In this document: piece by piece, positions 1 to 64,000 of the stretch
Layout: the number at the start of each line of letters is the position of its first letter
How positions within the stretch are numbered: the stretch's first letter is position 1
Origin: an uncultured Candidatus Saccharibacteria bacterium
Lineage (GTDB): Bacteria > Patescibacteriota > Minisyncoccia > Ryanbacterales > HO2-45-13
Length of the DNA: 64,000 nucleotides
Direction: 5' to 3'
Assembly (NCBI GenBank): GCA_964354975.1
Contig: CAYHBS010000002.1
Coordinates: 16,088 to 80,087, forward strand
The notes under the pieces: generated by a model
Database searches by the model: none
What the model was told of the DNA's origin: nothing
What the model saw: only the letters and a program-made list of their open reading frames with translations
Program-made: the position numbers and the translations under genes

Positions 1-1
1 T

Positions 2-250
2 CGACTCGAGATCGATCCGCGCGCCGGACAGCTGTTTGTCTTCTGCAATGCCCGGCACAACCGACTCAAGATCCTTCAGTTCGATTCGTCCGGCGTTTGG
101 GTCGCGGCCAAGCGGCTCGAGAAAGGGACGTTTCGTTGGCCCGAGTCTCGCGATCGCACGATCGTGCTGAGCTACGAAGAGATGGTGATGATCGTGGGCG
201 GACTCGATGCGACGAGCACGCGTCGACGTCGCTGGTATGGTCGTGGATAA
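2..250 (+). pseudogene. tnpB: IS66 family Orf2 (TnpB) 3' fragment, truncated by the window start
   Basis: The translation RLEIDPRAGQLFVFCNARHNRLKILQFDSSGVWVAAKRLEKGTFRWPESRDRTIVLSYEEMVMIVGGLDATSTRRRRW matches the conserved IS66 Orf2 C-terminal region. The stop codon is at 248-250. Confidence 0.6.
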
Positions 251-299
251 CTCGTGCATTGCCGAGCGCGCGCGTATTGACCGAGTACGCGTCGTCCTC

Positions 300-494
300 G
301 GGCTGCGAGTCCTTGCTCTGATGCTCGGCCAGCTCGGCCGCCGCGGCAGCGAGCGCTTCGTCGAGCAGTTTGGCGAAATCCAAGCGCAGCTGCTCGGGGC
401 TCACCTGCTCGGAGCGCCGCCCGTACAGTCGTCGTAGCAGCGCCGAGGGCGGACGCAGAGCGGCCGTGCTGTACTCGCTGGTGGTCAGCTGCAA
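300..494 (-). pseudogene. IS66 transposase N-terminal-like fragment, inverted relative to the other pieces
   Basis: The minus-strand translation ...ALLRRLYGRRSEQVSPEQLRLDFAKLLDEALAAAAAELAE matches the N-terminal motif of IS66 transposases. Downstream similarity is lost. Confidence 0.35.
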
Positions 495-642
495 GCGACT
501 CGGGATCGATCCCTACGCCTACCTGCGCGACGTGATCGCCACGGTGGCAACCTATCCGAACAAGCGCATCGGCGAGCTCACGCCGAGGGCGTGGGCCGCG
601 GCGCGCGAACCTCGGAGCGAGACCCGCGTCGCTTCGGCATAG
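370..642 (+). pseudogene. IS66 family transposase (TnpC) C-terminal fragment
   Basis: The ORF ends with LYSLVVSCKRLGIDPYAYLRDVIATVATYPNKRIGELTPRAWAAA, characteristic of IS66 TnpC C-termini. The upstream about 400 residues of a normal TnpC are missing. Confidence 0.5.
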
Positions 643-783
643 CCGGCCTTACCGGTCTCAAGCCTTATCGGCAGTTGGTCGAACGCTTACGTTCCTCCGG
701 TGTGACCGTGAACAGTGCGGTCTGATCTCGTTGTACTCCCGTCGCCAGCTCTCGATCACGACCTTCGCTTCCTTCTGTGAATC

Positions 784-824
784 GGCTTCCAACTTTGACC
801 CCTTTCGGCGCGCGATTTTGCACG
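784..824. repeat. About 40-bp direct repeat copy 1 (ttccaacTttgacccctttcggcgcgcGatTttg)
   Basis: Near-identical to 2331-2371. The reverse complement contains GGGGTCAAG twice, spaced about 23 bp apart. Confidence 0.6.
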
Positions 825-880
825 GAACCGGACATTTCTACTTTGCGATGACAGCGCTGGGTTGACTCCACTACCCGGCC

Positions 881-1219
881 TTACGGAGGCACGGGCCGGC
901 TGCGCTGCTGCAGCCACTCCAGGAGCGGACCCAGCCCATCGGGTACAGACATCTCGTCGAACTCGAACCGGCGCACGTCCACACCGGTGTGGAGTTCGAG
1001 TTCGTACACGATCTGATCCCTCGCTGAAGAGGACCGCGCGGCAGACACGTCTGATCTCGCGCTGCTTGCAAAGCGCTCGATGGCGAGACGATGTGCGGCG
1101 ACCAGCTCCTCCGCTGCGACATCGCAACCGCGCGAGAGGTTCGCAAAGCCGCCAGACTGCCGGAAATGGATCTGCCGCAGGCTCATATCAAAAACCGACG
1201 GCCTTCCATGCCTTCGCAA
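881..1219 (-). CDS. Hypothetical 112-aa protein co-oriented and overlapping (32 nt) with the M4 protease gene; candidate protease-partner (emfourin-like inhibitor?)
   Basis: ORF directly downstream of the protealysin-like protease on the same strand, with overlapping stop and start. No recognisable catalytic motif. The partner role is inferred from the known bicistronic protealysin-inhibitor arrangement. Confidence 0.35.
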   Translation of the reverse strand: MRRHGRPSVFDMSLRQIHFRQSGGFANLSRGCDVAAEELVAAHRLAIERFASSARSDVSAARSSSARDQIVYELELHTGVDVRRFEFDEMSVPDGLGPLLEWLQQRSRPVPP

Positions 1220-2225
1220 CAGCTTTCTCTTCGGTCGTGCCCATGGCCGCGGCCATCCGCGTGCTCATCGCAACCATCTCGGCGAAATCGCTTTGCTTAT
1301 TCAGCGCCAGCAACGTCTGGTACCAGATTGCTCCGGCCCTGACCCACGCGTTGCCACCGAGCGCCGTCGCCGTGAGGAAGAACGCGTGATTGGGGATGCC
1401 CGAGTTGATGTGCACGCCACCCGAATCTGCAGGGCCTGTGTACTTGTCACACAAGTGCTTCGGTTGAGGGTCGGTCCCTAGATTCGGATCGTTCTCGTAA
1501 GCCTTCCCCTCTTTGAACGTCCGCAGCGACTTGGCCGTCGTGCCCGGACCCATGATGTCGGGGCCGATAAGCCAGTCAGCCTTCGTGGCCGTCTGCTTCC
1601 TTTTCCACTGCTTGACGAGGGTCCCGAAAACGTCAGCAAAATGTTCGTTGAGCGCGCCCGACTCGTCCCGATAGTCCAGGTTCGACGTGTGGCTCACCAC
1701 GCCATGCGTCAGTTCGTGACCCACTACGTCCATCGACCGCGTGAACCGATTGAAAATAACGCCGTCCCCATCGCCATACGCCATCTGCTCGCCGTTCCAG
1801 AACGCGTTGTTGTACTTGTTTCCGAGGTGCACACTTGAGATGAGTGACATTCCGCGGTCATCAAGTGAATTACGGTTGAGCACCTTTTTATAGAAGTCGT
1901 AGGTCGCGCCCGAGTAGTCGTACGCTTCGTTCACGGCGGGATCTGTAGATTTGTTGTCACCCTCGCTGCGCACAAGCTTGCCGGGCAAAAGCGACGAGCC
2001 CTGCTTCTGCATGTCGTAGATCAGCCGATCCTTCTTGGCCCCTGGCGACGGTACCGCGGCCATCATCGCGAACTGCGAAAGCGCGGTGCGCGTTGCGCGC
2101 AACGACGCGGATCGGGCGATGGCCTCGATCGCCAGCTTACGCACTGCCGGGATCGGTGACTCGGCCATCTTGTCTAGTACGTACGGCGGGAGGATGCAGT
2201 GAATAGGCTTGCGTCCGCAGCTCAT
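1188..2225 (-). CDS. M4 (thermolysin-family) zinc metalloprotease, protealysin-like subfamily
   Basis: HEXXH motif (VVGHELTHGV) plus downstream NEHFADVFG glutamate, typical of M4 peptidases. There is no signal peptide, and the short N-terminal propeptide carries the PPL-type motif (CILPPYVLDKM). A strong SD (AAAGGAG) lies 8 nt upstream of the ATG at 2225. Confidence 0.85.
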   Translation of the reverse strand: MSCGRKPIHCILPPYVLDKMAESPIPAVRKLAIEAIARSASLRATRTALSQFAMMAAVPSPGAKKDRLIYDMQKQGSSLLPGKLVRSEGDNKSTDPAVNEAYDYSGATYDFYKKVLNRNSLDDRGMSLISSVHLGNKYNNAFWNGEQMAYGDGDGVIFNRFTRSMDVVGHELTHGVVSHTSNLDYRDESGALNEHFADVFGTLVKQWKRKQTATKADWLIGPDIMGPGTTAKSLRTFKEGKAYENDPNLGTDPQPKHLCDKYTGPADSGGVHINSGIPNHAFFLTATALGGNAWVRAGAIWYQTLLALNKQSDFAEMVAMSTRMAAAMGTTEEKAVAKAWKAVGF

Positions 2226-2330
2226 GCTTATCTCCTTTATGATGTCTTACGCGTGTTCTCCGTCTTCGCTCTGCAGCGATTGGTCATTTTGTATCCGCCC
2301 ACCGAACCTGATGCCATTACGGTGTGGCTC

Positions 2331-2371
2331 AGCTTCCAACCTTGACCCCTTTCGGCGCGCAATCTTGACCC
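2331..2371. repeat. About 40-bp direct repeat copy 2 (ttccaacCttgacccctttcggcgcgcAatCttg), about 100 bp upstream of the protease start
   Basis: Matches 784-824 with 3 mismatches. The two copies bracket the protease/partner gene pair. Confidence 0.6.
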
Positions 2372-2720
2372 CACCCGGTGCTTGAGATCCTCAGTAACCA
2401 CGCTCGGTTGCACGGGCATGGTCGGGGTCACGCTTGGACGCCGATACGGGGTCACACGGCACGCCTCGGGACGCGAGGTAGTGCCGCTCGGCCCCGCGCT
2501 CGACGACTTCTCGCCGGCGCGTGTAGCGCTCTCGGGATCGCTGGATGATCTCGGCGCTGTAAGGCGCTGCAGGGGTAGGGTGGCAGAGAGTCCGGCCACT
2601 GAACGGCGCGGACGTTCGTCCGTTCACGGCAAGCCGGAGATAGATGTCGTGGTGATCGAGCCCGGTCAGATCATCAGTGCACACGCTGATCCTTACAAGA
2701 TTTCACCGCATGCGTTCTCG

Positions 2721-3110
2721 TCAGTCGTACGTAGCCACCGTGGGTGAGAATCCGCGACCGCAAGTGTCGCATTTTTCATGAACGTCGACGTAGCCAGAGG
2801 CATTGCGCTCTGCCAGTTGGGATACAAGCGTCCCCGAGCAGGGTGGCGGACATTTCCGAACCCGCCAGTGATCACCGCACATCGTGCAGAGATACGAAGT
2901 GCCAACTTCGTCTGGGCTCGACTCGATTTCGTGGTTTTCACATGTAGGACAGCACTGAACTACTTTCATCTCTTCCCTCTGTGCCAACGGCTCGCCGAGT
3001 TTGTTGATCGAGGATACCACATGTATCCGCGGAATAGTGGCGGAGCCCACCGGACGACGGCGGGGGACAGATGCCGAGTGGCAACTGAGCGACCGTCGTT
3101 TACCGCTCAA
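2721..3110 (-). CDS. Cys-rich putative zinc-ribbon protein (4 CxxC-type motifs)
   Basis: Contains CCPTC, CTMCG, CPPPC and CDTCG. It overlaps the upstream MBL gene by 11 nt, which suggests operon coupling. Confidence 0.4.
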   Translation of the reverse strand: MSGKRRSLSCHSASVPRRRPVGSATIPRIHVVSSINKLGEPLAQREEMKVVQCCPTCENHEIESSPDEVGTSYLCTMCGDHWRVRKCPPPCSGTLVSQLAERNASGYVDVHEKCDTCGRGFSPTVATYD

Positions 3111-4206
3111 TCACGGCGTCGTAGCGCCCGTCGGTCGTTGCCTGGATGCGCACAGTGCCGTCCCATCCCGTCGCCAGGATCGCTTTCTCTACCTGAACCG
3201 GTGAGAAATCGCGGACGCCGTTTGCGACCAATACGGTTTTCTTCGTCGCCCGCTCGGTAGCGATTGATTGAGTCAACAGGTCAACGGTGACCCGTCGAGG
3301 GTGCCCAAACTGCCACCCTGTGAATTTCTCTTGTGGATGCGAGCGGCCGTATTCCGCGTCCTCCATTGAAATTACGGCGATCGCAGGCGTCATCGCCTCG
3401 AGCAGCTTCCTCGTAGTCCCGTTATACGATCCATGATGCCCGACATGGTAGACGTCGACGTCGAGCGTCGTTGTCCCCCTGTACCAATCGAGCAACGTGC
3501 CGATCGCGTATTCCTCGAGATCGCCCGTGAACAGAAAGGATGACTCCCCGTAGTCGACACGCGTTACGAGGCTATGGTTGTTCTTGTTCGCCCATTCGCC
3601 TTGTGGCCATCCGGGATTGTCATCCATCCGGCCTGACAGAATACGAATCCGCGGGTTCACATCGCCACAATCGATCGGGTCGATGATGTCATCCGTTAGC
3701 CCTGTGCGCGTGGGAAGTCTGGTGATTTCGGAGTCGGCGACCTGGCGCGTCTCGATGTGGAGTGTTTCGGCGTTGTTCCTCACCCAGTTGGGCTCCCCAG
3801 TTCCCGTGCCGGTGCTCTGGCCGGAGTCGATAAAACGTTCCACCGTAAATGATTCGACAATCTCCCGCAGTGCCCGGGTATGGTCGATGTGGTTGTGCGT
3901 GATGATGATGGCGTCGAGCGTGTGGTGAAGTGCGGTGTGAAGAGGATCATCGAAGAAGGCTTGTAAATAGGCCACGAGTGCGTCGGCTTTCTCTTGATCC
4001 CTCGCGCCGGCGTCGATCAACACCGCTCCGCACGGGAACTCGAGGAGCGTGGCATCCGCTTGGCCTACGTCGATGAAATGCGCCACCATCGGCGCCGTTT
4101 CAGCAGCAGCAAAGCGCACTGAAAGCGCGAGAGCGCCGACAGCACAACAAACGCGGTAGGCGAGCCTGCGAGTCACAAAACACTGAACGGGCATAACAAA
4201 CTCCAC
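3100..4206 (-). CDS. Secreted metallo-beta-lactamase-fold hydrolase, ComEC/Rec2-type MBL domain
   Basis: N-terminal signal-peptide-like segment. MBL HxHxDH motif (ITHNHIDHT) and a downstream HVGHHGS motif, typical of ComEC C-terminal-like MBL domains. Confidence 0.7.
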   Translation of the reverse strand: MEFVMPVQCFVTRRLAYRVCCAVGALALSVRFAAAETAPMVAHFIDVGQADATLLEFPCGAVLIDAGARDQEKADALVAYLQAFFDDPLHTALHHTLDAIIITHNHIDHTRALREIVESFTVERFIDSGQSTGTGTGEPNWVRNNAETLHIETRQVADSEITRLPTRTGLTDDIIDPIDCGDVNPRIRILSGRMDDNPGWPQGEWANKNNHSLVTRVDYGESSFLFTGDLEEYAIGTLLDWYRGTTTLDVDVYHVGHHGSYNGTTRKLLEAMTPAIAVISMEDAEYGRSHPQEKFTGWQFGHPRRVTVDLLTQSIATERATKKTVLVANGVRDFSPVQVEKAILATGWDGTVRIQATTDGRYDAVIER

Positions 4207-4390
4207 ATCCCCGAAACGACGACACGGATTGTGCCGTGCCTATCTCGGGCGAAGCAATAGGGGATTCCCCTTACGACGCGGACAGCCCTGGACAGAACGG
4301 CTGAAACCGTCGTATTAAACGGCGGCTCGAGGGGGCAGTCGACGTCGGCACACTTGACGCGACGTACCTACTGCGCACACAAGACAGACA

Positions 4391-5683
4391 ATGTACGACC
4401 TGGGGCTTGCACTGTCGGGTGGCGGCTCTCGTGCCGCCGCCTTCCACGCTGGAACGCTCAGGGCGATAGCCGATCTCCATCTCGTCGAGCGAATCGATGT
4501 TGTCTCGACGGTCTCTGGCGGGTCGTTGTTCGGGGGCGCCTGGCTCGCGGCGCGCGCCAGGGGTGAGTCAGAAGACGCATTCCTGGCAAGCATGAAGACG
4601 GAGCTCGAGAGAGGTTTCATCCTACGTTCGCTTCGCCCCTCGCTGGCGAAAACGTTCCTCCCGTGGCTCGAATACACCCGGACGCACGTGATCGGCGACA
4701 CGTTCGACCGGATTTTCCTTAAAGGCTTGACGCTCTCTGGCTTGCCCGAGCGCCCGGCGCTATGCCTGAACACGTCAATCCTCAACAACGGCCAGGTAGG
4801 GAAGTTCTCGCGTGAGGGATTTTCTGCTTGGGGCCTAAAAGTGCCCGGCGCAACGCCTGAGCATGTCGTCCCGTGGCACAACTTCCCGGTCGCGTACGCA
4901 GTGGCTGCCTCTGCGGCATTCCCGGTTGGACTACCGCCGCTTCGGCTGGGCCACGGACGATTTCCGTCCGGTACACGCTTCACGGAGGGACTTGCGGGTT
5001 CGAAACACCTTTTCCTAACCGATGGCGGCGTGCTGGAGAATCTAGGGATTCAGACGCTCCTGCGATCCGGCCGGTTCGCGGCTTGGGATCTTATCGTCAG
5101 TGACGCTGGCACAGCAGATACACGGTGGAGTCTCGTGCCAGGATGGTCGACAGTAAAGGGCCTAGGTATCTGGATTGCGAGTGGGCGGATCTTGGACCGA
5201 CTCATGATCGTGATGAACAACAAACAGAATCGGTGGGCTCGTCAGGAGGTGATCGACCAACTTGAATCCTCGTGGTTCGCAGCGGCTCTCCGTGACGGCC
5301 TAAAGACACCTGCCATCGATACTCTGCTGCGCACTCATCCCGTCCGGGCTCGGAGAAAGCTCATCTTCGCTCGCGTGAATCAGACCCGAAAATCTTTTGT
5401 CACTGGCATACCGAGACATCGGCTCGCAGAACTCGCCGATGGCAACGAGCGTGACGTCCCTGGGTCAGATGACTACGGGGGGTTATGTGACTTTCTACGC
5501 GCCGCGGGAGTGCATCTGGAGCAGGCGGACACATACTACGGTCAACTCGGCGATGACACGCAGGCGCTCGCAATGAATGAGGTGAAGACAAACTTCACCG
5601 CGTTACCAACGCAAGTCGTTGAACAACTGTCAAACCACGCTGCGTGGCAGGTGCACGCATGCGCGGCTGTGTACGGTGGATGA
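4391..5683 (+). CDS. Patatin-like phospholipase
   Basis: Oxyanion hole GGGSRAAAFHAG, nucleophile elbow G-x-S-x-G (TVSGGS) and catalytic Asp in the DGG motif (LTDGGVLENLG). Confidence 0.8.
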   Translation: MYDLGLALSGGGSRAAAFHAGTLRAIADLHLVERIDVVSTVSGGSLFGGAWLAARARGESEDAFLASMKTELERGFILRSLRPSLAKTFLPWLEYTRTHVIGDTFDRIFLKGLTLSGLPERPALCLNTSILNNGQVGKFSREGFSAWGLKVPGATPEHVVPWHNFPVAYAVAASAAFPVGLPPLRLGHGRFPSGTRFTEGLAGSKHLFLTDGGVLENLGIQTLLRSGRFAAWDLIVSDAGTADTRWSLVPGWSTVKGLGIWIASGRILDRLMIVMNNKQNRWARQEVIDQLESSWFAAALRDGLKTPAIDTLLRTHPVRARRKLIFARVNQTRKSFVTGIPRHRLAELADGNERDVPGSDDYGGLCDFLRAAGVHLEQADTYYGQLGDDTQALAMNEVKTNFTALPTQVVEQLSNHAAWQVHACAAVYGG

Positions 5684-5720
5684 GCAAAGAGGCTCACATC
5701 GATAGGTCGGGTGCCAAGGT

Positions 5721-6365
5721 ATGAAAATTGAAGAGATCGGGCCGTGGATACTGTTGTTTGTAGGCGCGCTGTTACTGCTGGGCGGTGCTTCTCTTGCCGC
5801 CCGAAAGCGTGGCAGTGTCCCAATGATCACCATCCTACTGATCTTTGGCCTCGGAACTGCGGGCATTGGCGTGTATGGCCCAACCTTTTTGGATCGATAC
5901 CAGCTGCTCAAAACGGTGGGGCCGTTGATTGGTTCACCGAGCCACGAGAGCTACAATGCGTTCCTCTCCGGTGTAGCGAGGGGGGACGTCGGACCGCTCG
6001 AGCGAGAACTTGGCCTGTCCTACATCTTGCAGCGGCCGATCGACGGGACAGAAGAGCTACTTCAGGCAGCGACGGCAAAGGCGGAACAAGATGACGCCCG
6101 AGTCGCTCTCAGCGCCGCAGGACAATGGCTCGAGGGGCGCCAGCGGGTAGCGGCTGTCTTGGCGGCCGATCTGATGCCGTCCAACCATACCGCGCGTCTT
6201 AGCGAGGAACAAGTCAAATTATTTGACCCGGCAACCCGCACCTTGATTATTCGCGATCTCGAGAAGCACGACGGGCGGCGACTCGCGACTGACCCGGGCG
6301 TCGTTGCACGGCTGAAGCACACAACACCTGATTTTCTGGAGCCAGGTCCAGTCATAGATCGGTGA
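5721..6365 (+). CDS. Membrane protein (two N-terminal TM helices), hypothetical
   Basis: Hydrophobic N-terminus (WILLFVGALLLLGGASLAA, ITILLIFGLGTAGIGVY). High-GC codon usage like the upstream genes. Confidence 0.4.
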   Translation: MKIEEIGPWILLFVGALLLLGGASLAARKRGSVPMITILLIFGLGTAGIGVYGPTFLDRYQLLKTVGPLIGSPSHESYNAFLSGVARGDVGPLERELGLSYILQRPIDGTEELLQAATAKAEQDDARVALSAAGQWLEGRQRVAAVLAADLMPSNHTARLSEEQVKLFDPATRTLIIRDLEKHDGRRLATDPGVVARLKHTTPDFLEPGPVIDR

Positions 6366-6535
6366 GCATACGGCGTTTCTGTGCGCCATTTTTTTTCGCC
6401 AATGACTCACAGCACATTGAGAAAGCCTCCGGAAAATCCGGGGCGATTCAAGAAAGCGTCAAGGATCATCTACGGTTGCCTCGCACGCCAACATCTCCAT
6501 CCTTCACGCTTCCTTCGCTCTTTCTATACTGGAGC

Positions 6536-6700
6536 ATGGAACTGACAGACGAAGATATCGTCGAGTATCAAGTGATGTGGAAAGAGGAATTCGGAGAAGA
6601 GATTAGCACAGCAGACGCGCGGCGCAGTGCGAGTGAACTCTTGGAGCTCTTCCGTGTGCTCTTCTTCGAGTCATCATCAGTCGAGCAGGAGGAAGAGTAA
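6536..6700 (+). CDS. Small acidic hypothetical protein (54 aa), speculative
   Basis: ATG-initiated sub-ORF of the 6362-6700 frame (MELTDEDIVEYQVMWKEEFGEE...). It lies at the GC-composition transition and has no clear SD. Confidence 0.2.
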   Translation: MELTDEDIVEYQVMWKEEFGEEISTADARRSASELLELFRVLFFESSSVEQEEE

Positions 6701-6837
6701 CAGGTCACGCGGCTTCTCGTAACGATTCATTCATGAGATCGTGAAGATTCTTTAGTTCGTCCTCATTCGCTGCATTCGCGCAAAAAGTTCGAACGTCCTC
6801 TACATAGCTCCACAGACATAGAATAGTATGGAAGAAT

Positions 6838-6880
6838 AAAAAAACAGCTCTCATTCGCATAAGCGTCCGAGAGCTGTTTA
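6838..6880 (-). terminator. Rho-independent terminator for the 6894-7661 gene
   Basis: 10-bp stem (CAGCTCTC.../...GAGAGCTG) followed on the minus strand by a T-run, immediately downstream of the minus-strand stop at 6894. Confidence 0.6.
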
Positions 6881-6893
6881 CTAACGTTAAATT

Positions 6894-7661
6894 TCAAGCA
6901 AGGAGCTGTAAGGCCTTGGCGAGATATTCTCCCGCCATGCACCAATTAATTGGATCGAGAGCGCTTCCGCTGGGGCGAAGCTGACCCTGTGCATCAATGC
7001 TCAAATCAGGGAACTCTGCAACAAGTGGCGCGACCAACTGAATCGTTTTCGGCCCGAGACCGCCGGCGGCGCCGATCCCGAACATTGGGAAACTCTCCCT
7101 GATCGCTCGCGCAAATGGGATGAGACCGTCGGCGTCCATGCCGAGACCCTTTCCCATACTTTTGTCGAGTAATACCCGGTGAATCACGCCTTCGTAGTTG
7201 CCGAGACGCTCGACGACTCTCCGTGGATCATTGTCGACTTCCTCCAGTGCGTTCTTGCCAATCTGGAGGACAATTTCAATCTGCTTGCGTGAAGTGCGAA
7301 CTCCGCGTGCAATCTCGCCAGGATCCGGCCAGATCATATCGAGCTGAAGAGCGTGGATACCGATACCTCCGTAGGAAATCGCAGTTGCGAGACTTTTCCA
7401 AAGATCGGGGTTGTTGTCATAATCCACGTAGTGCAGACAGTTGTATACTTCGTCCAAGGAGAAAATGCTCGCGATACGATCTTTTGGCGGAAAAGCGTTT
7501 TGCCACTTGCTCGGAATGCCGTGGAGTGTCTTATGACTCATCATGATGCCGACATGCAACACCCTGTTCGATTCATGCGATCGATGAGCGTTGAATACTC
7601 GTAACATTTCTTGAACTTGTCCGAAATCCGTGAAGTCGGTAATGCCGATGTATGGATTCAT
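6894..7661 (-). CDS. TIM-barrel protein resembling phosphoribosylanthranilate isomerase (TrpF-like)
   Basis: N-terminal YIGITDF (compare KICGIT), LLDKSMGKGLGMDADGL (compare LLDS..GGTG..FDW) and AAGGLGP...SIDAQGQL (compare AGGL.P.NV...GVDVSSG). It is an orphan, with no other trp genes nearby. Confidence 0.4.
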   Translation of the reverse strand: MNPYIGITDFTDFGQVQEMLRVFNAHRSHESNRVLHVGIMMSHKTLHGIPSKWQNAFPPKDRIASIFSLDEVYNCLHYVDYDNNPDLWKSLATAISYGGIGIHALQLDMIWPDPGEIARGVRTSRKQIEIVLQIGKNALEEVDNDPRRVVERLGNYEGVIHRVLLDKSMGKGLGMDADGLIPFARAIRESFPMFGIGAAGGLGPKTIQLVAPLVAEFPDLSIDAQGQLRPSGSALDPINWCMAGEYLAKALQLLA

Positions 7662-8089
7662 TTATAGCACCCTTTGTAAAGATTTTGGTTTCCAAAAACA
7701 CATTACATTTTTTGACGCGAATAAGCAACAATTCACCAGGTTCTAACTTCTTCCACGTATCTTATCTGGACAACCCCCGTATCAAATGTTTTTGTACATT
7801 CTTGCAAACCGTTTATATATGCCATACATCGACTTCTTTTCCCACAGACCACGTTGTATGTGCCCCCGCTCCTCTACTGAAATATGCTTGTATGTCATCA
7901 CCCTTTCAGATTACAGGGCGGTGCACTTACTTGTTGAACTTACTGTTTTTGCTATTGACAATATAATTGATAATGTGTATAATATATAGGTATAATTCCT
8001 ATTCGAATGGATAGGTCGTTCCGTGATGGGTCAGGTGGTTAGAATCCTGCCACAACATAGGATTCACAGCACATTGGATTCACAACACA

Positions 8090-8608
8090 TTGAGAAGGAG
8101 GTGCCGTATGGCACGCCAAAACGTAGAGTTCGCTATTGTCCAAGGACCCTCGAAGCTCGATCTGATGCTCTCTCTGTTCGACACTAACATGGGGGTGCGG
8201 ACGGTGAGTTTTCTGACGGCCAAGGGTGAAAACCAACCGGGTTTCTCCTACAACGTCCATATCATCTCCGTGAGGAGAGGACATCCCAGCGCAAAGATCT
8301 GGGAAATCGAGGGGCTCACAGAAACCCAAAACGGGAAGAAGAGGGTCTTGATCTACTACCTCTCGGACACGCGCGAAGGTCACATGAGAATCGAAGAGAA
8401 TCTTCGGACCAAAGGAATCATTGAAACGCCCAACAACTCTCGGAAAGCGGGTGCTCTCCTCGAAATCATCTTCAGGATGATTAACAGGTATCGGGAAAGT
8501 CATTCCGGCAACCTGGACGAAGAGATCTTCAATTTTTTCGAGAAGGCGAAGCGAGTTTACTACGCCAAGGACCGCTATTTCCTCACCAGGGCGATCAAGA
8601 ATATCTGA
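8090..8608 (+). CDS. Hypothetical protein (172 aa)
   Basis: Strong SD (GAAGGAGGTG) 6 nt upstream of the ATG. A terminator hairpin follows. No recognisable motifs. Confidence 0.5.
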   Translation: MRRRCRMARQNVEFAIVQGPSKLDLMLSLFDTNMGVRTVSFLTAKGENQPGFSYNVHIISVRRGHPSAKIWEIEGLTETQNGKKRVLIYYLSDTREGHMRIEENLRTKGIIETPNNSRKAGALLEIIFRMINRYRESHSGNLDEEIFNFFEKAKRVYYAKDRYFLTRAIKNI

Positions 8609-8626
8609 GGTCAAGAACCTCAACCA

Positions 8627-8670
8627 GGGCCCCTCGTGGAAGAAATTCCGCGTGGGGCTCTCACTTTTTA
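8627..8670 (+). terminator. Rho-independent terminator after the 8090-8608 gene
   Basis: GC-rich imperfect hairpin (GGGCCCCTCGTGG...CCGCGTGGGGCTC) followed by CTTTTTATATTT. Confidence 0.5.
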
Positions 8671-9253
8671 TATTTGTAATTTGTTGATATAATTCCATAA
8701 AGAATTTAAGAATTTGCCGCCAAAGCAGTAAATTCAACATCAATCTTCATCATTGAATCCGACAATTTGGATCTTTTGACTTTCTTGCTCATTCGACGCC
8801 TCCAAATCCCTGCCTCAATATATTAAAGAGAATTACTGCCGCAACTACAGACTCACGCTACACATAAGACAATATATCATTGGAATTTTATAAAAAGAGA
8901 ACCGTTTCACGTGCAACACCACAAATGATTACCCATAATCACTCGTACATATCAAGACTCTCTTAGATTTAGTATGTCGCACAAATAATATGTGAAACAC
9001 TCAAAACTATTACAATATTGATATTATAGACAATGTCGCTAAAGAAGATCCGAAGTTACGCCTAATACCAACAGTCAGTAGGCGGAAATAATAAGGAGGT
9101 TATGGTTTCACGTGAAATACACAGCTACTGTGGATAACTTGTGTGTTAAAATATAAAGGCCAGTGTCCCTGACCTTAAATGTCTTGTAGGATAAGGACAT
9201 ATGGCCTTGACCCTTGTGTGTATGAACCGTGGATAACTATTGATATTATGAGC

Positions 9254-9790
9254 CTTCAAAAGGACGTTGGTGAGGTAGGAGAGGATATTGTCCGATTGTT
9301 TCTCATGAAACAAGGGCATTCTATCGTCGCAAAAAACGCTCTTGGATATGGCTTTGAAATTGATATTGTTTCACGATATCATGGTTGCTTCTATTTTATC
9401 GAGGTAAAAAGTGTTTCCCATGAAACATATAGTCCCGGCTATTACGCCAGCGACAGATCGCGCTTACTTGTATGGCTTGGCAATGTTGCCAGAGGAGGAT
9501 GGAGAATACTTTCCGAGGGGAAAAAGAGTCGAAAGATTTTATTCTGGAATATCAATGAGACTGGGGAATCTTCTTCTGAAACGCAGATCGAGGAGTGGAA
9601 TAATTTGCTCGCTGGCGCGGCTGACCGAGTGAATTCGCTGAAATTGTTACATGTGAAACGAGGGATTGAGATTCTGACTCATAAGGGTCTCGTCCCGGAT
9701 GATGCCGAGCTGTCTTTTGAGGTGATAACGGTCATGCTCGATTTCTTTAGAAAAACCGCTATAATACAGCGCATTCCTTGTGAACTCTGA
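9254..9790 (+). CDS. YraN/UPF0102-family (PD-(D/E)xK) endonuclease-like protein with about 80-aa C-terminal extension
   Basis: MSLQKDVGEVGEDIVRLFLMKQGHSIVAKNALGYGFEIDIVSRYHGCFYFIEVKS matches the YraN family pattern (GE..A..YL...G..IL.RN.R...GEIDL.A.....L.FVEVK). The upstream in-frame extension to 9179 is probably not translated. Confidence 0.55.
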   Translation, partial: LQKDVGEVGEDIVRLFLMKQGHSIVAKNALGYGFEIDIVSRYHGCFYFIEVKSVSHETYSPGYYASDRSRLLVWLGNVARGGWRILSEGKKSRKILFWNINETGESSSETQIEEWNNLLAGAADRVNSLKLLHVKRGIEILTHKGLVPDDAELSFEVITVMLDFFRKTAIIQRIPCEL

Positions 9791-9852
9791 TGTTTCATGT
9801 GAAACGCGGAGGCTCTGATATTGGAGCTTTTAGCTGATAGGGGAAATACCAG

Positions 9853-10036
9853 CTTACTGTGACTCTCGGGCTGTCGGCCGTACTTCTATGAGATAAATTA
9901 AGGAAGTCGGCACCACCCGTATTGAGAATATCATCACCTTACGGTGATTATCGGGCTGTCGGCCGCACTTCTAAGAGATAAGCTATTGAAGTCGGCACCA
10001 CTTGTATTGAAAGTATCGTCACCTCGCGGTGACTAA
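9853..10036 (+). repeat. Tandem repeat of about 85 bp (two full units plus a third that continues into tRNA-Pro); each unit begins with a copy of the tRNA-Pro 5' leader and first 10 nt (cgggctgtcg) and ends in a GGTGA/TCACC hairpin
   Basis: Unit A 9853-9937 and unit B 9938-10022 are about 85% identical over their full length. The third unit (10023-) diverges into the authentic tRNA at 10037. Confidence 0.7.
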
Positions 10037-10107
10037 CGGGCTGTCGTATACCGGTAGTACGCATGTTTTGGGAACATGTAGACTGGGTTCAATTCCCAGC
10101 AGCCCGA
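10037..10107 (+). tRNA. tRNA-Pro (anticodon TGG), CCA not encoded
   Basis: Manual fold: acceptor CGGGCTG/CAGCCCG, D-arm GTAT-ACCGGTA-GTAC, anticodon stem CATGT/ACATG with loop TTTGGGA (U33, anticodon UGG, G37), T-arm CTGGG-TTCAATT-CCCAG, discriminator A followed by CCG. Confidence 0.8.
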
Positions 10108-10109
10108 CC

Positions 10110-10234
10110 GGTTTTTGGAGGGAAGCAGGAGGCAAACTGCTTTGCCTCTGTTGGGAATTGAAGGGCGAGCGATGTGCGAAGCACCGCAAAGCCCCGGCCG
10201 AGCTGATGGAGCGAGGAAGACCAGCAGCCCGACC
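10110..10234 (+). ncRNA. tRNA-linked structured element copy 1 (hairpin GAGGCAAAG/CTTTGCCTC, hairpin GTGCgaaGCAC, then a duplicate of the tRNA-Pro 3' end CCAGCAGCCCGACC)
   Basis: About 75% identical to the element after the second tRNA-Pro. The first hairpin shows compensatory changes between copies (GAGGCAAA/TTTGCCTC versus CAGGTAAA/TTTACCTG). Confidence 0.4.
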
Positions 10235-10269
10235 AGTAATCGTGAAGAAAGAATGCCTATTTTAATGTG

Positions 10270-10340
10270 CGGGACGTCGTATACCGGTAGTACATACGAT
10301 TCGGGTTCGTATAGACTGGGTTCGATTCCCAGCGTCCCGA
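10270..10340 (+). tRNA. tRNA-Pro (anticodon CGG), CCA not encoded
   Basis: Acceptor CGGGACG/CGTCCCG, same D-arm as the first tRNA-Pro, anticodon stem TACGA/TCGTA with loop TTCGGGT (anticodon CGG), T-arm CTGGG-TTCGATT-CCCAG, discriminator A. Confidence 0.8.
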
Positions 10341-10342
10341 CT

Positions 10343-10480
10343 GAACGAAGTGAAGGAGGTGCAGCAGGTAAACTACTTTACCTGCGTTGGGAATCGAAGG
10401 GCGAGCGATGTGCGTAGCACCGCATAGCCCCGGCCGAGCAGATAAAGCGAGGGATTCCCAGCCTGCCCACTTTGTGGGCG
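10343..10480 (+). ncRNA. tRNA-linked structured element copy 2 (hairpin CAGGTAAAG/CTTTACCTG, hairpin GTGCgtaGCAC, terminal hairpin GCCCACtttGTGGGC)
   Basis: Paralogous to 10110-10234 with covarying stem positions. Confidence 0.4.
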
Positions 10481-10563
10481 GCCCGAATGAATAAACAAAA
10501 GAGTGCGAAAAAAGTAAACTGATGCGTCTGCATTTGGATTGAATAACTCGGTATTTTTTTGAA

Positions 10564-10592
10564 TAAAAAAAGGAGTGCTGGTTAGGCACTCC
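10564..10592 (-). terminator. Rho-independent terminator for the 10607-10978 gene
   Basis: On the minus strand, hairpin GGAGTGCctaaccaGCACTCC followed by TTTTTTTT, immediately downstream of the stop. Confidence 0.65.
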
Positions 10593-10606
10593 AAGGTTCT
10601 GAAGCA

Positions 10607-10978
10607 CTACTCAAGTGTCGGCACCCTTTCGATTATATAGTCATTATTGAAACAATCTCCGCGATACACTTCGGTGCGAATCTTGTAGGGCAGCTTAGCC
10701 CTCCTAAATCTTTGATTGAGACTGCCAATTATGCCACCCGTGCTAAAACCATCAAACATTGTTTGGCCATGCGCTCTTCCTTTCCCATTTCGAAGTGCTA
10801 CAAGGAGTCCGGTAGTTTTTCCCTGAAATGCAAGGGTTGTGAAAATATTCTCCCAATCTTTGTGTGTTAAAGAAGGGGGATTTTCGTCGGTTTCAATGTT
10901 TGTTGTCGAGATTGTTTCCCAAGTTGCTTTGCCTTTTGCGTCTCGTGATTGTTGTTGGATCGTGATGCGGAGCAACAT
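10607..10978 (-). CDS. Small basic protein, possibly a divergent ribosomal protein L19 homolog (tentative)
   Basis: LAFQGKTTGLLVALRNGKG and RFRRAKLPYKIRTE loosely parallel the L19 motifs AFEGVVIAIRNRG and RKAKLYYLRE. The similarity is weak. Confidence 0.35.
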   Translation of the reverse strand: MLLRITIQQQSRDAKGKATWETISTTNIETDENPPSLTHKDWENIFTTLAFQGKTTGLLVALRNGKGRAHGQTMFDGFSTGGIIGSLNQRFRRAKLPYKIRTEVYRGDCFNNDYIIERVPTLE

Positions 10979-11087
10979 AAGACCTCCTTTTTTCCTGGAA
11001 GACTCCTAGACGAAGGAAAGCAGAAAGCGCATGAGAAGTCAAATAGTTGCAGCAAAAGATATCCTAACGACGTAACAGTACTTACCA

Positions 11088-12551
11088 CTATTTCACTTTG
11101 TGGCGTTTTTTTATTTTTTCGACTTCAGAACCCTCAACTTCTGCGGATGTTGATTTTGCTTCTTCTGATTTTTTCTTCAGCGCTACGTCATCCAGTTTGT
11201 TCAATGTTATTGCGAGATCCATGAGATATTCTTTCGTATTGTTCTTTGGCTCGTCGAGCACCGCGCCAAGAAGTGCATTCAATATATAACCAATGCGCGG
11301 GCTAGGGGAGAGTGAGAGCTCTTTCATAAGATCATTTCCAGTGACCTTGAGCATTTTCACGGATATTGGATCGCGCTGGAGTTGTTCCACCATGAAACGA
11401 AAATGACGCAATTTATATGGCTCTGCCTTTGGTACGCCCGAACCGATGCGGTCGCACATACGCACGCGAATGAGATCTTCCATATCTTCCACTCCCACTT
11501 GCGCAATGAGGCGTCGTACTGACGCGGGCGTCACTTCATCAACGTTGTAGTAGAACAAATGAAAGCGCACCAGCTTGGTGACTTTTTCTACCACCGACTT
11601 TGAATATTTCATACGCTCAAGTAGTGGACGCGCCATTTGCGCACCCACAATGTCGTGATTATAGAACGTGGAATATGTTCCATCGCCTTTTTTGGTGCGT
11701 GGTTTTGCAACGTCGTGAAGCAGTGCGCCGAGACGTACTTCAAGTGACCACCCTTGCTCCGCCGCGTATTTGAGCGCACGTACGTTGTGCTCCCACACCG
11801 TGTAGATGTGATGCAAATTTTGACCAACACCAATGCCCTCACAGAGTTCTGGCATGATGTATTGCATTAAGTCGAGCGTTTCGAGTTGTTGCACACCCAC
11901 TTCGGGATGCTCGGACATAATGATGCGGTCAAATTCCGCGCGAATCCGCTCCATCGCAATATCTTTGAGGAGTGCGGAATATTTATGCACGGCATTTGCG
12001 GTTTCGGACGCTATGGCAAAATCCAGTTGTGTAGCAAAGCGTACTGCACGCATAAGGCGAAGCGCGTCTTCGGAAAGTCGTGCAGCAGGATCTCCCACGG
12101 TTTTTACAATCTTCTTTGCCAAATCTTTCTCTCCACCAAATGGATCGACAATTTCAAAATCATTTTTTACGCGACACATTGCCATTGCATTGATGGTGAA
12201 ATCGCGACGTGCTAAATCTTTCTCAAGCGAATCGACAAATTCCACAGCGTCGGGGCGGCGGCGATCAGCATATCCCTGTTCGGTTCGGTACGGAGTCACT
12301 TCAATGATTGCGAGTGTTTCATCTTCACTTCCCGTTTTTATGCCGACCGTGCCGAAATTATTTTCGTAGACGTGGTCGGGGAATAACTTTTGAATATCTT
12401 CTGGTTTTGCGTTTGTCGTTACGTCCCAATCAGCGGGGGCGCGGCCAAGGAGTAAATCGCGAACACATCCACCAACAATGTATGCATCAAAACCACCTTC
12501 CTCAAGTATGTTGAGGACGCGCGTTACTTCAATTGGAATGGAGTATTTCAT
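11088..12551 (-). CDS. cca: CCA-adding tRNA nucleotidyltransferase (class II, PolyA_pol head plus HD domain)
   Basis: N-terminal GGCVRDLLLGR...DWDVTT nucleotidyltransferase motif. RDFTINAMA motif. HD domain in the C-terminal half. 487 aa. Confidence 0.85.
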   Translation of the reverse strand: MKYSIPIEVTRVLNILEEGGFDAYIVGGCVRDLLLGRAPADWDVTTNAKPEDIQKLFPDHVYENNFGTVGIKTGSEDETLAIIEVTPYRTEQGYADRRRPDAVEFVDSLEKDLARRDFTINAMAMCRVKNDFEIVDPFGGEKDLAKKIVKTVGDPAARLSEDALRLMRAVRFATQLDFAIASETANAVHKYSALLKDIAMERIRAEFDRIIMSEHPEVGVQQLETLDLMQYIMPELCEGIGVGQNLHHIYTVWEHNVRALKYAAEQGWSLEVRLGALLHDVAKPRTKKGDGTYSTFYNHDIVGAQMARPLLERMKYSKSVVEKVTKLVRFHLFYYNVDEVTPASVRRLIAQVGVEDMEDLIRVRMCDRIGSGVPKAEPYKLRHFRFMVEQLQRDPISVKMLKVTGNDLMKELSLSPSPRIGYILNALLGAVLDEPKNNTKEYLMDLAITLNKLDDVALKKKSEEAKSTSAEVEGSEVEKIKKRHKVK

Positions 12552-12826
12552 ATGTTGCGTATTTGTAATGCACCGCGCAGCATTTGCTTTAATGCATTCT
12601 TACCACGTGTGGTCTTAAAATATCCTTCACGTCACTTCGCATCATCTATGACGCTGTGTGCTTCATAATATATTAAAACAAACGGACGACGTGACTTGGT
12701 AGACTTTGACCCGCCATTCTTGTGCTCTTTCATTCTTCTCCGCAAATCCGATGAGTAACCGATATATAGCTTATTGTCCAAGAGACTTTTTAGGACATAG
12801 GTATAGTACATTCTCCTATTGTACAT
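12548..12826 (-). pseudogene. GIY-YIG nuclease-domain gene interrupted by an in-frame TGA (codon at 12630-12632) at a conserved Arg position
   Basis: The N-terminal 64 aa (YTYVLKSLLDNKLYIGYSSDLRRRMKEHKNG...RRPFVLIYYEAH) is classic GIY-YIG. After the TGA, the same frame continues as REGYFKTTRGKNALKQMLRGALQIRNI, matching the family C-terminus (KRREKYFKTTKGKKAL..ML). Its terminal TGA overlaps the cca ATG (ATGA coupling). Confidence 0.6.
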
Positions 12827-12905
12827 CGATCACATTATTGATTGGGAATTCATTGACCGTAAACCACGTTGGGTTCACGGCCATGAACTCCATGTAGTTC
12901 ATGGG

Positions 12906-12978
12906 TCCGCCCACTTGGATTCGAACCAAGGACCCACTGCTTAAGAGGCAGTTGCTCTACCAGCTGAGCTATAGGCGG
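12906..12978 (-). tRNA. tRNA-Lys (anticodon CTT), CCA not encoded
   Basis: Minus-strand fold: acceptor CCGCCTA/TGGGCGG, D-arm GCTC-AGCTGGTA-GAGC, anticodon stem ACTGC/GCAGT with loop CTCTTAA, T-arm CTTGG-TTCGAAT-CCAAG, discriminator A. Confidence 0.8.
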
Positions 12979-12984
12979 AAGATA

Positions 12985-13130
12985 TATGCACAAAAACATT
13001 AAATCATGAAAACACATGAACATTAAAGCACAAGAACACCAGAACATTAAAGCAAAAAAACATTAAATTATGAAAACACAAGAACATTAAATCACAAAAA
13101 CACGAAAACAAAAGAACACAAACAGTTTAT
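12985..13130. repeat. A-rich degenerate tandem repeat (aacattaaa[gt]ca... units, about 8 copies)
   Basis: Repeated acattaaa cores at irregular spacing of about 17-21 bp between tRNA-Lys and tRNA-Arg. Confidence 0.6.
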
Positions 13131-13234
13131 CGCGATCCCCCCGCCAGCTGGCGGATCCCACCCCGCTTTGCGGGGACGCTCCGACTTTCGAGTCCCTCCC
13201 GTCCCGCGCACCGGCGGGACTCTCGGACGCCTTG
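13131..13234 (-). other. GC-rich cluster of 3-4 hairpins immediately 3' of tRNA-Arg (CGCCAGCTGGCG palindrome, CCCCGCtttGCGGGG, GTCCCGCcggtgcGCGGGAC)
   Basis: Local GC is much higher than the flanking sequence. Contains a T-arm-like GGAGGGACTCGAAAGTC segment. Could be a terminator array, an att-site remnant or a small RNA. Confidence 0.35.
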
Positions 13235-13307
13235 CGTCCTCGGAGGGACTCGAACCCCCAACCTTTGGTTCCGAAGACCAACGCTCTAGCCATTGAGCTA
13301 CGAGGAC
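13235..13307 (-). tRNA. tRNA-Arg (anticodon TCG), CCA not encoded
   Basis: Minus-strand fold: acceptor GTCCTCG/CGAGGAC, D-arm GCTC-AATGGCTA-GAGC, anticodon stem TTGGT/ACCAA with loop CTTCGGA, T-arm GGGGG-TTCGAGT-CCCTC, discriminator G. Confidence 0.75.
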
Positions 13308-13408
13308 ATGCATGGACAGCGCTCTATTTATACCATGACATTTCACGAAAATAAAGAAAGGGCGGGAGGATCCGTATGGATCTTCCCGCCCCAGTTGTTT
13401 GCACCTCC

Positions 13409-13966
13409 TTAGCTATCTCGCCGCACATCAACTCCGAAGCTATACGTGCGATAAGGGTTGTCCGGATCCGGTAGAAATTTCACCCTCGCTCCACGCGACG
13501 GCATATAACTGAAACATGAAACGCCGGCTGGTGGCGGAGGATCACACTCCAACACACCAATCCGATTTTGAGAACTATCTCGAAAGTCGGTCTCCTCGTT
13601 TGTGCAGTCTGAGCAAACGGGAATGACCTTCCCTTTTCCGCTCGCGATCTTGATGTACGGAGTAACGTCGCCCGGCTTATACCGACGAAATTCCGTGCTC
13701 ACCACCGTTCCTACGTCCTGTCTGAAGAGCCAATGACTCTCGAGCGGCATTTCAACCGTCGGAGAGCCTTTGTAGTGAATCACCCAGTCGGAGTCGTAGT
13801 ATGAGTCGGTAAGGGGATTGTACTGCGCAATGAGTCTCATCACATCAGCACTCGCCCCAAACGTTGTTGTCATACTACCGACGCTCATCACCATCATCGC
13901 AACGGCACTCAGAATGAAGAGTGCACGAGCAATGCGAATGATCCGAGGAATCGTTGTCTTGTTCAT
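13409..13966 (-). CDS. Membrane-anchored hypothetical protein (N-terminal TM, Cys-containing extracytoplasmic domain)
   Basis: Hydrophobic segment ALFILSAVAMMVMSVGS. Overlaps the upstream gene by 4 nt. Confidence 0.45.
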   Translation of the reverse strand: MNKTTIPRIIRIARALFILSAVAMMVMSVGSMTTTFGASADVMRLIAQYNPLTDSYYDSDWVIHYKGSPTVEMPLESHWLFRQDVGTVVSTEFRRYKPGDVTPYIKIASGKGKVIPVCSDCTNEETDFRDSSQNRIGVLECDPPPPAGVSCFSYMPSRGARVKFLPDPDNPYRTYSFGVDVRRDS

Positions 13967-15282
13967 GGAGTCCCTCCTTGTCCTCCGCCTTGTCCCTTAC
14001 CACTCTTTCCCTTTCCACCTTGCTGGGGCGGAACAGGGGTTTGCGGTGTTTGCGATGGAGTAGCGCCCTGTGTTGTCACACCAAGCGCCGCACCCGCCGC
14101 CGCCAATGCACCAACGAGGGAGTTTGGATTGTCAGTGGATATGTGAATACCCTTTCTCACTTCCTGTTGAATTTGCACGGCGACGAGCAAGTCCTTGTCG
14201 ATTTCTTTAAGGATTTTTGCGACCTCCACCGTCTTTTTCGCGCGCTCAATATCGCCTTGCGCCTCCTTTGCTGCAATCTCTGCTTTTTCGAGCGCCGCTT
14301 CGTACTTCTCGGAGAACTTCGCATCATCACGATCGGCCGACTCTACTCTGCAGCCGAAGCGCTTTTCTACTTCACTATCCTGATTTTTCTCCTCCCTCTC
14401 GATATACTCCTCGATGAATTTGGCGTTCAAGCGGTAGAACGTCAGTTCTGCGCCCTGCTTGATCCATCCTTGATGATCAAGAAACTCTGTGTTGTCGGGC
14501 GCATTGTCTTTCGCTACAGGATCCCAATAAGCTCCTTGTAACGTAAGATTCTTCTTGTTTTCTTCGAGAAATTTCGCATCCTTGTGCGGCGGCTTCTCAA
14601 GCATAATCACGCTCAACATAATCAGCTGCTGCTCGCGTTCCGCAGCACGGAATTCAACGCCCCTGCTCTTTGAGATAATTTCCTGCACCACGACGGACGC
14701 GAAGGCCTCGATGCCCTTCGCTATGTCTGCAAAGGTTTCATATTTGAGTCCCACAGTGGAGAGATACCTCCGGAGCCGTTCGACCCACAGAATCTCTCGC
14801 ACTCGAATCTGAACGTTGTCAGCGGAAGTACCATTCACGCACACTTCTACTTTCTCACGCTTCAGGGACACCATCTCCATCGTGATTGCCCATTTGGGCA
14901 ACCACAGAATGCGATTTCCCGAATCGAGCGTCACGCGCATCGGCTTTCCAAACCATCGCAGGCGTCCCGCATGTTCCGTCGGTTCTGATGGCACTTTTGT
15001 CGAGACGCTCCACGAGTAGTACACCGCACCGGAAATTGCCAGCACGACACCGAATACATGCGCCACACTATAGAGAAGTGCCGAGAACACACACGTCACC
15101 GCAACGATAATCGCGATCTGCGCTTCGTAGCGCAGTATGAGCAGTTGGTCTAGGATCAGTATGCTCACTGGGGGTGAAGATTGCGTCGCGCTGGGAGTTC
15201 CTGTTCCGCGACGACCAATGAAAGTCGAGAGCACTGCGAGCACGCAGAGCCCGAGACCAAGACTAATGATAAGTGGGCTCAT
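13963..15282 (-). CDS. Membrane protein with two N-terminal TM helices, a possible SPFH/band-7-like core and a Gly/Lys/Gln-rich tail
   Basis: Two hydrophobic helices followed by a coiled-coil/EA-rich region and a C-terminal GGKGKSGKGQGGGQGG tail. The SPFH assignment is tentative. Confidence 0.4.
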   Translation of the reverse strand: MSPLIISLGLGLCVLAVLSTFIGRRGTGTPSATQSSPPVSILILDQLLILRYEAQIAIIVAVTCVFSALLYSVAHVFGVVLAISGAVYYSWSVSTKVPSEPTEHAGRLRWFGKPMRVTLDSGNRILWLPKWAITMEMVSLKREKVEVCVNGTSADNVQIRVREILWVERLRRYLSTVGLKYETFADIAKGIEAFASVVVQEIISKSRGVEFRAAEREQQLIMLSVIMLEKPPHKDAKFLEENKKNLTLQGAYWDPVAKDNAPDNTEFLDHQGWIKQGAELTFYRLNAKFIEEYIEREEKNQDSEVEKRFGCRVESADRDDAKFSEKYEAALEKAEIAAKEAQGDIERAKKTVEVAKILKEIDKDLLVAVQIQQEVRKGIHISTDNPNSLVGALAAAGAALGVTTQGATPSQTPQTPVPPQQGGKGKSGKGQGGGQGGTP

Positions 15283-15403
15283 TTGCCCCTCCTTTTGACA
15301 CCGCGATGCGGTGTTTTTGTGAATTTACTTTACCGGAGCATTATATAACAAAAAAGCACATTTGTCAATGCGCGAATGGTCAAAAACTCGTTACGTGACA
15401 ACG

Positions 15404-16318
15404 TTATTCCGATGTCTCGCCTTTGCGCTTTGAGCGATGCCCGTGAAATGCCTGGTGGACGTCTTTGAGCTGTCTGTCCGTGAGGTGGGTATAGACCTGT
15501 GTGGTGGTGATAGAGGAGTGCCCAAGAAGCACCTGTACACTGCGCAGATCGGCTCCATTGATGAGTAAATCGGTGGCAAATAAGTGCCGAAGCGTGTGTG
15601 GAGTAACAGATTTTACGATACCCGATTTCACTGCGTACCGCGAAATAAGCCGCTGAATTTGGCGCACCGTTAAACGCCCGGGATTCTTATTCGTTCCCAC
15701 AAATAGCGCGTCTTCAATATCCCCGCGTTTTTCGAGATATCCCTTGATTGCCTCGGTTGCGCGAGGGGAGAGAAACACCACGCGCACTTTTCCTCCCTTT
15801 CCACGCACGGAAAACTCTCCGCGCGTAAAATCGATTGAATCTTTATTGAGGCGCGCAAGCTCCGAGATGCGAAGTCCCGTCGAAAAAAGGAGCTCTAATA
15901 TCGCTTTGTCCCTTAGAGATCTTATGGACATTCCTTCGGGAGCAGCGAGGAGGCGCTCCAAATCTTCTATACTGGGTAAGTCAAAATCGCGTTGCTGGGT
16001 TTTGGGAAGCTCAATTTTTTCGGCAGCGAGCGTTTGAATGTCGCGTTTCGCGAGATACTTGAGAAACGCGCGGAGTGCAATTAAATGATACGTCTGCGTA
16101 CTCCGCGAGAGCGCCGCTCCGTGCGCGTCCACCGTGCGATTCAGCGCGAGGCGATACGAGCGCACGATATCGTCCGTAATCTTGGAAGGGAAGGTGACCC
16201 CGGAAAGCTCGGTAAATCGCAACAAATAATGGCGATAATTTTCAATCGTTTTGCGAGCGCGCCCCCGCTCTACTTCGAGATATTCTAAAAAATCGTCGAG
16301 ATATTGCATAGCAAACAA
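15404..16318 (-). CDS. Tyrosine site-specific recombinase, XerC/XerD family
   Basis: C-terminal catalytic region HTLRHLFATDLLINGADLRSVQVLLGHSSITTTQVYTHL (R..H..R/Y motifs). N-terminal SAM-like core-binding domain. Confidence 0.85.
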   Translation of the reverse strand: MFAMQYLDDFLEYLEVERGRARKTIENYRHYLLRFTELSGVTFPSKITDDIVRSYRLALNRTVDAHGAALSRSTQTYHLIALRAFLKYLAKRDIQTLAAEKIELPKTQQRDFDLPSIEDLERLLAAPEGMSIRSLRDKAILELLFSTGLRISELARLNKDSIDFTRGEFSVRGKGGKVRVVFLSPRATEAIKGYLEKRGDIEDALFVGTNKNPGRLTVRQIQRLISRYAVKSGIVKSVTPHTLRHLFATDLLINGADLRSVQVLLGHSSITTTQVYTHLTDRQLKDVHQAFHGHRSKRKGETSE

Positions 16319-16403
16319 ATGGTTCTTTCAGTATACCATGTCGCACAATATCGCATATTAAACACGACAAATTATTGACTCTTTACAATAACTGTGCTAT
16401 AAA

Positions 16404-16658
16404 ATGAGAAATTGGAGGTGGCAGGTGGAGAAAACAAAGAGACTACTATTTGCCAAACGATTAAAGGTCCTTCGGGAAATTGCTAGGTGGACTCCCGATC
16501 AAATGGCCAGTGAACTCAAAATCCCCGTCGCACAGTACTCTCTCCTCGAATCGGGAATTCTCCCTATTCACAAGGCGACTATTCGAGCAGTGCAGCAAAC
16601 AATGGTGGAGTCCGGTATCTATGCCGACGACAAGCTTGTATACCAAGGGAGTGACTAG
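16404..16658 (+). CDS. Small helix-turn-helix (XRE-like) DNA-binding protein
   Basis: 84 aa. LFAKRLKVLREIARWTPDQMASELKIPVAQYSLLESG matches the XRE-family HTH pattern. Divergent from the recombinase gene. Confidence 0.55.
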   Translation: MRNWRWQVEKTKRLLFAKRLKVLREIARWTPDQMASELKIPVAQYSLLESGILPIHKATIRAVQQTMVESGIYADDKLVYQGSD

Positions 16659-16860
16659 GAATGGGGCATGTTGTCGTAGGGATGCGACAACGCCCACAAA
16701 ACACGGGGCAGCCAGTCGGCTGTCCCACTTTTTTTGAATATCGCTCCGTAGCCCTTGCATTGTAAGGGAAATCATGGTACGCTTGAGTCAATTCGGCACG
16801 CGTACATCTCGCCATTGAGGCCAGAACTGGCTGTCTGAACCCTACTACTGAAACATCGAT

Positions 16861-17118
16861 ATGAAGCAAAAACTAAAAATCATCGAAACGCATCGCAGGC
16901 ATGACACAGATACCGGATCGGCGGGTGTTCAGGTCGCTATCATTTCACAGGAAATTGACAAACTTGCGTTGCATCTCAAAAAGCATCGCAAGGACAATCA
17001 CTCCCGAAGAGGACTTCTCGGTATGGTCGCAAAACGTCGTAAACTCCTTTCGTACCTCGAAAAGGAAGAGCCGAAGATATACCGCTCTACGATCAAAAAA
17101 CTTGGACTCAAGAAATAA
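16861..17118 (+). CDS. rpsO: 30S ribosomal protein S15
   Basis: TDTGSAGVQVAIISQEIDKLALHLKKHRKDNHSRRGLLGMVAKRRKLLSYL matches the S15 signature (GS.EVQVA..T..I..L..H...H.KD.HSRRGLL..V.KRRKLL.YL). Confidence 0.9.
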   Translation: MKQKLKIIETHRRHDTDTGSAGVQVAIISQEIDKLALHLKKHRKDNHSRRGLLGMVAKRRKLLSYLEKEEPKIYRSTIKKLGLKK

Positions 17119-17669
17119 TGGCCGTTCCGAAACAGAAAGATCAGTTAGTTCCCAGCGTCAAACATAAAGATCAACGTGTTGCGGTATTTATTGATGCCGC
17201 AAACATGTATCACTCTGCGCGCAGCTTGTATAATGCGCGTTTGAATTTTAAAGAGGTGCTTAAAACCGCAGTATTTAATCGGCAGCTCATTCGCGCTTTT
17301 GGATATGTTGTGCGCACAAAAACGGGAGAAGAGCAGCCGTTTTTTGATGCGCTCGTAAAACTTGGCATCGAAACACGCGTGCGCGAACTCCAAGAGTTTT
17401 TTGGGGGAGCGAAAAAAGCGGATTGGGACGTTGGTATCGCGGTGGACGCGATCCGTACGGCGGAAATCGTCGACACCATTGTGCTGATTTCCGGAGACGG
17501 AGATTTTCTCCCGCTCGTAGAATACATCAAGAACCAGGGGCGCCGCGTGGAAGTGGTTGCGTTTGGGCGCAGTTCATCTGCAAAATTAAAAGAAATGTGC
17601 GACGAGTTCACTGACTTAGACTCTGAACCAAATCGCTACTTACTAAAACGAGGAAGAGCAAATGCTTAA
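17118..17669 (+). CDS. NYN/LabA-like (PIN-like fold) domain protein
   Basis: VAVFIDAANMYHS...DWDVGIAVDAI...IVLISGDGDFLPLVEYIKNQGRRVEVVAF matches NYN-domain conserved acidic residues. The start overlaps the rpsO stop (TAATG) and the end overlaps the pnp start. Confidence 0.7.
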   Translation: MAVPKQKDQLVPSVKHKDQRVAVFIDAANMYHSARSLYNARLNFKEVLKTAVFNRQLIRAFGYVVRTKTGEEQPFFDALVKLGIETRVRELQEFFGGAKKADWDVGIAVDAIRTAEIVDTIVLISGDGDFLPLVEYIKNQGRRVEVVAFGRSSSAKLKEMCDEFTDLDSEPNRYLLKRGRANA

Positions 17670-19854
17670 TCGAGGAAAACAATTTACGTGCACCGTTGGC
17701 GGCAAAGAAATGACCGCCACATTTAATGATGCGGCTCCACAGCCAAATAGTTCGGTGCTTGTGCGTTGGGGAGACACCGTGGTGCTTGCCACCGTGGTGA
17801 TGTCGCGCGCGCAGAAATCGGGAGCAACGTATTTTCCACTCACCGTTGATTTTGAAGAGAAATTTTACGCTGCGGGCAAAATGCCTGGCATGCGATTTGT
17901 GCGCCGCGAAGGTCGACCATCGGACCACGCAATTCTCACCGGAAGATTTATCGACCGCACGATTCGTCCGCTCTTTGATCAGCGCATGCGCTATGATATT
18001 CAAGTTTCTATTCTCGTACTTTCATATGACAAGGTGCATCACCCTGATGTGGCCGCACTCCTTGCGGCGTCTCTCGTGCTACATACCAGCGACGTTCCAT
18101 GGAATGGACCAGTGGGAAGTGTGCGCGTCGCAAAAGTAAATGGGAATTTGGTTATTAACGCCACGGAAGAAGAGCGCGCGACCGCAGCATTTGAAATGCT
18201 CGTTTCCGGGCGTGATGGAAAGGTGAATATGCTGGAAGGAAGGTCGGTGGGAGCGAGTGAAAATGAGCTCATACAGGCAATTGAACTTGGCCTCAAAGAA
18301 ATTGCGGTAATCACGAAGTTTCAGGATGAGGTGCGCGCGGCAGTGGGAAAAGAAAAGCGCGTTCCTATAATCTACACTGAAATCCCTGAACTCGTTCAAC
18401 TCTTTCACAAAGAATTTCTCTCCGAACTCAAAACGCTTGTTGCGGCGGGACACGGAAAATCGGATTTGAACAACGCGTATGACACATTGGCAGAACGCTG
18501 GAACAGCGCGGCACGTGAAGCATATCCGGATGCCGCCTCGGATTTAATTGGAGATATTTTAGAACACGCGCTTGACGCTGAAGTGCATCGCCTCGCGCTC
18601 GAGGACGGAAAACGAGTGGACGGAAGAACATTTGATGAAATTCGACCTCTCTCCGCCGAGGCGGGAGTGCTTCCGCGCACACACGGATCGGGACTCTTTT
18701 ACCGAGGTGATACACATATTCTCTCGAGCGTTACGCTCGGCCCTCCTTCGGAAGATCTGCTGGTGTACACGATGACGGAGGATAAAAAGAAACGATTCAT
18801 TCATCAATATAATTTTCCTCCGTTTTCGGTGGGCGAGACGGGAAGAATGGGCAGTCCGGGACGTCGCGAAATTGGACACGGCGCACTTGCCGAAAAAGCG
18901 CTCGAACCAGTGATTCCAAATGCGGAAACATTTCCGTACATCATTCGTATCGTTTCTGAAACACTCTCTTCAAACGGATCATCTTCGATGGGATCGGTGT
19001 CTGCGTCTACCATTGCGCTGATGGATGCGGGAGTGCCAATAAAAGAGCCGGTTGCAGGAATTGCCATGGGATTATTTACGGGACCAAAAAATGCGTACAA
19101 GGTGCTCACTGACTTGCAAGGATTTGAAGATCATTATGGAGATATGGATTTTAAGGTTGCAGGAACACGCACCGCAATCACCGCGGTTCAACTCGATATT
19201 AAAGTGGCTGGTATCTCAATGGAGATGATTCGCGATACATTCAAAGACGCGCGTGTGGCGCGCCTCAAAGTACTTGATGTGATTGAGAGCGCGATTGCCA
19301 CACCACGCGCCGAACTCTCTCCGTACGCGCCTCGTATCATCACGCTCACGATTAATCCGGAAAAAATTCGCGACCTGATTGGCCCCGGAGGAAAAATCAT
19401 CAATGCCATTATTGACGCAACCGGTTGTCAGATTGATATCGAACAAGACGGCACCGTACTCATCTCAAGCCCCACCCCAGAATCCCTCGATGCTGCGGTT
19501 CAGCAAGTAAAAGCAATCACGAAAGAACCGGAAATCGGAGAAACATTTACCGGAAAAGTCACGCGTATTTTTCAGTTCGGAGCGATGGTAGAAATGGGTC
19601 CAAATCAGGAAGGACTTGTGCATATTTCCGAACTTGCGCCCTACCGCGTCGGAGAAGTAACTGATATTGTACATGTGGGAGACACCGTGCCTGTGAAAGT
19701 CATTGGAATTGATGATCTTGGACGTGTAAACCTCTCTATTAAAGCGGTGGCAACGCTCGAGCAAAAGCCTCGCCCCAGTGGAGAAGAAACGAAATCGCAT
19801 GCTCCCCAACGACCCCACCAAAATAACTCCCACGGGAGGCAAGGTAGGCGGTAA
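17662..19854 (+). CDS. pnp: Polyribonucleotide nucleotidyltransferase (PNPase)
   Basis: 730 aa. Two RNase PH-like domains, a KH domain (IRDLIGPGGKIINAI) and an S1 domain (GETFTGKVTRIFQFGAMVEM) at the C-terminus. Confidence 0.9.
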   Translation: MLNRGKQFTCTVGGKEMTATFNDAAPQPNSSVLVRWGDTVVLATVVMSRAQKSGATYFPLTVDFEEKFYAAGKMPGMRFVRREGRPSDHAILTGRFIDRTIRPLFDQRMRYDIQVSILVLSYDKVHHPDVAALLAASLVLHTSDVPWNGPVGSVRVAKVNGNLVINATEEERATAAFEMLVSGRDGKVNMLEGRSVGASENELIQAIELGLKEIAVITKFQDEVRAAVGKEKRVPIIYTEIPELVQLFHKEFLSELKTLVAAGHGKSDLNNAYDTLAERWNSAAREAYPDAASDLIGDILEHALDAEVHRLALEDGKRVDGRTFDEIRPLSAEAGVLPRTHGSGLFYRGDTHILSSVTLGPPSEDLLVYTMTEDKKKRFIHQYNFPPFSVGETGRMGSPGRREIGHGALAEKALEPVIPNAETFPYIIRIVSETLSSNGSSSMGSVSASTIALMDAGVPIKEPVAGIAMGLFTGPKNAYKVLTDLQGFEDHYGDMDFKVAGTRTAITAVQLDIKVAGISMEMIRDTFKDARVARLKVLDVIESAIATPRAELSPYAPRIITLTINPEKIRDLIGPGGKIINAIIDATGCQIDIEQDGTVLISSPTPESLDAAVQQVKAITKEPEIGETFTGKVTRIFQFGAMVEMGPNQEGLVHISELAPYRVGEVTDIVHVGDTVPVKVIGIDDLGRVNLSIKAVATLEQKPRPSGEETKSHAPQRPHQNNSHGRQGRR

Positions 19855-19897
19855 CATTCCTGCAGTTCATACCTTGAAAAGCGACGCCGCCTATATC

Positions 19898-21013
19898 ATG
19901 AACCGTCAAGATGTGACGGTTGTTGATATTGCACGCAAAGATCACCAAGTGCGTGAGCAAGACGCGCAGATATATAACGTTCCTCGCCGACCAAACTGGG
20001 CGAAGCGAATTCTTGTTACAGTGTCGGTCATTCTGATACTCACGGGAGTTGGCGCGGGGGGGTATTTGGGATACCGTTGGTACACTAAAGAACCCGAGCC
20101 GGTAAAGCCTATTGCCTACTCTCCCATCATTGAAGCGAACGTAATCACCGAGTACACGCTCCCCGCAAACAACACGGAAGCACTGCAGGAACATATTGCG
20201 GACGCAAAAAAATTATCGCTCCCCGCAGGACAGACTCGCTACATGCCGTTGATGTTGACCCGTAGTGGCACCGCGTTCGCGGAGCCGGCGGACGTAAGGG
20301 CATTTATGCATCTCGCGGCGCTTGCCCCTCCGCAATCGGTGCGAGATGCATTCACGGGAACATGGAGTATGTATACCGTGTACGGCGAATCGACTGCAGA
20401 CATCGCATGGTTATTTGCGAGCAATATAAACGCCCCCGAGCGCACCCGCAGCGCAATGCAAGAGTGGGAACGCTCCATTAGAATGGATTTTTCGCGCATC
20501 ACCGGCATTTCTGCTGCTCCCGCGCCAGCAACGCAGACGCGCACCATTGAAGGAATTACCATCACGAGATGGATCATACTCGGAACCACGGGGGATGACG
20601 TCACCACACTGCAAACATTCCTTAAGGATATTGGACATCTTCCTTCCGTATATACACCGTCAACGAAAATGGACGTACCTGCCGTAGACGCCCTCAAAAA
20701 ATATCAATGTGATCAGAAACTCGTGTGCGGCGGGACGGTGGACGAAGGCTACGGGGCAACGGGGCCAAAAACACGTACCGCGCTGAACATGGCGGTCACG
20801 GTGAGTGACGCGTCCGCAACCGCGGGAACAGTGGGAGGATTTGCTTCAGATACTATCGAAAACATTGATGTGCGTGTGCTCCGCGACTTCGCAAGTGGCC
20901 CAGGACTCTATACGTACGCAATATTTAATAATAACCTCGTCGTACTCACCACGTCTCCAGAAGCCATGCGCGTGATGCTTCAGTTGCTTCGTGTAAAACG
21001 AATTAATCTGTAA
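19898..21013 (+). CDS. Membrane-anchored protein with a putative peptidoglycan-binding domain
   Basis: TM helix (ILVTVSVILILTGVGAGGYLGY). C-terminal region DVTTLQTFLKDIGHLPS...VDALKKYQ...GTVDEGYGATGPKTRTALN resembles a PG_binding_1 repeat. The ATG at 19898 was chosen to avoid overlap with pnp. Confidence 0.5.
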   Translation: MNRQDVTVVDIARKDHQVREQDAQIYNVPRRPNWAKRILVTVSVILILTGVGAGGYLGYRWYTKEPEPVKPIAYSPIIEANVITEYTLPANNTEALQEHIADAKKLSLPAGQTRYMPLMLTRSGTAFAEPADVRAFMHLAALAPPQSVRDAFTGTWSMYTVYGESTADIAWLFASNINAPERTRSAMQEWERSIRMDFSRITGISAAPAPATQTRTIEGITITRWIILGTTGDDVTTLQTFLKDIGHLPSVYTPSTKMDVPAVDALKKYQCDQKLVCGGTVDEGYGATGPKTRTALNMAVTVSDASATAGTVGGFASDTIENIDVRVLRDFASGPGLYTYAIFNNNLVVLTTSPEAMRVMLQLLRVKRINL

Positions 21014-21050
21014 GTTGTTCGCATACATCAGGGGAGCGTACAATGTCGGT

Positions 21051-21419
21051 ATGGATACATCGATATTTCAAGGACTCCTCATAAAAGAAAAGGTGGATAT
21101 TGAGCGTACGCTTACCTCGGTGGGACACAAAGAAGGCGTTGGGCACATTACCGCATGGGAACCATCATTTCCGGATCTGAACGCATCGCGCGCGGAACAA
21201 AGCGAAGTCGCGGATGAATATGAAGAATTTGATAATCGCATTGGAGTAGAAACAAGTCTCGCGCGTCGTCTCTCTGACATTGATGCGGCGCTTTCACGTA
21301 TTACAAATGGAATATACGGAACATGCGCGGTCGGGGGCGAGCAGATTTCGGAAGATCGGCTCCGCGCAAACCCTGCCGCCACCACGTGCATCACTCACGC
21401 ACCCACGCGTACCGGCTAG
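21051..21419 (+). CDS. DksA/TraR-family protein with degenerate (2-Cys) zinc finger
   Basis: Coiled-coil N-region, then LSRITNGIYGTCAVGGEQISEDRLRANPAATTCITHA, the DksA C-terminal pattern with only two of the four Cys. Confidence 0.5.
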   Translation: MDTSIFQGLLIKEKVDIERTLTSVGHKEGVGHITAWEPSFPDLNASRAEQSEVADEYEEFDNRIGVETSLARRLSDIDAALSRITNGIYGTCAVGGEQISEDRLRANPAATTCITHAPTRTG

Positions 21420-21431
21420 GCCGGTATTTTT

Positions 21432-22970
21432 ATGGCTCAATGCATTCATAGCGTACAAACAATAGGCATTGTCGCACATCCCGTGGATGTTGAGGTTGAT
21501 CTTGCACCGGGACTTTTTCGATTTACTATTGTCGGTCTTCCCGATAAGGCAGTGGAGGAATCTCGAGATCGCGTAGGAGCCGCCATTGCACATAGCAAGC
21601 TCACTCCTCCGCACAAAAAACATGCGCGTGTCACCATTAACTTAGCTCCTGCGGACATCAAAAAAGAAGGGCCGATGTTTGACGTGCCTATTGCGCTCGC
21701 ATTTTTACTTGCCGGAAAACAAATTCGCTTTGATCCTGCGCGGAGATGGTTTGTGGGAGAGCTGGCACTCGACGGATCGGTGCGTGCGGGGAAAGGTATT
21801 ATTATTCTTGCGAGCGCCGCAAAGCGCGCAGGAATCACCGAACTCTACGTCCCCACCACGAATTGCGTGGAAGCGGCGATGGTTCCAGGAATTTCCGTGA
21901 TTGGTTTTTCAACGCTCGGTGAACTGATAGATCACCTTGAGGGACGCCACATCATCCCCGCAACTCCCAGTGGCACATTTCATTCCGTCACCCCTGCAAC
22001 GGTTGTAGATTTTGCGGATATCAAAGGGCAGGTGTCTGCCAGGCGCGCCGCAGAAATTGCCGCAGCGGGAAGACATCATCTCGCCCTTTCAGGACCTCCG
22101 GGCACTGGGAAAACAATGATTGCTCGTGCAATCCCAGGCATTATGCCGCCCATGACATTTGATGAAGCACTTGAAGTGACTGCAATTCATAGCGTATCGG
22201 GCACCGCGCGCGAGGATATTCGTAGCTACGGCGTCATACGCTCACGTCCATTCCGCAGTCCACATCACACAACATCCCACGCTGCGCTTGTTGGGGGAGG
22301 AACGGTGCCAAAACCGGGAGAGCTTACGCTCGCCCATCACGGTATTTTATTTCTCGACGAATTCCCAGAATTCAGTACCGCCTCCATCGAGGCGCTTCGT
22401 GAACCACTCGAAGAGCGTATGGTGACTGTTGCGCGCGTAAAAGCAACAAATACATTCCCCGCACATATTTTGCTGGTCGCAGCTATGAATCTCTGCCCGT
22501 GCGGGAGGCGAGGGGCTCACGAAGTATGCACGTGCTCACCGAGAGATCTGATGCGCTACCAACGGAAAGTGTCGGGACCCATAGTGGACCGCATTGATCT
22601 CTGGGCAAACGTTCCGCGTGTGGACGCCGCAAGCGCTACCGCGCTCCCCGCAGGGGACTCGTCGGAGCGCATGAAAGAACGTGTCGCGCGCGCTGCGCTC
22701 ATGCAGCGTGATCGATACGCGCATACTCCATATCTCTGGAACAGTGAGCTCCCCGCCGCAAAATTTGATATGTTTCTTGCACTGAGCGACGTGGCGTCTC
22801 GTACGCTCGCTACCGCGGCGTCGCAACTACACATGTCACTTCGCGCATTTCATCGTGTGAAAAAAATATCGAGAACCATTGCGGATCTCGATGCGTCGCC
22901 CTCAATTGAAAATGCACACATTCTCGAAGCGCTCCAGTTTCGCCCTCGCGTACAAGAAATACATCACTAG
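21432..22970 (+). CDS. comM: YifB/ComM-family Mg-chelatase-like AAA+ ATPase
   Basis: N-terminal Lon-protease-like ChlI domain (VDVEVDLAPGLFRFTIVGLPDKAVEESRDRV), Walker A LSGPPGTGKTM, and C-terminal Mg_chelatase_C. Confidence 0.85.
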   Translation: MAQCIHSVQTIGIVAHPVDVEVDLAPGLFRFTIVGLPDKAVEESRDRVGAAIAHSKLTPPHKKHARVTINLAPADIKKEGPMFDVPIALAFLLAGKQIRFDPARRWFVGELALDGSVRAGKGIIILASAAKRAGITELYVPTTNCVEAAMVPGISVIGFSTLGELIDHLEGRHIIPATPSGTFHSVTPATVVDFADIKGQVSARRAAEIAAAGRHHLALSGPPGTGKTMIARAIPGIMPPMTFDEALEVTAIHSVSGTAREDIRSYGVIRSRPFRSPHHTTSHAALVGGGTVPKPGELTLAHHGILFLDEFPEFSTASIEALREPLEERMVTVARVKATNTFPAHILLVAAMNLCPCGRRGAHEVCTCSPRDLMRYQRKVSGPIVDRIDLWANVPRVDAASATALPAGDSSERMKERVARAALMQRDRYAHTPYLWNSELPAAKFDMFLALSDVASRTLATAASQLHMSLRAFHRVKKISRTIADLDASPSIENAHILEALQFRPRVQEIHH

Positions 22971-24046
22971 AACGGATTTGCGGCTCCGCGAATTTCGAAG
23001 TGTACGTGGCATCCCGTGGAACGACCCGTTGTTCCAACATCTCCAATATATTGTCCTTTTTCTACGGCGCCGCCTTGCGCGACCATCACCGTACTCATGT
23101 GTCCATAGACGGTCTGTGTGCCATTTGGATGTTTAATGGCAACATATTTCCCATATCCTCCATTCCATCCGGAGTTACGCGAAATAATGACCGTACCTCC
23201 GGCAGACGCGTAGAGTGGGGTTCCACAGGGAGCGGCAATATCTACGGCATTATATCCATGGAGTCCCTGCGTTTTTTTCCCACCTGTGAGTGGGCGTCCA
23301 AAATATCCCGGTGCGCTTGGTGCGGAAGAACCGCGCACTCCGAGAGATTTTGCTACTGCGGACGGCGCTTGCGTGACCATATCGACATTTGGAATGATCA
23401 TGTCCTTGCCGACGCTTAGTGTGCTCCCTATCGCGAGCTCATTAAAAATACGAATTTCTTCAACGTCTCCTTTATATTTCTTCGCAATGGACTCAATGGT
23501 GTCTCCTTTCGCCACCGTGTGTTTCACTCCCGATACCGGAAGAATCACAAGCACGTCTCCTGGTTTAATTAGCTCGGGGCGAGAAATATTATTTGCCCAA
23601 TAAATGGTCCCTACGCTAATGCCAAACGTACGCGCAATAACGGAAAGATTGTCTCCGTCACGCACCGTGTAGGTGGTAATGATTGAAAGCCGAGTTTCTT
23701 CTGCATCAGAAATCGTGCCGAGTGGCCCAATTGCAGGAATAATGGCGTTTTCTTCGGTGTATGCCAGTGTCGGCCCTCCCGTTGCTGCTTTGGGATTGGT
23801 GTTGCGCACCGCCTCAAGAAACGGTTTTGAAATGATGGGGTCCTGGTGTGCGGCAAGTGAAGATGCGTCTACAGTTTCTACCGAAGATCCAAATAGGGTG
23901 CGGAAAAACTCTCCGATGGAAAACGCTCGCGCCAAAGAAGGAACCAGGATAACCCCCAGCATGAGGGTAAGCACTGAAACCCGCACACGACCCGCTGATC
24001 GCCTCGCGAGTCCGATATGGAGTTGTTGTGATGTAGTAATACGCAA
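22967..24046 (-). CDS. LysM-domain-containing M23-family metallopeptidase
   Basis: Two LysM-like repeats (YTVRDGDNLSVIARTF..., HTVAKGDTIESIAKKY...). M23 motifs HGYNAVDIAAP and GHMSTV...GTTGRSTGCHVHFE. Confidence 0.8.
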   Translation of the reverse strand: MRITTSQQLHIGLARRSAGRVRVSVLTLMLGVILVPSLARAFSIGEFFRTLFGSSVETVDASSLAAHQDPIISKPFLEAVRNTNPKAATGGPTLAYTEENAIIPAIGPLGTISDAEETRLSIITTYTVRDGDNLSVIARTFGISVGTIYWANNISRPELIKPGDVLVILPVSGVKHTVAKGDTIESIAKKYKGDVEEIRIFNELAIGSTLSVGKDMIIPNVDMVTQAPSAVAKSLGVRGSSAPSAPGYFGRPLTGGKKTQGLHGYNAVDIAAPCGTPLYASAGGTVIISRNSGWNGGYGKYVAIKHPNGTQTVYGHMSTVMVAQGGAVEKGQYIGDVGTTGRSTGCHVHFEIRGAANPF

Positions 24047-24209
24047 AGTGAGTTACGCGCCGGTTCTTCCAAAACGTCCACACAGTGTATGCGCTATAAT
24101 GAGTGGGCACTTGCCCAGTCGTGCCCACTAGCATACCCGAAAACGCCCCATTTTTCAACCGTTTTTATGGAGGCGCAGTGGGCAAAAAATCATTACTACA
24201 CAACGATAA

Positions 24210-26126
24210 ATGGACATTTTCCACGGGTTAAACCCGGAGCAGAAAATTGCGGTAGAAACAACTGAAGGGCCCCTCCTTGTGCTTGCGGGGGCCGGATCGG
24301 GAAAAACACGCGTTATTGCACATCGCATCGCACATATTGTCCGCCAAGGGACCGCTCCGGACCGTATTTTGGCGGTCACGTTTACCAATAAAGCTGCGGG
24401 GGAGATGCGGGAACGTATTCATGCACTTCTCGGTACGGTCGATGGTAGTGGAAGTGTGCCGTTTATTGGCACATTTCATGCGCTCGGTATTCAAATACTC
24501 CGCACGCATGGAAGCCGCATTGGACTGAGCGACCGCTTTTCGATTGCCGATCAGGAAGATTCATTGAAGCTCATTAAAGAAATTATGGTGGGTCGTCAAC
24601 TTGATCCGGATATCTACGACCCGCAACGGTTTCGCGGAATTATTTCACAACTCAAAAATGAAATGACACCGGTGTCGCAACTCGGAGCCGCGGGGTTTTC
24701 AAGTCCCTATGAAGAACAAATTGCGGGCGTGTACGTTGGGTATGAAGCGGCGCTGCATAAAATGCAAAACTGCGATTTTGATGATCTCCTTATCCGACCT
24801 GTACAACTACTAAAAGACCATGCGGATGTTCGCGAATATTGGCAGGACAAGTGGAAATACATTCACATTGATGAATACCAGGACACGAACGTTGCGCAGT
24901 ACCAACTCTCGCGTTTACTCTCCGCGCGTCATCACAACATTTGTGTGGTGGGAGATATTGATCAAGCAATTTATTCGTGGAGAGGCGCGGACTGGAGAAA
25001 TATTCTCAACTTTGAGCGTGACTTCGAAGGCGCTACCGTCATAATGCTTGAACAAAATTATCGATCAACCAAGGTGATTCTTGAGGCGGCGCGGAGTGTG
25101 ATAGCCAGAAACTCCGAACGCAAGCCAATCGCACTCCGCACTGACAACGCAGAAGGGGAAAAGGTGCGCATTAAAATATTAGAAGATGAGCGCAAGGAAG
25201 CGGCAATGGTGGTGAGTGATATTGCAGACGCCATTCGCGTAGGATACAAACATTCCGACATTGCGATACTATTCCGCACCAACGCACAATCACGCGCAAT
25301 TGAAGAGGCGCTGATGAAGCGCGCGATTCCATATCGATTAGTGTCGGGAGTGCGATTTTACGACCGAAAAGAGGTCAAGGATGTACTTGCGTATCTCAAA
25401 CGCGCGCGAAACCCGGAGGACGGAGTGTCCGAGCGTCGTGTTCTGAACATGCCTCCGCGCGGAATCGGAAAAGTGTTGCTATATAAGTATATTGCGGGCA
25501 TTTCACTCTCTGCTTCGGAGCAGAAAAAAATTGAGGAATTCACTCGTATCATCACGGAAATTAGCGAAAAATTTTCAACCACCAACCTCCCGGATCTCAT
25601 CACATTTATCATTGAGCGCGCGGGGTACGTAACGTATTTTTCAAAAGATGCTGAAGGAAAAGAGCGGCTCGCAAATATGCGCGAACTCGTGAGCGTTGCC
25701 GCAAAACACCGTGATACGCATGCGATAGAAATTATTGATGACTTTTTGCAGGAAGTGGAACTCATGAGCGATCAGGACCTCGTAGACACCACGGTGGATG
25801 CGGTGCACCTCCTCACCGCGCACGCCGCAAAAGGCCTTGAGTTTAAAGTGGTCATCGTGACCGGACTCGAAGAGGGGCTCTTCCCACATACGCTCGCGCA
25901 AGAAGAGGGAATGATTGAGGAGGAACGACGCCTCTTTTATGTGGCTGTTACGCGCGCGCGCGAGCGCATCATTCTTACGCTCACCATGCGCCGGATGATG
26001 AATGGAGAAGTTGCATTTAACGATCCTTCTCGCTTTATTGGAGAAATACCGGAGCATCTCGTCGACATCATTATTCCGGAGTACCCGTCCAAATCGTATG
26101 AAGAAGAAACAATCCATTATTTCTAA
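24210..26126 (+). CDS. UvrD/PcrA/Rep-family ATP-dependent DNA helicase
   Basis: Motif I LVLAGAGSGKTRVIAHRIAH, motif II HIDEYQDTN, plus C-terminal helicase motifs (VTRARERI). Confidence 0.85.
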   Translation: MDIFHGLNPEQKIAVETTEGPLLVLAGAGSGKTRVIAHRIAHIVRQGTAPDRILAVTFTNKAAGEMRERIHALLGTVDGSGSVPFIGTFHALGIQILRTHGSRIGLSDRFSIADQEDSLKLIKEIMVGRQLDPDIYDPQRFRGIISQLKNEMTPVSQLGAAGFSSPYEEQIAGVYVGYEAALHKMQNCDFDDLLIRPVQLLKDHADVREYWQDKWKYIHIDEYQDTNVAQYQLSRLLSARHHNICVVGDIDQAIYSWRGADWRNILNFERDFEGATVIMLEQNYRSTKVILEAARSVIARNSERKPIALRTDNAEGEKVRIKILEDERKEAAMVVSDIADAIRVGYKHSDIAILFRTNAQSRAIEEALMKRAIPYRLVSGVRFYDRKEVKDVLAYLKRARNPEDGVSERRVLNMPPRGIGKVLLYKYIAGISLSASEQKKIEEFTRIITEISEKFSTTNLPDLITFIIERAGYVTYFSKDAEGKERLANMRELVSVAAKHRDTHAIEIIDDFLQEVELMSDQDLVDTTVDAVHLLTAHAAKGLEFKVVIVTGLEEGLFPHTLAQEEGMIEEERRLFYVAVTRARERIILTLTMRRMMNGEVAFNDPSRFIGEIPEHLVDIIIPEYPSKSYEEETIHYF

Positions 26127-26946
26127 ACGCCGCGCGCGCGCGAAGCGCCCGCCACTTGGACAACATTTTTTGACGTCTGCGCGTGTGCTGACAGATATTA
26201 TACGCGCCGCGCATGTTCGTCCTGGTGAGCTGATTTTGGAAATTGGCCCAGGAAAGGGAGTGCTCACGCGTGCACTCCTTGCCTCTGGTGCGCGCGTGAT
26301 TGCAATTGAGCGCGATGAGATGCTCGCTGGGGCGCTTTCCAAAGAATTTGCAGGCAACACACACTTCACACTCATCACCGGTGACGCTATTGAAATCTTG
26401 GAGCAGGGGAGTGTTCCGGAGTTACGACGCACTTCATACGCGGTGATTGCAAATATTCCGTACGCGATAACCGGACGACTGTTCCGTTTACTCTGGTCGC
26501 ACGCCTCACTCCCCGCACCCACGCGCACGGTAGTGCTTGTGCAGAAAGAAGTGGCGGATCGCATGATGGCGGATATTAAAAAAGGAACGGGCATGAACCT
26601 GCTTGGACTCGCAACACATTGTTATGGAAATCCTGCGTACATCTCAACGGTTCCGAAAGGAGCGTTTCAACCGCCACCAAATGTACTTTCGGCAATCATT
26701 GCGATCACAAAACACGTCACATCGCCACTCGCAGAAGCACGCATCGAACATCTTGATGATTTTTTTGATATTGCGCGCACCGCATTTCAACAAAAACGAA
26801 AACAGCTTCACACATCGCTCAAATTGCAGTGGCCGAAAGCGGGAACCGCAAAAGAAAAATCGATCGAAAAGTATCGAATGCGCCGCCCCGAGACACTTTC
26901 GCTCGCAGATTGGATGAACCTTTATCAAGGTTTGCAAAAACACTGA
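26098..26946 (+). CDS. rsmA: 16S rRNA (adenine1518/1519-N6)-dimethyltransferase RsmA/KsgA
   Basis: GQHFLTS...ILEIGPGKGVLTRAL...NIPYAIT motifs. The start at ATG 26098 overlaps the helicase end by 29 nt. Confidence 0.8.
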   Translation: MKKKQSIISKRRARAKRPPLGQHFLTSARVLTDIIRAAHVRPGELILEIGPGKGVLTRALLASGARVIAIERDEMLAGALSKEFAGNTHFTLITGDAIEILEQGSVPELRRTSYAVIANIPYAITGRLFRLLWSHASLPAPTRTVVLVQKEVADRMMADIKKGTGMNLLGLATHCYGNPAYISTVPKGAFQPPPNVLSAIIAITKHVTSPLAEARIEHLDDFFDIARTAFQQKRKQLHTSLKLQWPKAGTAKEKSIEKYRMRRPETLSLADWMNLYQGLQKH

Positions 26947-27007
26947 AAAACATTAGTGATTATGCACAAAACAAGTGCGTAATTACTAGTATCCGACTGC
27001 TATACTA

Positions 27008-27832
27008 ATGTATATGCACGTTTGGAGGCACCTGCGGTTTGGTGCGGTGTTGCGTTATGCAGGCATAACGCTACTTTTGTTGATTTTTGGCGTCGGACTC
27101 TATTTTCAATTTGGCACTCAAGCGCTCTCCTACGTTTCAGGATTTGGAAGAAATTCAGAGCAACCTCTCATTGTTGGAAATCTTCCCGCGCAGCAGGCCA
27201 CCATCATCACCACTGGTGGAGACTGGCAGCAAACACTCAATGGTTTGGTCGCTCCGCTTGACGAGGGAAGTGGCTCATCTACTGAATATCAAAACACCAT
27301 GGTGGATGATTTGATTGGAATGTATCTCAAGGAAAAGATGCGTGTGGGGCAAGGCGGAAGCGTTGACGGAGAGGCGGTAGCGAGAAAGTACTTTAAAGAA
27401 AAGACGTATTATTCTTCGGTGCTCAGATTTCAGGAAAGCACATTTCGTATTTCCCGAACTGCATCAACAACTGTATATGCAAAAGAGTTGCAGCACGTTG
27501 TACAAATTTTTAACGACAAAACGGCAGCTCCCGCATCCCAAGCGTTTCTTGCATATCAAAAAAATGCAGACAGCAAAGATCTTGCTCCACTGATACAGAT
27601 TCAACCGATTATCCAAAACACGCTCGATACACTTCTCGCAATGGAGGTTCCCGCAGTCATGTTGTCTCTGCACAAACAAGCCGCGGAAATTCTCCTCAAT
27701 CAAGCATACTATATCTCCCAAATCACAGAGTCGAACGGCGACGTAATTCAAGAATTTACTGCGGTATCAGGATATATGCAGACACTTGAAGACGGTCCCT
27801 CAATTTACTCGCGAATTATGGCACTCAAATGA
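27008..27832 (+). CDS. Membrane-anchored hypothetical protein; first gene of the T4SS-like operon
   Basis: N-terminal TM (AGITLLLLIFGVGLYF). Its stop overlaps the next start (ATGA). Confidence 0.5.
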   Translation: MYMHVWRHLRFGAVLRYAGITLLLLIFGVGLYFQFGTQALSYVSGFGRNSEQPLIVGNLPAQQATIITTGGDWQQTLNGLVAPLDEGSGSSTEYQNTMVDDLIGMYLKEKMRVGQGGSVDGEAVARKYFKEKTYYSSVLRFQESTFRISRTASTTVYAKELQHVVQIFNDKTAAPASQAFLAYQKNADSKDLAPLIQIQPIIQNTLDTLLAMEVPAVMLSLHKQAAEILLNQAYYISQITESNGDVIQEFTAVSGYMQTLEDGPSIYSRIMALK

Positions 27833-29232
27833 TGCGCATATTCACATCTCGCCTACTGATGGCACTGTTTCTCGGCATCATACTTGTTGCGGCTCCCATG
27901 CCGTCACGCGCACAATTTGTGCCGGTATGGGTTGTGGAAGACACGCCGTTTGATGTCAAAGAAAATCTTCTTGATACGATGATGAAACCACTTGCGCGCC
28001 GCATCGCGAGCATGTTCGTTAATGCAACGGTGGATTGGCTACGCGCAGGCGGGAAAGGCGGAGGACCACTTTTCATCACCGATTTCCAAAAATTTGCTGA
28101 AGATGCGCTGGTGAACGCGTCGGGAGAATTTATTAATCAACTTGGACTCTCGGATCTTCTCTGTGGGCCGTTCCCATTTGCATTTGATATTAGTTTCTTT
28201 GGAGGAGCGGGGCGCAATAAATACGAACAGTTTGATTGCACTATTGAAGATGTCGTTGCCAATGTGGAGGATTGGCAGAATGATTTCAATAGCGGTGGGT
28301 GGCAAGCGTGGCATGAATATATGAAACCCCAAAATCGTGCAAGTAGCGCATTTATGCTCGCACTCGATACCGCAATCGTGGCAGGAGAGCAGGAGCGGGA
28401 GGAAGCAACTTCCAAGGCGAGCGCGTCTGGCGGCATACTTCCCAGCCAGCTCTGCGCAGACGTAACATACCCCACTTCAGCGGGAACCGTGGTCACTGAA
28501 GAGCGCTGTATTGACACTACTCCGCAAGAAGCAGTCGTAACTGCAGTCCATGATACATTGGGTTCGAGTATGGATTGGCTCGTTGATGCGGATGAAATAT
28601 CAGAACTTATCACAGCAGTTACCGATTTTGCAATCTCACAACTTATGAACGATGCGTCCGGTCTGTTGGGATCCGATCCCGGGCCACGCAATCTTGAACG
28701 TGATTCTGGAACTGCAATAGGTGTGGAAACAGGGAAGCAGTCGCTCAGATCGCTTACATCCTCTGCCATCACTACGGTTGACCGCACAGCAAATATTCTT
28801 CAGGCATATATCACCGAGCAACTTAGTCTTCAGCAAGATCCTCCATACAGCCCGCTGCTGTGCTCTCCTAGCAATCCGAGTTGTCTTTATACCGTCGATA
28901 ATGGAGGCTGCGCGCTTAGCCCCCCCATTAAAGGATGTCCAGTGCTCGTTTTCTACGGCGGAAATACTTTTGATGCCCAAGACCTTTACACAAATCTTCG
29001 TTTGCAGTCCGTGGAATTGGGCTCTTTCCGAGACGTTGCGGTCTCTACTGCCACCTCTATCGGTGAACTCTCGGATCTTGGTAGAGATTTGCAGTCATTA
29101 TGGAATGCGTCAAAACAATGGATTCGCATCACGGAAACCATTATGAATGAAGCACAAATTTCGGACATAGAACGTCGAATTGCTTCTACAGATGATAGTC
29201 TATCGGAATTTATTCGCTACAGCGGACAATAG
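27829..29232 (+). CDS. Secreted hypothetical protein (signal peptide, Cys-containing)
   Basis: Signal peptide MMRIFTSRLLMALFLGIILVAAPMPSRA. 467 aa. Translationally coupled on both sides. Confidence 0.5.
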   Translation: MMRIFTSRLLMALFLGIILVAAPMPSRAQFVPVWVVEDTPFDVKENLLDTMMKPLARRIASMFVNATVDWLRAGGKGGGPLFITDFQKFAEDALVNASGEFINQLGLSDLLCGPFPFAFDISFFGGAGRNKYEQFDCTIEDVVANVEDWQNDFNSGGWQAWHEYMKPQNRASSAFMLALDTAIVAGEQEREEATSKASASGGILPSQLCADVTYPTSAGTVVTEERCIDTTPQEAVVTAVHDTLGSSMDWLVDADEISELITAVTDFAISQLMNDASGLLGSDPGPRNLERDSGTAIGVETGKQSLRSLTSSAITTVDRTANILQAYITEQLSLQQDPPYSPLLCSPSNPSCLYTVDNGGCALSPPIKGCPVLVFYGGNTFDAQDLYTNLRLQSVELGSFRDVAVSTATSIGELSDLGRDLQSLWNASKQWIRITETIMNEAQISDIERRIASTDDSLSEFIRYSGQ

Positions 29233-29235
29233 AAT

Positions 29236-31429
29236 GCGAAAGTTTACTACTATTATTACGTCTATTCTTCTCTCTGCGCTGTTGCTCGCGATATTTGTCC
29301 CATCGCTTGCGCTGGCACAAAGCGGTGACGCATATAACGCGAATTTAACGATTATAGGGGAGACAAATCCTTGCGGAATAACAGGCTTGAGCTTCTGGTT
29401 AAGTACATGTCTTGTATACTGGTTTGCCAACTTTTTAGGAATAATTCTGTGGATGCTCGGGTGGATTATAGGGATCATCGGGCAGATATTTACCATTTTT
29501 GCATCTTTTGCGCTCAGTGGCGCCATGTTCGATTCTGCCTCCATCGATGAGGGGTGGATGATAATGAGGGATATTGGCAACATCGCATTCATATTTATTT
29601 TGCTCTATATTGGGGTAACTACCATATTAGATATTGGTGGGGTTAACACGAATAAACTGCTCGCGCGCGTGGTGATTGCAGTGCTACTCATGAATTTTAG
29701 CCTCGCACTCACGAAAATACCGATTGACGCAAGTAATGTATTCGCTATTGCGTTTCATAATGCGATTGGAAATGGAAACGCAAGAACCGATGGCTTTGAT
29801 CTTGATATTGATTCCTCTTTACGAAATATCGATATTTCCGGTGAACTGATGACTGCGATGAGTCCGCAACGACTCTTCACCTCGGTACAGATCGGCGCAG
29901 ACACTGTAACCAGCGCTAATTTTATGGAGACAATCATGGCGGTGATCGTAAATAGTATTTTTGCCCTTGTTGCGCTCGGTCTCCTAATTTATGTATTTCT
30001 CACAGGTATTGTGATTTTTTTGGTGCGCATCGTTGCACTATCAATGGTGCTGATTTTTTCGCCCGCCGCAGTTATTGCCTACGCCGCTGGCATGGATGGT
30101 TTTTTCAAAAAATGGAAAACATATCTCGTGAACTATGCAGTCGTGGCTCCTATCTATATGTTCTTTATTTATCTCACGCTCCGATTTGCAAAGAGTCCAT
30201 TTCTGCAAAAAGCATTTCAAGATGGCTTTTCAGGATTAGGGCAAGGGTGGGGAGTGGCCTCGATTGCAGAGTGGGCGTCTGGAAACGCAGTTTTTTTAGT
30301 TGGTTATTTTATGATCATTGGATTCCTCCAAGCTGGGGTAAAGATTGCAAAGCAGCTGGGCATTGTAGGGGCAGACGCTATTGATAAGCTTGGTAAAAAA
30401 TTTGCGGTCGTAGGTAAGGTTGCCGCACTCGCAACACCGCTGGGTGCGGGTATGGCCGCGGTAAGTATTGCTCAAAAGACTCTGTTTAACCCAGCGGCAA
30501 ACATTGTTAAGGCCGGGAAGTTGCGCACCGTGGATAGGGGACTGAAGGGTGTATATAACAAACTCGAGGCATCGACAAAAGCGGATCAAGAGGCTGGTAC
30601 AAAACGAAATATTGGAACACGCTTGCTACGCAACTATGGCATGAGGGGCGCCAATGCGGCGCTTGGACAAACTGAGGATCGTATTAAAGAATCTGAGAAG
30701 GAATTTGCAAGTGTGCGTTCAGCAGATGAATTAAAACTCGCTATCTCGAGTCCATTTATTAGCGCGGAAAAAGCGATGGCGGGAATGCGAGTACTCGCAG
30801 AAAAATTCAAAGACTTTAAACCGTTCGGCACATTCGATCCAAAGAACTTTGAGGCACTTTATGGCAGATTTAAGAATATAGGCGTCAATACGAAAAGTAT
30901 CGAGGATGTTGATCCAAGGTTTGCTAAACTTGGCAAGTCTGCAGATAAAACTCCAATGGAGCAGGTGGCCGAATCTGCAAAAAAACGATCAAATCGCGAG
31001 CGCATTCAAGGATACGATCAGGGAATCTTTGGTGCGGCAGATAAGGATGGAGTGGGAGATAGAGCGGCAGATGCGGAAAAGGTTGGTCTCGCGATTGCAG
31101 AAGGTATTGTAAGTTCTGGAAAGATGGAAAATATTATCACTATGCAGCAACACTCTGCCGCTGGTGAAAAGCGTCTCGTAGAAGTCTTACAATCATACGT
31201 GAATGAATATCACACAAAGAAGGGAACCACGGGAGACATCATTAAAGACGTGAAAGAGGCTCTGGAAGAAAAGGGCCTCGGGCGCGTCGCAAGAGGACTA
31301 GAAAATTCAAACTCCATAGAGGTGCGCGCGCTAATTCAAGAAAAAGTGGAGATGAAAAAAGTGACTGGTAAAAATCCGGGTGGCGCTGAGCGAACGATTC
31401 TTGATTCAGTTGAAAACTCTGCATTATGA
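29236..31429 (+). CDS. VirB6/TrbL-like polytopic membrane protein with long hydrophilic C-terminal domain
   Basis: Signal peptide plus about 6-8 predicted TM helices in the N-terminal 400 aa, followed by a charged about 330-aa tail. The topology and operon context with VirB4 and PrgI-like genes match the VirB6/TrbL class. Confidence 0.5.
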
Positions 31430-32877
31430 AATACCCCCTTATTCAAGTGAGGGAAATAGTGCATACGCTTCCGCAGAGTATACTCATGGTATTTGAGTCT
31501 GACAAAACAGGGGAAATTATCCGAGAAATAGCGGAAAAATTTCAACTAGAAGATAAAACTACTTGGGCCCTCGCAGATCAAGTTACATATACGCTTGTTG
31601 GACTGCTGAATCCAGAACAATTTCATGATTCGGTCATGCGCGAGCTCAACCTTCGTCCATCAGAAACTGACGAGATAGTAAAAGAGGTTGATGAAAAAAT
31701 TTTTCAACACATTCGATCTGACCTTAATAATCTTGCGCGGGGTGGTGCGCCAAAATTTACTGACGCAGCGCAGACTCCACCAACTCCACATCCTCCAACG
31801 CCTGCGATTATCCCCAACGTGCCAGCGCATGCGCCTGACCAAATTGAACGCGCAGCCGCTTCTTCATTATGGAATATCCCATTAAACCCTGTGGTCACCG
31901 AGGCCACTCCCATGACGCCGCGCACACTATCAACTCCCTCCCCACAAAAAATCTCTCCGGAACCTGTGCCACAGCCGCTCCAACCAAAATCAGCAGCCCC
32001 ACTCCCTCCGCCACCAAAAGAGGAGCTGGTGGTGCCTCATAAAAGCGGATCTCAACACACGAGCAACATGCCAGGAATGCGTCATCCGTGGCTTTCAGAT
32101 CCGATCAAACTTCCCAGTACGGTCGCGCCCACTCCCGGCTCCGTAAAGGAAGTAGAGAAAAAGGGGCTGACCGAAAAGCCAAAGGTGCCCACCTTTGAAA
32201 AGGTAAGTGCAAGTACGAAGACAGAGATTATAACGGCGCCCTCCGTATCTGTCGCAACAAAACCTGAATCACCTAACATTTCTTCTATTCCGCAACCGAT
32301 ACAACAAAGAGCTCCGATGCCCGCGAGCACACCCTCCATCGTAAAGCCCCTTACTTCGACTACGCCCCTCCAAAAAACTTCAGCACCGGCACCTGCGAAC
32401 GTATCAGTTCCGCTCAAACCACACATCTCGGAACCTGTTTCAACCAAAGACATAACATCCACCGAAGTGATTATGCCCGGGAAGGGAGTGAACATCCCAA
32501 TACCTAAAATGGTAAGTCGTCTTCCTATAGAAGAGCGGGACGCGTCGCGCATTACCATTGTGCGTAAGCAAGTTACAGAAGCGCCAAAAACTATTACCAC
32601 AAAAGTGCCGTCCACTCCAGCGGACGCTCCAATTTCACCCGTTTCTTCAACAATATCACCTAGCGCTCATAAAACTTCAAACAATTCAATCACACGCACC
32701 ACACCAACTCCCGTAGCGTCTGCAACCGAAGCGGTGAAGTCGCCAATAAAAATACCCACCCCTGGAGCTCCGTCGCACGAGGTGGTGCGTCCAGAAAAAA
32801 CTCCTATCACGCCACCAACGCCGGACACACCAATATACCAAGGCGGAAAAGATCCTTATCGCGAGCCAGTATCCTAA
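31426..32877 (+). CDS. Hypothetical protein with structured N-domain and long Pro/Thr/Ser-rich low-complexity region
   Basis: The N-terminal 110 aa are globular, followed by PTPHPPTPAIIPNVPAH... and repeated P/S/T-rich segments. Confidence 0.45.
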   Translation: MKYPLIQVREIVHTLPQSILMVFESDKTGEIIREIAEKFQLEDKTTWALADQVTYTLVGLLNPEQFHDSVMRELNLRPSETDEIVKEVDEKIFQHIRSDLNNLARGGAPKFTDAAQTPPTPHPPTPAIIPNVPAHAPDQIERAAASSLWNIPLNPVVTEATPMTPRTLSTPSPQKISPEPVPQPLQPKSAAPLPPPPKEELVVPHKSGSQHTSNMPGMRHPWLSDPIKLPSTVAPTPGSVKEVEKKGLTEKPKVPTFEKVSASTKTEIITAPSVSVATKPESPNISSIPQPIQQRAPMPASTPSIVKPLTSTTPLQKTSAPAPANVSVPLKPHISEPVSTKDITSTEVIMPGKGVNIPIPKMVSRLPIEERDASRITIVRKQVTEAPKTITTKVPSTPADAPISPVSSTISPSAHKTSNNSITRTTPTPVASATEAVKSPIKIPTPGAPSHEVVRPEKTPITPPTPDTPIYQGGKDPYREPVS

Positions 32878-32878
32878 T

Positions 32879-33304
32879 ATGTTGCAATTTCAAGTACCAC
32901 AATTCGTCGATGTTGAAGATAAGGTGATTTGGATTTTATCATTCCGGCAGTTTGGTATTTTTCTTGCCGCAGGTGGGCTCATCTTTCTCGTCCGACAATT
33001 TCGCTTTCCCACAGCCATTTTTGGCATCTTTGCACTTGCCATTGTGGGATTTGCGTACATGCTTGCGTTCCTTAAAGCAGAGGGGAGGCCATTTCATCAT
33101 CGCGTTCTTGGATTTATTCGCTACTATTTCAGCCCGCAACTCTATCTCTGGGCAACGCCGAAAGAATCTGCTCGTGAAGTGGAACAGCGTGACCAGAAAA
33201 AAGCACAGCGGATCGTAGCGGCGGCACCCGTTACCGAAAAGAAGCTTACTCCCAATAAACTAAAGGAGCTCGCCTGGAAGCTTAATATTCACGAACAGAA
33301 ATAA
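32879..33304 (+). CDS. PrgI-family small membrane protein (Gram-positive-type T4SS component)
   Basis: MLQFQVPQFVDVEDKVIWILSFRQFGIFLAAGGL matches the PrgI-family N-terminal signature (VPQ..D.EDK...G.L..RQ) followed by two TM helices. Confidence 0.6.
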   Translation: MLQFQVPQFVDVEDKVIWILSFRQFGIFLAAGGLIFLVRQFRFPTAIFGIFALAIVGFAYMLAFLKAEGRPFHHRVLGFIRYYFSPQLYLWATPKESAREVEQRDQKKAQRIVAAAPVTEKKLTPNKLKELAWKLNIHEQK

Positions 33305-33305
33305 T

Positions 33306-33947
33306 ATGGCTAATTTACCAGCGTCACAAAAAATATTAGAGATCGAGGAAATACGAGACAATGTGCTCGTGATTAAAAATAAGGGGCTCCGCACCATACT
33401 TCTCTGTACCTCGATTAACTTCGACCTCAAATCCACTGATGAACAAGAGTCTATTATTCTTTCATATCAACGCTTTATCAATACACTCGATTTTCCGGTA
33501 CAATTTTTTGTCTCTTCGCGCAGATTAAACATCGATGGGTATTTGGACGATCTTCGAATACGCGCAAGTGAGGAAACAAATGAATTACTAAAAATACAGA
33601 CCAATGAGTATATTGCGTTCATGAAGTCCCTCGTGACCTCAAACAGTATCGTTACAAAAACGTTTTATACGGTCGTACCATATCAGCCTGCTGAAGCAAC
33701 GAAAGAAGCATCAATGATTTCTGGAGTATTTAGTATGATCACGGGAAAGCAAAAAACGGACGCGGATGTTGCAGAAAAATTTGATGAGTGGAAATCACAA
33801 CTCTTGCAACGCGTGGCGGTTGTTGAGCAGGGACTCTCGGGAATTGGCATTCGCTCGGTCGCGCTCGGTACGGAAGAACTCATTGAACTCTTCCGGCAAC
33901 TCTACAATCCGGATCTCGCAGGACCTATTGGAGTGACAATAAAATAA
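33306..33947 (+). CDS. VirB4/TraC-type ATPase N-terminal domain encoded as a separate ORF
   Basis: LVIKNKGLRTILLCTSINFDLKSTDEQESIILSYQRFINTLDFPVQFFVSSRRLNIDGYL is the conserved N-terminal region of Gram-positive VirB4 homologs. It is separated from the ATPase ORF by TAA plus 1 nt. Confidence 0.65.
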   Translation: MANLPASQKILEIEEIRDNVLVIKNKGLRTILLCTSINFDLKSTDEQESIILSYQRFINTLDFPVQFFVSSRRLNIDGYLDDLRIRASEETNELLKIQTNEYIAFMKSLVTSNSIVTKTFYTVVPYQPAEATKEASMISGVFSMITGKQKTDADVAEKFDEWKSQLLQRVAVVEQGLSGIGIRSVALGTEELIELFRQLYNPDLAGPIGVTIK

Positions 33948-33948
33948 T

Positions 33949-35757
33949 ATGGCGCTATTTAATAAACAACAAAAAAATCTTCCTGCCAATATCGCGCCCG
34001 TTCTTCCCGACGACGTGTATCGCGAGGGACTTGTCGAAATGCGGGATATTATTGCTCCAAGCGCATTTTCGATAGCGTCCGCACATGTACAACTTGGGAA
34101 TGTATTTACGCGCACCATGTTTGTACTCTCGTACCCGCGCACACTCGCTCCTAATTGGTTTGGCGACATCATCAGTCTTGATAAAGTATATGACGTTTCA
34201 ATATTTATCCATCCTGCAGACACCGCAAAGGTGCTGAAGGACTTACAAAAACAATCGGCACGCGTACTTTCGCAAATTCGCGAAAACGAAGAGAAGGGAA
34301 TGGTGCGCGACCCCATGCTCGATACCGCATATCGAGACATAGAGACACTGCGAGATCGCCTCCAGCAGGCAACGGAAAAATATTTTTCATTTGGACTGTA
34401 TATTACGGTGTATGCCGACTCTGCAGATGCACTAAACAAAGCGGAGCATGAAGTAAGATCAATTCTAAGCTCTAAGCTCATTGAGACTCGCCCCGCGATG
34501 TTCCGACAAAAAGAGGGGCTTCACTCCACGTTTCCAATGGGCACTGATCTGTTGGGGGTAAATTATAATATGAACACCGCTCCGATATCTAGCGTCTTCC
34601 CATTTTCTTCACTCGAACTTACGTCGGATAGGGGAATTCTCTACGGTATGAATCGAAGTAATGCCTCGCTTGTTATTTTTGATCGCTACAGCTTGGAGAA
34701 TTACAACTCCGTTATTCTTGCCACTTCAGGAGCCGGAAAATCATACACCGCAAAGTTAGAAATTATCCGCTCCCTGATGTTGGGTACGGAAGTGATTATT
34801 ATCGACCCCGAGCGCGAGTATGAGTTTCTTGCGGAATCCATCGGCGGGCGCGCATTCAATATTTCTCTCACGTCAAAGCATCATATCAATCCATTCGACC
34901 TTCCAACACCCAGAGAAGACGAATCATTGTCTGATGTGCTCCGCTCGCACATCATCGGACTGGTGGGGCTCTTTCGTATTATGCTCGGTGGACTCACCCC
35001 CGAGGAAGATGCGGTGCTCGACCGCGCAATCACCGAAACGTACGCAACGAAGGACATCACCGCAGAAAGCGACTTTACCGGGCGCACGCCTCCGCTACTC
35101 ACTGACCTGGAGCTTGTACTATCTAATATGGAGGGTGGGGAGGCACTCGCAATGCGACTGCGAAAATATACTACTGGTACGTGGGCGGGGTTTCTTAATC
35201 AACACACCAACGTCGATATCACAAAAAAATTAACAGTATTTTCGGTGCGCGACATGCAAGACGATCTCCGCCCCATTGCGATGTATCTCATTGTCCAGCA
35301 CATTTGGAATGCTATTCGACAAGAACTAAAGAAGCGTATACTACTCGTCGATGAGGCGTGGTGGATGATGAAAAGTGAGGACGGCGCATCATTCCTCTTT
35401 GGTATCGCGAAGCGCGCGCGTAAATATTATCTAGGTCTCATGACCATCACGCAGGACGTTGCGGACTTTATGGGCTCGCAGTATGGACGCGCCATTATCA
35501 CGAACTCATCCGTACAGCTACTGCTCAAACAATCTCCGAGCACGATTGATATTGTAAAAGAAACATTTCACCTCACCGATGAAGAACGATATTTACTGCT
35601 TGGCGCAGAGGTGGGAACGGGAATATTCTTTGCGGGAATGAAGCATGTCGCAATTCGCGTAATTTCCTCTTATACTGAACATCAGATTATCACTTCTGAT
35701 CCATCGGAAATCCTGGCAGTCAAACAAGCAAAAGAAGAATATGCGAGTAATCAATAA
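33949..35757 (+). CDS. VirB4/TrbE/CagE-family T4SS ATPase (central and C-terminal domains)
   Basis: Walker A ATSGAGKSYTAKLEI, IIIDPEREY, Walker B LLVDEAWWMM and the ITQDVADF motif. Extensive collinearity with the VirB4 family. Confidence 0.85.
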   Translation: MALFNKQQKNLPANIAPVLPDDVYREGLVEMRDIIAPSAFSIASAHVQLGNVFTRTMFVLSYPRTLAPNWFGDIISLDKVYDVSIFIHPADTAKVLKDLQKQSARVLSQIRENEEKGMVRDPMLDTAYRDIETLRDRLQQATEKYFSFGLYITVYADSADALNKAEHEVRSILSSKLIETRPAMFRQKEGLHSTFPMGTDLLGVNYNMNTAPISSVFPFSSLELTSDRGILYGMNRSNASLVIFDRYSLENYNSVILATSGAGKSYTAKLEIIRSLMLGTEVIIIDPEREYEFLAESIGGRAFNISLTSKHHINPFDLPTPREDESLSDVLRSHIIGLVGLFRIMLGGLTPEEDAVLDRAITETYATKDITAESDFTGRTPPLLTDLELVLSNMEGGEALAMRLRKYTTGTWAGFLNQHTNVDITKKLTVFSVRDMQDDLRPIAMYLIVQHIWNAIRQELKKRILLVDEAWWMMKSEDGASFLFGIAKRARKYYLGLMTITQDVADFMGSQYGRAIITNSSVQLLLKQSPSTIDIVKETFHLTDEERYLLLGAEVGTGIFFAGMKHVAIRVISSYTEHQIITSDPSEILAVKQAKEEYASNQ

Positions 35758-36742
35758 ATTTGTTACAATTATCGCTACCGCCGTCCTCTGTACACCCTGG
35801 TTTCTCAACTTCACGTTCGTGAATGCACAATTTGGTGCGCCAACTGTTTCACCTGGACAAATCCAAATTATTGCGACACCAACTCAATCAAACGCGAATG
35901 AAGCAGTAACGCTCGAAGCAAGGTCGTACGCCGTTAATCTGAATGCAATGGATATTATTTGGTATGCCGATGATAAAATTGTTACTTCAGGTTACGGCCT
36001 TTATTCCACTACGGTCACCCTTGGTGCCATTGGATCAGAAACACGCTTACGCGTCGTGGGAAGAATGTCTGGGGCGTTAGTTGCTGAGGGATTTATTACG
36101 CTTCGCCCCGCTAATCTTGTTCTTGTTATGGAGGCAAACTCCACTGCTCCATTTTGGTATCAAGGAAGAAAACTCCCGTCTCCTCGGGGGTCAGTGAGCA
36201 TTACCGCATTTCCCACGCTTGCGGGAATATACGCATCGTTAAGTCCAAATAGATTGCAGTATACTTGGCATGTAAATAACTCGGGTGCAATTGCGCTCGC
36301 TGGGGTAGGGAAGCAAACATTGCGCCTTCCCCTTCCAAAAGCCCCCACAGCGGTTACGCGAGTACAAGTAACCGTTACCGACCCCAGAGGCACATATTCT
36401 GCAACCGGATTTGTGCATGTGATACCTGAAAAACCACACGTTACACTATTCAGTGATCAATCACACTCGCGTACACGAAACGCGGTTTCCGGAACAATAC
36501 AACTCCGTCCTGATGAAAAAATTGGTCTTTACGCGGAACCTTTTTATATAGGAAATTCTGGAGATCATACGTTTGAATGGAAAAGTAACGGACAAAAAAT
36601 TCCCATCACTGGAGAGCGTGGCAACACCGCAGTCCTCACTATGCCAAGCGTCCCCGCTGCATACACAATCACCGCTAGCGTCTTAAATATCCAAAATGCC
36701 TTTGAGCGTGCGATGGCTACATTAATCTTACGAGTCGAATAA
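35741..36742 (+). CDS. Secreted beta-rich hypothetical protein
   Basis: Signal peptide (VTIIATAVLCTPWFLNFTFVNA). Overlaps the VirB4 ORF end. Confidence 0.5.
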   Translation: MRVINKFVTIIATAVLCTPWFLNFTFVNAQFGAPTVSPGQIQIIATPTQSNANEAVTLEARSYAVNLNAMDIIWYADDKIVTSGYGLYSTTVTLGAIGSETRLRVVGRMSGALVAEGFITLRPANLVLVMEANSTAPFWYQGRKLPSPRGSVSITAFPTLAGIYASLSPNRLQYTWHVNNSGAIALAGVGKQTLRLPLPKAPTAVTRVQVTVTDPRGTYSATGFVHVIPEKPHVTLFSDQSHSRTRNAVSGTIQLRPDEKIGLYAEPFYIGNSGDHTFEWKSNGQKIPITGERGNTAVLTMPSVPAAYTITASVLNIQNAFERAMATLILRVE

Positions 36743-36743
36743 C

Positions 36744-37190
36744 ATGAGCACGTTGTTTAAAACTTTTTGGACCTCACTCGTTATGTTTGTCTTTACAACC
36801 GGAGTGGTATTCGCACAAACGTTCCCTGCGCCGTACCAATTATCAGAACCGCTACCTGGGTCTCCCAATAGGGCGGTGGGTAGCCTCGCGGAGTATTTGA
36901 GTCTTGCATATATATCGCTCCTTTCTGCTTCGATTGCCTTTGGATTAGTCATGTTGGTTTATAGTGGGGTGGAATATATCACTGCGGGTGGAAATCAAAA
37001 TGCAATAAAAAGCGCAAAGGACCGAATGTTTAGAATCGCAAAGGGTTTCATTATTATCGTTGGAGCCGTGTTGCTTCTCACTACATTAGGAGGAGACTCG
37101 CTTTTGGAGATGAATTTCGATATACGTCCAACTGGCACGCCATTTCCTACAGGAAACAATGCTCCGTCGGCTCCTACTGGTAATGAATAG
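36744..37190 (+). CDS. Small secreted protein with two hydrophobic helices, a candidate VirB2/TrbC-like pilin
   Basis: Signal peptide, then two TM segments separated by a short loop (LSLAYISLLSASIAFGLVMLVY...GFIIIVGAVLLLTTLGG), about 120 mature residues. This is pilin-like architecture in the T4SS-like operon. Confidence 0.4.
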   Translation: MSTLFKTFWTSLVMFVFTTGVVFAQTFPAPYQLSEPLPGSPNRAVGSLAEYLSLAYISLLSASIAFGLVMLVYSGVEYITAGGNQNAIKSAKDRMFRIAKGFIIIVGAVLLLTTLGGDSLLEMNFDIRPTGTPFPTGNNAPSAPTGNE

Positions 37191-37196
37191 ACCTAT

Positions 37197-38357
37197 ATGA
37201 ACAGCTCCCGAAAAAAAATCCTTATCATCATTTCGTTTGTCATTATTCTTTCTGGCATGAGTACGCTTTTTTGGTATTTTAATCGGCAAGAAGGCGGAGT
37301 GGCGCCGGAAGGGAATCTTCCGGACAGCGAGGGGCGTGTCGACTCTCCTGGCGTTTCAGCTGGACCGGTGGGCACTATTATCACCGAGGGGGAGGAGGCC
37401 ACGGCGGAAATCGCGCAGAATGTTATTAGCGGCGTATTTGCTCCCAACAGCGCTACCGTAAGATATATTGAGCGCGCGAGTGGACTTGTGTACGAAAAAC
37501 CGATCACGGGAGGCACGGCAATAGCACTCTCGGACAAGCGGCTTGATAACGCCTATATTGCCGATTGGGCGGGGAATGGCAGCGCCGCACTTCTCACATT
37601 TTCCACCGATGGGGTAAAACCAAATTTTGCGCACGTCGCATTCACGTCTTCAAGCTCGGTGGTCACGGTGCTTCCCGCAGAAACGCTATTTGCGGCAATC
37701 TCACCCGATGGCGCGCGCGTGGCATTTGCGAAAACGTCCACGGACGGATCAATTATTGCGAGCGCGCTCCCAAATGGCACAAAACCGATTACCCTTGCGC
37801 CGCACCCGCAAACTCAACTTCTCATGTCGTGGGACGTGAGTGCCCGCCCGGTAGTGCGCAACCCGGGCTCCGCATTTGCCGAGAGCCTTGCTTGGATGGT
37901 TGGGGGCGGCACTTATACTCCGATCGTTCCTGCGTCGTATCAGCTCTCTCTTCTTGAGCGTCCGTCCGGGCAATACATACTCTACAGTGCGGCTGAAAAA
38001 AGCACGGACGCGCCATCTCTCTACCTTATCGATACAAAAACAAAAACCACTACGGAACGACTGATGACTGCGCCATTTGCAACGTATCCGGAGAAGTGTG
38101 CCTGGGCGCGTGTAAATATGTCGGTTGTCTATTGTGCGGTTCCTACAAATATTCCAAAACAAAGTTACGACGCGTGGCTCCGTGGTGAACAACATTTTAC
38201 TGATCGCATCCTGCAGTGGGATATACTCACCGGTGAAGTAAAAACAATTGTGGAGGGAAATTTTGATGCAATTGAGCTTGCCATTGCTCCCGATGATAGT
38301 GCGCTACTTTTTGTAAACAAAAATGACTCCTCACTCTGGGGTCACATGCTCAAATAA
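37197..38357 (+). CDS. Secreted protein with TolB-like beta-propeller repeats, hypothetical
   Basis: N-terminal TM/signal anchor. Repeated ISPDGARVAFAK / IAPDDSALLF motifs typical of WD40-like (TolB/PD40) blades. Last gene of the operon. Confidence 0.45.
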   Translation: MNSSRKKILIIISFVIILSGMSTLFWYFNRQEGGVAPEGNLPDSEGRVDSPGVSAGPVGTIITEGEEATAEIAQNVISGVFAPNSATVRYIERASGLVYEKPITGGTAIALSDKRLDNAYIADWAGNGSAALLTFSTDGVKPNFAHVAFTSSSSVVTVLPAETLFAAISPDGARVAFAKTSTDGSIIASALPNGTKPITLAPHPQTQLLMSWDVSARPVVRNPGSAFAESLAWMVGGGTYTPIVPASYQLSLLERPSGQYILYSAAEKSTDAPSLYLIDTKTKTTTERLMTAPFATYPEKCAWARVNMSVVYCAVPTNIPKQSYDAWLRGEQHFTDRILQWDILTGEVKTIVEGNFDAIELAIAPDDSALLFVNKNDSSLWGHMLK

Positions 38358-38370
38358 TATTTGCGCGTGG

Positions 38371-38838
38371 CTACGGATATGGACGGATCACGACGCACCG
38401 CGCATGACCCTCCCCTGTTGATTCAGTAGTGATGTCTGGATATTCTTGGAGCGTCACGTGCACAATGCGTCGCTCAAACGCTGACATCGGCGCGAGTACG
38501 ACCTCCTTTTTGAAATACCGCACTCGCTGAGCGCCCATGCGGGCCTGGTCGCGTAATTCCTCATATTGCTTCCTTCGATAATCATTTACATCCACCAATA
38601 TTTGGGCGCTATCATGACCAAGCTCGTGCTCCATAATGCGTCGGATCATATGATTGAGTGCTTGGAGTCGTGCGCCATCTTCACCAATGAGCACTCCGGC
38701 TTCGGGAGTGCGAATCGTGAGCGTGAGTGTATCTCCAAGGGCACCTTCTTCAAGGGTGCCGGAAACGCCCATGAGTTTAAGCAGCGTCTCGAGGTGTTGC
38801 GCCGCTCGTTGTGATATGTTGTGTTCCTGTGGATTCAT
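38371..38838 (-). CDS. jag: Jag/KhpB-like RNA-binding protein (KH plus R3H domains)
   Basis: VLIGEDGARLQALNHMIRRI (KH-like) and ERRIVHVTLQEY (R3H). The true start may be the internal Met at about 38772, which would avoid the 62-nt overlap with yidC. Confidence 0.7.
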   Translation of the reverse strand: MNPQEHNISQRAAQHLETLLKLMGVSGTLEEGALGDTLTLTIRTPEAGVLIGEDGARLQALNHMIRRIMEHELGHDSAQILVDVNDYRRKQYEELRDQARMGAQRVRYFKKEVVLAPMSAFERRIVHVTLQEYPDITTESTGEGHARCVVIRPYP

Positions 38839-39556
38839 ATCTCATAGTTGCTGCGCGTTTACGCACAATTCCTTCGTGCACTATAGCAAGCACATTCATC
38901 ACTGTCCAATACAGCGGCAGGGCTGCGGCAAACTTCATACCAAAGAGCCCCACCATCAGTGGAATGATGTATGGCATTTGTGTCTGCATCGCTCGTTGAA
39001 ATTCTGGACCAAATCCCTCGCCACGTTGTGGTTGCGCTTTTTGTTTCGTCATCATCAACTTCACTTGGACGAATTGTGTGATGGCCGCAAGAATAGCAAG
39101 CGGAATAAATGGTTGCGAGAGATTAATTCCTAAAAACATCATATTAATATAATCAGGATGTGGTACAAAACTGTATAGCTGCGCAGAAATATCTCCGGTC
39201 AGTCCGTGTTGAAATATTTTAAAGAGCGCAATCAGGATAGGGAGTTGTATGAGTAGCAAAAAAAATGAGGTAAATGGATTGATGCCATGTTTTTTGTACA
39301 GCTCAAGGGTGCGGCGAGCGAGCTCCTCTCGATTGTCTTTATGTTCCTCTTTCAGGGCGGTGAGGTGGGGCTCCAAATGTTTCATTGCTTCCTGCACTTT
39401 TGTTGCGCGGTGTTGAAGAGGGAAGAGAATGGTGCGCACACATATGGTAATAATGATGACCGCGTATCCTACGCTTTGATCGGGCATTATGGCGGTCAGC
39501 GCAATAATGGCATTGAGCAGTGGCTGGTAGATAATTGTGGTATAGAGAAATTTCAT
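38777..39556 (-). CDS. yidC: Membrane protein insertase YidC (short Gram-positive/Oxa1 type)
   Basis: GYAVIIITICVRTILFPLQHRATKVQ...ELYKKHGINPFTSFFLLLIQLPILIALF are conserved YidC/Oxa1 core helices. Confidence 0.85.
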   Translation of the reverse strand: MKFLYTTIIYQPLLNAIIALTAIMPDQSVGYAVIIITICVRTILFPLQHRATKVQEAMKHLEPHLTALKEEHKDNREELARRTLELYKKHGINPFTSFFLLLIQLPILIALFKIFQHGLTGDISAQLYSFVPHPDYINMMFLGINLSQPFIPLAILAAITQFVQVKLMMTKQKAQPQRGEGFGPEFQRAMQTQMPYIIPLMVGLFGMKFAAALPLYWTVMNVLAIVHEGIVRKRAATMRYESTGTQHITTSGATPRDAA

Positions 39557-39891
39557 ATGAGTATACGTGCGAGTGTTTGTGTCACATCTTTTAACAAATC
39601 CTCTGGCGATACTTCGCTCGCATCTGTTTTGAGTCGAATAACGACATCATACCCTTTTTGCACCCTGGGAACAATTTTTGTACGTATACATTCAGTCACT
39701 TTTCGCTTATTCCGGTTTCTCACCACCGCAAACTTTGAGACACTTTTTGGAACTACCACACAAAAGCGTGTGAATTCGCTATCGCTGCGTAAGATGTGAC
39801 ACAAAACAAAATGGCCATGAAGACGAATTCCCGTCGACATGGCACGCCGAATGTCTGTATCGCTTTTCAGCCGCGAGTGTGGCGGCAACAT
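39553..39891 (-). CDS. rnpA: Ribonuclease P protein component
   Basis: RNR motif region (FAVVRNRNKRKVTE). 112 aa. Located between rpmH and yidC. Confidence 0.85.
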   Translation of the reverse strand: MLPPHSRLKSDTDIRRAMSTGIRLHGHFVLCHILRSDSEFTRFCVVVPKSVSKFAVVRNRNKRKVTECIRTKIVPRVQKGYDVVIRLKTDASEVSPEDLLKDVTQTLARILI

Positions 39892-39901
39892 ACGAATATG
39901 A

Positions 39902-40036
39902 TTATACCGTAAGACGCTTACGTCCTTTTGCTCGGCGCCGTTTCACAACCTTCACGCCTCCAGCACTGCGCCGTCGCTTTAAAAAGCCATGGGAACGGCT
40001 CCGTTTTCTCTTTTTTGGTTGATAGGTAACTGACAT
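39902..40036 (-). CDS. rpmH: 50S ribosomal protein L34 (not in the supplied ORF track; below the length cutoff)
   Basis: Minus-strand translation [44 protein letters not shown] (44 aa), a canonical L34, directly upstream of rnpA. Confidence 0.85.
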
Positions 40037-40170
40037 ATCTTGTGAAAATCATTATACACATGTCATACACACCTTGTAAACACTTAGGGCGTAAAACCAT
40101 TTTTTGCGTAGTTGGCTCACTTGTTGCACACTAGAGGGTAAACAGAGTAAAACATAACTACACCCACCAT
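40037..40170. promoter_or_regulatory. rpmH-dnaA intergenic region with tandem DnaA boxes (TTATACACA at 40052-40060 and adjacent TCATACACA); a candidate part of oriC
   Basis: The consensus TTATNCACA is matched exactly once and once with one mismatch. Divergent rpmH and dnaA promoters are expected here. Confidence 0.55.
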
Positions 40171-41550
40171 ATGCAACAACCCATCAATCACCAAGAACTG
40201 TGGCAAAAGGTTCTGAGTCAGATGGAACTAGAGACATCAAAGGCAAATTTCGCAACATGGTTTCAAAATACGACGCTCCAGGGCATCCAAGACGGCACTG
40301 CGCTCATTACCGTTCCGAATGCATTTGCTAAAGAGTGGTTAGAAAGAAAATATCATCGCTCCATTGTCAAGGCCCTACGGGACCAGACTGATGCGGTGCG
40401 TTCGGTAAATTACGCGATTAGTTCGCTCATTCAAAATCAGCGTCTCCAGAAAAAGATTGACCAACCACTCGAGGAACGGCATGAGCAGCTGGAATTTAAG
40501 GAGTTTTCGGTCGATCGTGAGACAAATCTTAACCCCAGATATACATTCGATAGCTTTATTGTTGGGTCGTTTAATGAACTAGCACATGCGGCCGCGCTAT
40601 CAATTACAAAGAGTATGGGATCACTCTATAATCCTTTTTTCGTCTATGGGGGGGTTGGGCTTGGGAAAACACATCTCCTTCAGGCAATCGGGAATGAGGT
40701 AAAAAAAATACACCCCAATTACCGTATTTTATACCTCACATCTGAAAGGTTTATGAATGAGCTCATCACACTCATTCAAAACCGAGAGCCCCTTGGGGCG
40801 TTTAAAGAAAAATATCGTGCGGTTGATCTTTTAATTATTGATGATATTCAGTTTATTGCGGGAAAGAATAAGACAGAGGAGGAGTTTTTCCACACATTTA
40901 ATGTGCTCTACGAGTTAGGTAAGCAGATTGTGTTTTCATCCGACAAACCCCCACAGATCATTCCAAATTTAGAAGCACGGCTGCGCTCACGTTTTGAGGC
41001 GGGGCTTATTGTTGATATTGGTCAACCTGAATATGAGTCACGCCTTGCAATACTCAAAGCAAAAGCGCTTGAAAAGCACTATATTCCCCCGGAAGAGGTG
41101 TTGGAATATATTGCGTCTCTCATTCAACAAAATATTCGTGAATTAGAAGGAGCGTTGAATATTTTAATTGCAAAAACCCGTCTCCGTACCCAACCACTAT
41201 CTATTGATGAGGCAAAACAGACACTGGAGCAGTTAAATCTCCAAGCACAACGTGTGGTCACTACGTCGCAGATTTTAAAGACGGTGGCTGAATTTTTTGG
41301 GATTGAAGAAAAAGATTTGTTCGCGAGAAGTCGTAAGAGGGAGGTGGTAAAACCCAGACAAATTGCGATGTACTTGCTTCGTGAAGATTTTCATGGATCA
41401 TATCCGTATATCGGACAAAAATTAGGTGGGAGAGACCACACCACCGCATTACATGCGCACGATAAGATCACAACGGATTTGAAAAAGAATGGAAAACTTG
41501 TGGAAGAAATTAGACTCATCAGGGAAAAGTTGTACAAAACTTCTCCGTAG
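40171..41550 (+). CDS. dnaA: Chromosomal replication initiator protein DnaA
   Basis: AAA+ Walker A GGVGLGKTHLLQAIGN, Walker B LLIIDDIQF, and C-terminal DNA-binding helix region (IAMYLLRE...IGQKLGGRDHTT). Confidence 0.92.
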   Translation: MQQPINHQELWQKVLSQMELETSKANFATWFQNTTLQGIQDGTALITVPNAFAKEWLERKYHRSIVKALRDQTDAVRSVNYAISSLIQNQRLQKKIDQPLEERHEQLEFKEFSVDRETNLNPRYTFDSFIVGSFNELAHAAALSITKSMGSLYNPFFVYGGVGLGKTHLLQAIGNEVKKIHPNYRILYLTSERFMNELITLIQNREPLGAFKEKYRAVDLLIIDDIQFIAGKNKTEEEFFHTFNVLYELGKQIVFSSDKPPQIIPNLEARLRSRFEAGLIVDIGQPEYESRLAILKAKALEKHYIPPEEVLEYIASLIQQNIRELEGALNILIAKTRLRTQPLSIDEAKQTLEQLNLQAQRVVTTSQILKTVAEFFGIEEKDLFARSRKREVVKPRQIAMYLLREDFHGSYPYIGQKLGGRDHTTALHAHDKITTDLKKNGKLVEEIRLIREKLYKTSP

Positions 41551-41730
41551 TAATGAGAAAAAATCGTATGGGGAATTTTCTTCCAGTCTTCATCCACATC
41601 TTATCAGTGGTGTACAAATAAAAAAGAATTGAAATACCCTTGTAGTAACATAATATTTATCCTTCCACACATATGCACGTAGGTAATAATAGTAATAAGT
41701 ATTTAATAAAGAAATAATTATATTATTACT
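41551..41730. promoter_or_regulatory. dnaA-dnaN intergenic AT-rich region with DnaA-box-like sites (TCATCCACA at 41590-41598) and an AT-rich DNA-unwinding-element-like stretch; a candidate oriC
   Basis: 180 bp at over 75% AT with box-like 9-mers. This is the classical position of oriC between dnaA and dnaN. Confidence 0.5.
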
Positions 41731-42843
41731 ATGCAGTTTGAATGTGTTGCTGAATATTTAAAGAAATCTGTAAGTATTGTTGAGCGTGTTGTTGGAAAAA
41801 ATCCAGCCGTTCCAATTCTTAGTACCATTCTTTTTACATACGAGCAGGGTAGAGTAATTATTGCAGCAACAAATCTCGAAATTGGGGTTGAAACATCCTT
41901 TCCTTGTTCCGGGGGGAAATACGGAGCGATAGCAATCCCTGCGCGTGTATTTTCGTCATTTCTCCTTGGTGTTGAAAATACCGCAAACCTTATTATTGGT
42001 CTTCATAATCACCAACTCACTATTGACGTTCATAATCAGCAAACAAAATTTCAAACACTTCCCACAAATGAGTTTCCTCCATTTCCCACACAACACGATA
42101 GTGCGGTCATTACCGTGCACCGATCATTATTCATTGATGCAGTAGGAAGGGTTGTTGTTGCCGCGTCCCCATTTAATATTCGTCAAGAGCTTGGATCGGT
42201 ACTCTTTCGTGTGAGGCAAGATCTCGTGTGTGTTGCCACAGATAGTTTTCGATTAGTAGAGGTACGTATTGCTCCTGGAGAATTTACCACGACCGAGCGG
42301 ACGCAACAATTTATGATTCCCGTACATGTTGTTGATGAGTGTGTACGTATTTTTAAAGAAAGCGCAGATGAAACGATCGCGCTCCACTTTTCACCACAAA
42401 GCGTCACTATTCGCTCTAAAGAAACCACCGTCTATTCACGACTCATTGATGGGGTATTTCCCGCGTATGAAGAAATTATTCCAAAACAATTTATCACGGA
42501 GTGTGTGGTGGATCGCCAAGAACTCTTACAGCACCTCAAGCAGGCGAAATTATTTTCTGGGAAACTCCACGATGTATATCTCTCATTCACATCAGATGGA
42601 GGTGTGTCCATCACCTCCGAAAGTCCTGATGTGGGTCAATACCACGCCGCGCTCCCAGCGCACATTACAGGGGAGGGGGTGAATATTACACTGAATTGGA
42701 AGTATATGATTGATGCGCTTCAAACATTTACGGAGCGAGAGGTATTTATTGGGGCGAACAAGGGAAAGGATGCGGTATTATTTAAAAACACCTCAAGTAC
42801 TCACAAACACATTATTATGCCGATGCGTGGTTTGAGAGAATAA
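41731..42843 (+). CDS. dnaN: DNA polymerase III beta subunit (sliding clamp)
   Basis: 370 aa with three beta-clamp domain repeats. N-terminal MQFECVAEYLKKSVSIVERVVGKNPAVPILSTILF is typical. Confidence 0.88.
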   Translation: MQFECVAEYLKKSVSIVERVVGKNPAVPILSTILFTYEQGRVIIAATNLEIGVETSFPCSGGKYGAIAIPARVFSSFLLGVENTANLIIGLHNHQLTIDVHNQQTKFQTLPTNEFPPFPTQHDSAVITVHRSLFIDAVGRVVVAASPFNIRQELGSVLFRVRQDLVCVATDSFRLVEVRIAPGEFTTTERTQQFMIPVHVVDECVRIFKESADETIALHFSPQSVTIRSKETTVYSRLIDGVFPAYEEIIPKQFITECVVDRQELLQHLKQAKLFSGKLHDVYLSFTSDGGVSITSESPDVGQYHAALPAHITGEGVNITLNWKYMIDALQTFTEREVFIGANKGKDAVLFKNTSSTHKHIIMPMRGLRE

Positions 42844-43127
42844 TGTTTCAATCTCTCGAATCATATTTTCAAAAACACCGGCGTGCGTTCGTGCGCACAC
42901 AATATACAAACCCTGCCAATATTCAGGGTGTACTCAATCAAATCTTTGAAGAGCTCCATGTTCCTGTGAAAGTGGATGAAAAGCGTGTGATGGTGAAAAA
43001 TAGCACCATTATCATACAAGGACTATCAGGTGGGGAGCGTCATTTGATTGTAAAAAGAAATCAGGAACTCTGCACACTTCTCTCGTCCCGCACCGGAGGC
43101 GTGATTACGGACGCGCGATTTCAATAA
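42843..43127 (+). CDS. Small protein downstream of dnaN, possibly DUF721/DciA-like
   Basis: 94 aa. Position and size resemble DUF721 proteins found after dnaN/recF. Sequence similarity is only qualitative. Its stop and start overlap dnaN (ATAATG). Confidence 0.35.
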   Translation: MFQSLESYFQKHRRAFVRTQYTNPANIQGVLNQIFEELHVPVKVDEKRVMVKNSTIIIQGLSGGERHLIVKRNQELCTLLSSRTGGVITDARFQ

Positions 43128-45594
43128 TTGCGCTGACAGAACCACGATTCTCCATAGTGTCATACATACGCACCTGGAGATCCCCAGAGGCATCTTCGCC
43201 ATCTTCTGATTTTGGGATTTCAAAAGTAATCGATGAAAAATTGCTCGTTTGGGATTTGATAAATTCACCATTCCAAAATATATCCAAGTGTTTAATTGGG
43301 TATGTTGCGGTTGTTCGTAGTCCCACCGAAAAAGAAACCCCCGGAGGTACTGGACTCGTGGGAAGGTTCAGTAGTTTTCCGGTCGGTTGAAACTGTGGAA
43401 GATGCACATCGTCCGTCTCCATAGGAATGGAGTTCAAATTTGAAAGCCCTTGTGCGGCAGCCCATACTGCGACGGGCGCCTCCCAGTTACGATATTGTGG
43501 ATCAGACGCGGGGTTTGTTGGGACGGGTCCACGCGGCGTGTCCTTATCAACCCAATGGAGAATATCATGGGTCTCCTGAATAATTCGCTCTTCTCTCACG
43601 TCCTCCGGAGTAAATTCAGTCGCAAGCTTTCCAGAAATCCTATCAATGGTGTATATCCGTGAACCCCTCCACTCACCGTTGAGTACTGGTTTTGTTACCG
43701 ATGCATCGGGTGTATACGTTTGAAATACTTCATGGGGATATTTTGTCAACGCATAGTCCATAAATTCTCTCCACAGCGGAGCGACAATAAATCCCGCAAC
43801 TTGTTTGATGACCGGAGAGTTATCATTATTCCCAGCCCACGCCCCCACAACCACGCCACTGCTATACCCAACAGTCCACGAGTCTCGAAAATCATTCGAT
43901 GTTCCTGTTTTAACCGCTACGTCCCCTGCAGGGAAATAGAGTGGGGACTCGGCGCCAAACATTGGTGTACGCGCCCTATTGTCCGAGAGCACACTGGATA
44001 TTGCGCTCGCGGTAGATGGTTGTAACACAGGAGTGCTGGTGACTTCCTGTTCATACACCACCGATCCGCTATTTGTCTCAATTTTCAAAATTGCGGCGTG
44101 CGGGACAAATACCCCATTATTTGAGAATGTGGCATATGCATTTGTTAGTTCGAGTGGTATCACCTCGCCACCCCCAAGGACGAGCGAGAGTCCGAATCTA
44201 CTTGGATCGGTAAGTGTGGAGATGCCCATTTTTCGCGCAAGCGTGAGCACCGTATTCATTCCTGTGAGATAGAGTACTTTTACCGCAGGAATATTGATTG
44301 ACTGTGCGAGCGCATCACGCAGCATTATCGGGCCTCTGAATTTCAGGTCATAATTTTGCGGTGTGTAGGACGCAGAGTTAATGGTAGAAAATTCCGTTCC
44401 GAGATCAAAGACTACTGTTTCGGGAGTGTACCCTTTTTCAAAGGCGGCGGCGTAGACTATAGGTTTAAATGATGACCCTGGCTGGCGACGAGCGAGGGTG
44501 ACGTTGTAATTTCCATCATGATCAATGTCAAAATAATCTCGTGACCCAACCATCGCAAGAATTTGCCCCGTTTTTGGTTCGAGCGCCACGAGACCCGCAT
44601 TTGTTGCGTTGAAATTTTTTGAGTTTGATTCGGCGTATTTTGCAACCACCTCTTCTCCGCGCGCCTGCATCTCCACATCGAGCGATGTGATTACTTTAAA
44701 TCCCTGCTGCTCCACCTCGAGCTCCGGGAACTCTTCTTCAAGAAGTGATCGCACGTACATGACAAAGTGTGGGGCGCGGATACCGCGGGCGGACGGCGCG
44801 AGAAATGTCACTGATTCCTTCAGTCCCGCAGCATATTCTTCGTCAGTGAGGTAGTGGAGATCTTTCATGCGGGAGAGCACTAAATTTTTCCGCTCCTCAA
44901 GGAGATTGCGATTATTACCGTACGGAGAATATCGTGTTGGGGCGTTAGCAATTGCTGCAATGTATGCGGATTCCGCAAGAGAAAGTTCAGATGCGTGTTT
45001 GCCAAAAAATGTTTGTGCGGCTGATTCAATACCATACGCATTTGATCCGTACGGGATTTCATTGAGATACAAACTAAGAATCTCGTCCTTCGCGTACACG
45101 GTTTCGAGCTTCAGTGCGATAATGGCCTCTTTCACTTTTCGTATAATGGTCTGGCGCGGATTCAGGAGCGCATATTTTACAAGTTGTTGTGTGATGGTGG
45201 ATCCTCCTTGCTTAATCTCTCCCGAGAGAACATCAACAACGAGTGCGCGAAGAATTCCGCGGATGTCTACGCCGGGGTGTGAGTAAAAATCCGCATCTTC
45301 AATAGCAACGGTTGCATTTTTAACATTACGCCCAATTTCTTCAAACGGCACCACGGTGCGACGCTCTTCTCCGTGAAGTTCCCAGAGGAGAATTTGACCA
45401 GTGCGGTCGTAAATTTTTGTTGACTCCACCACCTCACGCTCAGAAAAACTTTCGATATTTGGGATAGAAATAAAGTAAAAGAAAAGCACGAACACAATCA
45501 TCCCGGAAAGCAATAACCCGCAAAGGAGCACCGCAGCGGAGAGCATGGGATGTGTCCGTATGGTGTGCGTGATTGTAAATGTGCGGCGCTTCAT
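43105..45594 (-). CDS. Bifunctional class A penicillin-binding protein (glycosyltransferase GT51 plus transpeptidase) with C-terminal extension
   Basis: GT51 motifs (EDADFYSHPGVD, GGSTITQQL). Transpeptidase SSFKP (SxxK), SxN and KTG(T) motifs. N-terminal TM anchor. Confidence 0.88.
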   Translation of the reverse strand: MKRRTFTITHTIRTHPMLSAAVLLCGLLLSGMIVFVLFFYFISIPNIESFSEREVVESTKIYDRTGQILLWELHGEERRTVVPFEEIGRNVKNATVAIEDADFYSHPGVDIRGILRALVVDVLSGEIKQGGSTITQQLVKYALLNPRQTIIRKVKEAIIALKLETVYAKDEILSLYLNEIPYGSNAYGIESAAQTFFGKHASELSLAESAYIAAIANAPTRYSPYGNNRNLLEERKNLVLSRMKDLHYLTDEEYAAGLKESVTFLAPSARGIRAPHFVMYVRSLLEEEFPELEVEQQGFKVITSLDVEMQARGEEVVAKYAESNSKNFNATNAGLVALEPKTGQILAMVGSRDYFDIDHDGNYNVTLARRQPGSSFKPIVYAAAFEKGYTPETVVFDLGTEFSTINSASYTPQNYDLKFRGPIMLRDALAQSINIPAVKVLYLTGMNTVLTLARKMGISTLTDPSRFGLSLVLGGGEVIPLELTNAYATFSNNGVFVPHAAILKIETNSGSVVYEQEVTSTPVLQPSTASAISSVLSDNRARTPMFGAESPLYFPAGDVAVKTGTSNDFRDSWTVGYSSGVVVGAWAGNNDNSPVIKQVAGFIVAPLWREFMDYALTKYPHEVFQTYTPDASVTKPVLNGEWRGSRIYTIDRISGKLATEFTPEDVREERIIQETHDILHWVDKDTPRGPVPTNPASDPQYRNWEAPVAVWAAAQGLSNLNSIPMETDDVHLPQFQPTGKLLNLPTSPVPPGVSFSVGLRTTATYPIKHLDIFWNGEFIKSQTSNFSSITFEIPKSEDGEDASGDLQVRMYDTMENRGSVSAIIEIARP

Positions 45595-45869
45595 AGGGAA
45601 GAGAACATACCCTACCTGCGGGAGGGTACATCCTATTGTTTATATTAAATCTTCGTCAAGCACATCCTCGGCGTCTTCGGCGTTCTTTTCCACCACTAAC
45701 GCTTTTTCCAATGCTTCAGTTTCCGTCTCTTCGACTTCGTCTGGCATGAATTCCTCAAACTGATCCATATAAATGATATGTGGAGGGGGTTAGTAATCAG
45801 TGCCCTATTCTTATCAAGAACTCGCGTGGGTGTAAAGAGTGTATTGTGTGTGGAGTATGTGTGGACAAC

Positions 45870-46346
45870 TCAAGGACGATACAACCGTTCTGCTGTAATA
45901 GCAATTGCGATTGCGTCCATCACGTCGTCTTGAGTGATACCTGACGGACGAGAAAGGATGCGTTCCACCATATGCCGTACTTGCACTTTCTCCGCGCGCC
46001 CATGTCCGGTAAGCGCGAGCTTCACTTGATTGGGGGTAATGTCCAAAATAGGAACAGCGTGTGATGCGAGCAGTGCGAGCACGGCGCCGCGCGCCTCTGC
46101 GACTCCGATGGCAGTTTTTACATTTTTTGCCATATAAAGCGTTTCCACCCCAGCGGCACTTGGACTATACGTCATAACGATACCAGCGAGCGCTTGTTGC
46201 GCGGTCCACAGTCGGTCAGCGATGTGCTGCGTTGCAGGTGTTTCAATGAGCGCAGCGTACACGAGCGTAATAGTACCGTTACTACCCAAAGAGACCACTG
46301 CGACACCAAGTCTGCCATATCCAGGATCAATTCCGAGAATATTCAT
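45870..46346 (-). CDS. ruvC: Crossover junction endodeoxyribonuclease RuvC
   Basis: MNILGIDPGYGRLGVAVV with the catalytic Asp, RNase H-like fold. 158 aa. Confidence 0.88.
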   Translation of the reverse strand: MNILGIDPGYGRLGVAVVSLGSNGTITLVYAALIETPATQHIADRLWTAQQALAGIVMTYSPSAAGVETLYMAKNVKTAIGVAEARGAVLALLASHAVPILDITPNQVKLALTGHGRAEKVQVRHMVERILSRPSGITQDDVMDAIAIAITAERLYRP

Positions 46347-46888
46347 TCTCCGGCGTCGTTGGTGTAAATATCCTGCACATCGTCGTGATCGTCAAGCGCG
46401 TCCACCAGACGCTCGAGCGTGGCACGATCTTCAACTCCAAGTGTTATCAGGGAGTATTCTTTGGGCTCCCACCCCTCGGCCGTCTTATCGAACGCCCAAA
46501 GAACGCTGCCGGACTGGGCCCACTTTCCCCCAACAGCTCTCAACAGATGTTTTATTTCGTTGGAAGTGCGATTATTATTGTCGGTGATACCAAGGATTAG
46601 TACCGCCACACCTCCCGGTCCGTACGCTTCATAGAGCACGGAAGACAGCGTTTCCTCTCCCGCTCCCGTCGCTTTTGCAATCGCGCGGTCGATATTGTCA
46701 CTTGGCATGTTCAGTGAGCGCGCCTTCTCGATCGCGGACGCAAGTGTCGCATTCCCGCTCGGATCCACTCCCTTTTCACGCGCCGCTATCGTGATGGCGC
46801 GTGCAAGCTTTGAAAATAACTTTCCGCGACGCGCGTCGGTAGATGCCTTTTTATGTTTAATTTGTGCCCACTTGGAATGTCCCGCCAT
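46343..46888 (-). CDS. YebC/PmpR-family DNA-binding regulator (short form)
   Basis: MAGHSKWAQIKHKKASTDARRGKLFSKLARAITIAAREKG is the invariant YebC N-terminus. Overlaps ruvC by 4 nt. Confidence 0.8.
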   Translation of the reverse strand: MAGHSKWAQIKHKKASTDARRGKLFSKLARAITIAAREKGVDPSGNATLASAIEKARSLNMPSDNIDRAIAKATGAGEETLSSVLYEAYGPGGVAVLILGITDNNNRTSNEIKHLLRAVGGKWAQSGSVLWAFDKTAEGWEPKEYSLITLGVEDRATLERLVDALDDHDDVQDIYTNDAGE

Positions 46889-47414
46889 GATGTGTTGCTT
46901 GTCTTGCGGTCATAATAATAAGTTCTCGGATACGATCAGCGTTTGGCACGTCGCGAACTATAAAACTTTTGTCACCCGCCGTATGAATAGTGATAGTACC
47001 AAAGTGGAGCATGGTTGCAAGAAAGGTGGGCGTCTCAACGGTAACGTCCTGAATATTTTCCACGCCGAACTCTGATATTTCTCGATGAAATAAACCGCGC
47101 TGCTCAATATCAATAACGCGCTCATTCGTAAGAATCCACACGTCGAGCCAATAGAATACAAGCTCTGTTAGTAAGGTCGCGGCCAGGATAAGCCACAGGA
47201 GTGTCAGCACAAAGAGCCCGAGCGTGCTCGAAAGCGCCACGATGAGGAATGGAGAGATGCTTGCGATAGTTAATAACATAGCGGGAGGAATGATTGCGAT
47301 GAGGAGTGTGGAGACAATAGGAAGAATGAGCACCGCCCAGTGTCGATGCATAATTGTAACCACGCGTTCGGTATTGCGAAGCGTAATCATGGGGTAAGGG
47401 TAAAAGAATTCCAC
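46857..47414 (-). CDS. Membrane protein with bacterial PH (YdbT/DUF304-like) domain
   Basis: Two TM helices followed by a region typical of bPH_2 proteins (LTNERVIDIEQRGLFHREISEF...ITIHTAG). Confidence 0.5.
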   Translation of the reverse strand: MEFFYPYPMITLRNTERVVTIMHRHWAVLILPIVSTLLIAIIPPAMLLTIASISPFLIVALSSTLGLFVLTLLWLILAATLLTELVFYWLDVWILTNERVIDIEQRGLFHREISEFGVENIQDVTVETPTFLATMLHFGTITIHTAGDKSFIVRDVPNADRIRELIIMTARQATHHGGTFQVGTN

Positions 47415-47602
47415 GGAACTTGGAAAAACGCAACAATCGCAATCGCTATTATCACAGTCATCAGCGGAATCAACACGTAGAGGAGACGATGATGCGGCTC
47501 ACCGGGGACTCGATAGGTATGAAGGTGCCACAAATGAACACCAACAAACAGCACGTAGAGAAGTAGAAACATGACAAATGCGATGAGCGCAGGGGTGAAC
47601 AT
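47387..47602 (-). CDS. Small two-TM membrane protein, hypothetical
   Basis: 71 aa, two hydrophobic helices. Coupled between ruvB and the PH-domain gene. Confidence 0.35.
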   Translation of the reverse strand: MFTPALIAFVMFLLLYVLFVGVHLWHLHTYRVPGEPHHRLLYVLIPLMTVIIAIAIVAFFQVPWNSFTLTP

Positions 47603-47604
47603 GA

Positions 47605-48630
47605 TTATGAGGCAATGAGCGGGGGCTGTCCTTCGGGCAACCCTATGCCGAGGTGGGCGTATGCATGTGCGGTTGCGAGTCTGCCGCGGGGCGTGCGCTC
47701 AATAAATCCCAGTTGTAATAAGTACGGTTCATACAACTCCTCGATGGTGCTTGCGTCTTCGGATATTGCCGCCGCAAGCGTGCTGACTCCCACGGGACCC
47801 CCACGAAACTTCACGATCAGTGCTTCAAGAAGTCTACGATCTTCCGCATTCAAGCCCTGTTCATCAATATCAAGGAGTGTGAGTGCTTTTTGAGCATCCT
47901 CGGTGCCAATACGCTGACTACCCGATACCGTTGCGACGTCTCTGCAACGCTTCAGTAGTTGATTTGCGATACGCGGAGTGCGACGGCTCCGAGCGGCAAT
48001 GAGTATAATTGCATCATCATCAATCACAATATTGAGTACACGCGCAGATCTTCGCACGATACGCTCAATTTCTTTTACGTCATAAAAACTCAATCGGTAT
48101 GCTCCGCCAGAAAAACGTGAACGGAGCGGACTTGAGAGTAATCCCGCGCGCGTAGTTGCTGCAAGAAGTGTGAATGGAGGAAGATCAAGTTGTATGGTGC
48201 GCGCGGAAGGCCCCTTGCCAATAATAATATCAATAGTGCGCGACTCCATCGCGGGGTAAAGTACCTCCTCGACGAGTTTATTCATACGATGGATCTCGTC
48301 GATAAACAAAATATCTCCCGGAGAAAGATTTGTAAGGAGTGACGCAAGATCTCCCACGCGCTCAATGGCGGGGCCGGAAGTAATTTTCATTTGGGCATGC
48401 ATCTCTCGCGCAATAAGATACGCGAGTGTGGTTTTTCCAAGACCCGGAGGGCCGTAGAAGAGCACATGCTCAATTGGTTCAGATCGTGTTGCGGCGGCCT
48501 GAATTAAGATCCGAAGCGTATTCTTAATCTGTTCTTGGCCAATATATTCATCCCACGTCTGCGGACGGAGCGTCACATCGAGCGTAGATGAAAACCCAGT
48601 GGGGACGATATTATTTTCGGTGCTTGACAT
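47605..48630 (-). CDS. ruvB: Holliday junction branch-migration ATPase RuvB
   Basis: [12 protein letters not shown], Walker [12 protein letters not shown], Walker [10 protein letters not shown], and C-terminal winged helix. Confidence 0.92.
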
Positions 48631-48876
48631 ACAGGTATAATTCTGCTAACATTATCGTAGCATATTTACTGATTCCCTCCAGAAGCCTCTAGGTAATTAA
48701 GGTTATCCTTATCTGCTCCGCTTTTAGTACATGGCTGATCTGGCGTCCCGGCTTGCCGGGAAGTGCTGGGTCATTCCTCGAAGAGGCGCTCCGTTCCGTT
48801 TCGGCGGGACAAATTACCTAGGGACTTGTAGAGGGAATTTTTTATTTTTATAGCGCCACGAGCACGGTGCGCGCAA

Positions 48877-48913
48877 CAAAAAAATATTCCAGGAATGCCT
48901 GGAATATTTTTTT
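48877..48913 (-). terminator. Palindromic rho-independent terminator (A-run / ATATTCCAGGaatgCCTGGAATAT / T-run) downstream of the GspE/PilB gene
   Basis: 10-bp perfect stem flanked by A7 and T7. It can act on either strand. Confidence 0.7.
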
Positions 48914-48941
48914 CCAATAGATTTTATTGTTTGGGAATATA

Positions 48942-50618
48942 TTATTCACTCCCCACGACGCGCACCACTTCTTCCAAGCTTGTTGCACCGGCAATCACCT
49001 TTAACATTGCGTCTTGATACATTGTGAGCATCCCTTGCGCGCGCCCTGCTTCAAAAAAATCTGCTTCAGATGGAGCGCCAAGCATGAGTCGCTCGACGGC
49101 ATCATCAATGCGAAGCGCCTCGTAGACGCCGATTCGTCCTTTATATCCAATTGTCGTACATTCTTTACATCCCGGCGCGCGCCATACGAGTATCTCTTTT
49201 GGAATAATACTCGCGTGCACCGTTGGAATACTTTGTAATGCCGTCTCAATGCGGGCGCGCTCTTCAGCGTTCGGGGCGAATGATTGTTTGCAGTGACTGC
49301 ACAGTTTACGTACCAAGCGCTGCGCAATAGCAAGATTGACCGCGGGAGCTATGATATTTGGTTTTACACCAATATCAATAAGGCGAGGAATAGTGCCCGC
49401 GGCGTTATTCGTGTGCAACGTTGAGAATACGAGGTGACCGGTCAGCGCGGCATGGAGCGCCGTTTGCGCAGTCTCTAAACTTCGGATTTCTCCAATAAGA
49501 ATCACGTCCGGATCTTGCCTTAAAATTGCCGCGAGCCCGAGTTCAAATGTGTAATGTCCCGCAGCATCTACCTGTGTTTGCGTGATGCCTTGTAAATGAT
49601 ATTCGATTGGATTTTCAATCGTGATTATCTTAATGTCAGGTGACTGGATTTTTTTGATAAATGCGTAGAGGGTGGTGGTTTTCCCTGATCCGGTGGGGCC
49701 CGTAGTAACAATCATTCCATTTGGACGCTCAAGCTCCTTACTGATGAGTTCATACACCGGGCGCTGCATTCCAAGATCTTCAAGGGTAAGGGCAATTGTT
49801 TTTGGGTTCAGGACGCGCATCACGAGGGACTCACCATATGGACCAGGGAGTGAAGAAAGGCGCACCTCAATATCCGCCTTCGCTTGACGAATGGTGAAGC
49901 GCCCATCTTGTGCGCGATCGTGCACGTTAAGTTTCAGTTCCGCGACAAGTTTGATGCGCGAGAGAAGGAGTTTGTAAATTTCATTTGGAATACTTGTCGC
50001 CCCGTGGAGTACGCCGTCGAGGCGGTAGCGAAGTACGGTATGTTTTTCTTCTTGCTCTAGGTGAATATCAGATGCATCGAGTGCGAGTGACCCCGCAAGA
50101 ATAAGCTCCAACAAGTCCGTTGCACGGAATTTCTCTGTGTTTTCTGCGGCGGTGGTGATAAGCGCGCCAAGTTCTTTAATCGATCCGACGGTAGCTTGAA
50201 ATGATCGCAAGCGATCCACAGCAATATCCACGATACCGGGCGGCGCGTCGGACGCCTCAATAATTTCAGCATAGCGATTCCACACGTGTTCGAGTGATGG
50301 AATGGACGCTAAGTAGCTATCAACTTGATACCGCTGCGTTGCGAGCGATTGTATGAGTTCGCGGACCGCAGGGAGCTCCGGATTTTTAACCGCAACGCGC
50401 AGCTTTCTTGCGACGCGCTCAAAAACAGCGACGCCAACACGTCGCGCCTCTGATTCCGGAATCAGCTTGAGCGCATCGAGATCGATTGGAATGATGCGCA
50501 AATTAATATATGGAATACTATAGCGCTCCGCCATAACCGCGGCGAGCTTCTCCGCCTCCTCTAGGTGTGTACGCTGTAGTTTTGCGTTTGTATCGTCTGA
50601 TCTCGAAAAGTCCGTCAC
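48942..50618 (-). CDS. GspE/PilB-family type II secretion / type IV pilus assembly ATPase
   Basis: N-terminal GSPII_E_N-like domain, Walker A TGPTGSGKTTTLYA, Asp box, Walker B and His box, and a C-terminal tetracysteine (CSHC...CKEC). Confidence 0.88.
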   Translation of the reverse strand: MTDFSRSDDTNAKLQRTHLEEAEKLAAVMAERYSIPYINLRIIPIDLDALKLIPESEARRVGVAVFERVARKLRVAVKNPELPAVRELIQSLATQRYQVDSYLASIPSLEHVWNRYAEIIEASDAPPGIVDIAVDRLRSFQATVGSIKELGALITTAAENTEKFRATDLLELILAGSLALDASDIHLEQEEKHTVLRYRLDGVLHGATSIPNEIYKLLLSRIKLVAELKLNVHDRAQDGRFTIRQAKADIEVRLSSLPGPYGESLVMRVLNPKTIALTLEDLGMQRPVYELISKELERPNGMIVTTGPTGSGKTTTLYAFIKKIQSPDIKIITIENPIEYHLQGITQTQVDAAGHYTFELGLAAILRQDPDVILIGEIRSLETAQTALHAALTGHLVFSTLHTNNAAGTIPRLIDIGVKPNIIAPAVNLAIAQRLVRKLCSHCKQSFAPNAEERARIETALQSIPTVHASIIPKEILVWRAPGCKECTTIGYKGRIGVYEALRIDDAVERLMLGAPSEADFFEAGRAQGMLTMYQDAMLKVIAGATSLEEVVRVVGSE

Positions 50619-51463
50619 GACTTTATTGTACCCAGTCCGAGAGTCAGCAGCAATTTACGTACGTTGCGCTCCGCTTCGGTAAACGAACCCATGTAGGGAA
50701 GCATCACGTGCGCACTACTGCGCGCAACACCCAATTGTGCAGCAATTTGTTGGAGGGTATGTTCATTACGTGAGTGCACAAGTCCTGTGACATCGCGTCC
50801 AAGTTCTTGCCAAAGCACCACAACACACTGCGGTCCTCCCGAGAGTGACTCCATCGAAGGAACGAGCGCCAGCGCATCGGTGGGACTTGATTCCGTTTTC
50901 AAAAAATCATCGGGAGAAATAAATGACCAGAGCGTGCCAAGCTCTAACTCTTCGCGCGACCTGAATAGCATTCGTGAGAGTAATTTCAGGTTTCCTGCCT
51001 TTGCAGAAGTTGCTCCAGAGCGCGCAATGGAAATATGCTTGTATGTTTTATTCGGGTACATGCGCTGAAGGGTTTCTTGTTCAGTTTCTGTATTTGGAAA
51101 TCCCACGGTGATAATCAGGTCACACTCCGGGAGCGCTTCTTCAAATGTAAAATGCTGTGTGTCGAGTTCACGGTAACTGGTGAAATAGACGGTAAGCGCG
51201 TCTCCTTTGCGTTCGTAGCGAAGCTCTTCGATCGGAATATCCGCGGTATTAACGGTGAGCGCAAAGTCACGCGGCGGGAGTTTTTCATTAAAAAGCATAT
51301 TCCAATGATCATGAGTGACTCCGGGGTTTCCAAGTAAATATCCCTTCTCCCCCGCAGCCTTTTTGACCGCAAATGCAGCAAGAAGCGCCTCGTGAGTGGG
51401 CGAAGGAGGGACGATAATACCGACAAAACGCGCCTGTTCGATGTCTCCTTTCAGATTATGCAT
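50615..51463 (-). CDS. Hypothetical protein co-transcribed upstream of the GspE/PilB ATPase
   Basis: 282 aa with no recognisable motifs. Overlaps the ATPase start by 4 nt. Confidence 0.45.
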   Translation of the reverse strand: MHNLKGDIEQARFVGIIVPPSPTHEALLAAFAVKKAAGEKGYLLGNPGVTHDHWNMLFNEKLPPRDFALTVNTADIPIEELRYERKGDALTVYFTSYRELDTQHFTFEEALPECDLIITVGFPNTETEQETLQRMYPNKTYKHISIARSGATSAKAGNLKLLSRMLFRSREELELGTLWSFISPDDFLKTESSPTDALALVPSMESLSGGPQCVVVLWQELGRDVTGLVHSRNEHTLQQIAAQLGVARSSAHVMLPYMGSFTEAERNVRKLLLTLGLGTIKS

Positions 51464-51551
51464 GGATTGCTTATACCATATATACAGAAAAAACGCAAGT
51501 GCTGTAAGGGCTTTTTGGTTTTTGGCGACTTGACAGGTTTTTCCCGGCGTG

Positions 51552-51580
51552 TTGACAAGACTTACAATTCAAGGTATAAT
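51552..51580 (+). promoter_or_regulatory. Consensus sigma70-type promoter (TTGACA-17 bp-TATAAT)
   Basis: Perfect -35 (51552-51557) and -10 (51575-51580) hexamers with 17-bp spacing, about 50 bp upstream of the 51630 start, which has the SD GAGGAGG. Confidence 0.7.
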
Positions 51581-51629
51581 TACAACAGAAATACAGAAGT
51601 CCGCCTAGGTAGGCGAGGAGGACGACAAA

Positions 51630-52277
51630 ATGATGGAAAAAATCATGGGGAAGTGGGCGTTGGGTATTTTCATCGCTGCGTTCGCCTCACAGATCGAGGC
51701 AGGGAGTAGGGCAATGAAAGCTTTGAAGAAGATCTTTGCAATGTTCATCATCGTCGCTGTGGCGATTGTAATGGTCATTGCGACGACGTCGCCGGCGGAG
51801 GCGCTTCTGGTGTGTAAGGCTCCCGGACATTGCAAGAATGTGTACGGAAGCGTGAACTCCGGTCGTAATCGGAGTTCGCGGGGCAGGAGCTACCACTACG
51901 GTAACTCCTACGATTCCGATGGGTCGTCCGGATCCATGATGGCGCTTGGCTCCAACGGAGGTGACACCGCCGTGAACCATCGCTCTAATGGCTCGCTGGT
52001 AGAGGTAAGCATTTGGCCCCCTAAGCTCTGCTTGTTGTGCTCGGAGAGCACAACCGAAGCGGCAGCCAATGATGGCGATAACGACGTGCCGCAAGGCCAG
52101 GTGATATCTGGCGGCGGACAAGTGTATTCGCGGCCATCACCAACCGTGTCACAAGCTTCCTACGCGCCACGGGACGGAAGCGTAACAACGAGTTGCGACG
52201 CGCTTGAGAGATCCTGTCAGGGTCTCGAAGGATGCGGAGCGCTTGTCGAAGAGTGCTGGGCAGAGCGGGGGCAGTAG
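51630..52277 (+). CDS. Hypothetical membrane/secreted Cys-containing protein, monocistronic
   Basis: Two N-terminal hydrophobic segments. GC-richer codon usage than its neighbours. Bracketed by a consensus promoter and a strong terminator. Confidence 0.5.
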   Translation: MMEKIMGKWALGIFIAAFASQIEAGSRAMKALKKIFAMFIIVAVAIVMVIATTSPAEALLVCKAPGHCKNVYGSVNSGRNRSSRGRSYHYGNSYDSDGSSGSMMALGSNGGDTAVNHRSNGSLVEVSIWPPKLCLLCSESTTEAAANDGDNDVPQGQVISGGGQVYSRPSPTVSQASYAPRDGSVTTSCDALERSCQGLEGCGALVEECWAERGQ

Positions 52278-52303
52278 CAATGCTACCCTCCCTAACAACT
52301 TTA

Positions 52304-52342
52304 AACGGGCGACTTCAGGAGGAAGTCGCCCGTTTTTCTTTT
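52304..52342 (+). terminator. Rho-independent terminator (CGGGCGACTTC...GAAGTCGCCCG followed by a T-run)
   Basis: 11-bp GC-rich stem with TTTTTCTTTT tail, 27 bp after the stop codon. Confidence 0.75.
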
Positions 52343-52379
52343 ATATTGAGTTCGCATTGGTACGTGGTACGCTACGCGC

Positions 52380-52844
52380 ATGCAGGTGCGTATTGCAACC
52401 ACAAAGCGATCAGATTTTACCAAAGCAGTGCGTGTTTTTTCAGATGCGTTGCTTGAGCGCGCTCCAAATGTGAAAGGGGCCCTCGTGGTATCACTCAATG
52501 GAGAGCTCGGTGCGGGAAAAACCACCTTCGTACAGGAGTTTGCGCGCACACTCGGTGCGCGCGGGCGCGTGCTTTCCCCAACCTTTATTGTGACCCGTTC
52601 ACACGAGCTTACGAATGGTCCGTGGGACATATTGCATCATGTTGATGTGTACCGATTTGAATCAACGGCGGAACTAGACCCCATTGGTTGGAAGGAAATG
52701 GTGAGTGATCCGCGCGCCGTGATGTGCGTGGAGTGGGGGTCAAAAATAAAGGCCGCACTTCCTAAAAAACGCATTGACATTTTAATTGATGGCGGCGAAA
52801 AACCAGCACATCGCAAGCTTACATTCAATTTTTATGGCCTCTAA
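52380..52844 (+). CDS. tsaE: tRNA threonylcarbamoyladenosine biosynthesis protein TsaE (YjeE)
   Basis: P-loop GELGAGKTTFVQ, SPTF motif and HVDVYR motif. Confidence 0.85.
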   Translation: MQVRIATTKRSDFTKAVRVFSDALLERAPNVKGALVVSLNGELGAGKTTFVQEFARTLGARGRVLSPTFIVTRSHELTNGPWDILHHVDVYRFESTAELDPIGWKEMVSDPRAVMCVEWGSKIKAALPKKRIDILIDGGEKPAHRKLTFNFYGL

Positions 52845-55455
52845 AAAGAAATCGACAGCGAACACGATTGTGCTTCTTGATACGCACGCGCTTATTCACC
52901 GTGCGTACCATGCGCTCCCTGACCTTCTTTCTCCCACGGGAGAGCCGGTGGGGGCGGTGTACGGAGTAGCAACGGTGCTCATGAAACTGATTAAAGAATT
53001 AAAGCCAACACACATCGCCGCGGCGTTTGATCGCGCGGAACCAACATTTCGGCATCAGGCGTACGAATCATATAAAGCGCAGCGACCAGAAATAGACGAA
53101 GCGCTCGTGCGCCAATTCGCGTCCGTACGAGAACTCGTAGCCGCGTTTAACATTCCGGTGGTGGACGCCCCAGGATTTGAAGCGGACGATATCATTGGCA
53201 CGCTCTCAAAGAAATTTGCAGATAAGGGAAGTCGCATCATCATTGCATCGGGGGATTTAGATACATTACAACTTGTAGTGGGAGACCGGGTATGTGTGTA
53301 TACGCTTCGAAAGGGAATTCAGGACACGATACTCTACGACGAAAAAGGAGTACGCGAACGATTTGGATTTGTGCCGGAACTACTCCCAGATTTTAAGGGA
53401 CTGAAAGGAGATCCATCTGACAACATCATTGGTATTAAGGGTATTGGAGAGAAAACCGCCTCTCTTCTTGTGGGAGAATATGGCGACTTGGAACACATCT
53501 ACAGGGCACTGAAAAAATTGCCGCATCCGAAGTGGTTAAAGCCGCGCATGGCGGAGCTCTTGAAGAACGGAGAAGAAGAAGCGCTATTCTCTCGCGAGCT
53601 TGCGCGTATTCGTTTTGACGCGCCGGTTGCTGTTTCCATAGATGACCTCAAGCTCCAAGTTGATACCGCACAGGTGTCTGATTTTTTTACTCGTTTTGGA
53701 TTTCGGTCATTGGTACAACGTGTGCGTGATTTGAATGGTGAGCCAAAAAAGGAATTATTGGCCGAACAGCAAACGCTTCTTCATGATGCGCGGTCCACCA
53801 CTATTGATGTGACGTCTGAAAATGAAAAAGATTTTTTTGCAGATACGGCAAAAGGAATTGTGGCAATCGCCGTTTCGGGAGATGGAGCGGTGGTCGCAAC
53901 ACAGACGAGTGAGTGGAGAGTGAATATGCTCCGTGCGGCGCGCGCATTACACGACACTCCCAATGCGTCCGATGTTGTTTTGCATGATGCAAAACCAGTA
54001 TTGAAAGCATGTCTGACCGCTGACATTGAGGTTCCTCCGTATGCGGGGGATACGACGCTCGCAGAATGGCTTATTGATCCTCAACGGCGCACGTCGGAAG
54101 CGGAAGACCTCATTACCGCGCATGCACCACATGCGCAGAGTGGTATACGAGCGTTACAAAATGTACATGAGGAACAAATAAAAAAAATCACCGCGCAATC
54201 ACTCCTTCCCATATATAAAGAGATGGAGCTACCGCTCACACCTGTACTCGCAGCGATGGAACACGTTGGGGTGCATGTGGATGTGCGCGTACTCGATGGG
54301 CTACGAAAAAGCACAGGAACACGAATCGCGGATCTAGAGGAGCGGATTATACGGTCTGCGGGGACGGAATTTAATATTCAGTCTCCAAAACAGCTCGGAG
54401 AAGTATTATTCGAAAAACTCGGGATCGGCGTAAAGGGAATTCGCAAGACGAGCACGAGCGCGCTTTCCACCGCGCAGTCCGAGCTCGAAAAAATAAAAGA
54501 TGTGCACCCAATTATTCTATTGATACTCGAATACCGAGAGCTTACAAAATTACAGAATACGTATATTTCCGCGCTTCCTGATCTTGTGGGGAGTGATGAA
54601 AAAATTCACACCACGTATCAACAAACGGGGACCGTCACGGGAAGGGTTTCCTCGCACAATCCAAATCTACAAAACATTCCCATACGCACGGATCTGGGAA
54701 TGGAAATTCGCAAAGCCTTTATTCCATCGGAGGGGTTTGTGCTCGTGTCATTTGATTATTCGCAGATTGAATTGCGTATTGCCGCAGCGCTTTCAGAAGA
54801 TTCTACTATGATGGACGCTTTTGCGCGCGGAGAGGATATTCACACCGTGACCGCCGCGCGTGTGAGCGGAGTTGATCCGAGTGTGGTGACAAAAGAAATG
54901 CGCCGTCAGGCAAAAATCATCAACTTTGGTATTCTCTTCGGGATGGGATCAACCGCACTCTCTGAACTTATGGGTACACCACGCACAGAAGCGAAAGAAT
55001 ACATGCAACGATATTTCAATGCCTTTTCTGGAATTGAGCGATATATCGAACGAACGAAAGCATTCGCGCGAAAACATGGATATGTAGAAACCGCGCTTGG
55101 GAGGAGGAGATATTTACCCGCAATCAATTCAAGGCAATTTCGCGCGTCACGAGAGGCGGAACGTATGGCAGTGAATATGCCCATTCAAGGAACGGAAGCG
55201 GACATTATCAAGCGCGCCATGATTGATATTGCGCGCGCATTTGATATTGTTCGGAGTCCTCTCGGGGATGTGCGCATGCTCCTGCAAGTGCACGACGAAT
55301 TAGTGTTTGAAATTCGTTCCGCACGCGTGAGTGATGCACTGCCGCACATTGTTGCGATTATGGAAGGTGCGTCCAAACTCTCCGTGCATATGAAAGTAGA
55401 TGTGCGCACGGGGAGTAGCTGGGGGGCGCTCGAAACATTTTCACAACACTCGTAA
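52834..55455 (+). CDS. polA: DNA polymerase I
   Basis: 5'-3' exonuclease domain (LLDTHALIHRAYHA..., GIKGIGEKTA), central 3'-5'-exo-like region, and polymerase motifs A (LVSFDYSQIELRI), B (RRQAKIINFGILFG) and C (QVHDEL). The start at ATG 52834 overlaps the tsaE stop. Confidence 0.9.
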   Translation: MASKKKSTANTIVLLDTHALIHRAYHALPDLLSPTGEPVGAVYGVATVLMKLIKELKPTHIAAAFDRAEPTFRHQAYESYKAQRPEIDEALVRQFASVRELVAAFNIPVVDAPGFEADDIIGTLSKKFADKGSRIIIASGDLDTLQLVVGDRVCVYTLRKGIQDTILYDEKGVRERFGFVPELLPDFKGLKGDPSDNIIGIKGIGEKTASLLVGEYGDLEHIYRALKKLPHPKWLKPRMAELLKNGEEEALFSRELARIRFDAPVAVSIDDLKLQVDTAQVSDFFTRFGFRSLVQRVRDLNGEPKKELLAEQQTLLHDARSTTIDVTSENEKDFFADTAKGIVAIAVSGDGAVVATQTSEWRVNMLRAARALHDTPNASDVVLHDAKPVLKACLTADIEVPPYAGDTTLAEWLIDPQRRTSEAEDLITAHAPHAQSGIRALQNVHEEQIKKITAQSLLPIYKEMELPLTPVLAAMEHVGVHVDVRVLDGLRKSTGTRIADLEERIIRSAGTEFNIQSPKQLGEVLFEKLGIGVKGIRKTSTSALSTAQSELEKIKDVHPIILLILEYRELTKLQNTYISALPDLVGSDEKIHTTYQQTGTVTGRVSSHNPNLQNIPIRTDLGMEIRKAFIPSEGFVLVSFDYSQIELRIAAALSEDSTMMDAFARGEDIHTVTAARVSGVDPSVVTKEMRRQAKIINFGILFGMGSTALSELMGTPRTEAKEYMQRYFNAFSGIERYIERTKAFARKHGYVETALGRRRYLPAINSRQFRASREAERMAVNMPIQGTEADIIKRAMIDIARAFDIVRSPLGDVRMLLQVHDELVFEIRSARVSDALPHIVAIMEGASKLSVHMKVDVRTGSSWGALETFSQHS

Positions 55456-55475
55456 AAAAGTGATATAATTGCTCC

Positions 55476-56672
55476 ATGTTCCTTGGTGAACGGCATATTC
55501 GTATGGACCGGGAGGGGAGAATCCTTCCACGGATGGGCAAGTCTCTTTTTGTCCGTCTATTCTTTTCACTGCTCTCGCTTGCATTCATTCCGATGATTCT
55601 CATCGGCCTGTTTGCATGGACAACATTTCAAGCGCTCATCAGCGCGTCAGGGGGAGTGTCGGTTTCAACCGAGCTTTCCACCAATCTCATTGCGCAGGGG
55701 ATATACATTTTTCTGTACATTCTCCTTATGGCACTCTTTCTCGCGTACGTGATGAGTCGAAGTATTACCCAATCGCTTCGTACGCTCACGGGAGCGGTGG
55801 AACAAATCACGACGGGAGACCTAGATCTCTCATTTCGTATTACACGCAAAGATGAAATTGGCATTCTGGGGCAGTTTTTTAATGATATGATTCGCAAGCT
55901 CAAAGAAGTAACGGAGCGTCAGCAATCTATTTCTAAAGTAAAATCAGAATTTATTTCAATTACTGCGCATCAACTCCGCACTCCGCTCTCGGCAATGAAG
56001 TGGGCACTCCACCTGCTTGAGGAGGGGGACCTTGGAAAAATGAACAAAAAACAAGAAGAGATTGTACGGCGTACATATGAAGAGAATGAACGGATGATTC
56101 AACTGGTCAACGATCTCTTAAATGTGGCGCGCATTGAGGAGGGGAGATTTGGATATAATTTTTCTGCATTGAATATCAATGAACTCGTTTCCTCCACAGT
56201 GAAGGAGCATGAGCTCATGGCGTCGCAAAAGAATATTGCACTTTCACTTTCACTTCCTCCGGAGCCATACACTATTTTTGCAGACAGGGAGCGACTGAAT
56301 TTGGCGCTCACAAACCTCATTCGTAACGCGCTCAACTACTCTGTAAAAGGGATGCAGGTTTCGGTAGTGATGCAAAAATTAAAAGAGGATTATATACAAG
56401 TGTCTGTTGCTGACCAGGGGCTCGGGATTGCAGATGAAGATAAAGAGAGAATTTTCTCAAAATTTTTCCGCGGCGCGAACGTCGTAAAACAAGAAACTGC
56501 AGGCAGTGGGCTCGGCCTCTTTATTACACGGAATATTGTCGCCCAGCACGGTGGATCCATTTGGTTTGAATCCGCCCTTGGGAAGGGGACTACATTCTTC
56601 TTTACCCTCCCACTCGCGAAGCGTCTCGTCCCTCCCTCGGAGCACGCTCCAGTAGAAACAGCGGGGATATAG
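55476..56672 (+). CDS. Sensor histidine kinase (2 TM, HAMP, HisKA, HATPase_c)
   Basis: TM helices, HAMP (LRTLTGAVEQITTGDLD), H-box (ITAHQLRTPLSAMKWAL), and N, G1, G2 boxes (LIRNALNYS, DQGLGI, GSGLGL). Confidence 0.85.
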   Translation: MFLGERHIRMDREGRILPRMGKSLFVRLFFSLLSLAFIPMILIGLFAWTTFQALISASGGVSVSTELSTNLIAQGIYIFLYILLMALFLAYVMSRSITQSLRTLTGAVEQITTGDLDLSFRITRKDEIGILGQFFNDMIRKLKEVTERQQSISKVKSEFISITAHQLRTPLSAMKWALHLLEEGDLGKMNKKQEEIVRRTYEENERMIQLVNDLLNVARIEEGRFGYNFSALNINELVSSTVKEHELMASQKNIALSLSLPPEPYTIFADRERLNLALTNLIRNALNYSVKGMQVSVVMQKLKEDYIQVSVADQGLGIADEDKERIFSKFFRGANVVKQETAGSGLGLFITRNIVAQHGGSIWFESALGKGTTFFFTLPLAKRLVPPSEHAPVETAGI

Positions 56673-56712
56673 ACGACTTCCACGCGCGGGTGTTAACCTA
56701 TACCTAATCATT

Positions 56713-57108
56713 ATGACGGTACCAACAGATAAAATCACCATTCTTCTTGTAGAAGATGATAAGTTTCTTCGCGATCTCATCTCTGGCAAATTAAAACAAG
56801 AAGGGTACACCGTGGTGGAAGGAGTGGATGGAGATGAGGGGCTTCGACTCCTCAAAGAGAAACAACCATCCATCGTATTACTTGATCTTGTGATTCCGGG
56901 AATTGACGGATTCGAACTCCTCAAGACCGCGAAAGGGGACACATCCGTCAGCGCTATCCCTATCATCGTGCTCTCGAATCTCGGAGCCAAAGAAGACATC
57001 GACAAAGCAATGGCACTCGGTGCGCATGATTTTCTTGTGAAAGCACACTACACTCCCGCAGAGATTGTGCAGACGGTGAAGGACATTATACAAAAGGCGT
57101 ACAACTAA
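56713..57108 (+). CDS. Single-domain response regulator (CheY-like receiver)
   Basis: LLVEDD...phospho-acceptor LLDLVIPG...SNLGAK...KAHY, with no output domain. Confidence 0.8.
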   Translation: MTVPTDKITILLVEDDKFLRDLISGKLKQEGYTVVEGVDGDEGLRLLKEKQPSIVLLDLVIPGIDGFELLKTAKGDTSVSAIPIIVLSNLGAKEDIDKAMALGAHDFLVKAHYTPAEIVQTVKDIIQKAYN

Positions 57109-57112
57109 CCAC

Positions 57113-57859
57113 ATGGAGCTCACGGTACTTGCCGGGACAGATGCGCGGCAGATTTTTCAACATGTACGGCGCATCATCGAAGAAGCTACTCAAAAACAAG
57201 AGATCATATCCGAGGTGGACGTCGACGAAGCAGGAGAGGAGGTGCTCGAAATACTCGCCGCACGTTCTCTCTTTATTGGGAAGCGGTGTGTGATCGTAAA
57301 AAATTTATTTAAGAACGAAGCGGTGGCTGACGCAGTATATGCGTGGTGGAAGACAGAGAAGCAGAGGAATGATCAGTTAGTGATTGTTGTTGTAAACGGC
57401 GAAAAGACGACCGCGCATCCAATGCTTGCATACGCAAAAAAACAGAAATATGTAACTACGTACGATCTGAAGTCTGTCGGTGAGGAAGTGGGACGCCGCG
57501 AAATTTACCAGTTTGTTGATGAGTATCTCGCAGGCAACACTACGCGAGTGCTTAGTGAATACGCATCACTGACACGAAGGGGCATAAAAGCGCCAGAATT
57601 ATTCTGGGCACTTCATTTTCAGGTGCGTTCCATGGTAAGCGTGCTCGAATATGCACGAAAGGGAATTTCAGAAGTGGAAATCATCGAGCGCACAAAACTC
57701 CACCCATATGTTGTGGGCAAGTGCGTTCGTATGTCGCGCACATTGCCTCCCGGATTTCTCACGCGCACGCTTTCCCGCCTGCGCGACATAGATCTCAAAA
57801 TAAAAACAACACCATCGCAGTTTGATGATGTGTTTTTACAATTTTTATTAACCGCGTAG
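57113..57859 (+). CDS. holA: DNA polymerase III delta subunit (short form)
   Basis: 248 aa. Size, position and the delta-subunit-like N-terminal fold. Low-information sequence, assigned partly by analogy. Confidence 0.5.
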   Translation: MELTVLAGTDARQIFQHVRRIIEEATQKQEIISEVDVDEAGEEVLEILAARSLFIGKRCVIVKNLFKNEAVADAVYAWWKTEKQRNDQLVIVVVNGEKTTAHPMLAYAKKQKYVTTYDLKSVGEEVGRREIYQFVDEYLAGNTTRVLSEYASLTRRGIKAPELFWALHFQVRSMVSVLEYARKGISEVEIIERTKLHPYVVGKCVRMSRTLPPGFLTRTLSRLRDIDLKIKTTPSQFDDVFLQFLLTA

Positions 57860-57860
57860 A

Positions 57861-58124
57861 TTAGGATTTTTTAGCGGTCTGGCGAGCGATGGACGCCTTT
57901 CTGCGACTGGCGGTATTTTTTGAGATAATTCCGCGTTTTGCCGCCTTATCAATTGCTTGGTAGGCCTGCGGAAGGAGTTTTTGTGCTTCAGTGATGTCAT
58001 GTGCGCGTACGTGACGATGAATGTCCTTCACGACATCTTTCATGGCGCGACTGCGGCGCAGATTAAACACGCGACGGCTTTTTGATTGCCGAAGCGCCTT
58101 CTTTGCGGAGCGAGTATTTGGCAT
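57861..58124 (-). CDS. rpsT: 30S ribosomal protein S20
   Basis: MPNTRSAKKALRQSKSRRVFNLRRSRAMK... is the conserved S20 N-terminus. 87 aa. Confidence 0.88.
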   Translation of the reverse strand: MPNTRSAKKALRQSKSRRVFNLRRSRAMKDVVKDIHRHVRAHDITEAQKLLPQAYQAIDKAAKRGIISKNTASRRKASIARQTAKKS

Positions 58125-58127
58125 GAC

Positions 58128-60146
58128 TCACAGCGTATCATGGTCTTTCACATCTGGCAAGACTCCGTCAAGGGATTTTATGACGTCGCGTATTTCGGCG
58201 GCACGCTCAAAATCGAGCTGGTTGGCGGCCTCAATCATTTCTTGTTCGAGTTCTCGTTTCAACGCACGTTCCGAGAGCTCGTGCCGGTTCTTTTGAATAA
58301 TTTTTGCAAGCTCCGCAGGGGTGCGCTTTTTTGATGCTCGAAATGACTCAAAGAGATCTTCTCCAACAGGCTTTCCAAGAGCAGTGGGCGTTATACCATG
58401 TGCCACGTTGTATGATTCCTGTAATTTCCTGCGACGAGCGGTCTCGTCGAGTGCGCGCTGCATGGAGCCCGTCACGCGATCCGCATAAAAAACCACGTGT
58501 CCCGTGGGATGCCGTGCGGCTCTTCCGATTGTTTGGATGAGTGTGGTGTCATTACGGAGAAACCCCTCTTTGTCTGCGTCTAAAATACAAATCAAACTCA
58601 CTTCCGGGAGATCCAGCCCTTCCCGCAGGAGATTGATACCTACAATTGCATCAATATCTCCAAGGCGAAGCTTACGGAGAATGTCGGGGCGCTCAAGTGT
58701 TTTAATATCGGAATGTAAGTAGGTAACGCGAATACCTTTACCCTCTAGGTATTCCGAAAGATCCTCCGCGTTTCGCTTTGTAAGACACGTCACCAATGAC
58801 CGCTCACTACGAGACGCACGTTCCAAAATATGTTGAGCCGCACTTTCCACCTGTCCTTCAATGGGCTCAATAGAGATAGTGGGATCAAGTAGTCCTGTCG
58901 GTCGAATGAGTTGTTCTACGACCGGGCCGCGATCCATCTCGAATGCGTTGGGCGTTGCTGACACATACACCGTCGTTCCCGTGCGTATTTCAAATTCTTC
59001 AAATGTCAGTGGTCGGTTATCGATTGCCGATGGCATACGAAATCCAAAATCAACAAGCGTTTGTTTCCGCGCGCGGTCTCCGTTATACATCCCGCGAATT
59101 TGCGGAAGGGTCATGTGGGACTCATCAACGAAGGTGATAAATCCTTTGGGAAAATAGTCGATGAGCGTATGTGGAGGAGTGCCCGGGGCGCGACCCTCGA
59201 TATGGCGAGAATAATTTTCAATACCGGAACAATATCCAGTTTCTTTCAGCATTGCGATATCAAACATCGTGCGCTGGTTCAGGCGCTCTGCCTCAAGAAT
59301 TTTTCCCTCCGCCCGAAGAGCGGTCACGCGCGCGTCGCGTTCCGCATCAATGTTCGTAATCGCGCGCTCCAGTTTTGTGTTTCCGGTGACGAAATGCTTT
59401 GCGGGGAATACGGTAATCTCCCGCGCTGTTTCCCAGAGTGGGTCGGGGAAGCTCGTTTTTCCAGTTTTGATGCGATCAATTGTGGATCCAAAAAGCTCAA
59501 TACGTGTCACGGTGTTTCCGTCCGGAGCGTAGATTTCGACCAACTCGCCTTTTACACGAAAGGTTCCAGGTGTTTTTTCCACCTCATTTCTCGAATATTG
59601 GAGCATTGCGAGTGCGCGGAGCAGTTCGCTTCGTTGCACGGTCTCTCCCGTGCGAAAGTGCACTGCCATCGATCGGTATTCATCGGGATCGGCAAGTCCA
59701 TAAATAGCAGATACAGATGCGACCACAATAACGTCCCTGCGTGTAAGCACTGCGGCGGTTGCGGCGTGGCGAAGTTGATCTAAGAATGTATTAATTTTTG
59801 CATCTTTTTCGATATAGGTGTCGGTGACCGGAAGGTACGCCTCCGGTTGATAGTAGTCGTAGTACGATACAAAGTAGTGCACGGCGCTTTCTGGGAAAAA
59901 TGATTTGAATTCTTGGTACAGTTGTGCGGCAAGCGTTTTGTTGTGTGAAAGAATGAGCGTGGGGCGACCCAGTGCTTGAATCACATTTGCCATCGTGAAT
60001 GTTTTTCCCGATCCGGTAACCCCAAGAAGTGTTTGATATTGAGTCCCTTCACGGATATGACTCATCAGCGCTTCGATTGCGCGCGGTTGGTCTCCCATTG
60101 GTTGATAGCTCGAAGAGAGTCGAAATAGAGTTGGTTCAGTATTCAT
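58128..60146 (-). CDS. uvrB: Excinuclease ABC subunit B
   Basis: FRLSSSYQPMGDQPRAIEAL, Walker A GVTGSGKTFTMA, beta-hairpin region, helicase motifs and C-terminal UVR domain (AAEIRDVIKSL). Confidence 0.92.
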   Translation of the reverse strand: MNTEPTLFRLSSSYQPMGDQPRAIEALMSHIREGTQYQTLLGVTGSGKTFTMANVIQALGRPTLILSHNKTLAAQLYQEFKSFFPESAVHYFVSYYDYYQPEAYLPVTDTYIEKDAKINTFLDQLRHAATAAVLTRRDVIVVASVSAIYGLADPDEYRSMAVHFRTGETVQRSELLRALAMLQYSRNEVEKTPGTFRVKGELVEIYAPDGNTVTRIELFGSTIDRIKTGKTSFPDPLWETAREITVFPAKHFVTGNTKLERAITNIDAERDARVTALRAEGKILEAERLNQRTMFDIAMLKETGYCSGIENYSRHIEGRAPGTPPHTLIDYFPKGFITFVDESHMTLPQIRGMYNGDRARKQTLVDFGFRMPSAIDNRPLTFEEFEIRTGTTVYVSATPNAFEMDRGPVVEQLIRPTGLLDPTISIEPIEGQVESAAQHILERASRSERSLVTCLTKRNAEDLSEYLEGKGIRVTYLHSDIKTLERPDILRKLRLGDIDAIVGINLLREGLDLPEVSLICILDADKEGFLRNDTTLIQTIGRAARHPTGHVVFYADRVTGSMQRALDETARRRKLQESYNVAHGITPTALGKPVGEDLFESFRASKKRTPAELAKIIQKNRHELSERALKRELEQEMIEAANQLDFERAAEIRDVIKSLDGVLPDVKDHDTL

Positions 60147-60209
60147 GTGTCGGGTACACTACCAGTATGCAGGCAGGTCGTCATTTCAACAATTCAGGAG
60201 CGCAGGATC

Positions 60210-60792
60210 AATGATTGCACTACTGACAGGTGCCATTGCGTTTCGCGGAATGAGATACGTCATTCTTGATGTTGGGGGAGTAGGATACCGCGTGTATATG
60301 TCCGACCTTGATTTGGGTCGTGTGGGCGCGGAAGGTGCGGTGGTGTCGCTGCACACACATCTCCACGTCCGCGAGGATATAATGGATCTCTACGGATTTT
60401 TTACTCGGTCGGAACTTGAATTTTTTGAATCCCTTATTTCCATATCTGGGATTGGTCCGCGCTCTGCGCTTGGTATTCTCGGCGTTGGACCCGTGGATCA
60501 ATTAAAGCGTGCGATTGCTGCAGGGGACATTCGTCACCTCACAAAAGTTGCGGGCATTGGTAAAAAGACCGCAGAGAAAGTGGTGCTTGAGTTGAAAGAT
60601 AAGTTAAGCGGAGGAGCGGAACATGTGATGTATACAAGTGGAGACGCTGACGCACTCGACGCACTCGTGTCCCTCGGATATTCACAGGAGGAAGCGCGTG
60701 ATGCGCTTCGTGCGGTTCCGAGTGAGATTATGGAAGTAAAGTCGCGCGTGCAATATGCACTCCGCGACTTAGGAAAAGGAGACCGCACATAG
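60210..60792 (+). CDS. ruvA: Holliday junction DNA helicase RuvA
   Basis: MIALLTGAI...VILDVGGVGYRV (OB domain), helix-hairpin-helix pairs (ISGIGPRSALGIL, VAGIGKKTAEKVV), and C-terminal domain III. The ATG at 60210 is the likely start. Confidence 0.85.
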
Positions 60793-60828
60793 TTGTCAAA
60801 ACAATATTCTCCTGGTACAGTGTGATTT

Positions 60829-61032
60829 GTGACTTCACGAAATCCCCGAAGCTGGAAAAAATTCATCCGCACCAAAAAGGCGGAACTTCGTCGTGCTGGT
60901 ACTCCAGATGCAGACGTAAAAACCATCATCGCGAGTGAATATGCGCGTCTCAAAATAGCCCCAGCGGCACCCGTAGAGAAAAAACCTTCTAAGAAAGCAA
61001 AGGCAGGCAAAACAAAAAAAACTTCCAAGTGA
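60829..61032 (+). CDS. Small Lys-rich basic protein, hypothetical
   Basis: 67 aa, with the C-terminal tail KKPSKKAKAGKTKKTSK. Confidence 0.3.
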   Translation: MTSRNPRSWKKFIRTKKAELRRAGTPDADVKTIIASEYARLKIAPAAPVEKKPSKKAKAGKTKKTSK

Positions 61033-61070
61033 AGTAATCTTGATATTCAATAGTCACTCGCAATCCTACT

Positions 61071-61625
61071 ATGAGGAGCGAGAAACCCCAACCCAAACGC
61101 AAATCTACGCAACGCTCTTTTCATAAAAATGTAGCAGTATTTCGGCGCGAGGGAAGTAATCAGGAGGTCGTCGCTATGCTCCACAATATTCGTTCCCTGC
61201 AAAATGTCGGAGCGATGTTTCGCACCGCTGACGCCGCTGGCATCCAAAGGATTATTCTCACGGGGTATACTCCGACACCACTGAATCTTCTTGGTGAAGT
61301 ACGAACAGAGTTTGCAAAAACTGCGCTTGGTGCAGAGCGGAGCGTGCAGTGGGAGCAGAAAAAGAATATTTCATCCGTTATTTCACAGTTAAAAAGTGAG
61401 GGACATAACATCTATGCCATTGAAGAGACAATGGGAGCAAAAAATATTTTTACATACAGAACAAAAAAGCCCTGCGCGTTTGTTGTGGGGAACGAGGTCA
61501 CTGGTCTTTCTCGCGCCGTGCTCGTGAAGTGTGATGCGGTACTCGCAATTCCGATGAAGGGAATAAAAGAGTCGCTCAATGTATCTGTAGCATTTGGAAT
61601 CGCCGCGTACGAAATCGTAAAATAA
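61071..61625 (+). CDS. SpoU/TrmH-family RNA 2'-O-methyltransferase
   Basis: SPOUT motifs LHNIRSLQNVGAMFRTADAAG, FVVGNEVTGLS and AIPMKG...SLNVSVAFGIAAYEI. Confidence 0.8.
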   Translation: MRSEKPQPKRKSTQRSFHKNVAVFRREGSNQEVVAMLHNIRSLQNVGAMFRTADAAGIQRIILTGYTPTPLNLLGEVRTEFAKTALGAERSVQWEQKKNISSVISQLKSEGHNIYAIEETMGAKNIFTYRTKKPCAFVVGNEVTGLSRAVLVKCDAVLAIPMKGIKESLNVSVAFGIAAYEIVK

Positions 61626-61659
61626 AAAAAATAGACCCCCAGCGCCGTCACTGGGGGTC
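61622..61659 (-). terminator. Rho-independent terminator (minus-strand sense): GACCCCCAGtgacggcgCTGGGGGTC followed by T9
   Basis: 9-bp GC stem followed on the minus strand by TTTTTTTTT. Downstream of the minus-strand promoter at 62021-62049. Confidence 0.7.
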
Positions 61660-62014
61660 CTAAACTGTTCGCCTATTGGCTAACTACAAACTTGCCGTCC
61701 CTACCCTCTCTTTTTGGTAAATATCCGACCGGTTGTGTCGGTCAGTGTCCGCGCTCACGTCGACGCTTGTTGCGTCGCCCTCGTGTCCCGTCGTCGCTCT
61801 TGCGGAGTCGACGCTGGAGATCTTCCAAGTCCACTTCGGCGACACTGTTCCTGTCGCTCACCTCGTAGTAGGTGGCATTCGAACTTCTTGTGTCGTCGCA
61901 CCAGATGGGCAACACCCTTCGACACCCATCTCCGAGTAACTCCTTCGGAACCATTCCGCTCATCCTCTCCATCCTCCACTGAAGATTGGAACGCCGCCGC
62001 AAGTGAGCCAAAGT
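61660..62014 (-). ncRNA. Candidate about 390-nt transcript (ncRNA or small unconventional ORF) bounded by a consensus promoter and a terminator
   Basis: No convincing ORF or SD in any frame. GC-richer than the flanks. I could not match it to RNase P RNA, tmRNA, SRP RNA or 6S RNA by eye. Confidence 0.3.
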
Positions 62015-62020
62015 TACGTT

Positions 62021-62049
62021 CGATATGGAGTATACTATGTGACGCCATA
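62021..62049 (-). promoter_or_regulatory. Consensus sigma70-type promoter on the minus strand (TTGACA-17-TATACT)
   Basis: -35 TTGACA (62049-62044) and -10 TATACT (62026-62021) with a 17-nt spacer. Confidence 0.6.
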
Positions 62050-62067
62050 TCTGTCAAGCGCGTGTAA

Positions 62068-62078
62068 GAAATAGTTGT
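62068..62078 (+). promoter_or_regulatory. Extended -10 promoter element (TGcTATAAT) for the hydrolase gene
   Basis: TGCTATAAT at 62070-62078, 24 bp upstream of ATG 62102. Divergent from the minus-strand promoter. Confidence 0.5.
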
Positions 62079-62101
62079 GCTATAATGTAAAAACTCTATA
62101 T

Positions 62102-62776
62102 ATGGCAATGCAAAATAGTATTTCTACCATCACACTGACCACTACCGACAACACGCGTATTGTGGGGGATTACTATCACGGATCCACGAGTGCGGGTGTA
62201 CTACTCCTACATATGATGCCGGCAACGCGTGAGTCATGGGACGATATTGCGCTGAAATTTCAGGATCATGGATTTCACGTACTTGCGATTGATTTGCGGG
62301 GGCATGGAGAATCAGAAGGGGGGCCGGATGGCTTTCGCTCATTTTCAGATAGACAGCATCAAGCGAGTATTCATGACGCGGAAGCGGCAGTGGCATATTT
62401 GAGGTCGCAAGGAGCCATCGAACTCCATGTGATGGGCGCGTCCATCGGTGCAAATCTTTCGCTCCAAATGCTCGCACGTGATGCTGACGTGGTATCCGCA
62501 ATCTGTATTTCACCCGGCCTCGATTATTATGGCATCCGCACAATTCCATTTGCAGATAAGACGCGGGGAGATCAATCCATCATGCTACTTGCTGCTCGTG
62601 ACGACACACGCATGGGAGAGGAGCAACCAGACACCATACTAAAACACATTGCAGATGCCGCACATGGACGGGCGCAAGTAGAAATTTTTGATGAAGGAGG
62701 GCACGGGACAGATTTATTGAAACATTGGCCAGATTATGTCGGTACCATTATTGATTGGACGCAAGGGCACGAATAA
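62102..62776 (+). CDS. Alpha/beta-hydrolase fold protein
   Basis: Nucleophile elbow G-x-S-x-G (MGASIG), HGFHVLAIDLRGHGES lid region, and C-terminal GGHG. Confidence 0.7.
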   Translation: MAMQNSISTITLTTTDNTRIVGDYYHGSTSAGVLLLHMMPATRESWDDIALKFQDHGFHVLAIDLRGHGESEGGPDGFRSFSDRQHQASIHDAEAAVAYLRSQGAIELHVMGASIGANLSLQMLARDADVVSAICISPGLDYYGIRTIPFADKTRGDQSIMLLAARDDTRMGEEQPDTILKHIADAAHGRAQVEIFDEGGHGTDLLKHWPDYVGTIIDWTQGHE

Positions 62777-62777
62777 T

Positions 62778-63581
62778 ATGGAGCACGATATTGTTTTTGA
62801 CATAGAAACAGAAAAATCATTCGATGAAGTCGGAGGGCGAGACCATCTCACCGATCTTGGTGTTACTGTGGTCGGCGTGTATTCATACTCCGATAATTCA
62901 TATTATGCGTATGAAGCGAATGAATTTCAGAAACTGACGGAGGTACTCAAAGGCGCTCGCCGACTTATTGGTTTTAACATTCGTGATTTTGATATTCCGG
63001 TGCTTGCGCCGCACGTTGGTGTGAACCTTTTTTCGCTCCAAATGCTCGATTTGATGGACGATGTGGCGCGGGGCGCGGGGTTTCGTATTTCTCTCGATAG
63101 TCTCGCAAAGGCAACGCTGGGAGCTGAAAAGTCAGGACATGGACTCGACGCAATCACGTGGTGGCGCGCGGGAGAGAAAGAAAAAGTGAAATCATACTGT
63201 TTGCAGGACGTGCGTCTTACAAAAGACTTGTACGAATATGGCAGCCAGCGAGGCGAAGTATATTTCATTTCAAAATATGGAGGAGGAAAGGTCACAGTGC
63301 CGGTACGGTGGCGTGAAATTTCGCAACATGATGTGCCACATTTGGTGAAGCGCGCATATGACGAGCGCAAAACCATCGTGGTGAAGCTGTTGATGTCATC
63401 TGCGTCAAAGGAAAATCCAGAAACACGCGTGGACGTTACGCACATTGACCGAAAATCATTCGAGGGGTACTCTCACGAACGGAAGGCAACGCGCACGTTT
63501 CCGTTCGATGCGGTTGCTTCAATCACGCTCACTGACCACACGTATTTACTTGAACAAGATGTCCAACAAACACTTATCTAA
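62778..63581 (+). CDS. DEDD-family 3'-5' exonuclease (RNase H-like)
   Basis: Exo I (IVFDIETEK), Exo II region (GFNIRDFDIPVL) and Exo III (YCLQDVRLTKDLYEY). Confidence 0.65.
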   Translation: MEHDIVFDIETEKSFDEVGGRDHLTDLGVTVVGVYSYSDNSYYAYEANEFQKLTEVLKGARRLIGFNIRDFDIPVLAPHVGVNLFSLQMLDLMDDVARGAGFRISLDSLAKATLGAEKSGHGLDAITWWRAGEKEKVKSYCLQDVRLTKDLYEYGSQRGEVYFISKYGGGKVTVPVRWREISQHDVPHLVKRAYDERKTIVVKLLMSSASKENPETRVDVTHIDRKSFEGYSHERKATRTFPFDAVASITLTDHTYLLEQDVQQTLI

Positions 63582-63630
63582 TAATCTGAATTTTATAAAC
63601 TCACATGGTGAGCGTTTTTCGGTTACGTCA

Positions 63631-64000
63631 ATGTTAGATGCGATGCGCACCTACATGGCGCATGATCCAACGCGGGACTATGAGATTGTGATAGGAACTG
63701 ATTCTCGTGCCGGAGAGCGTGATGTTCAATTTGTTACATCGGTGGTGTTTCGCAGAGTTGGAAATGGCGGGATATATTTTTATACACGCACGGAGGAGCG
63801 CTCCGTTATGACCATGCGTGATCGTATTTGGAAGGAAGCCATGCGGTCTATCACGCTCGCTCAAGAACTTCGTTCGGTGCTGCGCGAGCAGTTTGGAGAT
63901 GAAATTGTGTGGGATAAGCGTATTACATTTCAGCATATTCACCTCGATATTGGCACGCAAGGCCCCACGCGTGAACTGGTGGATGGTGTGAGTGGTATGG
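63631..64000 (+). CDS. DUF458/YkuK-like RNase H-fold protein, 3' end truncated by the window
   Basis: The translation MLDAMRTYMAHDPTRDYEIVIGTDSRAGERDVQFVTSVVFRRVGNGGIYFYTR... matches the family pattern (IGTDS...FVT.V...G.G..YF). This plus-strand ORF is not in the supplied track, and the 63634-63960 minus-strand ORF is its shadow. Confidence 0.55.
   Translation, partial: MLDAMRTYMAHDPTRDYEIVIGTDSRAGERDVQFVTSVVFRRVGNGGIYFYTRTEERSVMTMRDRIWKEAMRSITLAQELRSVLREQFGDEIVWDKRITFQHIHLDIGTQGPTRELVDGVSGM

What the first reader, a model, noticed from the sequence alone, without database searches (positions are those of the whole stretch)
9853..10480. tRNA-Pro(TGG) and tRNA-Pro(CGG) embedded in partial self-duplications and paralogous covarying hairpin elements
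Upstream of tRNA-Pro(TGG) are two 85-bp tandem units. Each starts with a copy of the tRNA leader plus the first 10 nt of the tRNA and ends in a hairpin. Downstream, each tRNA-Pro is followed by an element of about 100-120 nt whose first hairpin shows compensatory base changes between copies (GAGGCAAA/TTTGCCTC versus CAGGTAAA/TTTACCTG). That covariation is evidence for a conserved RNA structure rather than coding sequence. The first element ends with a second copy of the tRNA 3' end (CCAGCAGCCCGACC), like an attL/attR duplication from integration at a tRNA gene. These could be tRNA-processing or expression elements, small RNAs co-transcribed with the tRNAs, or scars of repeated integrase activity.
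Basis: seen in the sequence. Interest (0 to 1): 0.6.

Follow-up and report, generated by a model that had tools for sequence, protein, structure and literature searches.

The report
Structured RNA elements anchored to tRNA ends
The two proline tRNA genes of this groundwater Patescibacteria genome are each followed by a member of a conserved, apparently undescribed family of folded elements built around an antisense copy and a sense copy of the tRNA's own 3' end; the family recurs behind many tRNA genes in related bacteria, and its function is unknown.

Summary
tRNA-Pro(TGG) and tRNA-Pro(CGG), the 85-bp x2.3 upstream array, the paralogous downstream elements E1 (10110-10234) and E2 (10342-10470), the compensatory hairpin changes and the 14-nt second copy of the tRNA 3' end were all confirmed.

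The window comes from a Hainich groundwater Patescibacteria (Parcubacteria-type) genome. E1 and E2 are not local oddities or neutral integration scars. They belong to a family found behind tRNA-Pro, Arg and Ala genes in about 15 of 160 related loci.

The family layout is: hairpin hp1 (loop CUGC); an antisense copy of the tRNA's T loop and T-stem 3' strand; a conserved core; then a sense copy of the tRNA 3' end.

- Five helices covary: 96.8% of cells paired, 23 of 29 pairs with double changes.
- Wobble pairs favour the tRNA-sense strand.
- A second core type with the same layout is far more conserved than neutral sites in one close species pair. E1's 96.7% identity to a relative could also reflect recent transfer.
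- No Rfam family matches.
- Units occur in tandem. E1 is single in the window but double in a sibling assembly.

Most likely these are structured RNAs co-transcribed with the tRNA. Their antisense segment can pair either with the module's own sense copy or with the tRNA. Function is unproven. A selfish-element reading remains open.

The parts
9853..10046 (+). Tandem array of 85-bp units (2.3 copies). Each unit is: 3' half of the leader hairpin, first 10-11 nt of tRNA-Pro, a ~55-nt body, then the 5' half of the next leader hairpin.
   Evidence: TRF gives period 85, 2.3 copies, 83% matches. The array is identical in sibling assemblies L001-L005. In the relative L008 there are single units, whose 5' fragment matches the tRNA they precede.
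9867..9877 (+). Copy A of the tRNA-Pro 5' end (CGGGCTGTCGG)
9952..9962 (+). Copy B of the tRNA-Pro 5' end (CGGGCTGTCGG)
9933..9948 (+). Leader hairpin H (ATCACC-TTAC-GGTGAT), 3 nt before 5' copy B
   Evidence: The outermost equivalent (about 9848-9863) no longer pairs.
10018..10033 (+). Leader hairpin H (GTCACC-TCGC-GGTGAC), 3 nt before the real tRNA. It shows an A:T to G:C compensatory change relative to 9933-9948.
   Evidence: The same hairpin precedes tRNA-Pro genes, and sits upstream of tRNA-Arg, in L008.
10037..10109 (+). tRNA-Pro(TGG). CCA is not fully encoded (the gene ends ACC, followed by G).
   Evidence: ARAGORN; Rfam tRNA 57.6 bits; 100% identical in L008
10110..10234 (+). Element E1: one 125-nt unit of the tRNA-anchored structured family
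   Evidence: CM R1 136.6 bits; nhmmer 2e-22; 96.7% identical to L008, where four-fold sites differ by 47%; present twice in tandem in L002
10128..10149 (+). E1 hairpin hp1 (GGAGGCAAA-CTGC-TTTGCCTCT)
   Evidence: Covariation
10148..10162 (+). E1 antisense segment CTGTTGGGAATTGAA. It is the reverse complement of tRNA positions 10088-10102 (TTCAATTCCCAGCAG) with one U.G wobble.
10163..10219 (+). E1 core. P3 is GGGC...GCCC, enclosing GCG-AU-GUGC-GAA-GCAC-CGC. It is followed by CCGAGC...GCGAGG, which can form tandem G.A pairs.
10221..10234 (+). Sense copy of the tRNA 3' end (CCAGCAGCCCGACC, identical to 10096-10109). With A10235 it reads ACCA.
   Evidence: There is an A-to-G variant in L005 and L008.
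10270..10341 (+). tRNA-Pro(CGG); no CCA encoded
   Evidence: 100% identical in L008
10342..10470 (+). Element E2, a paralogue of E1 (83% identity)
   Evidence: CM R1 127.2 bits; fold z = -3.43. The sequence after tRNA-Pro(CGG) in L008 is not alignable with E2.
10364..10385 (+). E2 hairpin hp1 (GCAGGTAAA-CTAC-TTTACCTGC)
10384..10398 (+). E2 antisense segment GCGTTGGGAATCGAA, complementary to tRNA positions 10321-10335 (TTCGATTCCCAGCGT) with two wobbles
10453..10470 (+). E2 sense copy. GATTCCCAGC (T loop 3' part plus T-stem 3' strand) closes helix P2 with 10386-10395. The acceptor part has diverged (CTGCCCAC).
10465..10479 (+). GC-rich hairpin GCCCAC-TTT-GTGGGC overlapping the E2 tail; no U tract follows
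13125..13233 (-). Partial, divergent third member behind tRNA-Arg(TCG). It has a hairpin, the antisense segment GGAGGGACTCGAA (13199-13187, the reverse complement of the tRNA-Arg T loop and T-stem 3' strand), and a GGAGCG-hairpin core. There is no terminal sense copy.
   Evidence: Read directly. About 85% conserved with L008 over the tRNA plus ~70 nt. Below threshold for nhmmer and CM.

Best explanation
E1 and E2 are members of a conserved family of structured RNA modules, apparently undescribed, that sit on the 3' side of tRNA genes in Patescibacteria and are made on the tRNA-sense strand as part of the tRNA transcript.

Each module has four parts:
1. A hairpin, hp1.
2. Segment 2, an antisense copy of the cognate tRNA's T loop, T-stem 3' strand and up to 8 nt of the acceptor 3' strand.
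3. A conserved core: P3 with a GCG-AU-helix-CGC motif, and P4 with tandem G.A.
4. Segment 3, a sense copy of the tRNA 3' end.

Segment 2 can pair with segment 3. The module then closes on itself and the tRNA is left to fold and be processed normally. Alternatively, segment 2 can pair with the same sequence in the tRNA itself (segment 1). The tRNA's 5' acceptor strand then pairs with the distal copy, and the whole transcript becomes a long tRNA-like RNA with the module as a giant T-loop insertion.

I propose that this 1:2 / 2:3 competition is the working principle. The module is a self-masked antisense device that acts on the precursor of its own tRNA. The core and hp1 act as the part that is recognised, by a protein or through tertiary structure.

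At the DNA level, the repeated 3' ends make the unit prone to tandem amplification and loss by unequal recombination.

Shown here: the anatomy, the family, covariation, strand bias, conservation, the thermodynamic competition and the copy-number variation. Inferred: transcription, processing, switching and any physiological effect.

The upstream 85-bp units are a separate, lineage-specific tandem duplication of the leader plus the first 10-11 nt of the tRNA.

The confidence of 0.4 applies to this specific mechanism. That E1 and E2 belong to a conserved structured family on the tRNA-sense strand I hold at about 0.8.
For: **Family and position.**
- nhmmer gives 16 hits in 160 loci plus the window. 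Fifteen lie within 200 nt 3' of a same-strand tRNA; the other is the third unit of an array.
- The covariance model recovers 17 hits.
- A second core type (C) has the same layout behind tRNA-Pro, Arg and Lys.

**General phenomenon.**
- 21 of 269 tRNAs have an exact 12-nt copy of their 3' end within 450 nt downstream. About 0.007 would be expected by chance (my calculation: 450/4^12 per tRNA).
- With one mismatch allowed the figure is 39 of 498; a few of these are simply tandem tRNA genes.

**Structure.**
- hp1 is 98.3% paired, 7 of 9 pairs changed on both sides, 0 of 500 shuffles as good.
- The full five-helix model is 96.8% paired, 23 of 29 pairs with double changes, against 30-44% for slid controls.

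**Strand.**
- The tRNA-sense strand folds better in 13 of 19 elements. It has 73 G.U pairs against 40 on the other strand, p = 0.006.
- U.G is the commonest pair at one P2 position.

**Constraint.**
- In L073 vs L074 the core differs at 3 of 120 positions. Four-fold sites differ by 19% and the adjacent spacer at 7 of 46.
- E1 is 96.7% identical over 122 nt between species whose four-fold sites differ by 47%.

**Antisense logic.**
- Segment 2 complements the whole T loop of the adjacent tRNA, tracking AATTGAA vs AATCGAA for the two Pro tRNAs.
- It pairs as well with the tRNA as with its own sense copy, or better.
- In all 15 tRNA-plus-element composites tested, the MFE pairs the tRNA's 5' acceptor strand with the distal copy. 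In 12 of 15 most of the tRNA 3' segment pairs with the element. The gain is 4-20 kcal/mol.
- z = -4.45 and -3.95 for the two window composites.

**Other.**
- No coding potential: a 1-nt indel separates the orthologues, and no gene is called there.
- Tandem units: E1 x2 in L002, x3 in L033, x1.4 in L080.
Against: - There are no expression data, so transcription of the elements is inferred only from position and strand bias.
- In type C members an intrinsic terminator lies between the tRNA and the element. Co-transcription there would need read-through.
- In some members (L012, L171) segment 2 has co-varied with its own sense copy rather than with the tRNA. Selection is therefore clearly on 2:3, and only possibly on 1:2.
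- MFE predictions ignore co-transcriptional folding, tRNA tertiary structure and modification. The preference for the alternative fold follows partly from the repeats alone.
- The high E1 identity between the window and L008 could be a recent recombinational transfer bounded by the tRNA and its copy.
- The CM alignment is fitted to the structure it tests.
- One member (L160) is not behind a same-strand tRNA.
Confidence: 0.4

Rival explanations
1. The module is a trans-acting small RNA or RNP (possibly a ribozyme) that only uses the tRNA gene for expression. It would be a dicistronic tRNA-sRNA gene. The stem made from tRNA-derived sequence would be a processing handle or stability element, with its ends set by RNase Z or RNase P and possibly CCA addition. 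The hp1 hairpin and the core would carry a function unrelated to the neighbouring tRNA.
For: - The evidence for structure, strand and conservation is the same as for the best explanation.
- In several members the basal helix extends into the acceptor part, giving an acceptor/T-stem-like minihelix followed by a discriminator-like A and C.
- The distal copy of E1 encodes ACCA.
- A CCA-adding enzyme gene is adjacent.
- E2 and L012 keep helix P2 while drifting away from the tRNA sequence.
- Unpaired nucleotides are conserved: the CUGC loop, the AU bulge and the tandem G.A.
Against: - It does not explain why the stem is rebuilt from the neighbouring tRNA's own sequence behind tRNAs of different specificity.
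- It does not explain why the antisense segment covers the full T loop, including bases absent from the sense copy.
- The T loop that RNase Z, RNase P and CCA-adding enzymes use as a landmark is missing from the mimic. That landmark role is established knowledge, not tested here.
Confidence: 0.25
2. The module is a non-autonomous selfish insertion element that lodges inside tRNA-gene homology. It would insert in the T-loop/3' region while carrying a replacement 3' end, as integrative elements do, or spread by homologous or site-specific recombination using the ultra-conserved tRNA as its arms. The conserved fold would be needed for mobility (a folded single-strand recombination site, as in CTX phage attP or integron attC) or to keep the insertion harmless.
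For: - Direct repeats of the tRNA 3' end flank every unit, and in several loci the repeat runs on into the start of another unit.
- Tandem arrays and copy-number polymorphism occur.
- Close relatives differ in presence or absence: E2 is in the window, whereas L008 has different sequence there.
- Near-identical core halves sit behind different tRNAs in different lineages (L026 Lys vs L046 Arg; L018 Lys vs L061 Pro).
- In the folded state, helix P2 reproduces the double-stranded sequence of the target site.
- The distal copy carries CCA where the proximal one does not (E1, L086).
- E1 contains the GCGAAGC mini-hairpin motif, known from single-stranded DNA (my knowledge).
- GIY-YIG genes and other repeats crowd these tRNA loci.
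Against: - No recombinase, nuclease or other protein family is enriched within 2 kb of the elements.
- No copies were found in viral contigs or the phage collection.
- A 113-126 bp unit is too small for a double-stranded circle.
- The left edge of the repeat varies within the T loop, and arrays end at arbitrary phases. This looks like unequal duplication rather than one defined crossover.
- Retargeting to a new tRNA would require both strands of the helix to change.
- The spacer in L073 and L074 diverges neutrally while the core does not. This argues for selection rather than a recent transfer.
Confidence: 0.2
3. The elements are neutral scars: attL/attR-type partial tRNA duplications and decayed remnants left by integrases or homing endonucleases.
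For: - Partial 5' and 3' tRNA copies of many kinds litter these loci. Some are simple T-arm-plus-acceptor fragments (L016, L038, L076).
- One tRNA-Ala copy is split by a GIY-YIG gene (L013).
- A tyrosine recombinase gene lies 5 kb away.
Against: - The element bodies are strongly conserved and covary. Scars would decay at the neutral rate.
- The recombinase gene is part of a conserved housekeeping neighbourhood.
Confidence: 0.03
4. The repeats are an assembly artefact: a collapsed or chimeric repeat.
For: - The E1 copy number differs between sibling assemblies (1, 2, or a run of N).
- Several sibling contigs break inside this region.
Against: - The upstream array, both tRNAs, E1 and E2 are base-for-base identical in up to six independent assemblies.
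- Orthologous and paralogous elements exist in many unrelated assemblies.
Confidence: 0.02

Closest known systems
sRNAs derived from tRNA transcript spacers (E. coli 3'ETS-leuZ; plant dicistronic tRNA-snoRNA genes processed by RNase Z)
   Same: Both are a non-tRNA RNA encoded immediately 3' of a tRNA on the same strand. Both would be released by tRNA-processing enzymes. The plant case is cited in the reference list of PMC12045711; the E. coli case is from my own knowledge.
   Different: Those RNAs carry no antisense or sense copies of the tRNA, are not a structured family shared across tRNAs of different specificity, and do not form tandem units.
attL/attR duplications at tRNA genes made by tyrosine-integrase elements
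   Same: Both have a direct repeat of the tRNA 3' end flanking inserted DNA, leave the tRNA gene intact, and allow tandem insertions.
   Different: Here the insert is 113-170 nt, has no gene, is conserved and structured, and contains an inverted copy of the target. The repeat edge varies within the T loop.
Folded single-strand recombination sites (CTX phage attP, integron attC)
   Same: Both have an inverted plus a direct copy of a core site separated by about 70-150 nt. These fold into a hairpin that mimics the duplex target. Both show strand-specific structure and form arrays next to one fixed site.
   Different: No integrase partner was found. The repeat extends 14-29 nt. The internal multi-helix core with conserved loops has no attC or attP counterpart. 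The comparison rests on my own knowledge and was not tested.
Attenuator / riboswitch expression platforms (1:2 vs 2:3 alternative pairing)
   Same: Both have three consecutive segments in which the middle one can pair with either neighbour, with a structured domain between segments 2 and 3.
   Different: Here segment 1 is part of a mature functional RNA (a tRNA) rather than a leader. No terminator or ribosome-binding site is controlled, and no ligand is known.
tRNA-like RNAs (tmRNA tRNA-like domain, mascRNA, bacterial Y-RNA-like YrlA)
   Same: Both have an acceptor-like or T-stem-like helix closed by the 5' and 3' parts of a larger RNA. The composite tRNA-plus-element fold resembles a tRNA with a large insertion.
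   Different: Rfam models for tRNA, tmRNA and the tRNA-like mascRNA-menRNA family do not reach threshold on E1, E2 or related elements. The T loop is replaced rather than kept.
TIGR arrays (TIGR-Tas, PMC12045711)
   Same: Both are tandem RNA-encoding units found in Patescibacteria. Both involve the idea of one RNA addressing both strands of a DNA site.
   Different: TIGR units are about 36 nt with two 9-nt spacers, carry box C/D motifs and sit next to a Nop-domain Tas gene. None of this applies here.

Membership tests
tRNA (Rfam RF00005) | Cloverleaf covariance model score above the gathering threshold (29 bits) | tested here: met
   10037-10107 scores 57.6 bits and 10270-10340 scores 54.2 bits. 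ARAGORN gives anticodons TGG and CGG. E1 and E2 themselves are not called as tRNA.
Any Rfam 15 family (for E1, E2 and related elements) | A match at the gathering score, or a credible sub-threshold match | tested here: not met
   Only tRNA hits appeared in the window and in 13 related loci. At E up to 10 on 9400-10900 and on the L086 element there were only spurious weak hits.
tRNA-anchored structured element family defined here (type A/AB) | hp1 with a CUGC-type loop; antisense copy of the T loop/T-stem 3' strand; GCG-AU-helix-CGC core; terminal sense copy; position directly 3' of a same-strand tRNA | tested here: met
   E1 and E2 score 136.6 and 127.2 bits with model R1, but they are seed sequences. 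Independent members score 16-57 bits. nhmmer and tRNA adjacency are.
Integrase att-site duplication (attL/attR) | Direct repeat of the tRNA 3' end flanking the insert | tested here: met
   14-nt exact repeat; 14-29 nt in relatives
Integrase att-site duplication (attL/attR) | The insert is, or was, a mobile element with an integrase; remnants decay neutrally | tested here: not met
   The unit is 125 nt with no ORF. No protein family is enriched nearby. The body is conserved and covaries.
MITE / IS-derived miniature element | Terminal inverted repeats, short target-site duplication, and many dispersed copies at unrelated sites | tested here: not met
   An inverted pair exists, but one arm is the tRNA-end copy. 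All but one of the family hits lie behind tRNAs or within a tandem array behind one. The window has only the copies at tRNAs.
Intrinsic terminator (for hp1 and the 10465-10479 hairpin) | GC-rich hairpin followed by a U tract | tested here: not met
   The terminator scan finds none on the + strand in 9500-11200. The sequences following both hairpins lack T runs.
Group I intron in a tRNA (as described for Patescibacteria, PMC13011429) | Rfam Intron_gpI match; insertion inside the tRNA (anticodon loop) that interrupts the gene | tested here: not met
   No intron model hit was found. Both tRNAs are intact and the element lies after the 3' end. The paper describes insertions at anticodon-loop position 35/36.
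TIGR array | Units of about 36 nt with two 8-12-nt spacers, box C/D motifs and an adjacent Nop-domain Tas gene | tested here: not met
   The unit is 125 nt and identical between copies. No Nop-domain gene appears among the Pfam-annotated neighbours within 10 kb.
Split or permuted tRNA (5' units plus 3' elements acting as halves) | Complementarity between the 5' piece and the 3' piece beyond the acceptor strands | tested here: not met
   Duplex energies between unit and element are no better than shuffles (z from -0.08 to +0.92). 5' copies rarely co-occur with elements in other loci.
Spacer-derived sRNA / dicistronic tRNA-sRNA gene | Co-transcription with the tRNA and release by RNase Z, P or E | not testable with these tools
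   Position and strand are compatible. No expression data are available.

The most novel reading that the evidence does not exclude
These modules would be a new class of RNA device. Each is a self-masked antisense RNA encoded behind its cognate tRNA gene. It can capture the tRNA's T loop, T-stem 3' strand and acceptor 3' strand, while handing the tRNA's 5' acceptor strand to a spare copy of the 3' end. Transcripts would thereby switch between a normal tRNA and a long tRNA-like RNA that carries the conserved core as a T-loop insertion. Equally novel would be an RNA-structured selfish element that lives and spreads inside tRNA-gene homology. Either way, it would be a widespread, previously unrecognised layer of tRNA biology in Patescibacteria.
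Probability: 0.35. Interest if true: 0.85.

Novelty: new variant of a known kind. Interest (0 to 1): 0.66.

Why it matters
Patescibacteria make up a large share of bacterial diversity. They have tiny genomes and few known regulatory RNAs.

A conserved, covarying RNA family physically coupled to tRNA genes of several specificities would be one of the few structured non-coding RNA families specific to this group. It is built from an antisense and a sense copy of the tRNA's own 3' end, and it is absent from Rfam 15 and from the papers I could search.

If the antisense/decoy logic is real, it would be a new way of controlling or diverting tRNA maturation. If the elements are selfish, they would show a new strategy for persisting inside an essential, ultra-conserved gene without breaking it.

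There is also a practical side. These repeats break assemblies and change copy number, and the partial tRNA copies can mislead annotation.

Tried and rejected
- **Known RNA families.** Rfam at gathering and at E up to 10, on the window and on related loci, gave nothing but tRNAs.
- **Phage or viral origin.** blastn of 9000-12000 against the phage collection found no match. Two degenerate core patterns were run against viral contigs. One found only chance hits in GC-rich coding DNA; the other found none.
- **Split tRNA.** The idea was that the 5' units pair with the elements. Duplex energies were not better than shuffles.
- **Internally deleted modules.** The idea was that the unit bodies are tRNA-element modules with an internal deletion. 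Local alignments were no better than shuffles.
- **A partner protein in cis.** ORFs within 2 kb of the elements were clustered, and no family was enriched.
- **Coding potential.** Substitutions between E1 and E2 are not three-periodic, there is a 1-nt indel against L008, and no gene is called there.
- **TIGR arrays and group I introns.** Both were rejected on their defining features.
- **RNAalifold on a plain MAFFT alignment of whole elements.** This failed to recover the closing helix because insert lengths vary. It was replaced by a covariance-model alignment.
- **HDV-like ribozyme fold.** I found no partner for a P1 helix starting at the element's 5' end. This was by eye only.
- **Closer relatives in metagenomes.** The protein-based scan returned nothing above 61% identity. 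Only one intermediate relative (L008, 93%) was available.
- **Literature.** Six full-text searches found no description of these elements.
Full report
**Source and setting**

The CCA-adding-enzyme gene next to the finding (11088-12551, minus strand) is encoded identically on seven contigs from 0.1 um filter fractions of Hainich groundwater metagenomes. Its closest relatives among species-representative genomes are all Patescibacteria of the Parcubacteria type. One is 93% identical (L008); the rest are 50-61%.

The neighbourhood is ordinary chromosome: rpsO, PNPase, a Xer-type recombinase, cca, a UPF0102 nuclease-like gene and ComEC. In most relatives a tRNA-Pro gene lies directly behind cca.

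**Check of the observation**

- Both tRNA-Pro genes are called by ARAGORN and Rfam.
- The upstream array has period 85, 2.3 copies and 83% matches.
- Each unit begins, in tRNA register, with CGGGCTGTCGG (9867-9877 and 9952-9962).
- Each unit is followed by the hairpin TCACC-N4-GGTGA, which sits 3 nt before the next copy. That hairpin shows an A:T to G:C compensatory change.
- E1 (10110-10234) and E2 (10342-10470) are 83% identical, with an almost invariant 44-nt core.
- The quoted compensatory changes in the first hairpin are correct.
- CCAGCAGCCCGACC occurs exactly twice, at 10096-10109 and 10221-10234, against 0.01 expected.

The array, the tRNAs and both elements are identical in the sibling assemblies. 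However, L002 carries two tandem 125-nt E1 units and L001 has a run of N at that place. Several contigs also end inside the region. Only the E1 copy number is therefore uncertain. It may be polymorphic or collapsed.

Just after hp1, each element contains the reverse complement of the neighbouring tRNA's T loop, T-stem 3' strand and the first acceptor bases.

- In E1, CTGTTGGGAATTGAA (10148-10162) faces TTCAATTCCCAGCAG (10088-10102).
- In E2, GCGTTGGGAATCGAA (10384-10398) faces TTCGATTCCCAGCGT (10321-10335).

This antisense segment pairs with the sense copy at the element's 3' end. Together they form the closing helix P2 of a multi-helix fold. E2 alone folds with z = -3.43.

A third, partial member lies behind tRNA-Arg on the minus strand, at about 13233-13125. 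It has the antisense segment GGAGGGACTCGAA and a related core, but no terminal sense copy.

**A family, not a local accident**

I looked at every tRNA in 80, and later 160, related loci.

- 21 of 269 tRNAs have an exact 12-nt copy of their T-stem 3' strand plus acceptor 3' strand within 450 nt downstream. By my calculation about 0.007 would be expected by chance.
- With one mismatch allowed, 39 of 498 do. A few of these are simply tandem tRNA genes.

The sequences between the tRNA and its copy share one architecture behind tRNA-Pro, Arg, Lys, Gly, Ser and Ala:
1. A spacer, which holds either hp1 with a CUGC/CUAC loop or an intrinsic terminator.
2. The antisense copy of that tRNA's own T loop and T-stem 3' strand, sometimes extending through the acceptor strand.
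3. A structured core.
4. The sense copy.

There are two core types.

- **Type A/AB**, which includes E1 and E2. It has GAA, then a P3 helix enclosing GCG-AU-helix-CGC, then a P4 region with CCGAG...CGAGRG that can form tandem G.A pairs.
- **Type C**. It has GAACGGGAAAGGGGUCGGGAA-hairpin-CCGUAUAGGAAG and further hairpins.

A sequence profile of type A/AB finds 16 copies. Fifteen lie within 200 nt behind a same-strand tRNA, and the sixteenth is the third unit of an array. Seven of the eight strong type C hits are also behind tRNAs. The eighth is at a contig end.

A covariance model built from E1, E2 and the L008 orthologue recovers 17 copies in the loci. One of them is an orphan not behind a same-strand tRNA. 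No Rfam family matches any of them. Six literature searches found no description.

**Evidence that the fold matters**

- Over 13 members, hp1 is 98.3% paired, with double-sided changes at 7 of 9 pairs. No shuffle out of 500 is as good.
- On the model-guided alignment of 11 distinct sequences, the five helices are 96.8% paired. 23 of 29 pairs show double-sided changes, against 30-44% pairing when partners are slid by 1-3 columns. This alignment leans towards the structure, so the numbers are upper bounds.
- The GCG-AU-helix-CGC motif was confirmed separately.

The strand can also be inferred. The tRNA-sense strand folds more stably than its complement in 13 of 19 elements. It has 73 G.U pairs against 40 (Wilcoxon p = 0.006). 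At one P2 position, U.G is the commonest pair. A G.U in the P4 helix CUGC/GUAG recurs in five type AB members (read).

**Evidence for constraint**

- Between the window and L008, four-fold degenerate sites of cca differ by 47% and the tRNA leader is heavily diverged. E1 is nevertheless 96.7% identical over 122 nt.
- Between L073 and L074, four-fold sites differ by 19% and the spacer between the tRNA and the element differs at 7 of 46 positions. The type C core differs at only 3 of 120 positions, two of them in a hairpin loop.

The second case shows conserved, diverged and conserved segments in a row. It argues for selection rather than one recent transfer. For E1 alone, a recombinational transfer bounded by the tRNA and its copy cannot be excluded.

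These data rule out neutral scars as the explanation for the element bodies.

**How it may work**

The antisense segment (2) can pair with the element's own sense copy (3) or with the identical sequence in the tRNA (1). Duplex energies are similar, and often favour the tRNA, because segment 2 covers the full T loop whereas the sense copy often starts mid-loop.

When the tRNA and the element are folded together, the results are consistent across the family:
- In all 15 composites tested, the minimum-energy structure pairs the tRNA's 5' acceptor strand with the distal copy.
- In 12 of 15, most of the tRNA's own 3' segment pairs with segment 2.
- The gain over separate folds is 4-20 kcal/mol.

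The two window composites have z = -4.45 and -3.95. That composite is in effect a tRNA-like RNA with the module as a giant T-loop insertion. In E1 the distal copy reads ACCA, while the tRNA gene itself ends ACCG.

I therefore favour a self-masked antisense module that acts on the precursor of its own tRNA. The hp1 hairpin and the core would be the recognised part.

This step is inference. The model ignores co-transcriptional folding and tRNA tertiary structure. Type C elements sit behind a terminator. In L012 and L171, segment 2 has co-varied with segment 3 rather than with the tRNA.

The main alternatives are these:
- A trans-acting small RNA that merely uses the tRNA for expression and processing.
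- A non-autonomous selfish element that persists and spreads inside tRNA-gene homology.

For the selfish reading speak:
- the flanking repeats;
- tandem arrays (x2 in L002, x3 in L033, x1.4 in L080);
- loss or replacement of E2 in L008;
- near-identical cores behind different tRNAs in different lineages.

Against it speak:
- the lack of any associated protein family;
- the absence from viral collections;
- the variable repeat edges, which look like unequal duplication.

**The upstream 85-bp units**

These are specific to this lineage. L008 has single units upstream of both tRNA-Pro genes, and each begins with the 5' end of the tRNA it precedes: CGGGACGTCGG before tRNA-Pro(CGG). L008 also has a copy of the hairpin plus tRNA-Pro 5' end upstream of tRNA-Arg.

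- The outermost hairpin in the window has lost its pairing. The one next to the real tRNA keeps it through a compensatory change.
- The unit bodies are about 82% conserved with L008.
- The bodies contain weak sigma-70-like hexamers.
- The bodies show no similarity or complementarity to the elements or the tRNAs.

I read them as a tandem duplication of the leader or promoter region that includes the first 10-11 nt of the tRNA. The roughly 30-nt repeat it creates would then allow further amplification. They may provide stacked promoters, but nothing ties them to the downstream family.

**Comparison with known systems**

The position resembles spacer-derived sRNAs and plant dicistronic tRNA-snoRNA genes. 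The flanking repeats resemble att duplications. The inverted-plus-direct copy of a target site around a spacer resembles folded single-strand recombination sites. The 1:2 / 2:3 logic resembles attenuators. No known system combines these features. The defining features of the families I could test (Rfam families, integrase remnants, MITEs, TIGR arrays, tRNA introns, split tRNAs) are not met.

**Verdict**

The finding opens onto a conserved, widespread and apparently undescribed family of tRNA-anchored structured elements. Its biochemical role is unknown, but the proposal is directly testable.

Noticed in passing
window 1-6000 vs 6000-64000: G+C drops from about 60% to 44-52% at roughly 6 kb. 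Two sibling contigs (L001, L005) end near the corresponding position, about 6.1-6.3 kb in window coordinates by my mapping. This could be a strain-variable boundary, an island edge or a chimeric join.
   Followed up: partly
window 13125-13233 (-): A third, partial member of the element family lies behind tRNA-Arg(TCG). It has a hairpin, an antisense copy of the tRNA-Arg T loop and T-stem 3' strand (GGAGGGACTCGAA) and a GGAGCG-hairpin core, but no terminal sense copy.
   Followed up: partly
window 12988-13122: An AT-rich degenerate tandem repeat lies between tRNA-Arg and tRNA-Lys (periods 8, 24, 40 and 64; best score at period 64, 1.9 copies, 88% matches), just upstream of tRNA-Lys on the minus strand.
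   Followed up: partly
window 12632-12826 (-): A small GIY-YIG ORF (64 aa) lies just downstream of tRNA-Lys; the Pfam hit is on the identical gene in L005. By my own reading, the frame continues with family-like sequence after a stop codon, so it may be a pseudogene.
   Followed up: partly
L008 8330-8680 (-): In the 93% relative, a GIY-YIG-like ORF (identified by my own translation) is inserted between E1 and the unit preceding tRNA-Pro(CGG). The sequence ATTCGACTT..GCTCATGGTCT.CGACAC precedes it and also follows tRNA-Pro(CGG). A related TTCGAC motif follows tRNA ends or their copies in L014, L042 and L061, and forms three tandem 27-nt repeats at L061 10870-10949. This may be a second family of tRNA-3'-linked repeats.
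   Followed up: partly
L013 about 5100-5430; L020, L031, L039, L074 upstream of tRNA-Pro: Partial 5' copies of tRNA genes occur in several lineages and are heterogeneous. In L013 a tRNA-Ala 5' part is separated from the intact gene by a GIY-YIG ORF. In L039 the leader and trailer of tRNA-Pro are extensively complementary and are themselves flanked by 5' and 3' tRNA fragments.
   Followed up: partly
L020, L039, L061, L065 (several positions): A small palindromic insert, CCTGCCTGC-N3-4-GCAGGCAGG, recurs inside pseudo-tRNA copies, T loops and type C elements in different genomes. It looks like a miniature hairpin insertion sequence.
   Followed up: no
L018, L034, L050, L061, L073, L074, L086: A second conserved core (type C: GAACGGGAAAGGGGUCGGGAA-hairpin-CCGUAUAGGAAG...AAACC-GNNN-GGUUU...GGGACGAYG) has the same tRNA-anchored layout. 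It always follows an intrinsic terminator after the tRNA, and no Rfam family matches it.
   Followed up: partly
window 10607-12551 (-) relative to the tRNA-Pro genes: In most relatives tRNA-Pro follows cca on the same strand within 30-100 nt. Here, and in L008, the tRNA-Pro cluster is inverted relative to cca, and a 123-aa ORF with no Pfam match lies between them.
   Followed up: no
L056, L066, L067, L072: Several tRNA genes in related loci appear to be interrupted in the anticodon loop (sequence ...CATTTTCACCCC...), in some cases with another tRNA nested inside. This is consistent with the group I introns reported for Patescibacteria tRNAs.
   Followed up: no

Follow-up and report, generated by a model that had tools for sequence, protein, structure and literature searches.

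A ten-gene type IV secretion system cluster near dnaA in a Paceibacteria chromosome

Gene content of the locus

Positions 27008-38357 of the window (the whole 64-kb stretch of DNA analysed) carry a co-directional, translationally coupled block of ten plus-strand ORFs, referred to below as g1 to g10. They are listed here together with a neighbouring hydrolase gene.

g1, 27008-27832, plus strand: 274-aa bitopic protein, anchored by a TM segment at its N-terminus (hydropathy)
g2, 27829-29232, plus strand: 467-aa secreted protein, 8 Cys, mostly helical, directly upstream of the VirB6-like gene
g3, 29234-31429, plus strand: 731-aa protein, assigned through orthologues as an extended VirB6/TrbL-like polytopic membrane protein
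g4, 31426-32877, plus strand: 483-aa protein, lacking both TM segments and a signal peptide
g5, 32879-33304, plus strand: 141-aa PrgI/VirB3-like protein, two TM segments from hydropathy
g6, 33306-33947, plus strand: 213-aa TrsD/TraC-like cytoplasmic protein
g7, 33949-35757, plus strand: 602-aa VirB4-family ATPase without the N-domain, which lies on g6
g8, 35741-36742, plus strand: 333-aa secreted protein with three homologous repeats of ~100 aa
g9, 36744-37190, plus strand: 148-aa protein, assigned through orthologues as a VirB2/TrbC-type T4SS pilin
g10, 37197-38357, plus strand: 386-aa membrane-anchored protein with an N-terminal TM segment and a TolB-like beta-propeller
Hydrolase gene, 22967-24046, minus strand: LysM + Peptidase_M23 cell-wall hydrolase (Pfam), a possible associated part

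The junctions from g1 to g10 are, in order, -4, +1, -4, +1, +1, +1, -17, +1 and +6 nt. This ORF map agrees with the coupled plus-strand block of the initial annotation, except that ten genes were counted where eleven had been claimed. An eleventh gene, encoding a small membrane protein after VirB4, is carried by many related Paceibacteria but is absent from this locus and from its two closest relatives. A search of the window for paralogues of the operon families and for this optional protein found none. All ten genes are real and under purifying selection, with dN/dS values of 0.01-0.2 measured against a relative ~90% identical, for which dS is near saturation. A scan for promoters and terminators showed no enrichment relative to shuffled sequence. 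Seven of the genes encode identifiable parts: g5 (PrgI/VirB3-like), g6 (TrsD), g7 (VirB4), g3 (putative extended VirB6/TrbL-like protein), g9 (VirB2-like pilin), g10 (TolB-like propeller) and g8 (three probably Ig-like repeats). The other three belong to conserved families without a known fold.

The VirB4 ATPase named in the initial annotation was borne out by g7, which scored 363.6 bits against NF045971 (cut-off 325) over model positions 180-732 and also matched P-loop_TraG, AAA_10, DUF87 and CagE_TrbE_VirB in Pfam. Its Walker A (GAGKS, residues 261-265) and Walker B (DEAW, residues 468-471) columns are invariant in the VirB4 alignment, its dN/dS is 0.012, and it partially matches CedB (3.2e-12). 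The upstream 213-aa ORF, g6, had been overlooked and is TrsD-like: it aligns to positions 13-119 of the CD1110 VirB4 model, to positions 106-233 of Mbov_0397 and to the TrsD model NF041427 (NCBIfam), and a TraC-like match (PF26593) is on record for its orthologues, with 38-53% identity across the class. As judged from these alignments, g6 is the equivalent of the N-terminal domain of full-length VirB4, which is in effect split. The PrgI-like assignment of g5 also stands; its Pfam match to PF12666 is marginal (26.6 bits, cut-off 27), and the same match is on record for an identical protein and for orthologues. Homology identifies VirB3-like g5, TrsD-like g6 and VirB4 g7 as a membrane motor.

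The predicted VirB6-like protein and pilin fall below Pfam thresholds in the window itself, and both assignments rest on orthologues. By hydropathy, g3 has a signal peptide and ~6 TM segments, and its C-terminal ~330 aa form a hydrophilic tail. Although g3 matched nothing in Pfam, NCBIfam or the PDB, PF04610 (TrbL/VirB6) was matched by 5 of 26 positional orthologues (best E = 1.9e-7), in agreement with the earlier VirB6-like call, and the gene keeps its position in 39 of 41 fully covered loci. By homology, g3 would be the translocon or assembly platform, and g9 is the VirB2-type pilin. The latter has a signal peptide and two hydrophobic helices, as expected from the VirB2-like candidate proposed before; its own match to PF18895 (T4SS_pilin) is sub-threshold (20 bits, E = 7.5e-4, cut-off 26.6), whereas 25 of 28 orthologues match that family and 10 of 28 match TrbC/VirB2. 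PDB profile searches with g3 and g9 returned nothing useful. The pilin here is a short form that is missing the C-terminal domain of many relatives. Pilins fused to NlpC/P60, M15 or amidase domains occur in relatives.

Accessory families of the operon

The remaining five genes belong to conserved accessory families. The operon is always opened by one family (A8), of which g1 is a divergent representative. In relatives, proteins of this family have a TM anchor, a helical domain and a Ca-binding repeat of the TSP3 type (DxDxDGxxDWxE), and TSP3_bac was matched by 9 of 28 members. g1 itself had no direct Pfam or NCBIfam match; hhalign aligned it to family A8 with 95% probability (E = 3e-8), and its dN/dS is 0.07. 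At the other end of the operon, the TolB-like propeller recognised in the initial annotation was upheld by the g10 family profile, which matched TolB propellers in the PDB (E = 2.8e-5). PD40, DUF5050 and PG_binding_1 matches occur in this family, each in a single member.

The repeats of g8 are probably Ig-like. Repeat-against-repeat hhalign comparisons gave probabilities of 91-97%, the g8 profile matches the Ig domains of T4 Hoc (E = 2.3e-3), and orthologues have Ig_3, BiPBP_C and PKD matches. The exported, fast-evolving g2 carries adhesin-like tails and may be part of a stalk or tip, or an adhesin. A word-indexed homologue search with g2 found only 4 close relatives, and a concatenated g2+g8 alignment query found the same 4; the larger g2 family alignment has 104 members. 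The AF2 model built from 4 sequences was unusable (pLDDT 49.8), and Foldseek with that model found nothing. A PDB profile search with g2 was likewise of no use. The fold of this protein has no recognisable solved homologue, and structural modelling of g2 gave no specific match. g4, found in 38 of 41 full loci, had no PDB or Pfam match. As the family alignment and composition show, its helical N-domain of ~100 aa is conserved, its Pro/Thr-rich linker is disordered and variable, and a DPYREP motif at the C-terminus is invariant.

Tentatively, we propose that g1, g2, g4, g8 and g10 may be integral, Paceibacteria-specific T4SS subunits that, together with the hydrolase-fused pilins of relatives, would form a new wall-spanning, host-piercing module replacing VirB5/8/9/10, with the DPYREP tail docking to the VirB4/TrsD motor; we hold this reading as possible rather than probable. 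Neither the main text of PMC12102498 nor the T4SS passages of the other papers discuss the accessory set. Additions to the published system are modest, comprising the five conserved accessory families, the invariant C-terminal motif and the pilin-hydrolase fusions in relatives. The families and the motif are concrete targets for complex structure prediction, cryo-ET and genetics.

Conservation and relation to known systems

The gene order KsgA-[g1..g10]-Jag-YidC-RnpA-L34-DnaA-DnaN recurs in ~80 Paceibacteria species, spanning Kaiser-, Giovannoni-, Niyogi-, Nomura-, Adler-, Taylor- and Terrybacteria, and the check for synteny suggested with the initial annotation thus found the arrangement conserved. 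Each of g3-g10 is present in 37-40 of the 41 fully covered loci. VirB4 is 62-68% identical across the class (DnaA, 39-67%); the 120 best database matches of g7 are 64-69% identical, and their named sources are all Patescibacteria/Parcubacteria lineages or a generic 'bacterium'. By comparison, the best plasmid homologues, all in Gram-positive hosts, share 30-38% identity with VirB4. The locus shows how strictly the Paceibacteria version is maintained: its 10-11 genes keep a fixed place next to oriC, and its VirB4 equals or exceeds DnaA in conservation.

Pfam and NCBIfam scans of most window ORFs of 110 aa or more detected no relaxase, VirD4/TcpA coupling protein, VirB8, VirB9, VirB10, VirB11 or ICE integrase, as the initial annotation had reported for all but the last. 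No HMM match to a VirB8-like (NTF2-fold) bitopic protein was obtained; the bitopic proteins g1 and g10 match other families, namely the TSP3-bearing, operon-opening family and the TolB-like propellers. The only recombinase in the window is a Xer-type tyrosine recombinase 11 kb upstream of the operon. GC content across the operon (0.465-0.50) shows no shift from that of the flanking intervals (0.40-0.53). The cluster is not a mobile element, and since the window has no relaxase or coupling protein, we conclude that this machine does not export DNA by conjugation. Either protein could be encoded outside the 64-kb window; VirD4 homologues are found in 2,918 Patescibacteria genomes, and nearly all of these homologues lie far from virB4 (PMC12102498).

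Quinonero-Coronel et al. 2025 (PMC12102498) described a Patescibacteria T4SS with VirB4, TrsD, PrgI/VirB3, VirB6 and VirB2-like proteins and no relaxase, which in Paceibacteria lies near dnaA, ksgA, rnpA and rpmH. The present locus shares with this clade VirB4 with an adjacent TrsD, the PrgI/VirB3-like protein, putatively the VirB6-like protein, the VirB2-like pilin, the lack of an adjacent relaxase or T4CP, a chromosomal position near dnaA, dnaN, ksgA, rnpA and rpmH (a layout that its relatives share) and an associated M23/LysM hydrolase. That hydrolase gene is a conserved neighbour, found in the same place in relatives, and is a candidate functional analogue of VirB1; VirB1 homologues, some with M23/LysM domains, are associated with virB4 in Paceibacteria (PMC12102498). 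Wang et al. 2023 (PMC10633639) showed the counterpart in Southlakia (Saccharibacterial) to be essential for epibiotic growth; Southlakia epibionticum has a 6-pilin array there (SEML1_0006-0019), in contrast to the single pilin gene here.

The features shared with Gram-positive conjugation systems are a CD1110-family VirB4, a separate TrsD (as in pGO1), a PrgI/VirB3-like protein, a putative VirB6-like polytopic protein and the lack of an outer-membrane core complex. Unlike those systems, the locus has no relaxase, coupling protein or recognisable VirB8-like protein (PrgL/TcpC/ConB), possesses a VirB2-type pilin, has a VirB4 with low identity to theirs, and is fixed on the chromosome and vertically inherited. 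H. pylori ComB and archaeal Ced/Ted also combine a VirB4-type ATPase, a polytopic protein and VirB2-like pilin(s) without a coupling protein or relaxase; however, the diderm VirB7-10 core of ComB is not found at the locus, and the Ced components are not orthologous to it beyond the P-loop.

Taken together, the cluster is very probably a vertically inherited, chromosomal Patescibacteria-clade T4SS in its Paceibacteria version, derived from monoderm MPF-FATA conjugation machinery; it would act as a host-contact conduit. HMM matches, synteny and the literature (PMC12102498, PMC10633639, PMC12857230) support the earlier view of a minimal, Gram-positive-type T4SS-like machine, not an ICE, in a core region near dnaA of a small-genome episymbiont. 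In this groundwater Paceibacteria carrier we have a new copy of a system of ultra-small Patescibacteria described in 2023-2025, not a new kind, and it leaves the existing picture of the Patescibacteria T4SS unchanged. For a large part of bacterial diversity, that system is one of a small number of machines that epibiotic life is known to require.

Proposed function and alternatives

In the mechanism that we favour, of a pilus-bearing host-contact conduit of an epibiont, VirB4 would power the extraction and polymerisation of pilin on the VirB6 platform, and a pilus or tube of the conjugative type would result, reaching across the cell wall. The exported g1 and g2, Ig-repeat g8 and TolB-like g10 would form a wall-spanning scaffold and host-contact or tip module in place of the missing VirB8/9/10, a scaffold role that is guesswork on our part. 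g4 could serve as a cytoplasmic adaptor, docking through its C-terminal DPYREP peptide, and cell-wall hydrolases would open the peptidoglycan, the candidates being the neighbouring M23/LysM protein here and, in relatives, the NlpC/P60, M15 and amidase domains fused to pilins.

For Paceibacteria systems, direction and cargo are matters that we can purely infer. Import of host macromolecules, nucleic acids first, is the reading that we consider likeliest, although we give it slightly less than even weight; it draws on the analogy with ComB and Ced, which are T4SS-related, coupling-protein-free and DNA-importing (PMC11665869, PMC12102498). A preprint (bioRxiv 10.64898/2026.06.21.733656) reports host RNA uptake and, where parasite and host meet, tubular structures that may be T4SS pili.

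Export of proteins or effectors, either injected into the host bacterium or released onto it so as to manipulate it or make it permeable, seems to us rather unlikely. For Southlakia, Wang et al. (PMC10633639) took the missing coupling protein and relaxase as a point against DNA transport and leaned towards protein export or some other role; speculation about effector delivery is also on record (PMC11665869). T4CP-free effector translocators exist in Bordetella Ptl and Brucella VirB (PMC12102498), but their substrates use Sec and a diderm core complex, absent at the locus. The fast-evolving g2, with its adhesin-like tails, could itself be a substrate; however, the window yielded no candidate for an effector, a chaperone or a secretion signal, and Pfam/NCBIfam scans linked no toxin-like protein to the operon. 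A pilus serving adhesion only is less likely still.

The initial annotation leaned towards DNA uptake or host interaction; a natural-competence apparatus for DNA uptake, acting with ComEC, ComM and a type IV pilus, is a form of this that we consider improbable. The ComM gene 4 kb upstream of the operon and the minus-strand GspE/PilB gene 10 kb downstream were both confirmed, T4SS loci of class ABY1 co-locate with comF, recG and radA (PMC12102498), and ComB and Ced are precedents. The argument from proximity is nevertheless weak: ComM, UvrD, KsgA and PilB are conserved, syntenic housekeeping neighbours in the origin region, outside the operon. Southlakia transforms only with comEC but can grow without it, whereas its T4SS is essential, so that the essential role is not ComEC-dependent competence (PMC10633639, PMC12857230).

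An ordinary ICE or integrated plasmid remnant carrying a Gram-positive-type conjugation system is the least credible reading and was rejected for this locus: the CD1110 family of its VirB4 is defined on conjugative elements, its closest plasmid homologues are conjugative Gram-positive systems and a tyrosine recombinase lies upstream, but that recombinase is of the Xer type and separated from the operon by housekeeping genes, the scanned ORFs of the window include no relaxase or T4CP, GC content does not shift, the flanks are fixed in an insertion context identical in ~80 species, and VirB4, at a dN/dS of 0.012, is more conserved than DnaA.

Layout and constraint of the operon

Positions 27008-38357 hold ten ORFs on the plus strand, one fewer than the initial annotation had counted; we refer to them in order as g1 to g10. 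From g1 to g10, the stop/start junctions measure -4, +1, -4, +1, +1, +1, -17, +1, and +6 nt, and the translational coupling proposed earlier is therefore real. GC content across the operon (0.465-0.50) falls inside the range of its flanks, without a discontinuity. The two closest relatives (loci L085 and L089) contain exactly the same ten genes. Comparison with L089, a ~90% identical relative for which dS is near saturation, gave dN/dS values of 0.01-0.2 for all ten, with the strongest constraint on VirB4 (0.012 versus 0.046 for UvrD). Judged by sequence, g1 to g10 are all genuine genes.

Genes of the operon
g1, 27008-27832, plus strand: divergent member of the operon-opening family (hhalign 95%, E = 3e-8)
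g2, 27829-29232, plus strand: secreted protein with 8 Cys
g3, 29234-31429, plus strand: extended VirB6/TrbL-like protein, assigned through orthologues
g4, 31426-32877, plus strand: Pro/Thr-rich family, without TM segment or signal peptide
g5, 32879-33304, plus strand: PrgI/VirB3-like, two TM segments (PF12666, 26.6 bits against a cut-off of 27)
g6, 33306-33947, plus strand: TrsD-like VirB4 N-domain (match to TrsD NF041427)
g7, 33949-35757, plus strand: VirB4-family ATPase (NF045971, CD1110 family, 363.6 bits; cut-off 325)
g8, 35741-36742, plus strand: secreted, three homologous ~100-aa repeats (hhalign 91-97%)
g9, 36744-37190, plus strand: VirB2-type pilin (PF18895, 20 bits)
g10, 37197-38357, plus strand: membrane-anchored; family profile matches PDB TolB propellers (E = 2.8e-5)

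Core and accessory components

Homology identifies the putative motor, platform, and pilin. The g7 alignment to NF045971 covers model positions 180-732 only, and g7 also matches the Pfam families P-loop_TraG, AAA_10, DUF87, and CagE_TrbE_VirB; across the family alignment, no column of its Walker A (GAGKS) or Walker B (DEAW) motif varies. Beyond TrsD, g6 aligns with two VirB4 models, at positions 13-119 for CD1110 and 106-233 for Mbov_0397. Taken together, the g7 and g6 matches show that the predicted VirB4 is split, with the N-domain encoded as its own polypeptide like that of pGO1, which the initial annotation had missed. For g3 itself there was no direct match to any family, and 5 of 26 orthologues matched PF04610 (best E = 1.9e-7); in g3, a signal peptide and ~6 TM segments are followed by a ~330-aa hydrophilic tail. 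In the pilin, a signal peptide precedes two hydrophobic helices, and its positional orthologues match PF18895 in 25/28 cases and TrbC/VirB2 in 10/28. The window encodes a short form without a C-terminal hydrolase domain. Several Paceibacteria pilins in the g9 orthologue alignment carry C-terminal cell-wall hydrolase fusions (two NlpC/P60, two Amidase_5, one Peptidase_M15_4, and one CHAP).

Among the accessory proteins, g1 had no direct match; its family is always first in the operon of relatives, where it carries a TM anchor together with a helical domain and a Ca-binding repeat of the TSP3 type. Ig-like signals in g8 are weak. Across 27 relatives, the g4 family has a conserved ~100-aa helical N-domain, a Pro-rich linker of widely varying length, and an invariant C-terminal DPYREP, a layout that resembles hub proteins docking via a C-terminal peptide. 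The g2 family is very large (3702 clusters at 50% identity, 2439 with E <= 1e-10). Orthologues at the g2 position apparently fall into two sequence types (e.g., in loci L012, L014, L017, L027, and L036), 'WIxxGFxGGPLFV' as in the window and a Kaiserbacteria-like 'GGPYVPVADYAVELNTG...', and some have added fn3, discoidin, or Big_7 tails. An extra small membrane protein (110-300 aa, several hydrophobic segments) directly follows VirB4 in locus L001 (11827-12210) and 30 other loci. It forms a single family (29/31 linked) between VirB4 and the Ig-repeat gene, and was not found in the window, L085, or L089.

Conservation across Paceibacteria and the published system

Upstream of the operon are genes for an NYN-domain protein, PNPase, a 411-aa product without assignment, a zinc-finger protein of the DksA/TraR type, ComM, an M23/LysM hydrolase, UvrD/PcrA, and KsgA. 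Jag, YidC, RnpA, and L34 follow downstream on the minus strand, and beyond L34 lie DnaA, DnaN, a class A PBP, RuvC, RuvB, PilB, PolA, and UvrB. The L34 gene is shorter than the default ORF cut-off.

rpmH (L34, 44 aa), 39902-40036, minus strand: between rnpA and dnaA

Both the closed Niyogibacteria genome CP066691.1 and Giovannonibacteria share the order seen here, ComM-M23/LysM-UvrD-KsgA-[operon]-Jag-YidC-RnpA-L34-DnaA-DnaN. Scanning the GTDB species representatives yielded 80 loci with gene order kept; they belong to Kaiser-, Giovannoni-, Niyogi-, Nomura-, Adler-, Taylor-, and Terrybacteria and other Paceibacterota. In the 41 loci with full flanks, each of g3 to g10 is present in 37-40 and g2 in 32. 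Homologues of the 602-aa VirB4 number in the thousands; each of the top 120 is ~600 aa long with 64-69% identity, and their source names are without exception a Patescibacteria/Parcubacteria lineage or generic 'bacterium'. Best tblastn segments from loci L001-L084 against the window gave class-wide identities of 62-68% for VirB4 versus 39-67% for DnaA, so that VirB4 is conserved at least as well as DnaA and better than UvrD, YidC, or Jag. Among plasmid VirB4 proteins, the top matches are 30-38% identical and come from Actinobacteria and Firmicutes. Identical VirB4 occurs on contigs obtained from Hainich groundwater (0.1 um filter fractions). A Pfam/NCBIfam scan of most window ORFs of at least 110 aa found no relaxase or VirD4, and the sole recombinase (15404-16318, minus strand) is Xer-type (XerC, XerD, and XerA models, ~233-235 bits).

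The operon is a further case of a T4SS already described (PMC12102498, 2025). In that study, the Patescibacteria VirB4 clade is monophyletic and nested in MPF-FATA, and is accompanied by TrsD, PrgI/VirB3, VirB6, and VirB2-like pilins; relaxases are almost absent and T4CP genes seldom adjacent. In Paceibacteria, VirB1 homologues are associated with virB4, and the system lies near dnaA, dnaN, rnpA, ksgA, and rpmH. Both the homology identities and the conserved synteny agree with the initial annotation, whose interpretation of a T4SS-like machine in a core region near dnaA was essentially right. What the present analysis adds is incremental: the set of conserved accessory proteins, along with the DPYREP motif, which are absent from the main text of PMC12102498 and from the T4SS passages of the other papers cited here.

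Those passages describe a Saccharibacterial cluster (Southlakia epibionticum SEML1_0006-0019) without coupling protein and relaxase that is essential for epibiotic growth (PMC10633639), and state that the role of the Saccharibacterial T4SS is unknown and that comEC-dependent competence is dispensable (PMC12857230, PMC11665869). The corresponding part of a 2026 preprint (bioRxiv 10.64898/2026.06.21.733656) reports tubes that may be T4SS pili at a parasite-host interface with host RNA uptake.

Direction of transport and neighboring features

VirB4, TrsD, and VirB3 would energize pilin extraction and polymerization on VirB6, and the exported accessory proteins may form the part that spans the wall and contacts the host. 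Peptidoglycan would be opened by hydrolases; candidates are the neighboring M23/LysM protein here and the pilin-fused NlpC/P60, Peptidase_M15_4, Amidase_5, and CHAP domains in some relatives. With neither a coupling protein nor a relaxase recognizable in the window, and with ComB and Ced as analogues, we tentatively favor import of host macromolecules. Export of effectors appears rather unlikely, and a pilus serving adhesion only is more doubtful still; all three weightings are judgments, not measurements.

The NYN-domain RNase and PNPase genes (17118-19854) lie 7 kb upstream of the operon in conserved synteny with it. They are of interest because the preprint, in the part cited, ties PNPase and VirB4 to host-RNA feeding. 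Two ORFs without annotation (13409-13966 and 13963-15282, minus strand) adjoin the Xer-type recombinase; the 439-aa ORF beside it has a marginal match (E = 0.064) to a VirB6-like family HMM, and four tRNA genes lie nearby (10037-13307). Finally, window positions 1-6000 have a GC content of 0.59-0.61 versus 0.40-0.53 elsewhere in the window; either horizontal acquisition of an island or a chimeric assembly could account for this stretch. It encodes three proteins:

1188-2225, minus strand: thermolysin-type M4 peptidase
3100-4206, minus strand: metallo-beta-lactamase-fold protein
4391-5683, plus strand: patatin-like phospholipase

What the first reader, a model, noticed from the sequence alone, without database searches (positions are those of the whole stretch)
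33306..35757. The VirB4 ATPase is split into two ORFs at the N-domain / ATPase boundary
ORF 33306-33947 is the conserved VirB4 N-terminal domain. ORF 33949-35757 is the rest of VirB4 (Walker A, Walker B and C-terminal motifs). They are separated by TAA plus 1 nt and are in different frames. This could be a natural split into two polypeptides, a programmed +1 frameshift around ATAAAATAATATG, or a sequencing error.
Basis: seen in the sequence. Interest (0 to 1): 0.5.

Follow-up and report, generated by a model that had tools for sequence, protein, structure and literature searches.

The report
Natural two-gene VirB4: TrsD-like plus ATPase
The secretion-system motor VirB4 really is encoded here as two adjacent genes, but this is the normal, conserved and already published arrangement in this group of ultra-small bacteria (Patescibacteria), not a frameshift or a sequencing error.

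Summary
ORF1 (33306-33947, 213 aa) ends in TAA, one T follows, and ORF2 (33949-35757, 602 aa) starts in the +1 frame.

It is a natural split:
- The exact ORF1 protein is on 13 independently assembled contigs. All six junctions I inspected are identical.
- Relatives 84% identical keep the same arrangement.
- In 79 of 79 species-level Patescibacteria genomes where both halves are visible, the genes are separate. Junctions range from a 17-nt overlap to a 496-nt spacer, in all three frame relations (17 / 41 / 21).

This excludes a sequencing error and a conserved programmed frameshift.

ORF2 keeps about 250 residues, including PF03135, ahead of Walker A.

Quiñonero-Coronel et al. 2025 already report 2,272 TrsD homologues in Patescibacteria, 1,664 of them near virB4. 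The finding is ordinary and already known, so interest is low.

The parts
32879..33304 (+). PrgI family (VirB3-like) small membrane protein, 141 aa. It ends TAA, then T, then the ATG of ORF1.
   Evidence: Pfam PF12666 PrgI, E 8.6e-6, 26.6 bits, just under the 27-bit cutoff. The same gene is called with PrgI (weak) in independent contigs. Junction sequence.
33306..33947 (+). ORF1: TrsD-like protein (Pfam PF26593 'TraC-like'), 213 aa. It corresponds to roughly the first 190 residues of a canonical VirB4 N-terminal domain.
33945..33951 (+). Gene junction TAA-T-ATG (TAATATG): stop of ORF1, one spacer base, start of ORF2. It is a likely termination-reinitiation (translational coupling) site.
   Evidence: The same heptamer forms the two preceding gene junctions, at 32875 and 33302. 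It is identical in 6 independent contigs and in 84%-identical relatives.
33949..35757 (+). ORF2: short VirB4-family ATPase, 602 aa. It holds the second half of the N-terminal domain plus the ATPase domain.
   Evidence: NF045971 VirB4-like CD1110 family, 363.6 bits (cutoff 325), model positions 180-732 of 752. Pfam P-loop_TraG, AAA_10, DUF87 and CagE_TrbE_VirB. Homologue lengths have a median of 605 aa in 74 complete loci.
34087..34536 (+). CagE_TrbE_VirB (PF03135) segment of ORF2, aa 47-196. It shows that part of the VirB4 N-terminal domain stays on the ATPase polypeptide.
   Evidence: E 5.2e-6, 27 bits, cutoff 21.
34729..34743 (+). Walker A (G-A-G-K-S, ORF2 aa 261-265)
   Evidence: Motif search.
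35338..35355 (+). Walker B (I-L-L-V-D-E, ORF2 aa 464-469)
   Evidence: Motif search.
29180..32877 (+). Two co-operonic ORFs upstream: a 749-aa protein with hydrophobic stretches and a 483-aa proline-rich protein. Neither has an identified family. They are tightly packed with the T4SS genes.
   Evidence: no Pfam hit. The same genes are present in independent contigs.
35741..37190 (+). Two co-operonic ORFs downstream: a 333-aa protein of unknown family that overlaps ORF2 by 17 nt, and a 148-aa protein with a weak T4SS pilin match.
   Evidence: PF18895 T4SS_pilin, E 7.5e-4, 20 bits, below the 26.6-bit cutoff.

Best explanation
This is the normal gene organisation of the Patescibacteria type IV secretion system. 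The function carried out by one roughly 800-aa VirB4 polypeptide in most systems is encoded here by two separately translated genes.

The first is a roughly 215-aa TrsD-like protein (ORF1), corresponding to the first half of the VirB4 N-terminal domain. The second is a roughly 600-aa short VirB4 (ORF2), holding the second half of the N-terminal domain plus the Walker A/B ATPase domain.

The genes lie in the order PrgI(VirB3)-TrsD-VirB4. They are joined by stop-1 nt-start junctions, so translation is probably coupled and the products are made in similar amounts.

Inferred, not shown: the TrsD-like protein docks on the N-terminal part of ORF2 and rebuilds a complete VirB4 N-terminal domain. This domain is the part that VirB3 wraps around in the R388 structure, so the TrsD-like protein would link the ATPase hexamer to the PrgI/VirB3 membrane platform.

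Shown here: the homology, the fold resemblance, the complementary coverage of full-length VirB4 models, the synteny and the conservation of the split.
For: (1) Not an error. The exact 213-aa ORF1 is on 13 contigs from different samples and assemblers. The 6 loci fetched have a junction identical to the window's.

(2) Conserved in close relatives. The 84%-identical relative (4 contigs) keeps TAA-T-ATG although the flanking codons differ. ORF1 differs from it by 99 synonymous and 35 non-synonymous codons.

(3) Conserved in distant relatives. At least 597 species-representative genomes encode a relative. Among the best 80 loci, 79 of the 79 that extend far enough have ORF1 ending in a stop followed by a separate ORF2 homologue. 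Gaps run from -17 to +496 nt. Frame relations are 0, +1 and +2 in 17, 41 and 21 loci. The stop codons are TAA 59, TGA 10 and TAG 10.

(4) The ORF2 start is conserved. An M-[AGSPC]-[LIVFM]-[LIVFM] N-terminus occurs in 51 of 79 loci.

(5) Database searches. All of the top 120 homologues are 209-248 aa. Of the top 150 representatives of 50%-identity clusters, 149 lack any ORF2-like part. One is a colinear 797-aa fusion, P0197.

(6) Complementary coverage. ORF1 covers CD1110 model positions 13-119 and ORF2 covers positions 180-732 of 752.

(8) Known precedent. S. aureus plasmid SAP082A has TrsC-like (weak PrgI hit) - trsD (227 aa) - 14 nt - DUF87 ATPase (672 aa). hhalign of the ORF1 profile against TrsD is colinear over the whole length, with E 8.9e-4.

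(9) Literature. TrsD homologues are the most abundant T4SS component in Patescibacteria: 2,272 in total, 1,664 associated with virB4. The one in S. epibionticum ML1 is listed as essential (PMC12102498).

(10) Support for the VirB3-linking role. A Streptomyces locus fuses PrgI to the TrsD-like domain in one 319-aa ORF, ahead of a short VirB4. In R388, VirB3 wraps around the VirB4 N-terminal domain (PMC9259494).
Against: - No direct evidence here that ORF1 and ORF2 bind each other. No multimer model or co-purification was available.
- Sequence similarity of ORF1 to named TrsD is weak. NF041427 gives 19.9 bits against a cutoff of 200. hhalign probability is only 23% against a single TrsD sequence.
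- The local Pfam copy gave no hit for ORF1 at E <= 0.01. The PF26593 assignment comes from precomputed annotation.
- The +1 frame relation is over-represented (41 of 79). I attribute this to the many 1-nt and 4-nt spacers and to shared ancestry, but did not test it.
- A trace level of frameshifted fusion product cannot be excluded from sequence alone.
Confidence: 0.9

Rival explanations
1. Sequencing or assembly error: a one-base indel in the A-rich run (AAAA at 33941-33944) artificially breaks one 815-aa VirB4 gene.
For: Deleting one A would give ACA ATA AAT AAT ATG GCG and a continuous ORF (read). Homopolymer runs are common indel sites.
Against: The junction is identical in 6 independent contigs from different samples and assemblers, out of 13 contigs that carry the exact protein. 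The same split is in 84%-identical relatives and in 79 of 79 distant genomes, with quite different junction sequences. The ORF2 N-terminus is conserved.
Confidence: 0.01
2. Programmed +1 ribosomal frameshift at AAA-TAA-T yields a full-length, 815-aa VirB4, in the manner of prfB.
For: ORF2 is in the +1 frame. A stop codon in the A site next to an A-rich codon is the general layout of +1 shift sites. +1 is the commonest frame relation among orthologues, at 41 of 79.
Against: 38 of 79 orthologous junctions are in frame 0 or +2. Many have overlaps of 4-17 nt or spacers of 20-496 nt. No slippery motif is conserved. tRNA-Lys re-pairing from AAA to AAU is poor (inference from codon pairing). GGAG lies 8 nt before the AAA codon, not about 3 nt as in prfB (the prfB spacing is from established knowledge). 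The same TAATATG joins the unrelated pairs 483-aa ORF/PrgI and PrgI/ORF1 in this operon. Stand-alone ORF1 homologues are the rule.
Confidence: 0.02
3. Recent pseudogenisation: a broken VirB4 gene on its way to loss.
For: Patescibacteria genomes are reduced, and split genes can mark decay.
Against: Both halves are intact and conserved across the phylum. Synonymous changes outnumber non-synonymous changes by about 3:1 in ORF1 against the 84% relative. The Walker motifs are intact. The TrsD homologue and virB4 are reported essential in S. epibionticum ML1 (PMC12102498).
Confidence: 0.01
4. ORF1 is an independent T4SS accessory protein that only resembles the VirB4 N-terminus, for example an old duplicate. 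It would act on its own, perhaps as a chaperone-like or adaptor factor, rather than complete the VirB4 protomer.
Against: ORF2 lacks the model positions that ORF1 covers, so the coverage is complementary and not duplicated. A colinear natural fusion exists (P0197). ORF1 and ORF2 are strictly adjacent in 79 of 79 loci.
Confidence: 0.08

Closest known systems
TrsD homologue plus VirB4 of the Patescibacteria T4SS (Quiñonero-Coronel et al. 2025, PMC12102498; essentiality from Wang et al. 2023 as cited there)
   Same: Same phylum. Same stand-alone protein of about 215 aa with remote homology to the VirB4 N-terminus, next to virB4 and close to PrgI/VirB3 and a T4SS pilin-like gene. The locus is chromosomal, with no relaxase found among the neighbours I scanned.
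   Different: Nothing substantive. This window is one more instance. The paper does not spell out where in the N-terminal domain the cut lies, or how variable the junction is. Both are shown here.
TrsD/TrsE of staphylococcal pGO1/pSK41-type plasmids (MPF_FATA, pGO1 subclass), seen here on SAP082A
   Same: Same gene order: VirB3-like, then TrsD (227 aa), then a VirB4-type ATPase lacking the extreme N-terminus (672 aa), with a short spacer of 14 nt. Full-length colinear profile match.
   Different: Similarity is very low (about 20% identity, E about 1e-3). The plasmid system is conjugative, with a MOBQ relaxase in the typing shown. The window locus is chromosomal, lies near dnaA, and no relaxase was found among the neighbours I scanned.
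Canonical single-chain VirB4 (R388 TrwK, PDB 7O42/8RTB; CD1110-family VirB4 of Firmicutes ICEs)
   Same: ORF1 and ORF2 together cover the full-length models colinearly. The ORF1 model has TrwK as its best structural match. ORF2 has the Walker A/B ATPase domain.
   Different: Two polypeptides instead of one. The break lies inside the roughly 400-residue N-terminal domain.
VirB3-VirB4 fusions, and the Streptomyces sp. BHT-5-2 PrgI-TrsD fusion
   Same: They show that VirB3, the VirB4 N-terminal module and the ATPase are shuffled as modules. In Streptomyces the TrsD-like module is fused to PrgI, and the short VirB4 (38% identical to ORF2) follows with a 4-nt overlap.
   Different: In the window all three modules are separate genes. 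The 2025 paper found no VirB3-VirB4 fusion in Patescibacteria.
prfB-type programmed +1 frameshift
   Same: A +1 frame relation, with a stop codon at the candidate shift site.
   Different: No conserved shift site, frame or stimulator across orthologues. Rejected.

Membership tests
TrsD-like / Pfam PF26593 'TraC-like' stand-alone VirB4 N-terminal module (ORF1) | Match to the family profile | tested here: inconclusive
   The precomputed annotation assigns PF26593 to ORF1's exact sequence and to all 120 top homologues. The local Pfam copy returned no hit at E <= 0.01 and only PF11130 TraC_F_IV at E 0.049. NCBIfam NF041427 TrsD/TraD gives 19.9 bits, far below its cutoff of 200. ORF1 is therefore a remote relative of staphylococcal TrsD, not a member of that NCBIfam subfamily.
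TrsD-like / Pfam PF26593 'TraC-like' stand-alone VirB4 N-terminal module (ORF1) | Stand-alone protein of about 200-230 aa without an ATPase domain | tested here: met
   ORF1 is 213 aa. Homologues are 209-248 aa. 149 of the 150 top cluster representatives have no ORF2-like region.
TrsD-like / Pfam PF26593 'TraC-like' stand-alone VirB4 N-terminal module (ORF1) | Encoded directly upstream of a virB4 gene and downstream of a VirB3/PrgI/TrsC-like gene | tested here: met
   Window gene order. 79 of 79 related loci have the ORF2 homologue directly downstream. SAP082A has the same order.
TrsD-like / Pfam PF26593 'TraC-like' stand-alone VirB4 N-terminal module (ORF1) | Fold of the VirB4 N-terminal region | tested here: met
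   [not shown]
VirB4 family T4SS ATPase (ORF2) | Profile match above the curated cutoff | tested here: met
   NF045971 conju_CD1110, 363.6 bits against a cutoff of 325. Pfam PF19044, PF12846, PF01935 and PF03135 are all above their cutoffs.
VirB4 family T4SS ATPase (ORF2) | Walker A and Walker B motifs | tested here: met
   SGAGKS at aa 261 and ILLVDE at aa 464.
VirB4 family T4SS ATPase (ORF2) | Complete N-terminal domain on the same polypeptide | tested here: not met
   The ORF2 alignment starts at position 180 of 752 (CD1110 model) and at position 236 of 792 (TIGR00929). The missing part is supplied by ORF1.
Programmed +1 frameshift gene (prfB-like) | Shift site, frame relation and stimulatory element conserved among orthologues | tested here: not met
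   Frame relations are 17 / 41 / 21. Gaps run from -17 to +496 nt, with diverse junction sequences.
Programmed +1 frameshift gene (prfB-like) | A fused full-length product is the functional protein | not testable with these tools
   This needs proteomics or ribosome profiling. Indirectly it is unlikely, because stand-alone gene products are the rule.
Patescibacteria MPF_FATA-like T4SS locus | VirB4 with VirB3/PrgI, TrsD and pilin-like genes nearby, in a chromosomal position | tested here: met
   PrgI and a weak T4SS_pilin hit. Housekeeping flanks: PNPase, UvrD, KsgA, dnaA and dnaN. VirB6 and VirB1 homologues were not identified: the neighbouring ORFs gave no Pfam hit.

The most novel reading that the evidence does not exclude
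Keeping the VirB3-binding N-terminal module (TrsD-like) as a separate polypeptide might be functional rather than neutral. It could stay bound to PrgI/VirB3 as a fixed membrane dock while the short VirB4 hexamer attaches and detaches. It could also be present in a different stoichiometry, for example only on 'central' protomers. Either would give the Patescibacteria T4SS, which is essential for epibiotic growth, a way to regulate motor engagement that single-chain VirB4 systems lack. The frequent disordered C-terminal tails on TrsD-like proteins could be part of such regulation.
Probability: 0.12. Interest if true: 0.5.

Novelty: already known. Interest (0 to 1): 0.12.

Why it matters
For annotation, it matters mainly as a caution. 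These two ORFs should not be merged, flagged as a pseudogene or annotated as a frameshift. ORF1 should be named a TrsD-like VirB4 N-terminal module, not a hypothetical protein.

Biologically, it adds only detail to a published picture. The cut lies inside the VirB4 N-terminal domain. The junction is evolutionarily fluid: overlaps, spacers, one natural re-fusion, and one PrgI-TrsD fusion in Streptomyces. This fits a model in which VirB3, the N-terminal module and the motor are separable parts of one assembly. The Patescibacteria T4SS is of real interest because it is essential for the epibiotic lifestyle, but the split itself is not new.

Tried and rejected
- **Profile search of PDB sequences with the ORF1 alignment:** no hit even at E <= 10. 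Sequence alone does not link ORF1 to solved VirB4 structures, so fold comparison was needed.
- **Local Pfam scan of ORF1:** nothing at E <= 0.01. PF26593 seems to be absent from the local copy.
- **BLASTP of the window PrgI against the N-terminus of the Streptomyces 319-aa ORF:** not significant. Pfam then showed the PrgI domain directly.
- **Guglielmini 2014 (PMC4027160):** cited by the 2025 paper for the TrsD/VirB4 N-terminus homology, but its held main text does not contain the word TrsD. I cite the 2025 paper for that statement.
- **The pELF paper (PMC13492992):** its TraD is a VirD4 homologue, so it is irrelevant.
- **The antisense 228-aa ORF 33795-34481 spanning the junction:** considered and rejected as a gene. 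It is not open in the 84% relative (95 codons) or in most loci (median 64).
- **Searches and predictions not run:** I did not run a second large protein search with ORF2. I did not predict the structure of ORF2 or of the fused relative. The verdict did not depend on either, and the structure tool returns no coordinates from which an interface could be measured.
Full report
**1. The observation**

The ORF table and the raw sequence confirm the coordinates exactly.
- ORF1 is 33306-33947 (213 aa, stop TAA at 33945-33947).
- One T follows at 33948.
- ORF2 is 33949-35757 (602 aa), in the +1 frame relative to ORF1.

The ORF2 frame carries its own TAA at 33940-33942. A fusion could therefore arise only within AAAA/T at 33941-33945. 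Loss of one A would give a continuous 815-codon frame.

**2. What the two ORFs are**

ORF2 is a VirB4-family ATPase.
- It scores 363.6 bits on NCBIfam NF045971 (VirB4-like, CD1110 family; cutoff 325), over model positions 180-732 of 752.
- It aligns to TIGR00929 VirB4_CagE from position 236 of 792.
- Pfam finds P-loop_TraG, AAA_10, DUF87 and, at aa 47-196, CagE_TrbE_VirB (PF03135).
- Walker A (SGAGKS) is at aa 261 and Walker B (ILLVDE) at aa 464.

ORF1 gives only weak sequence matches, but they are colinear with what ORF2 lacks:
- NF045975, positions 106-233 of 894 (E 1.9e-5).
- NF045971, positions 13-119 of 752 (E 3.9e-4).
- The stand-alone TrsD/TraD family NF041427, positions 21-144 of 201 (E 5.3e-4, well below its cutoff).

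The two ORFs therefore cover a full-length VirB4 model in a complementary way, not a duplicated one.

ORF2 still has about 250 residues before Walker A, including PF03135. The N-terminal domain of R388 TrwK is residues 15-400 (PMC9259494).

**3. Fold of ORF1**

I predicted the ORF1 structure with AlphaFold2 from a 23-sequence alignment. The model has mean pLDDT 78.4 and pTM 0.65.
- Foldseek against the PDB: the 14 best hits are all TrwK/VirB4 chains of the R388 T4SS (probability 0.96-1.00, E about 2e-3 to 6e-2, query TM 0.40-0.50).
- A profile search of PDB sequences found nothing, so this link rests on fold.

**4. Is the split real? Close range**

The exact ORF1 protein occurs on 13 contigs from different samples and assemblers (ENA, NCBI and Logan; record names Hain_H51 and Hain_H52). 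In the six loci fetched, the 70 bases around the junction are identical to the window, and the called genes are 141, 213 and 602 aa.

A relative with 84% identical ORF1 (four contigs from other runs) has different codons on both sides of the junction. It keeps AAA-TAA-T-ATG and the 213 + 601 aa pair. ORF1 differs from this relative by 99 synonymous and 35 non-synonymous codons. That is the pattern of a gene under purifying selection.

**5. Is the split real? Long range**

A word-indexed search found 1254 homologues of ORF1. The best 120 are all 209-248 aa.

An exhaustive profile search of 1.84 billion cluster representatives found 3819 families with E <= 1e-3. Among the top 150:
- 107 are shorter than 270 aa.
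- 42 are 270-443 aa. Two of the longest (P0173, P0187), read in full, carry low-complexity C-terminal tails. None of the 42 has similarity to ORF2.
- One (P0197, 797 aa) is a colinear fusion.

A scan of one genome per species found at least 597 genomes encoding a relative. In the best 80 loci, 79 extend far enough to show what follows. All 79 have ORF1 ending in a stop codon, followed by a separate ORF2 homologue.
- The junctions range from a 17-nt overlap to a 496-nt spacer.
- The frame of ORF2 relative to ORF1 is 0, +1 or +2 in 17, 41 and 21 loci.
- The stop codons are TAA 59, TGA 10 and TAG 10.
- The ORF2 N-terminus M-[AGSPC]-[LIVFM]-[LIVFM], as in MALF here, is found in 51 of 79 loci. This argues for a conserved independent start.

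A sequencing error or a recent pseudogene cannot produce this pattern. A programmed frameshift would require a conserved frame relation and shift site, and neither exists.

**6. The junction is an ordinary operon junction**

The heptamer TAATATG also joins the two preceding gene pairs: the 483-aa ORF with PrgI at 32875, and PrgI with ORF1 at 33302. The window has 11 copies against 5.9 expected, and three of them are these consecutive junctions. All seven junctions in the operon are between -17 and +6 nt.

This is the layout expected for termination-reinitiation coupling. It would deliver PrgI, the TrsD-like protein and VirB4 in similar amounts. That last point is inference.

**7. Comparison with what is known**

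S. aureus plasmid SAP082A (pGO1/pSK41 type) has the same order: a TrsC-like protein with a weak PrgI match, trsD (227 aa), a 14-nt spacer, then a 672-aa DUF87 ATPase. The ORF1 profile aligns to that TrsD over its whole length (E 8.9e-4, low probability against a single sequence).

Quiñonero-Coronel et al. 2025 (PMC12102498) already describe TrsD in Patescibacteria:
- It is the most abundant T4SS component in Patescibacteria.
- There are 2,272 homologues in 2,221 assemblies, 1,664 of them associated with virB4.
- The one in Ca. S. epibionticum ML1 is listed as essential.

The collection's own annotation calls ORF1 and its relatives PF26593 "TraC-like". The finding is therefore a further instance of a published arrangement.

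**8. Mechanism**

Shown:
- The homology and the fold resemblance.
- The complementary model coverage.
- The strict adjacency of the two genes.
- The conservation of the split.

Inferred: the TrsD-like protein binds the N-terminal roughly 230 residues of ORF2. Together they rebuild the VirB4 N-terminal domain, the part that VirB3 wraps around in R388 (PMC9259494).

Two natural variants fit this modular picture:
- The single fused relative P0197. Its junction ...CGC CAA GGG ATG GGC... looks like an in-frame junction whose stop codon became a sense codon. It is known from one contig only.
- A Streptomyces locus in which a PrgI domain (aa 18-106, E 1e-17) and a TrsD-like domain (aa 136-309, hhalign E 1.8e-10) are one 319-aa ORF. 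A 621-aa short VirB4, 38% identical to ORF2, follows.

I put about 0.9 on "natural, separately translated two-gene VirB4". Within that, I put about 0.7 on the specific complementation and VirB3-linking model. The main alternative is that TrsD acts as an independent accessory factor.

**9. Context**

The locus is chromosomal. It is flanked by PNPase, a ComM-like ATPase, UvrD/PcrA and KsgA upstream, and by dnaA and dnaN downstream. No relaxase or VirD4 was found among the neighbours I scanned. This matches the published view that the Patescibacteria T4SS is a chromosomal MPF_FATA-like system.

**10. Verdict**

The "natural split" reading is right. The frameshift and error readings are rejected. 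The stated domain boundary is corrected. The arrangement is already known, so interest is low.

Noticed in passing
L092:1928-4749 (Streptomyces sp. BHT-5-2 plasmid p1, NZ_CP081497.1 near 2.185 Mb): An unannotated Streptomyces locus encodes a 319-aa ORF that fuses a PrgI (VirB3-like) domain to a TrsD-like domain. A 621-aa short VirB4, 38% identical to the window's ORF2, follows with a 4-nt overlap. This is the closest plasmid-collection relative of a Patescibacteria VirB4, and a VirB3-TrsD fusion.
   Followed up: partly
L093:544-2937 (GCA_964615945.1, CAZTUR010000004.1): This is the only fused TrsD-VirB4 (797 aa) among the top 150 cluster representatives. The junction reads ...CGC CAA GGG ATG GGC..., as if an in-frame stop became CAA. 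It is seen on a single contig, so a real fusion cannot be told from an assembly error.
   Followed up: partly
window 38400-42843 and L093:3400-5437: The T4SS operon lies about 2 kb upstream of dnaA-dnaN in the window. The fused relative's locus also lies about 2.4 kb from dnaA (with rnpA and yidC). This may be conserved placement of the T4SS locus next to the replication origin region.
   Followed up: no
window 32875, 33302, 33945: Three consecutive gene junctions in the operon use the identical heptamer TAATATG (stop, one base, start). The two junctions flanking ORF1 share the 12-mer AAATAATATGGC.
   Followed up: yes
proteins P0173, P0187 and 40 others: About a quarter of the TrsD-like cluster representatives are 270-443 aa, longer than the usual ~215 aa, and none has similarity to VirB4. 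The two I read in full (P0173, P0187) carry long C-terminal tails rich in P, A, Q and T that look disordered.
   Followed up: partly
[not shown]
   Followed up: no
window 33795-34481 (- strand): A 228-aa antisense ORF spans the ORF1/ORF2 junction. It is not kept open in the 84%-identical relative (95 codons) or in most related loci (median 64 codons), so it is a chance ORF.
   Followed up: yes
window 33306-35757 against NCBIfam NF042935 (SCO6880 family): The actinobacterial SCO6880 family model (477 positions) matches ORF1 aa 130-206 at positions 215-292 and ORF2 aa 83-198 at positions 363-476. It appears to hold a whole VirB4 N-terminal domain without the ATPase, which would be a second, different natural cut point in VirB4.
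   Followed up: no
window 31426-32877: A 483-aa ORF between the large membrane protein and PrgI is very proline-, serine- and threonine-rich, and has no family match. Its length varies among close relatives (463 and 434 aa as called).
   Followed up: no
window 10037-10341: Two tRNA-Pro genes (anticodons TGG and CGG) lie 160 nt apart. tRNA-Lys(CTT) and tRNA-Arg(TCG) are nearby on the minus strand at 12902-13307.
   Followed up: no
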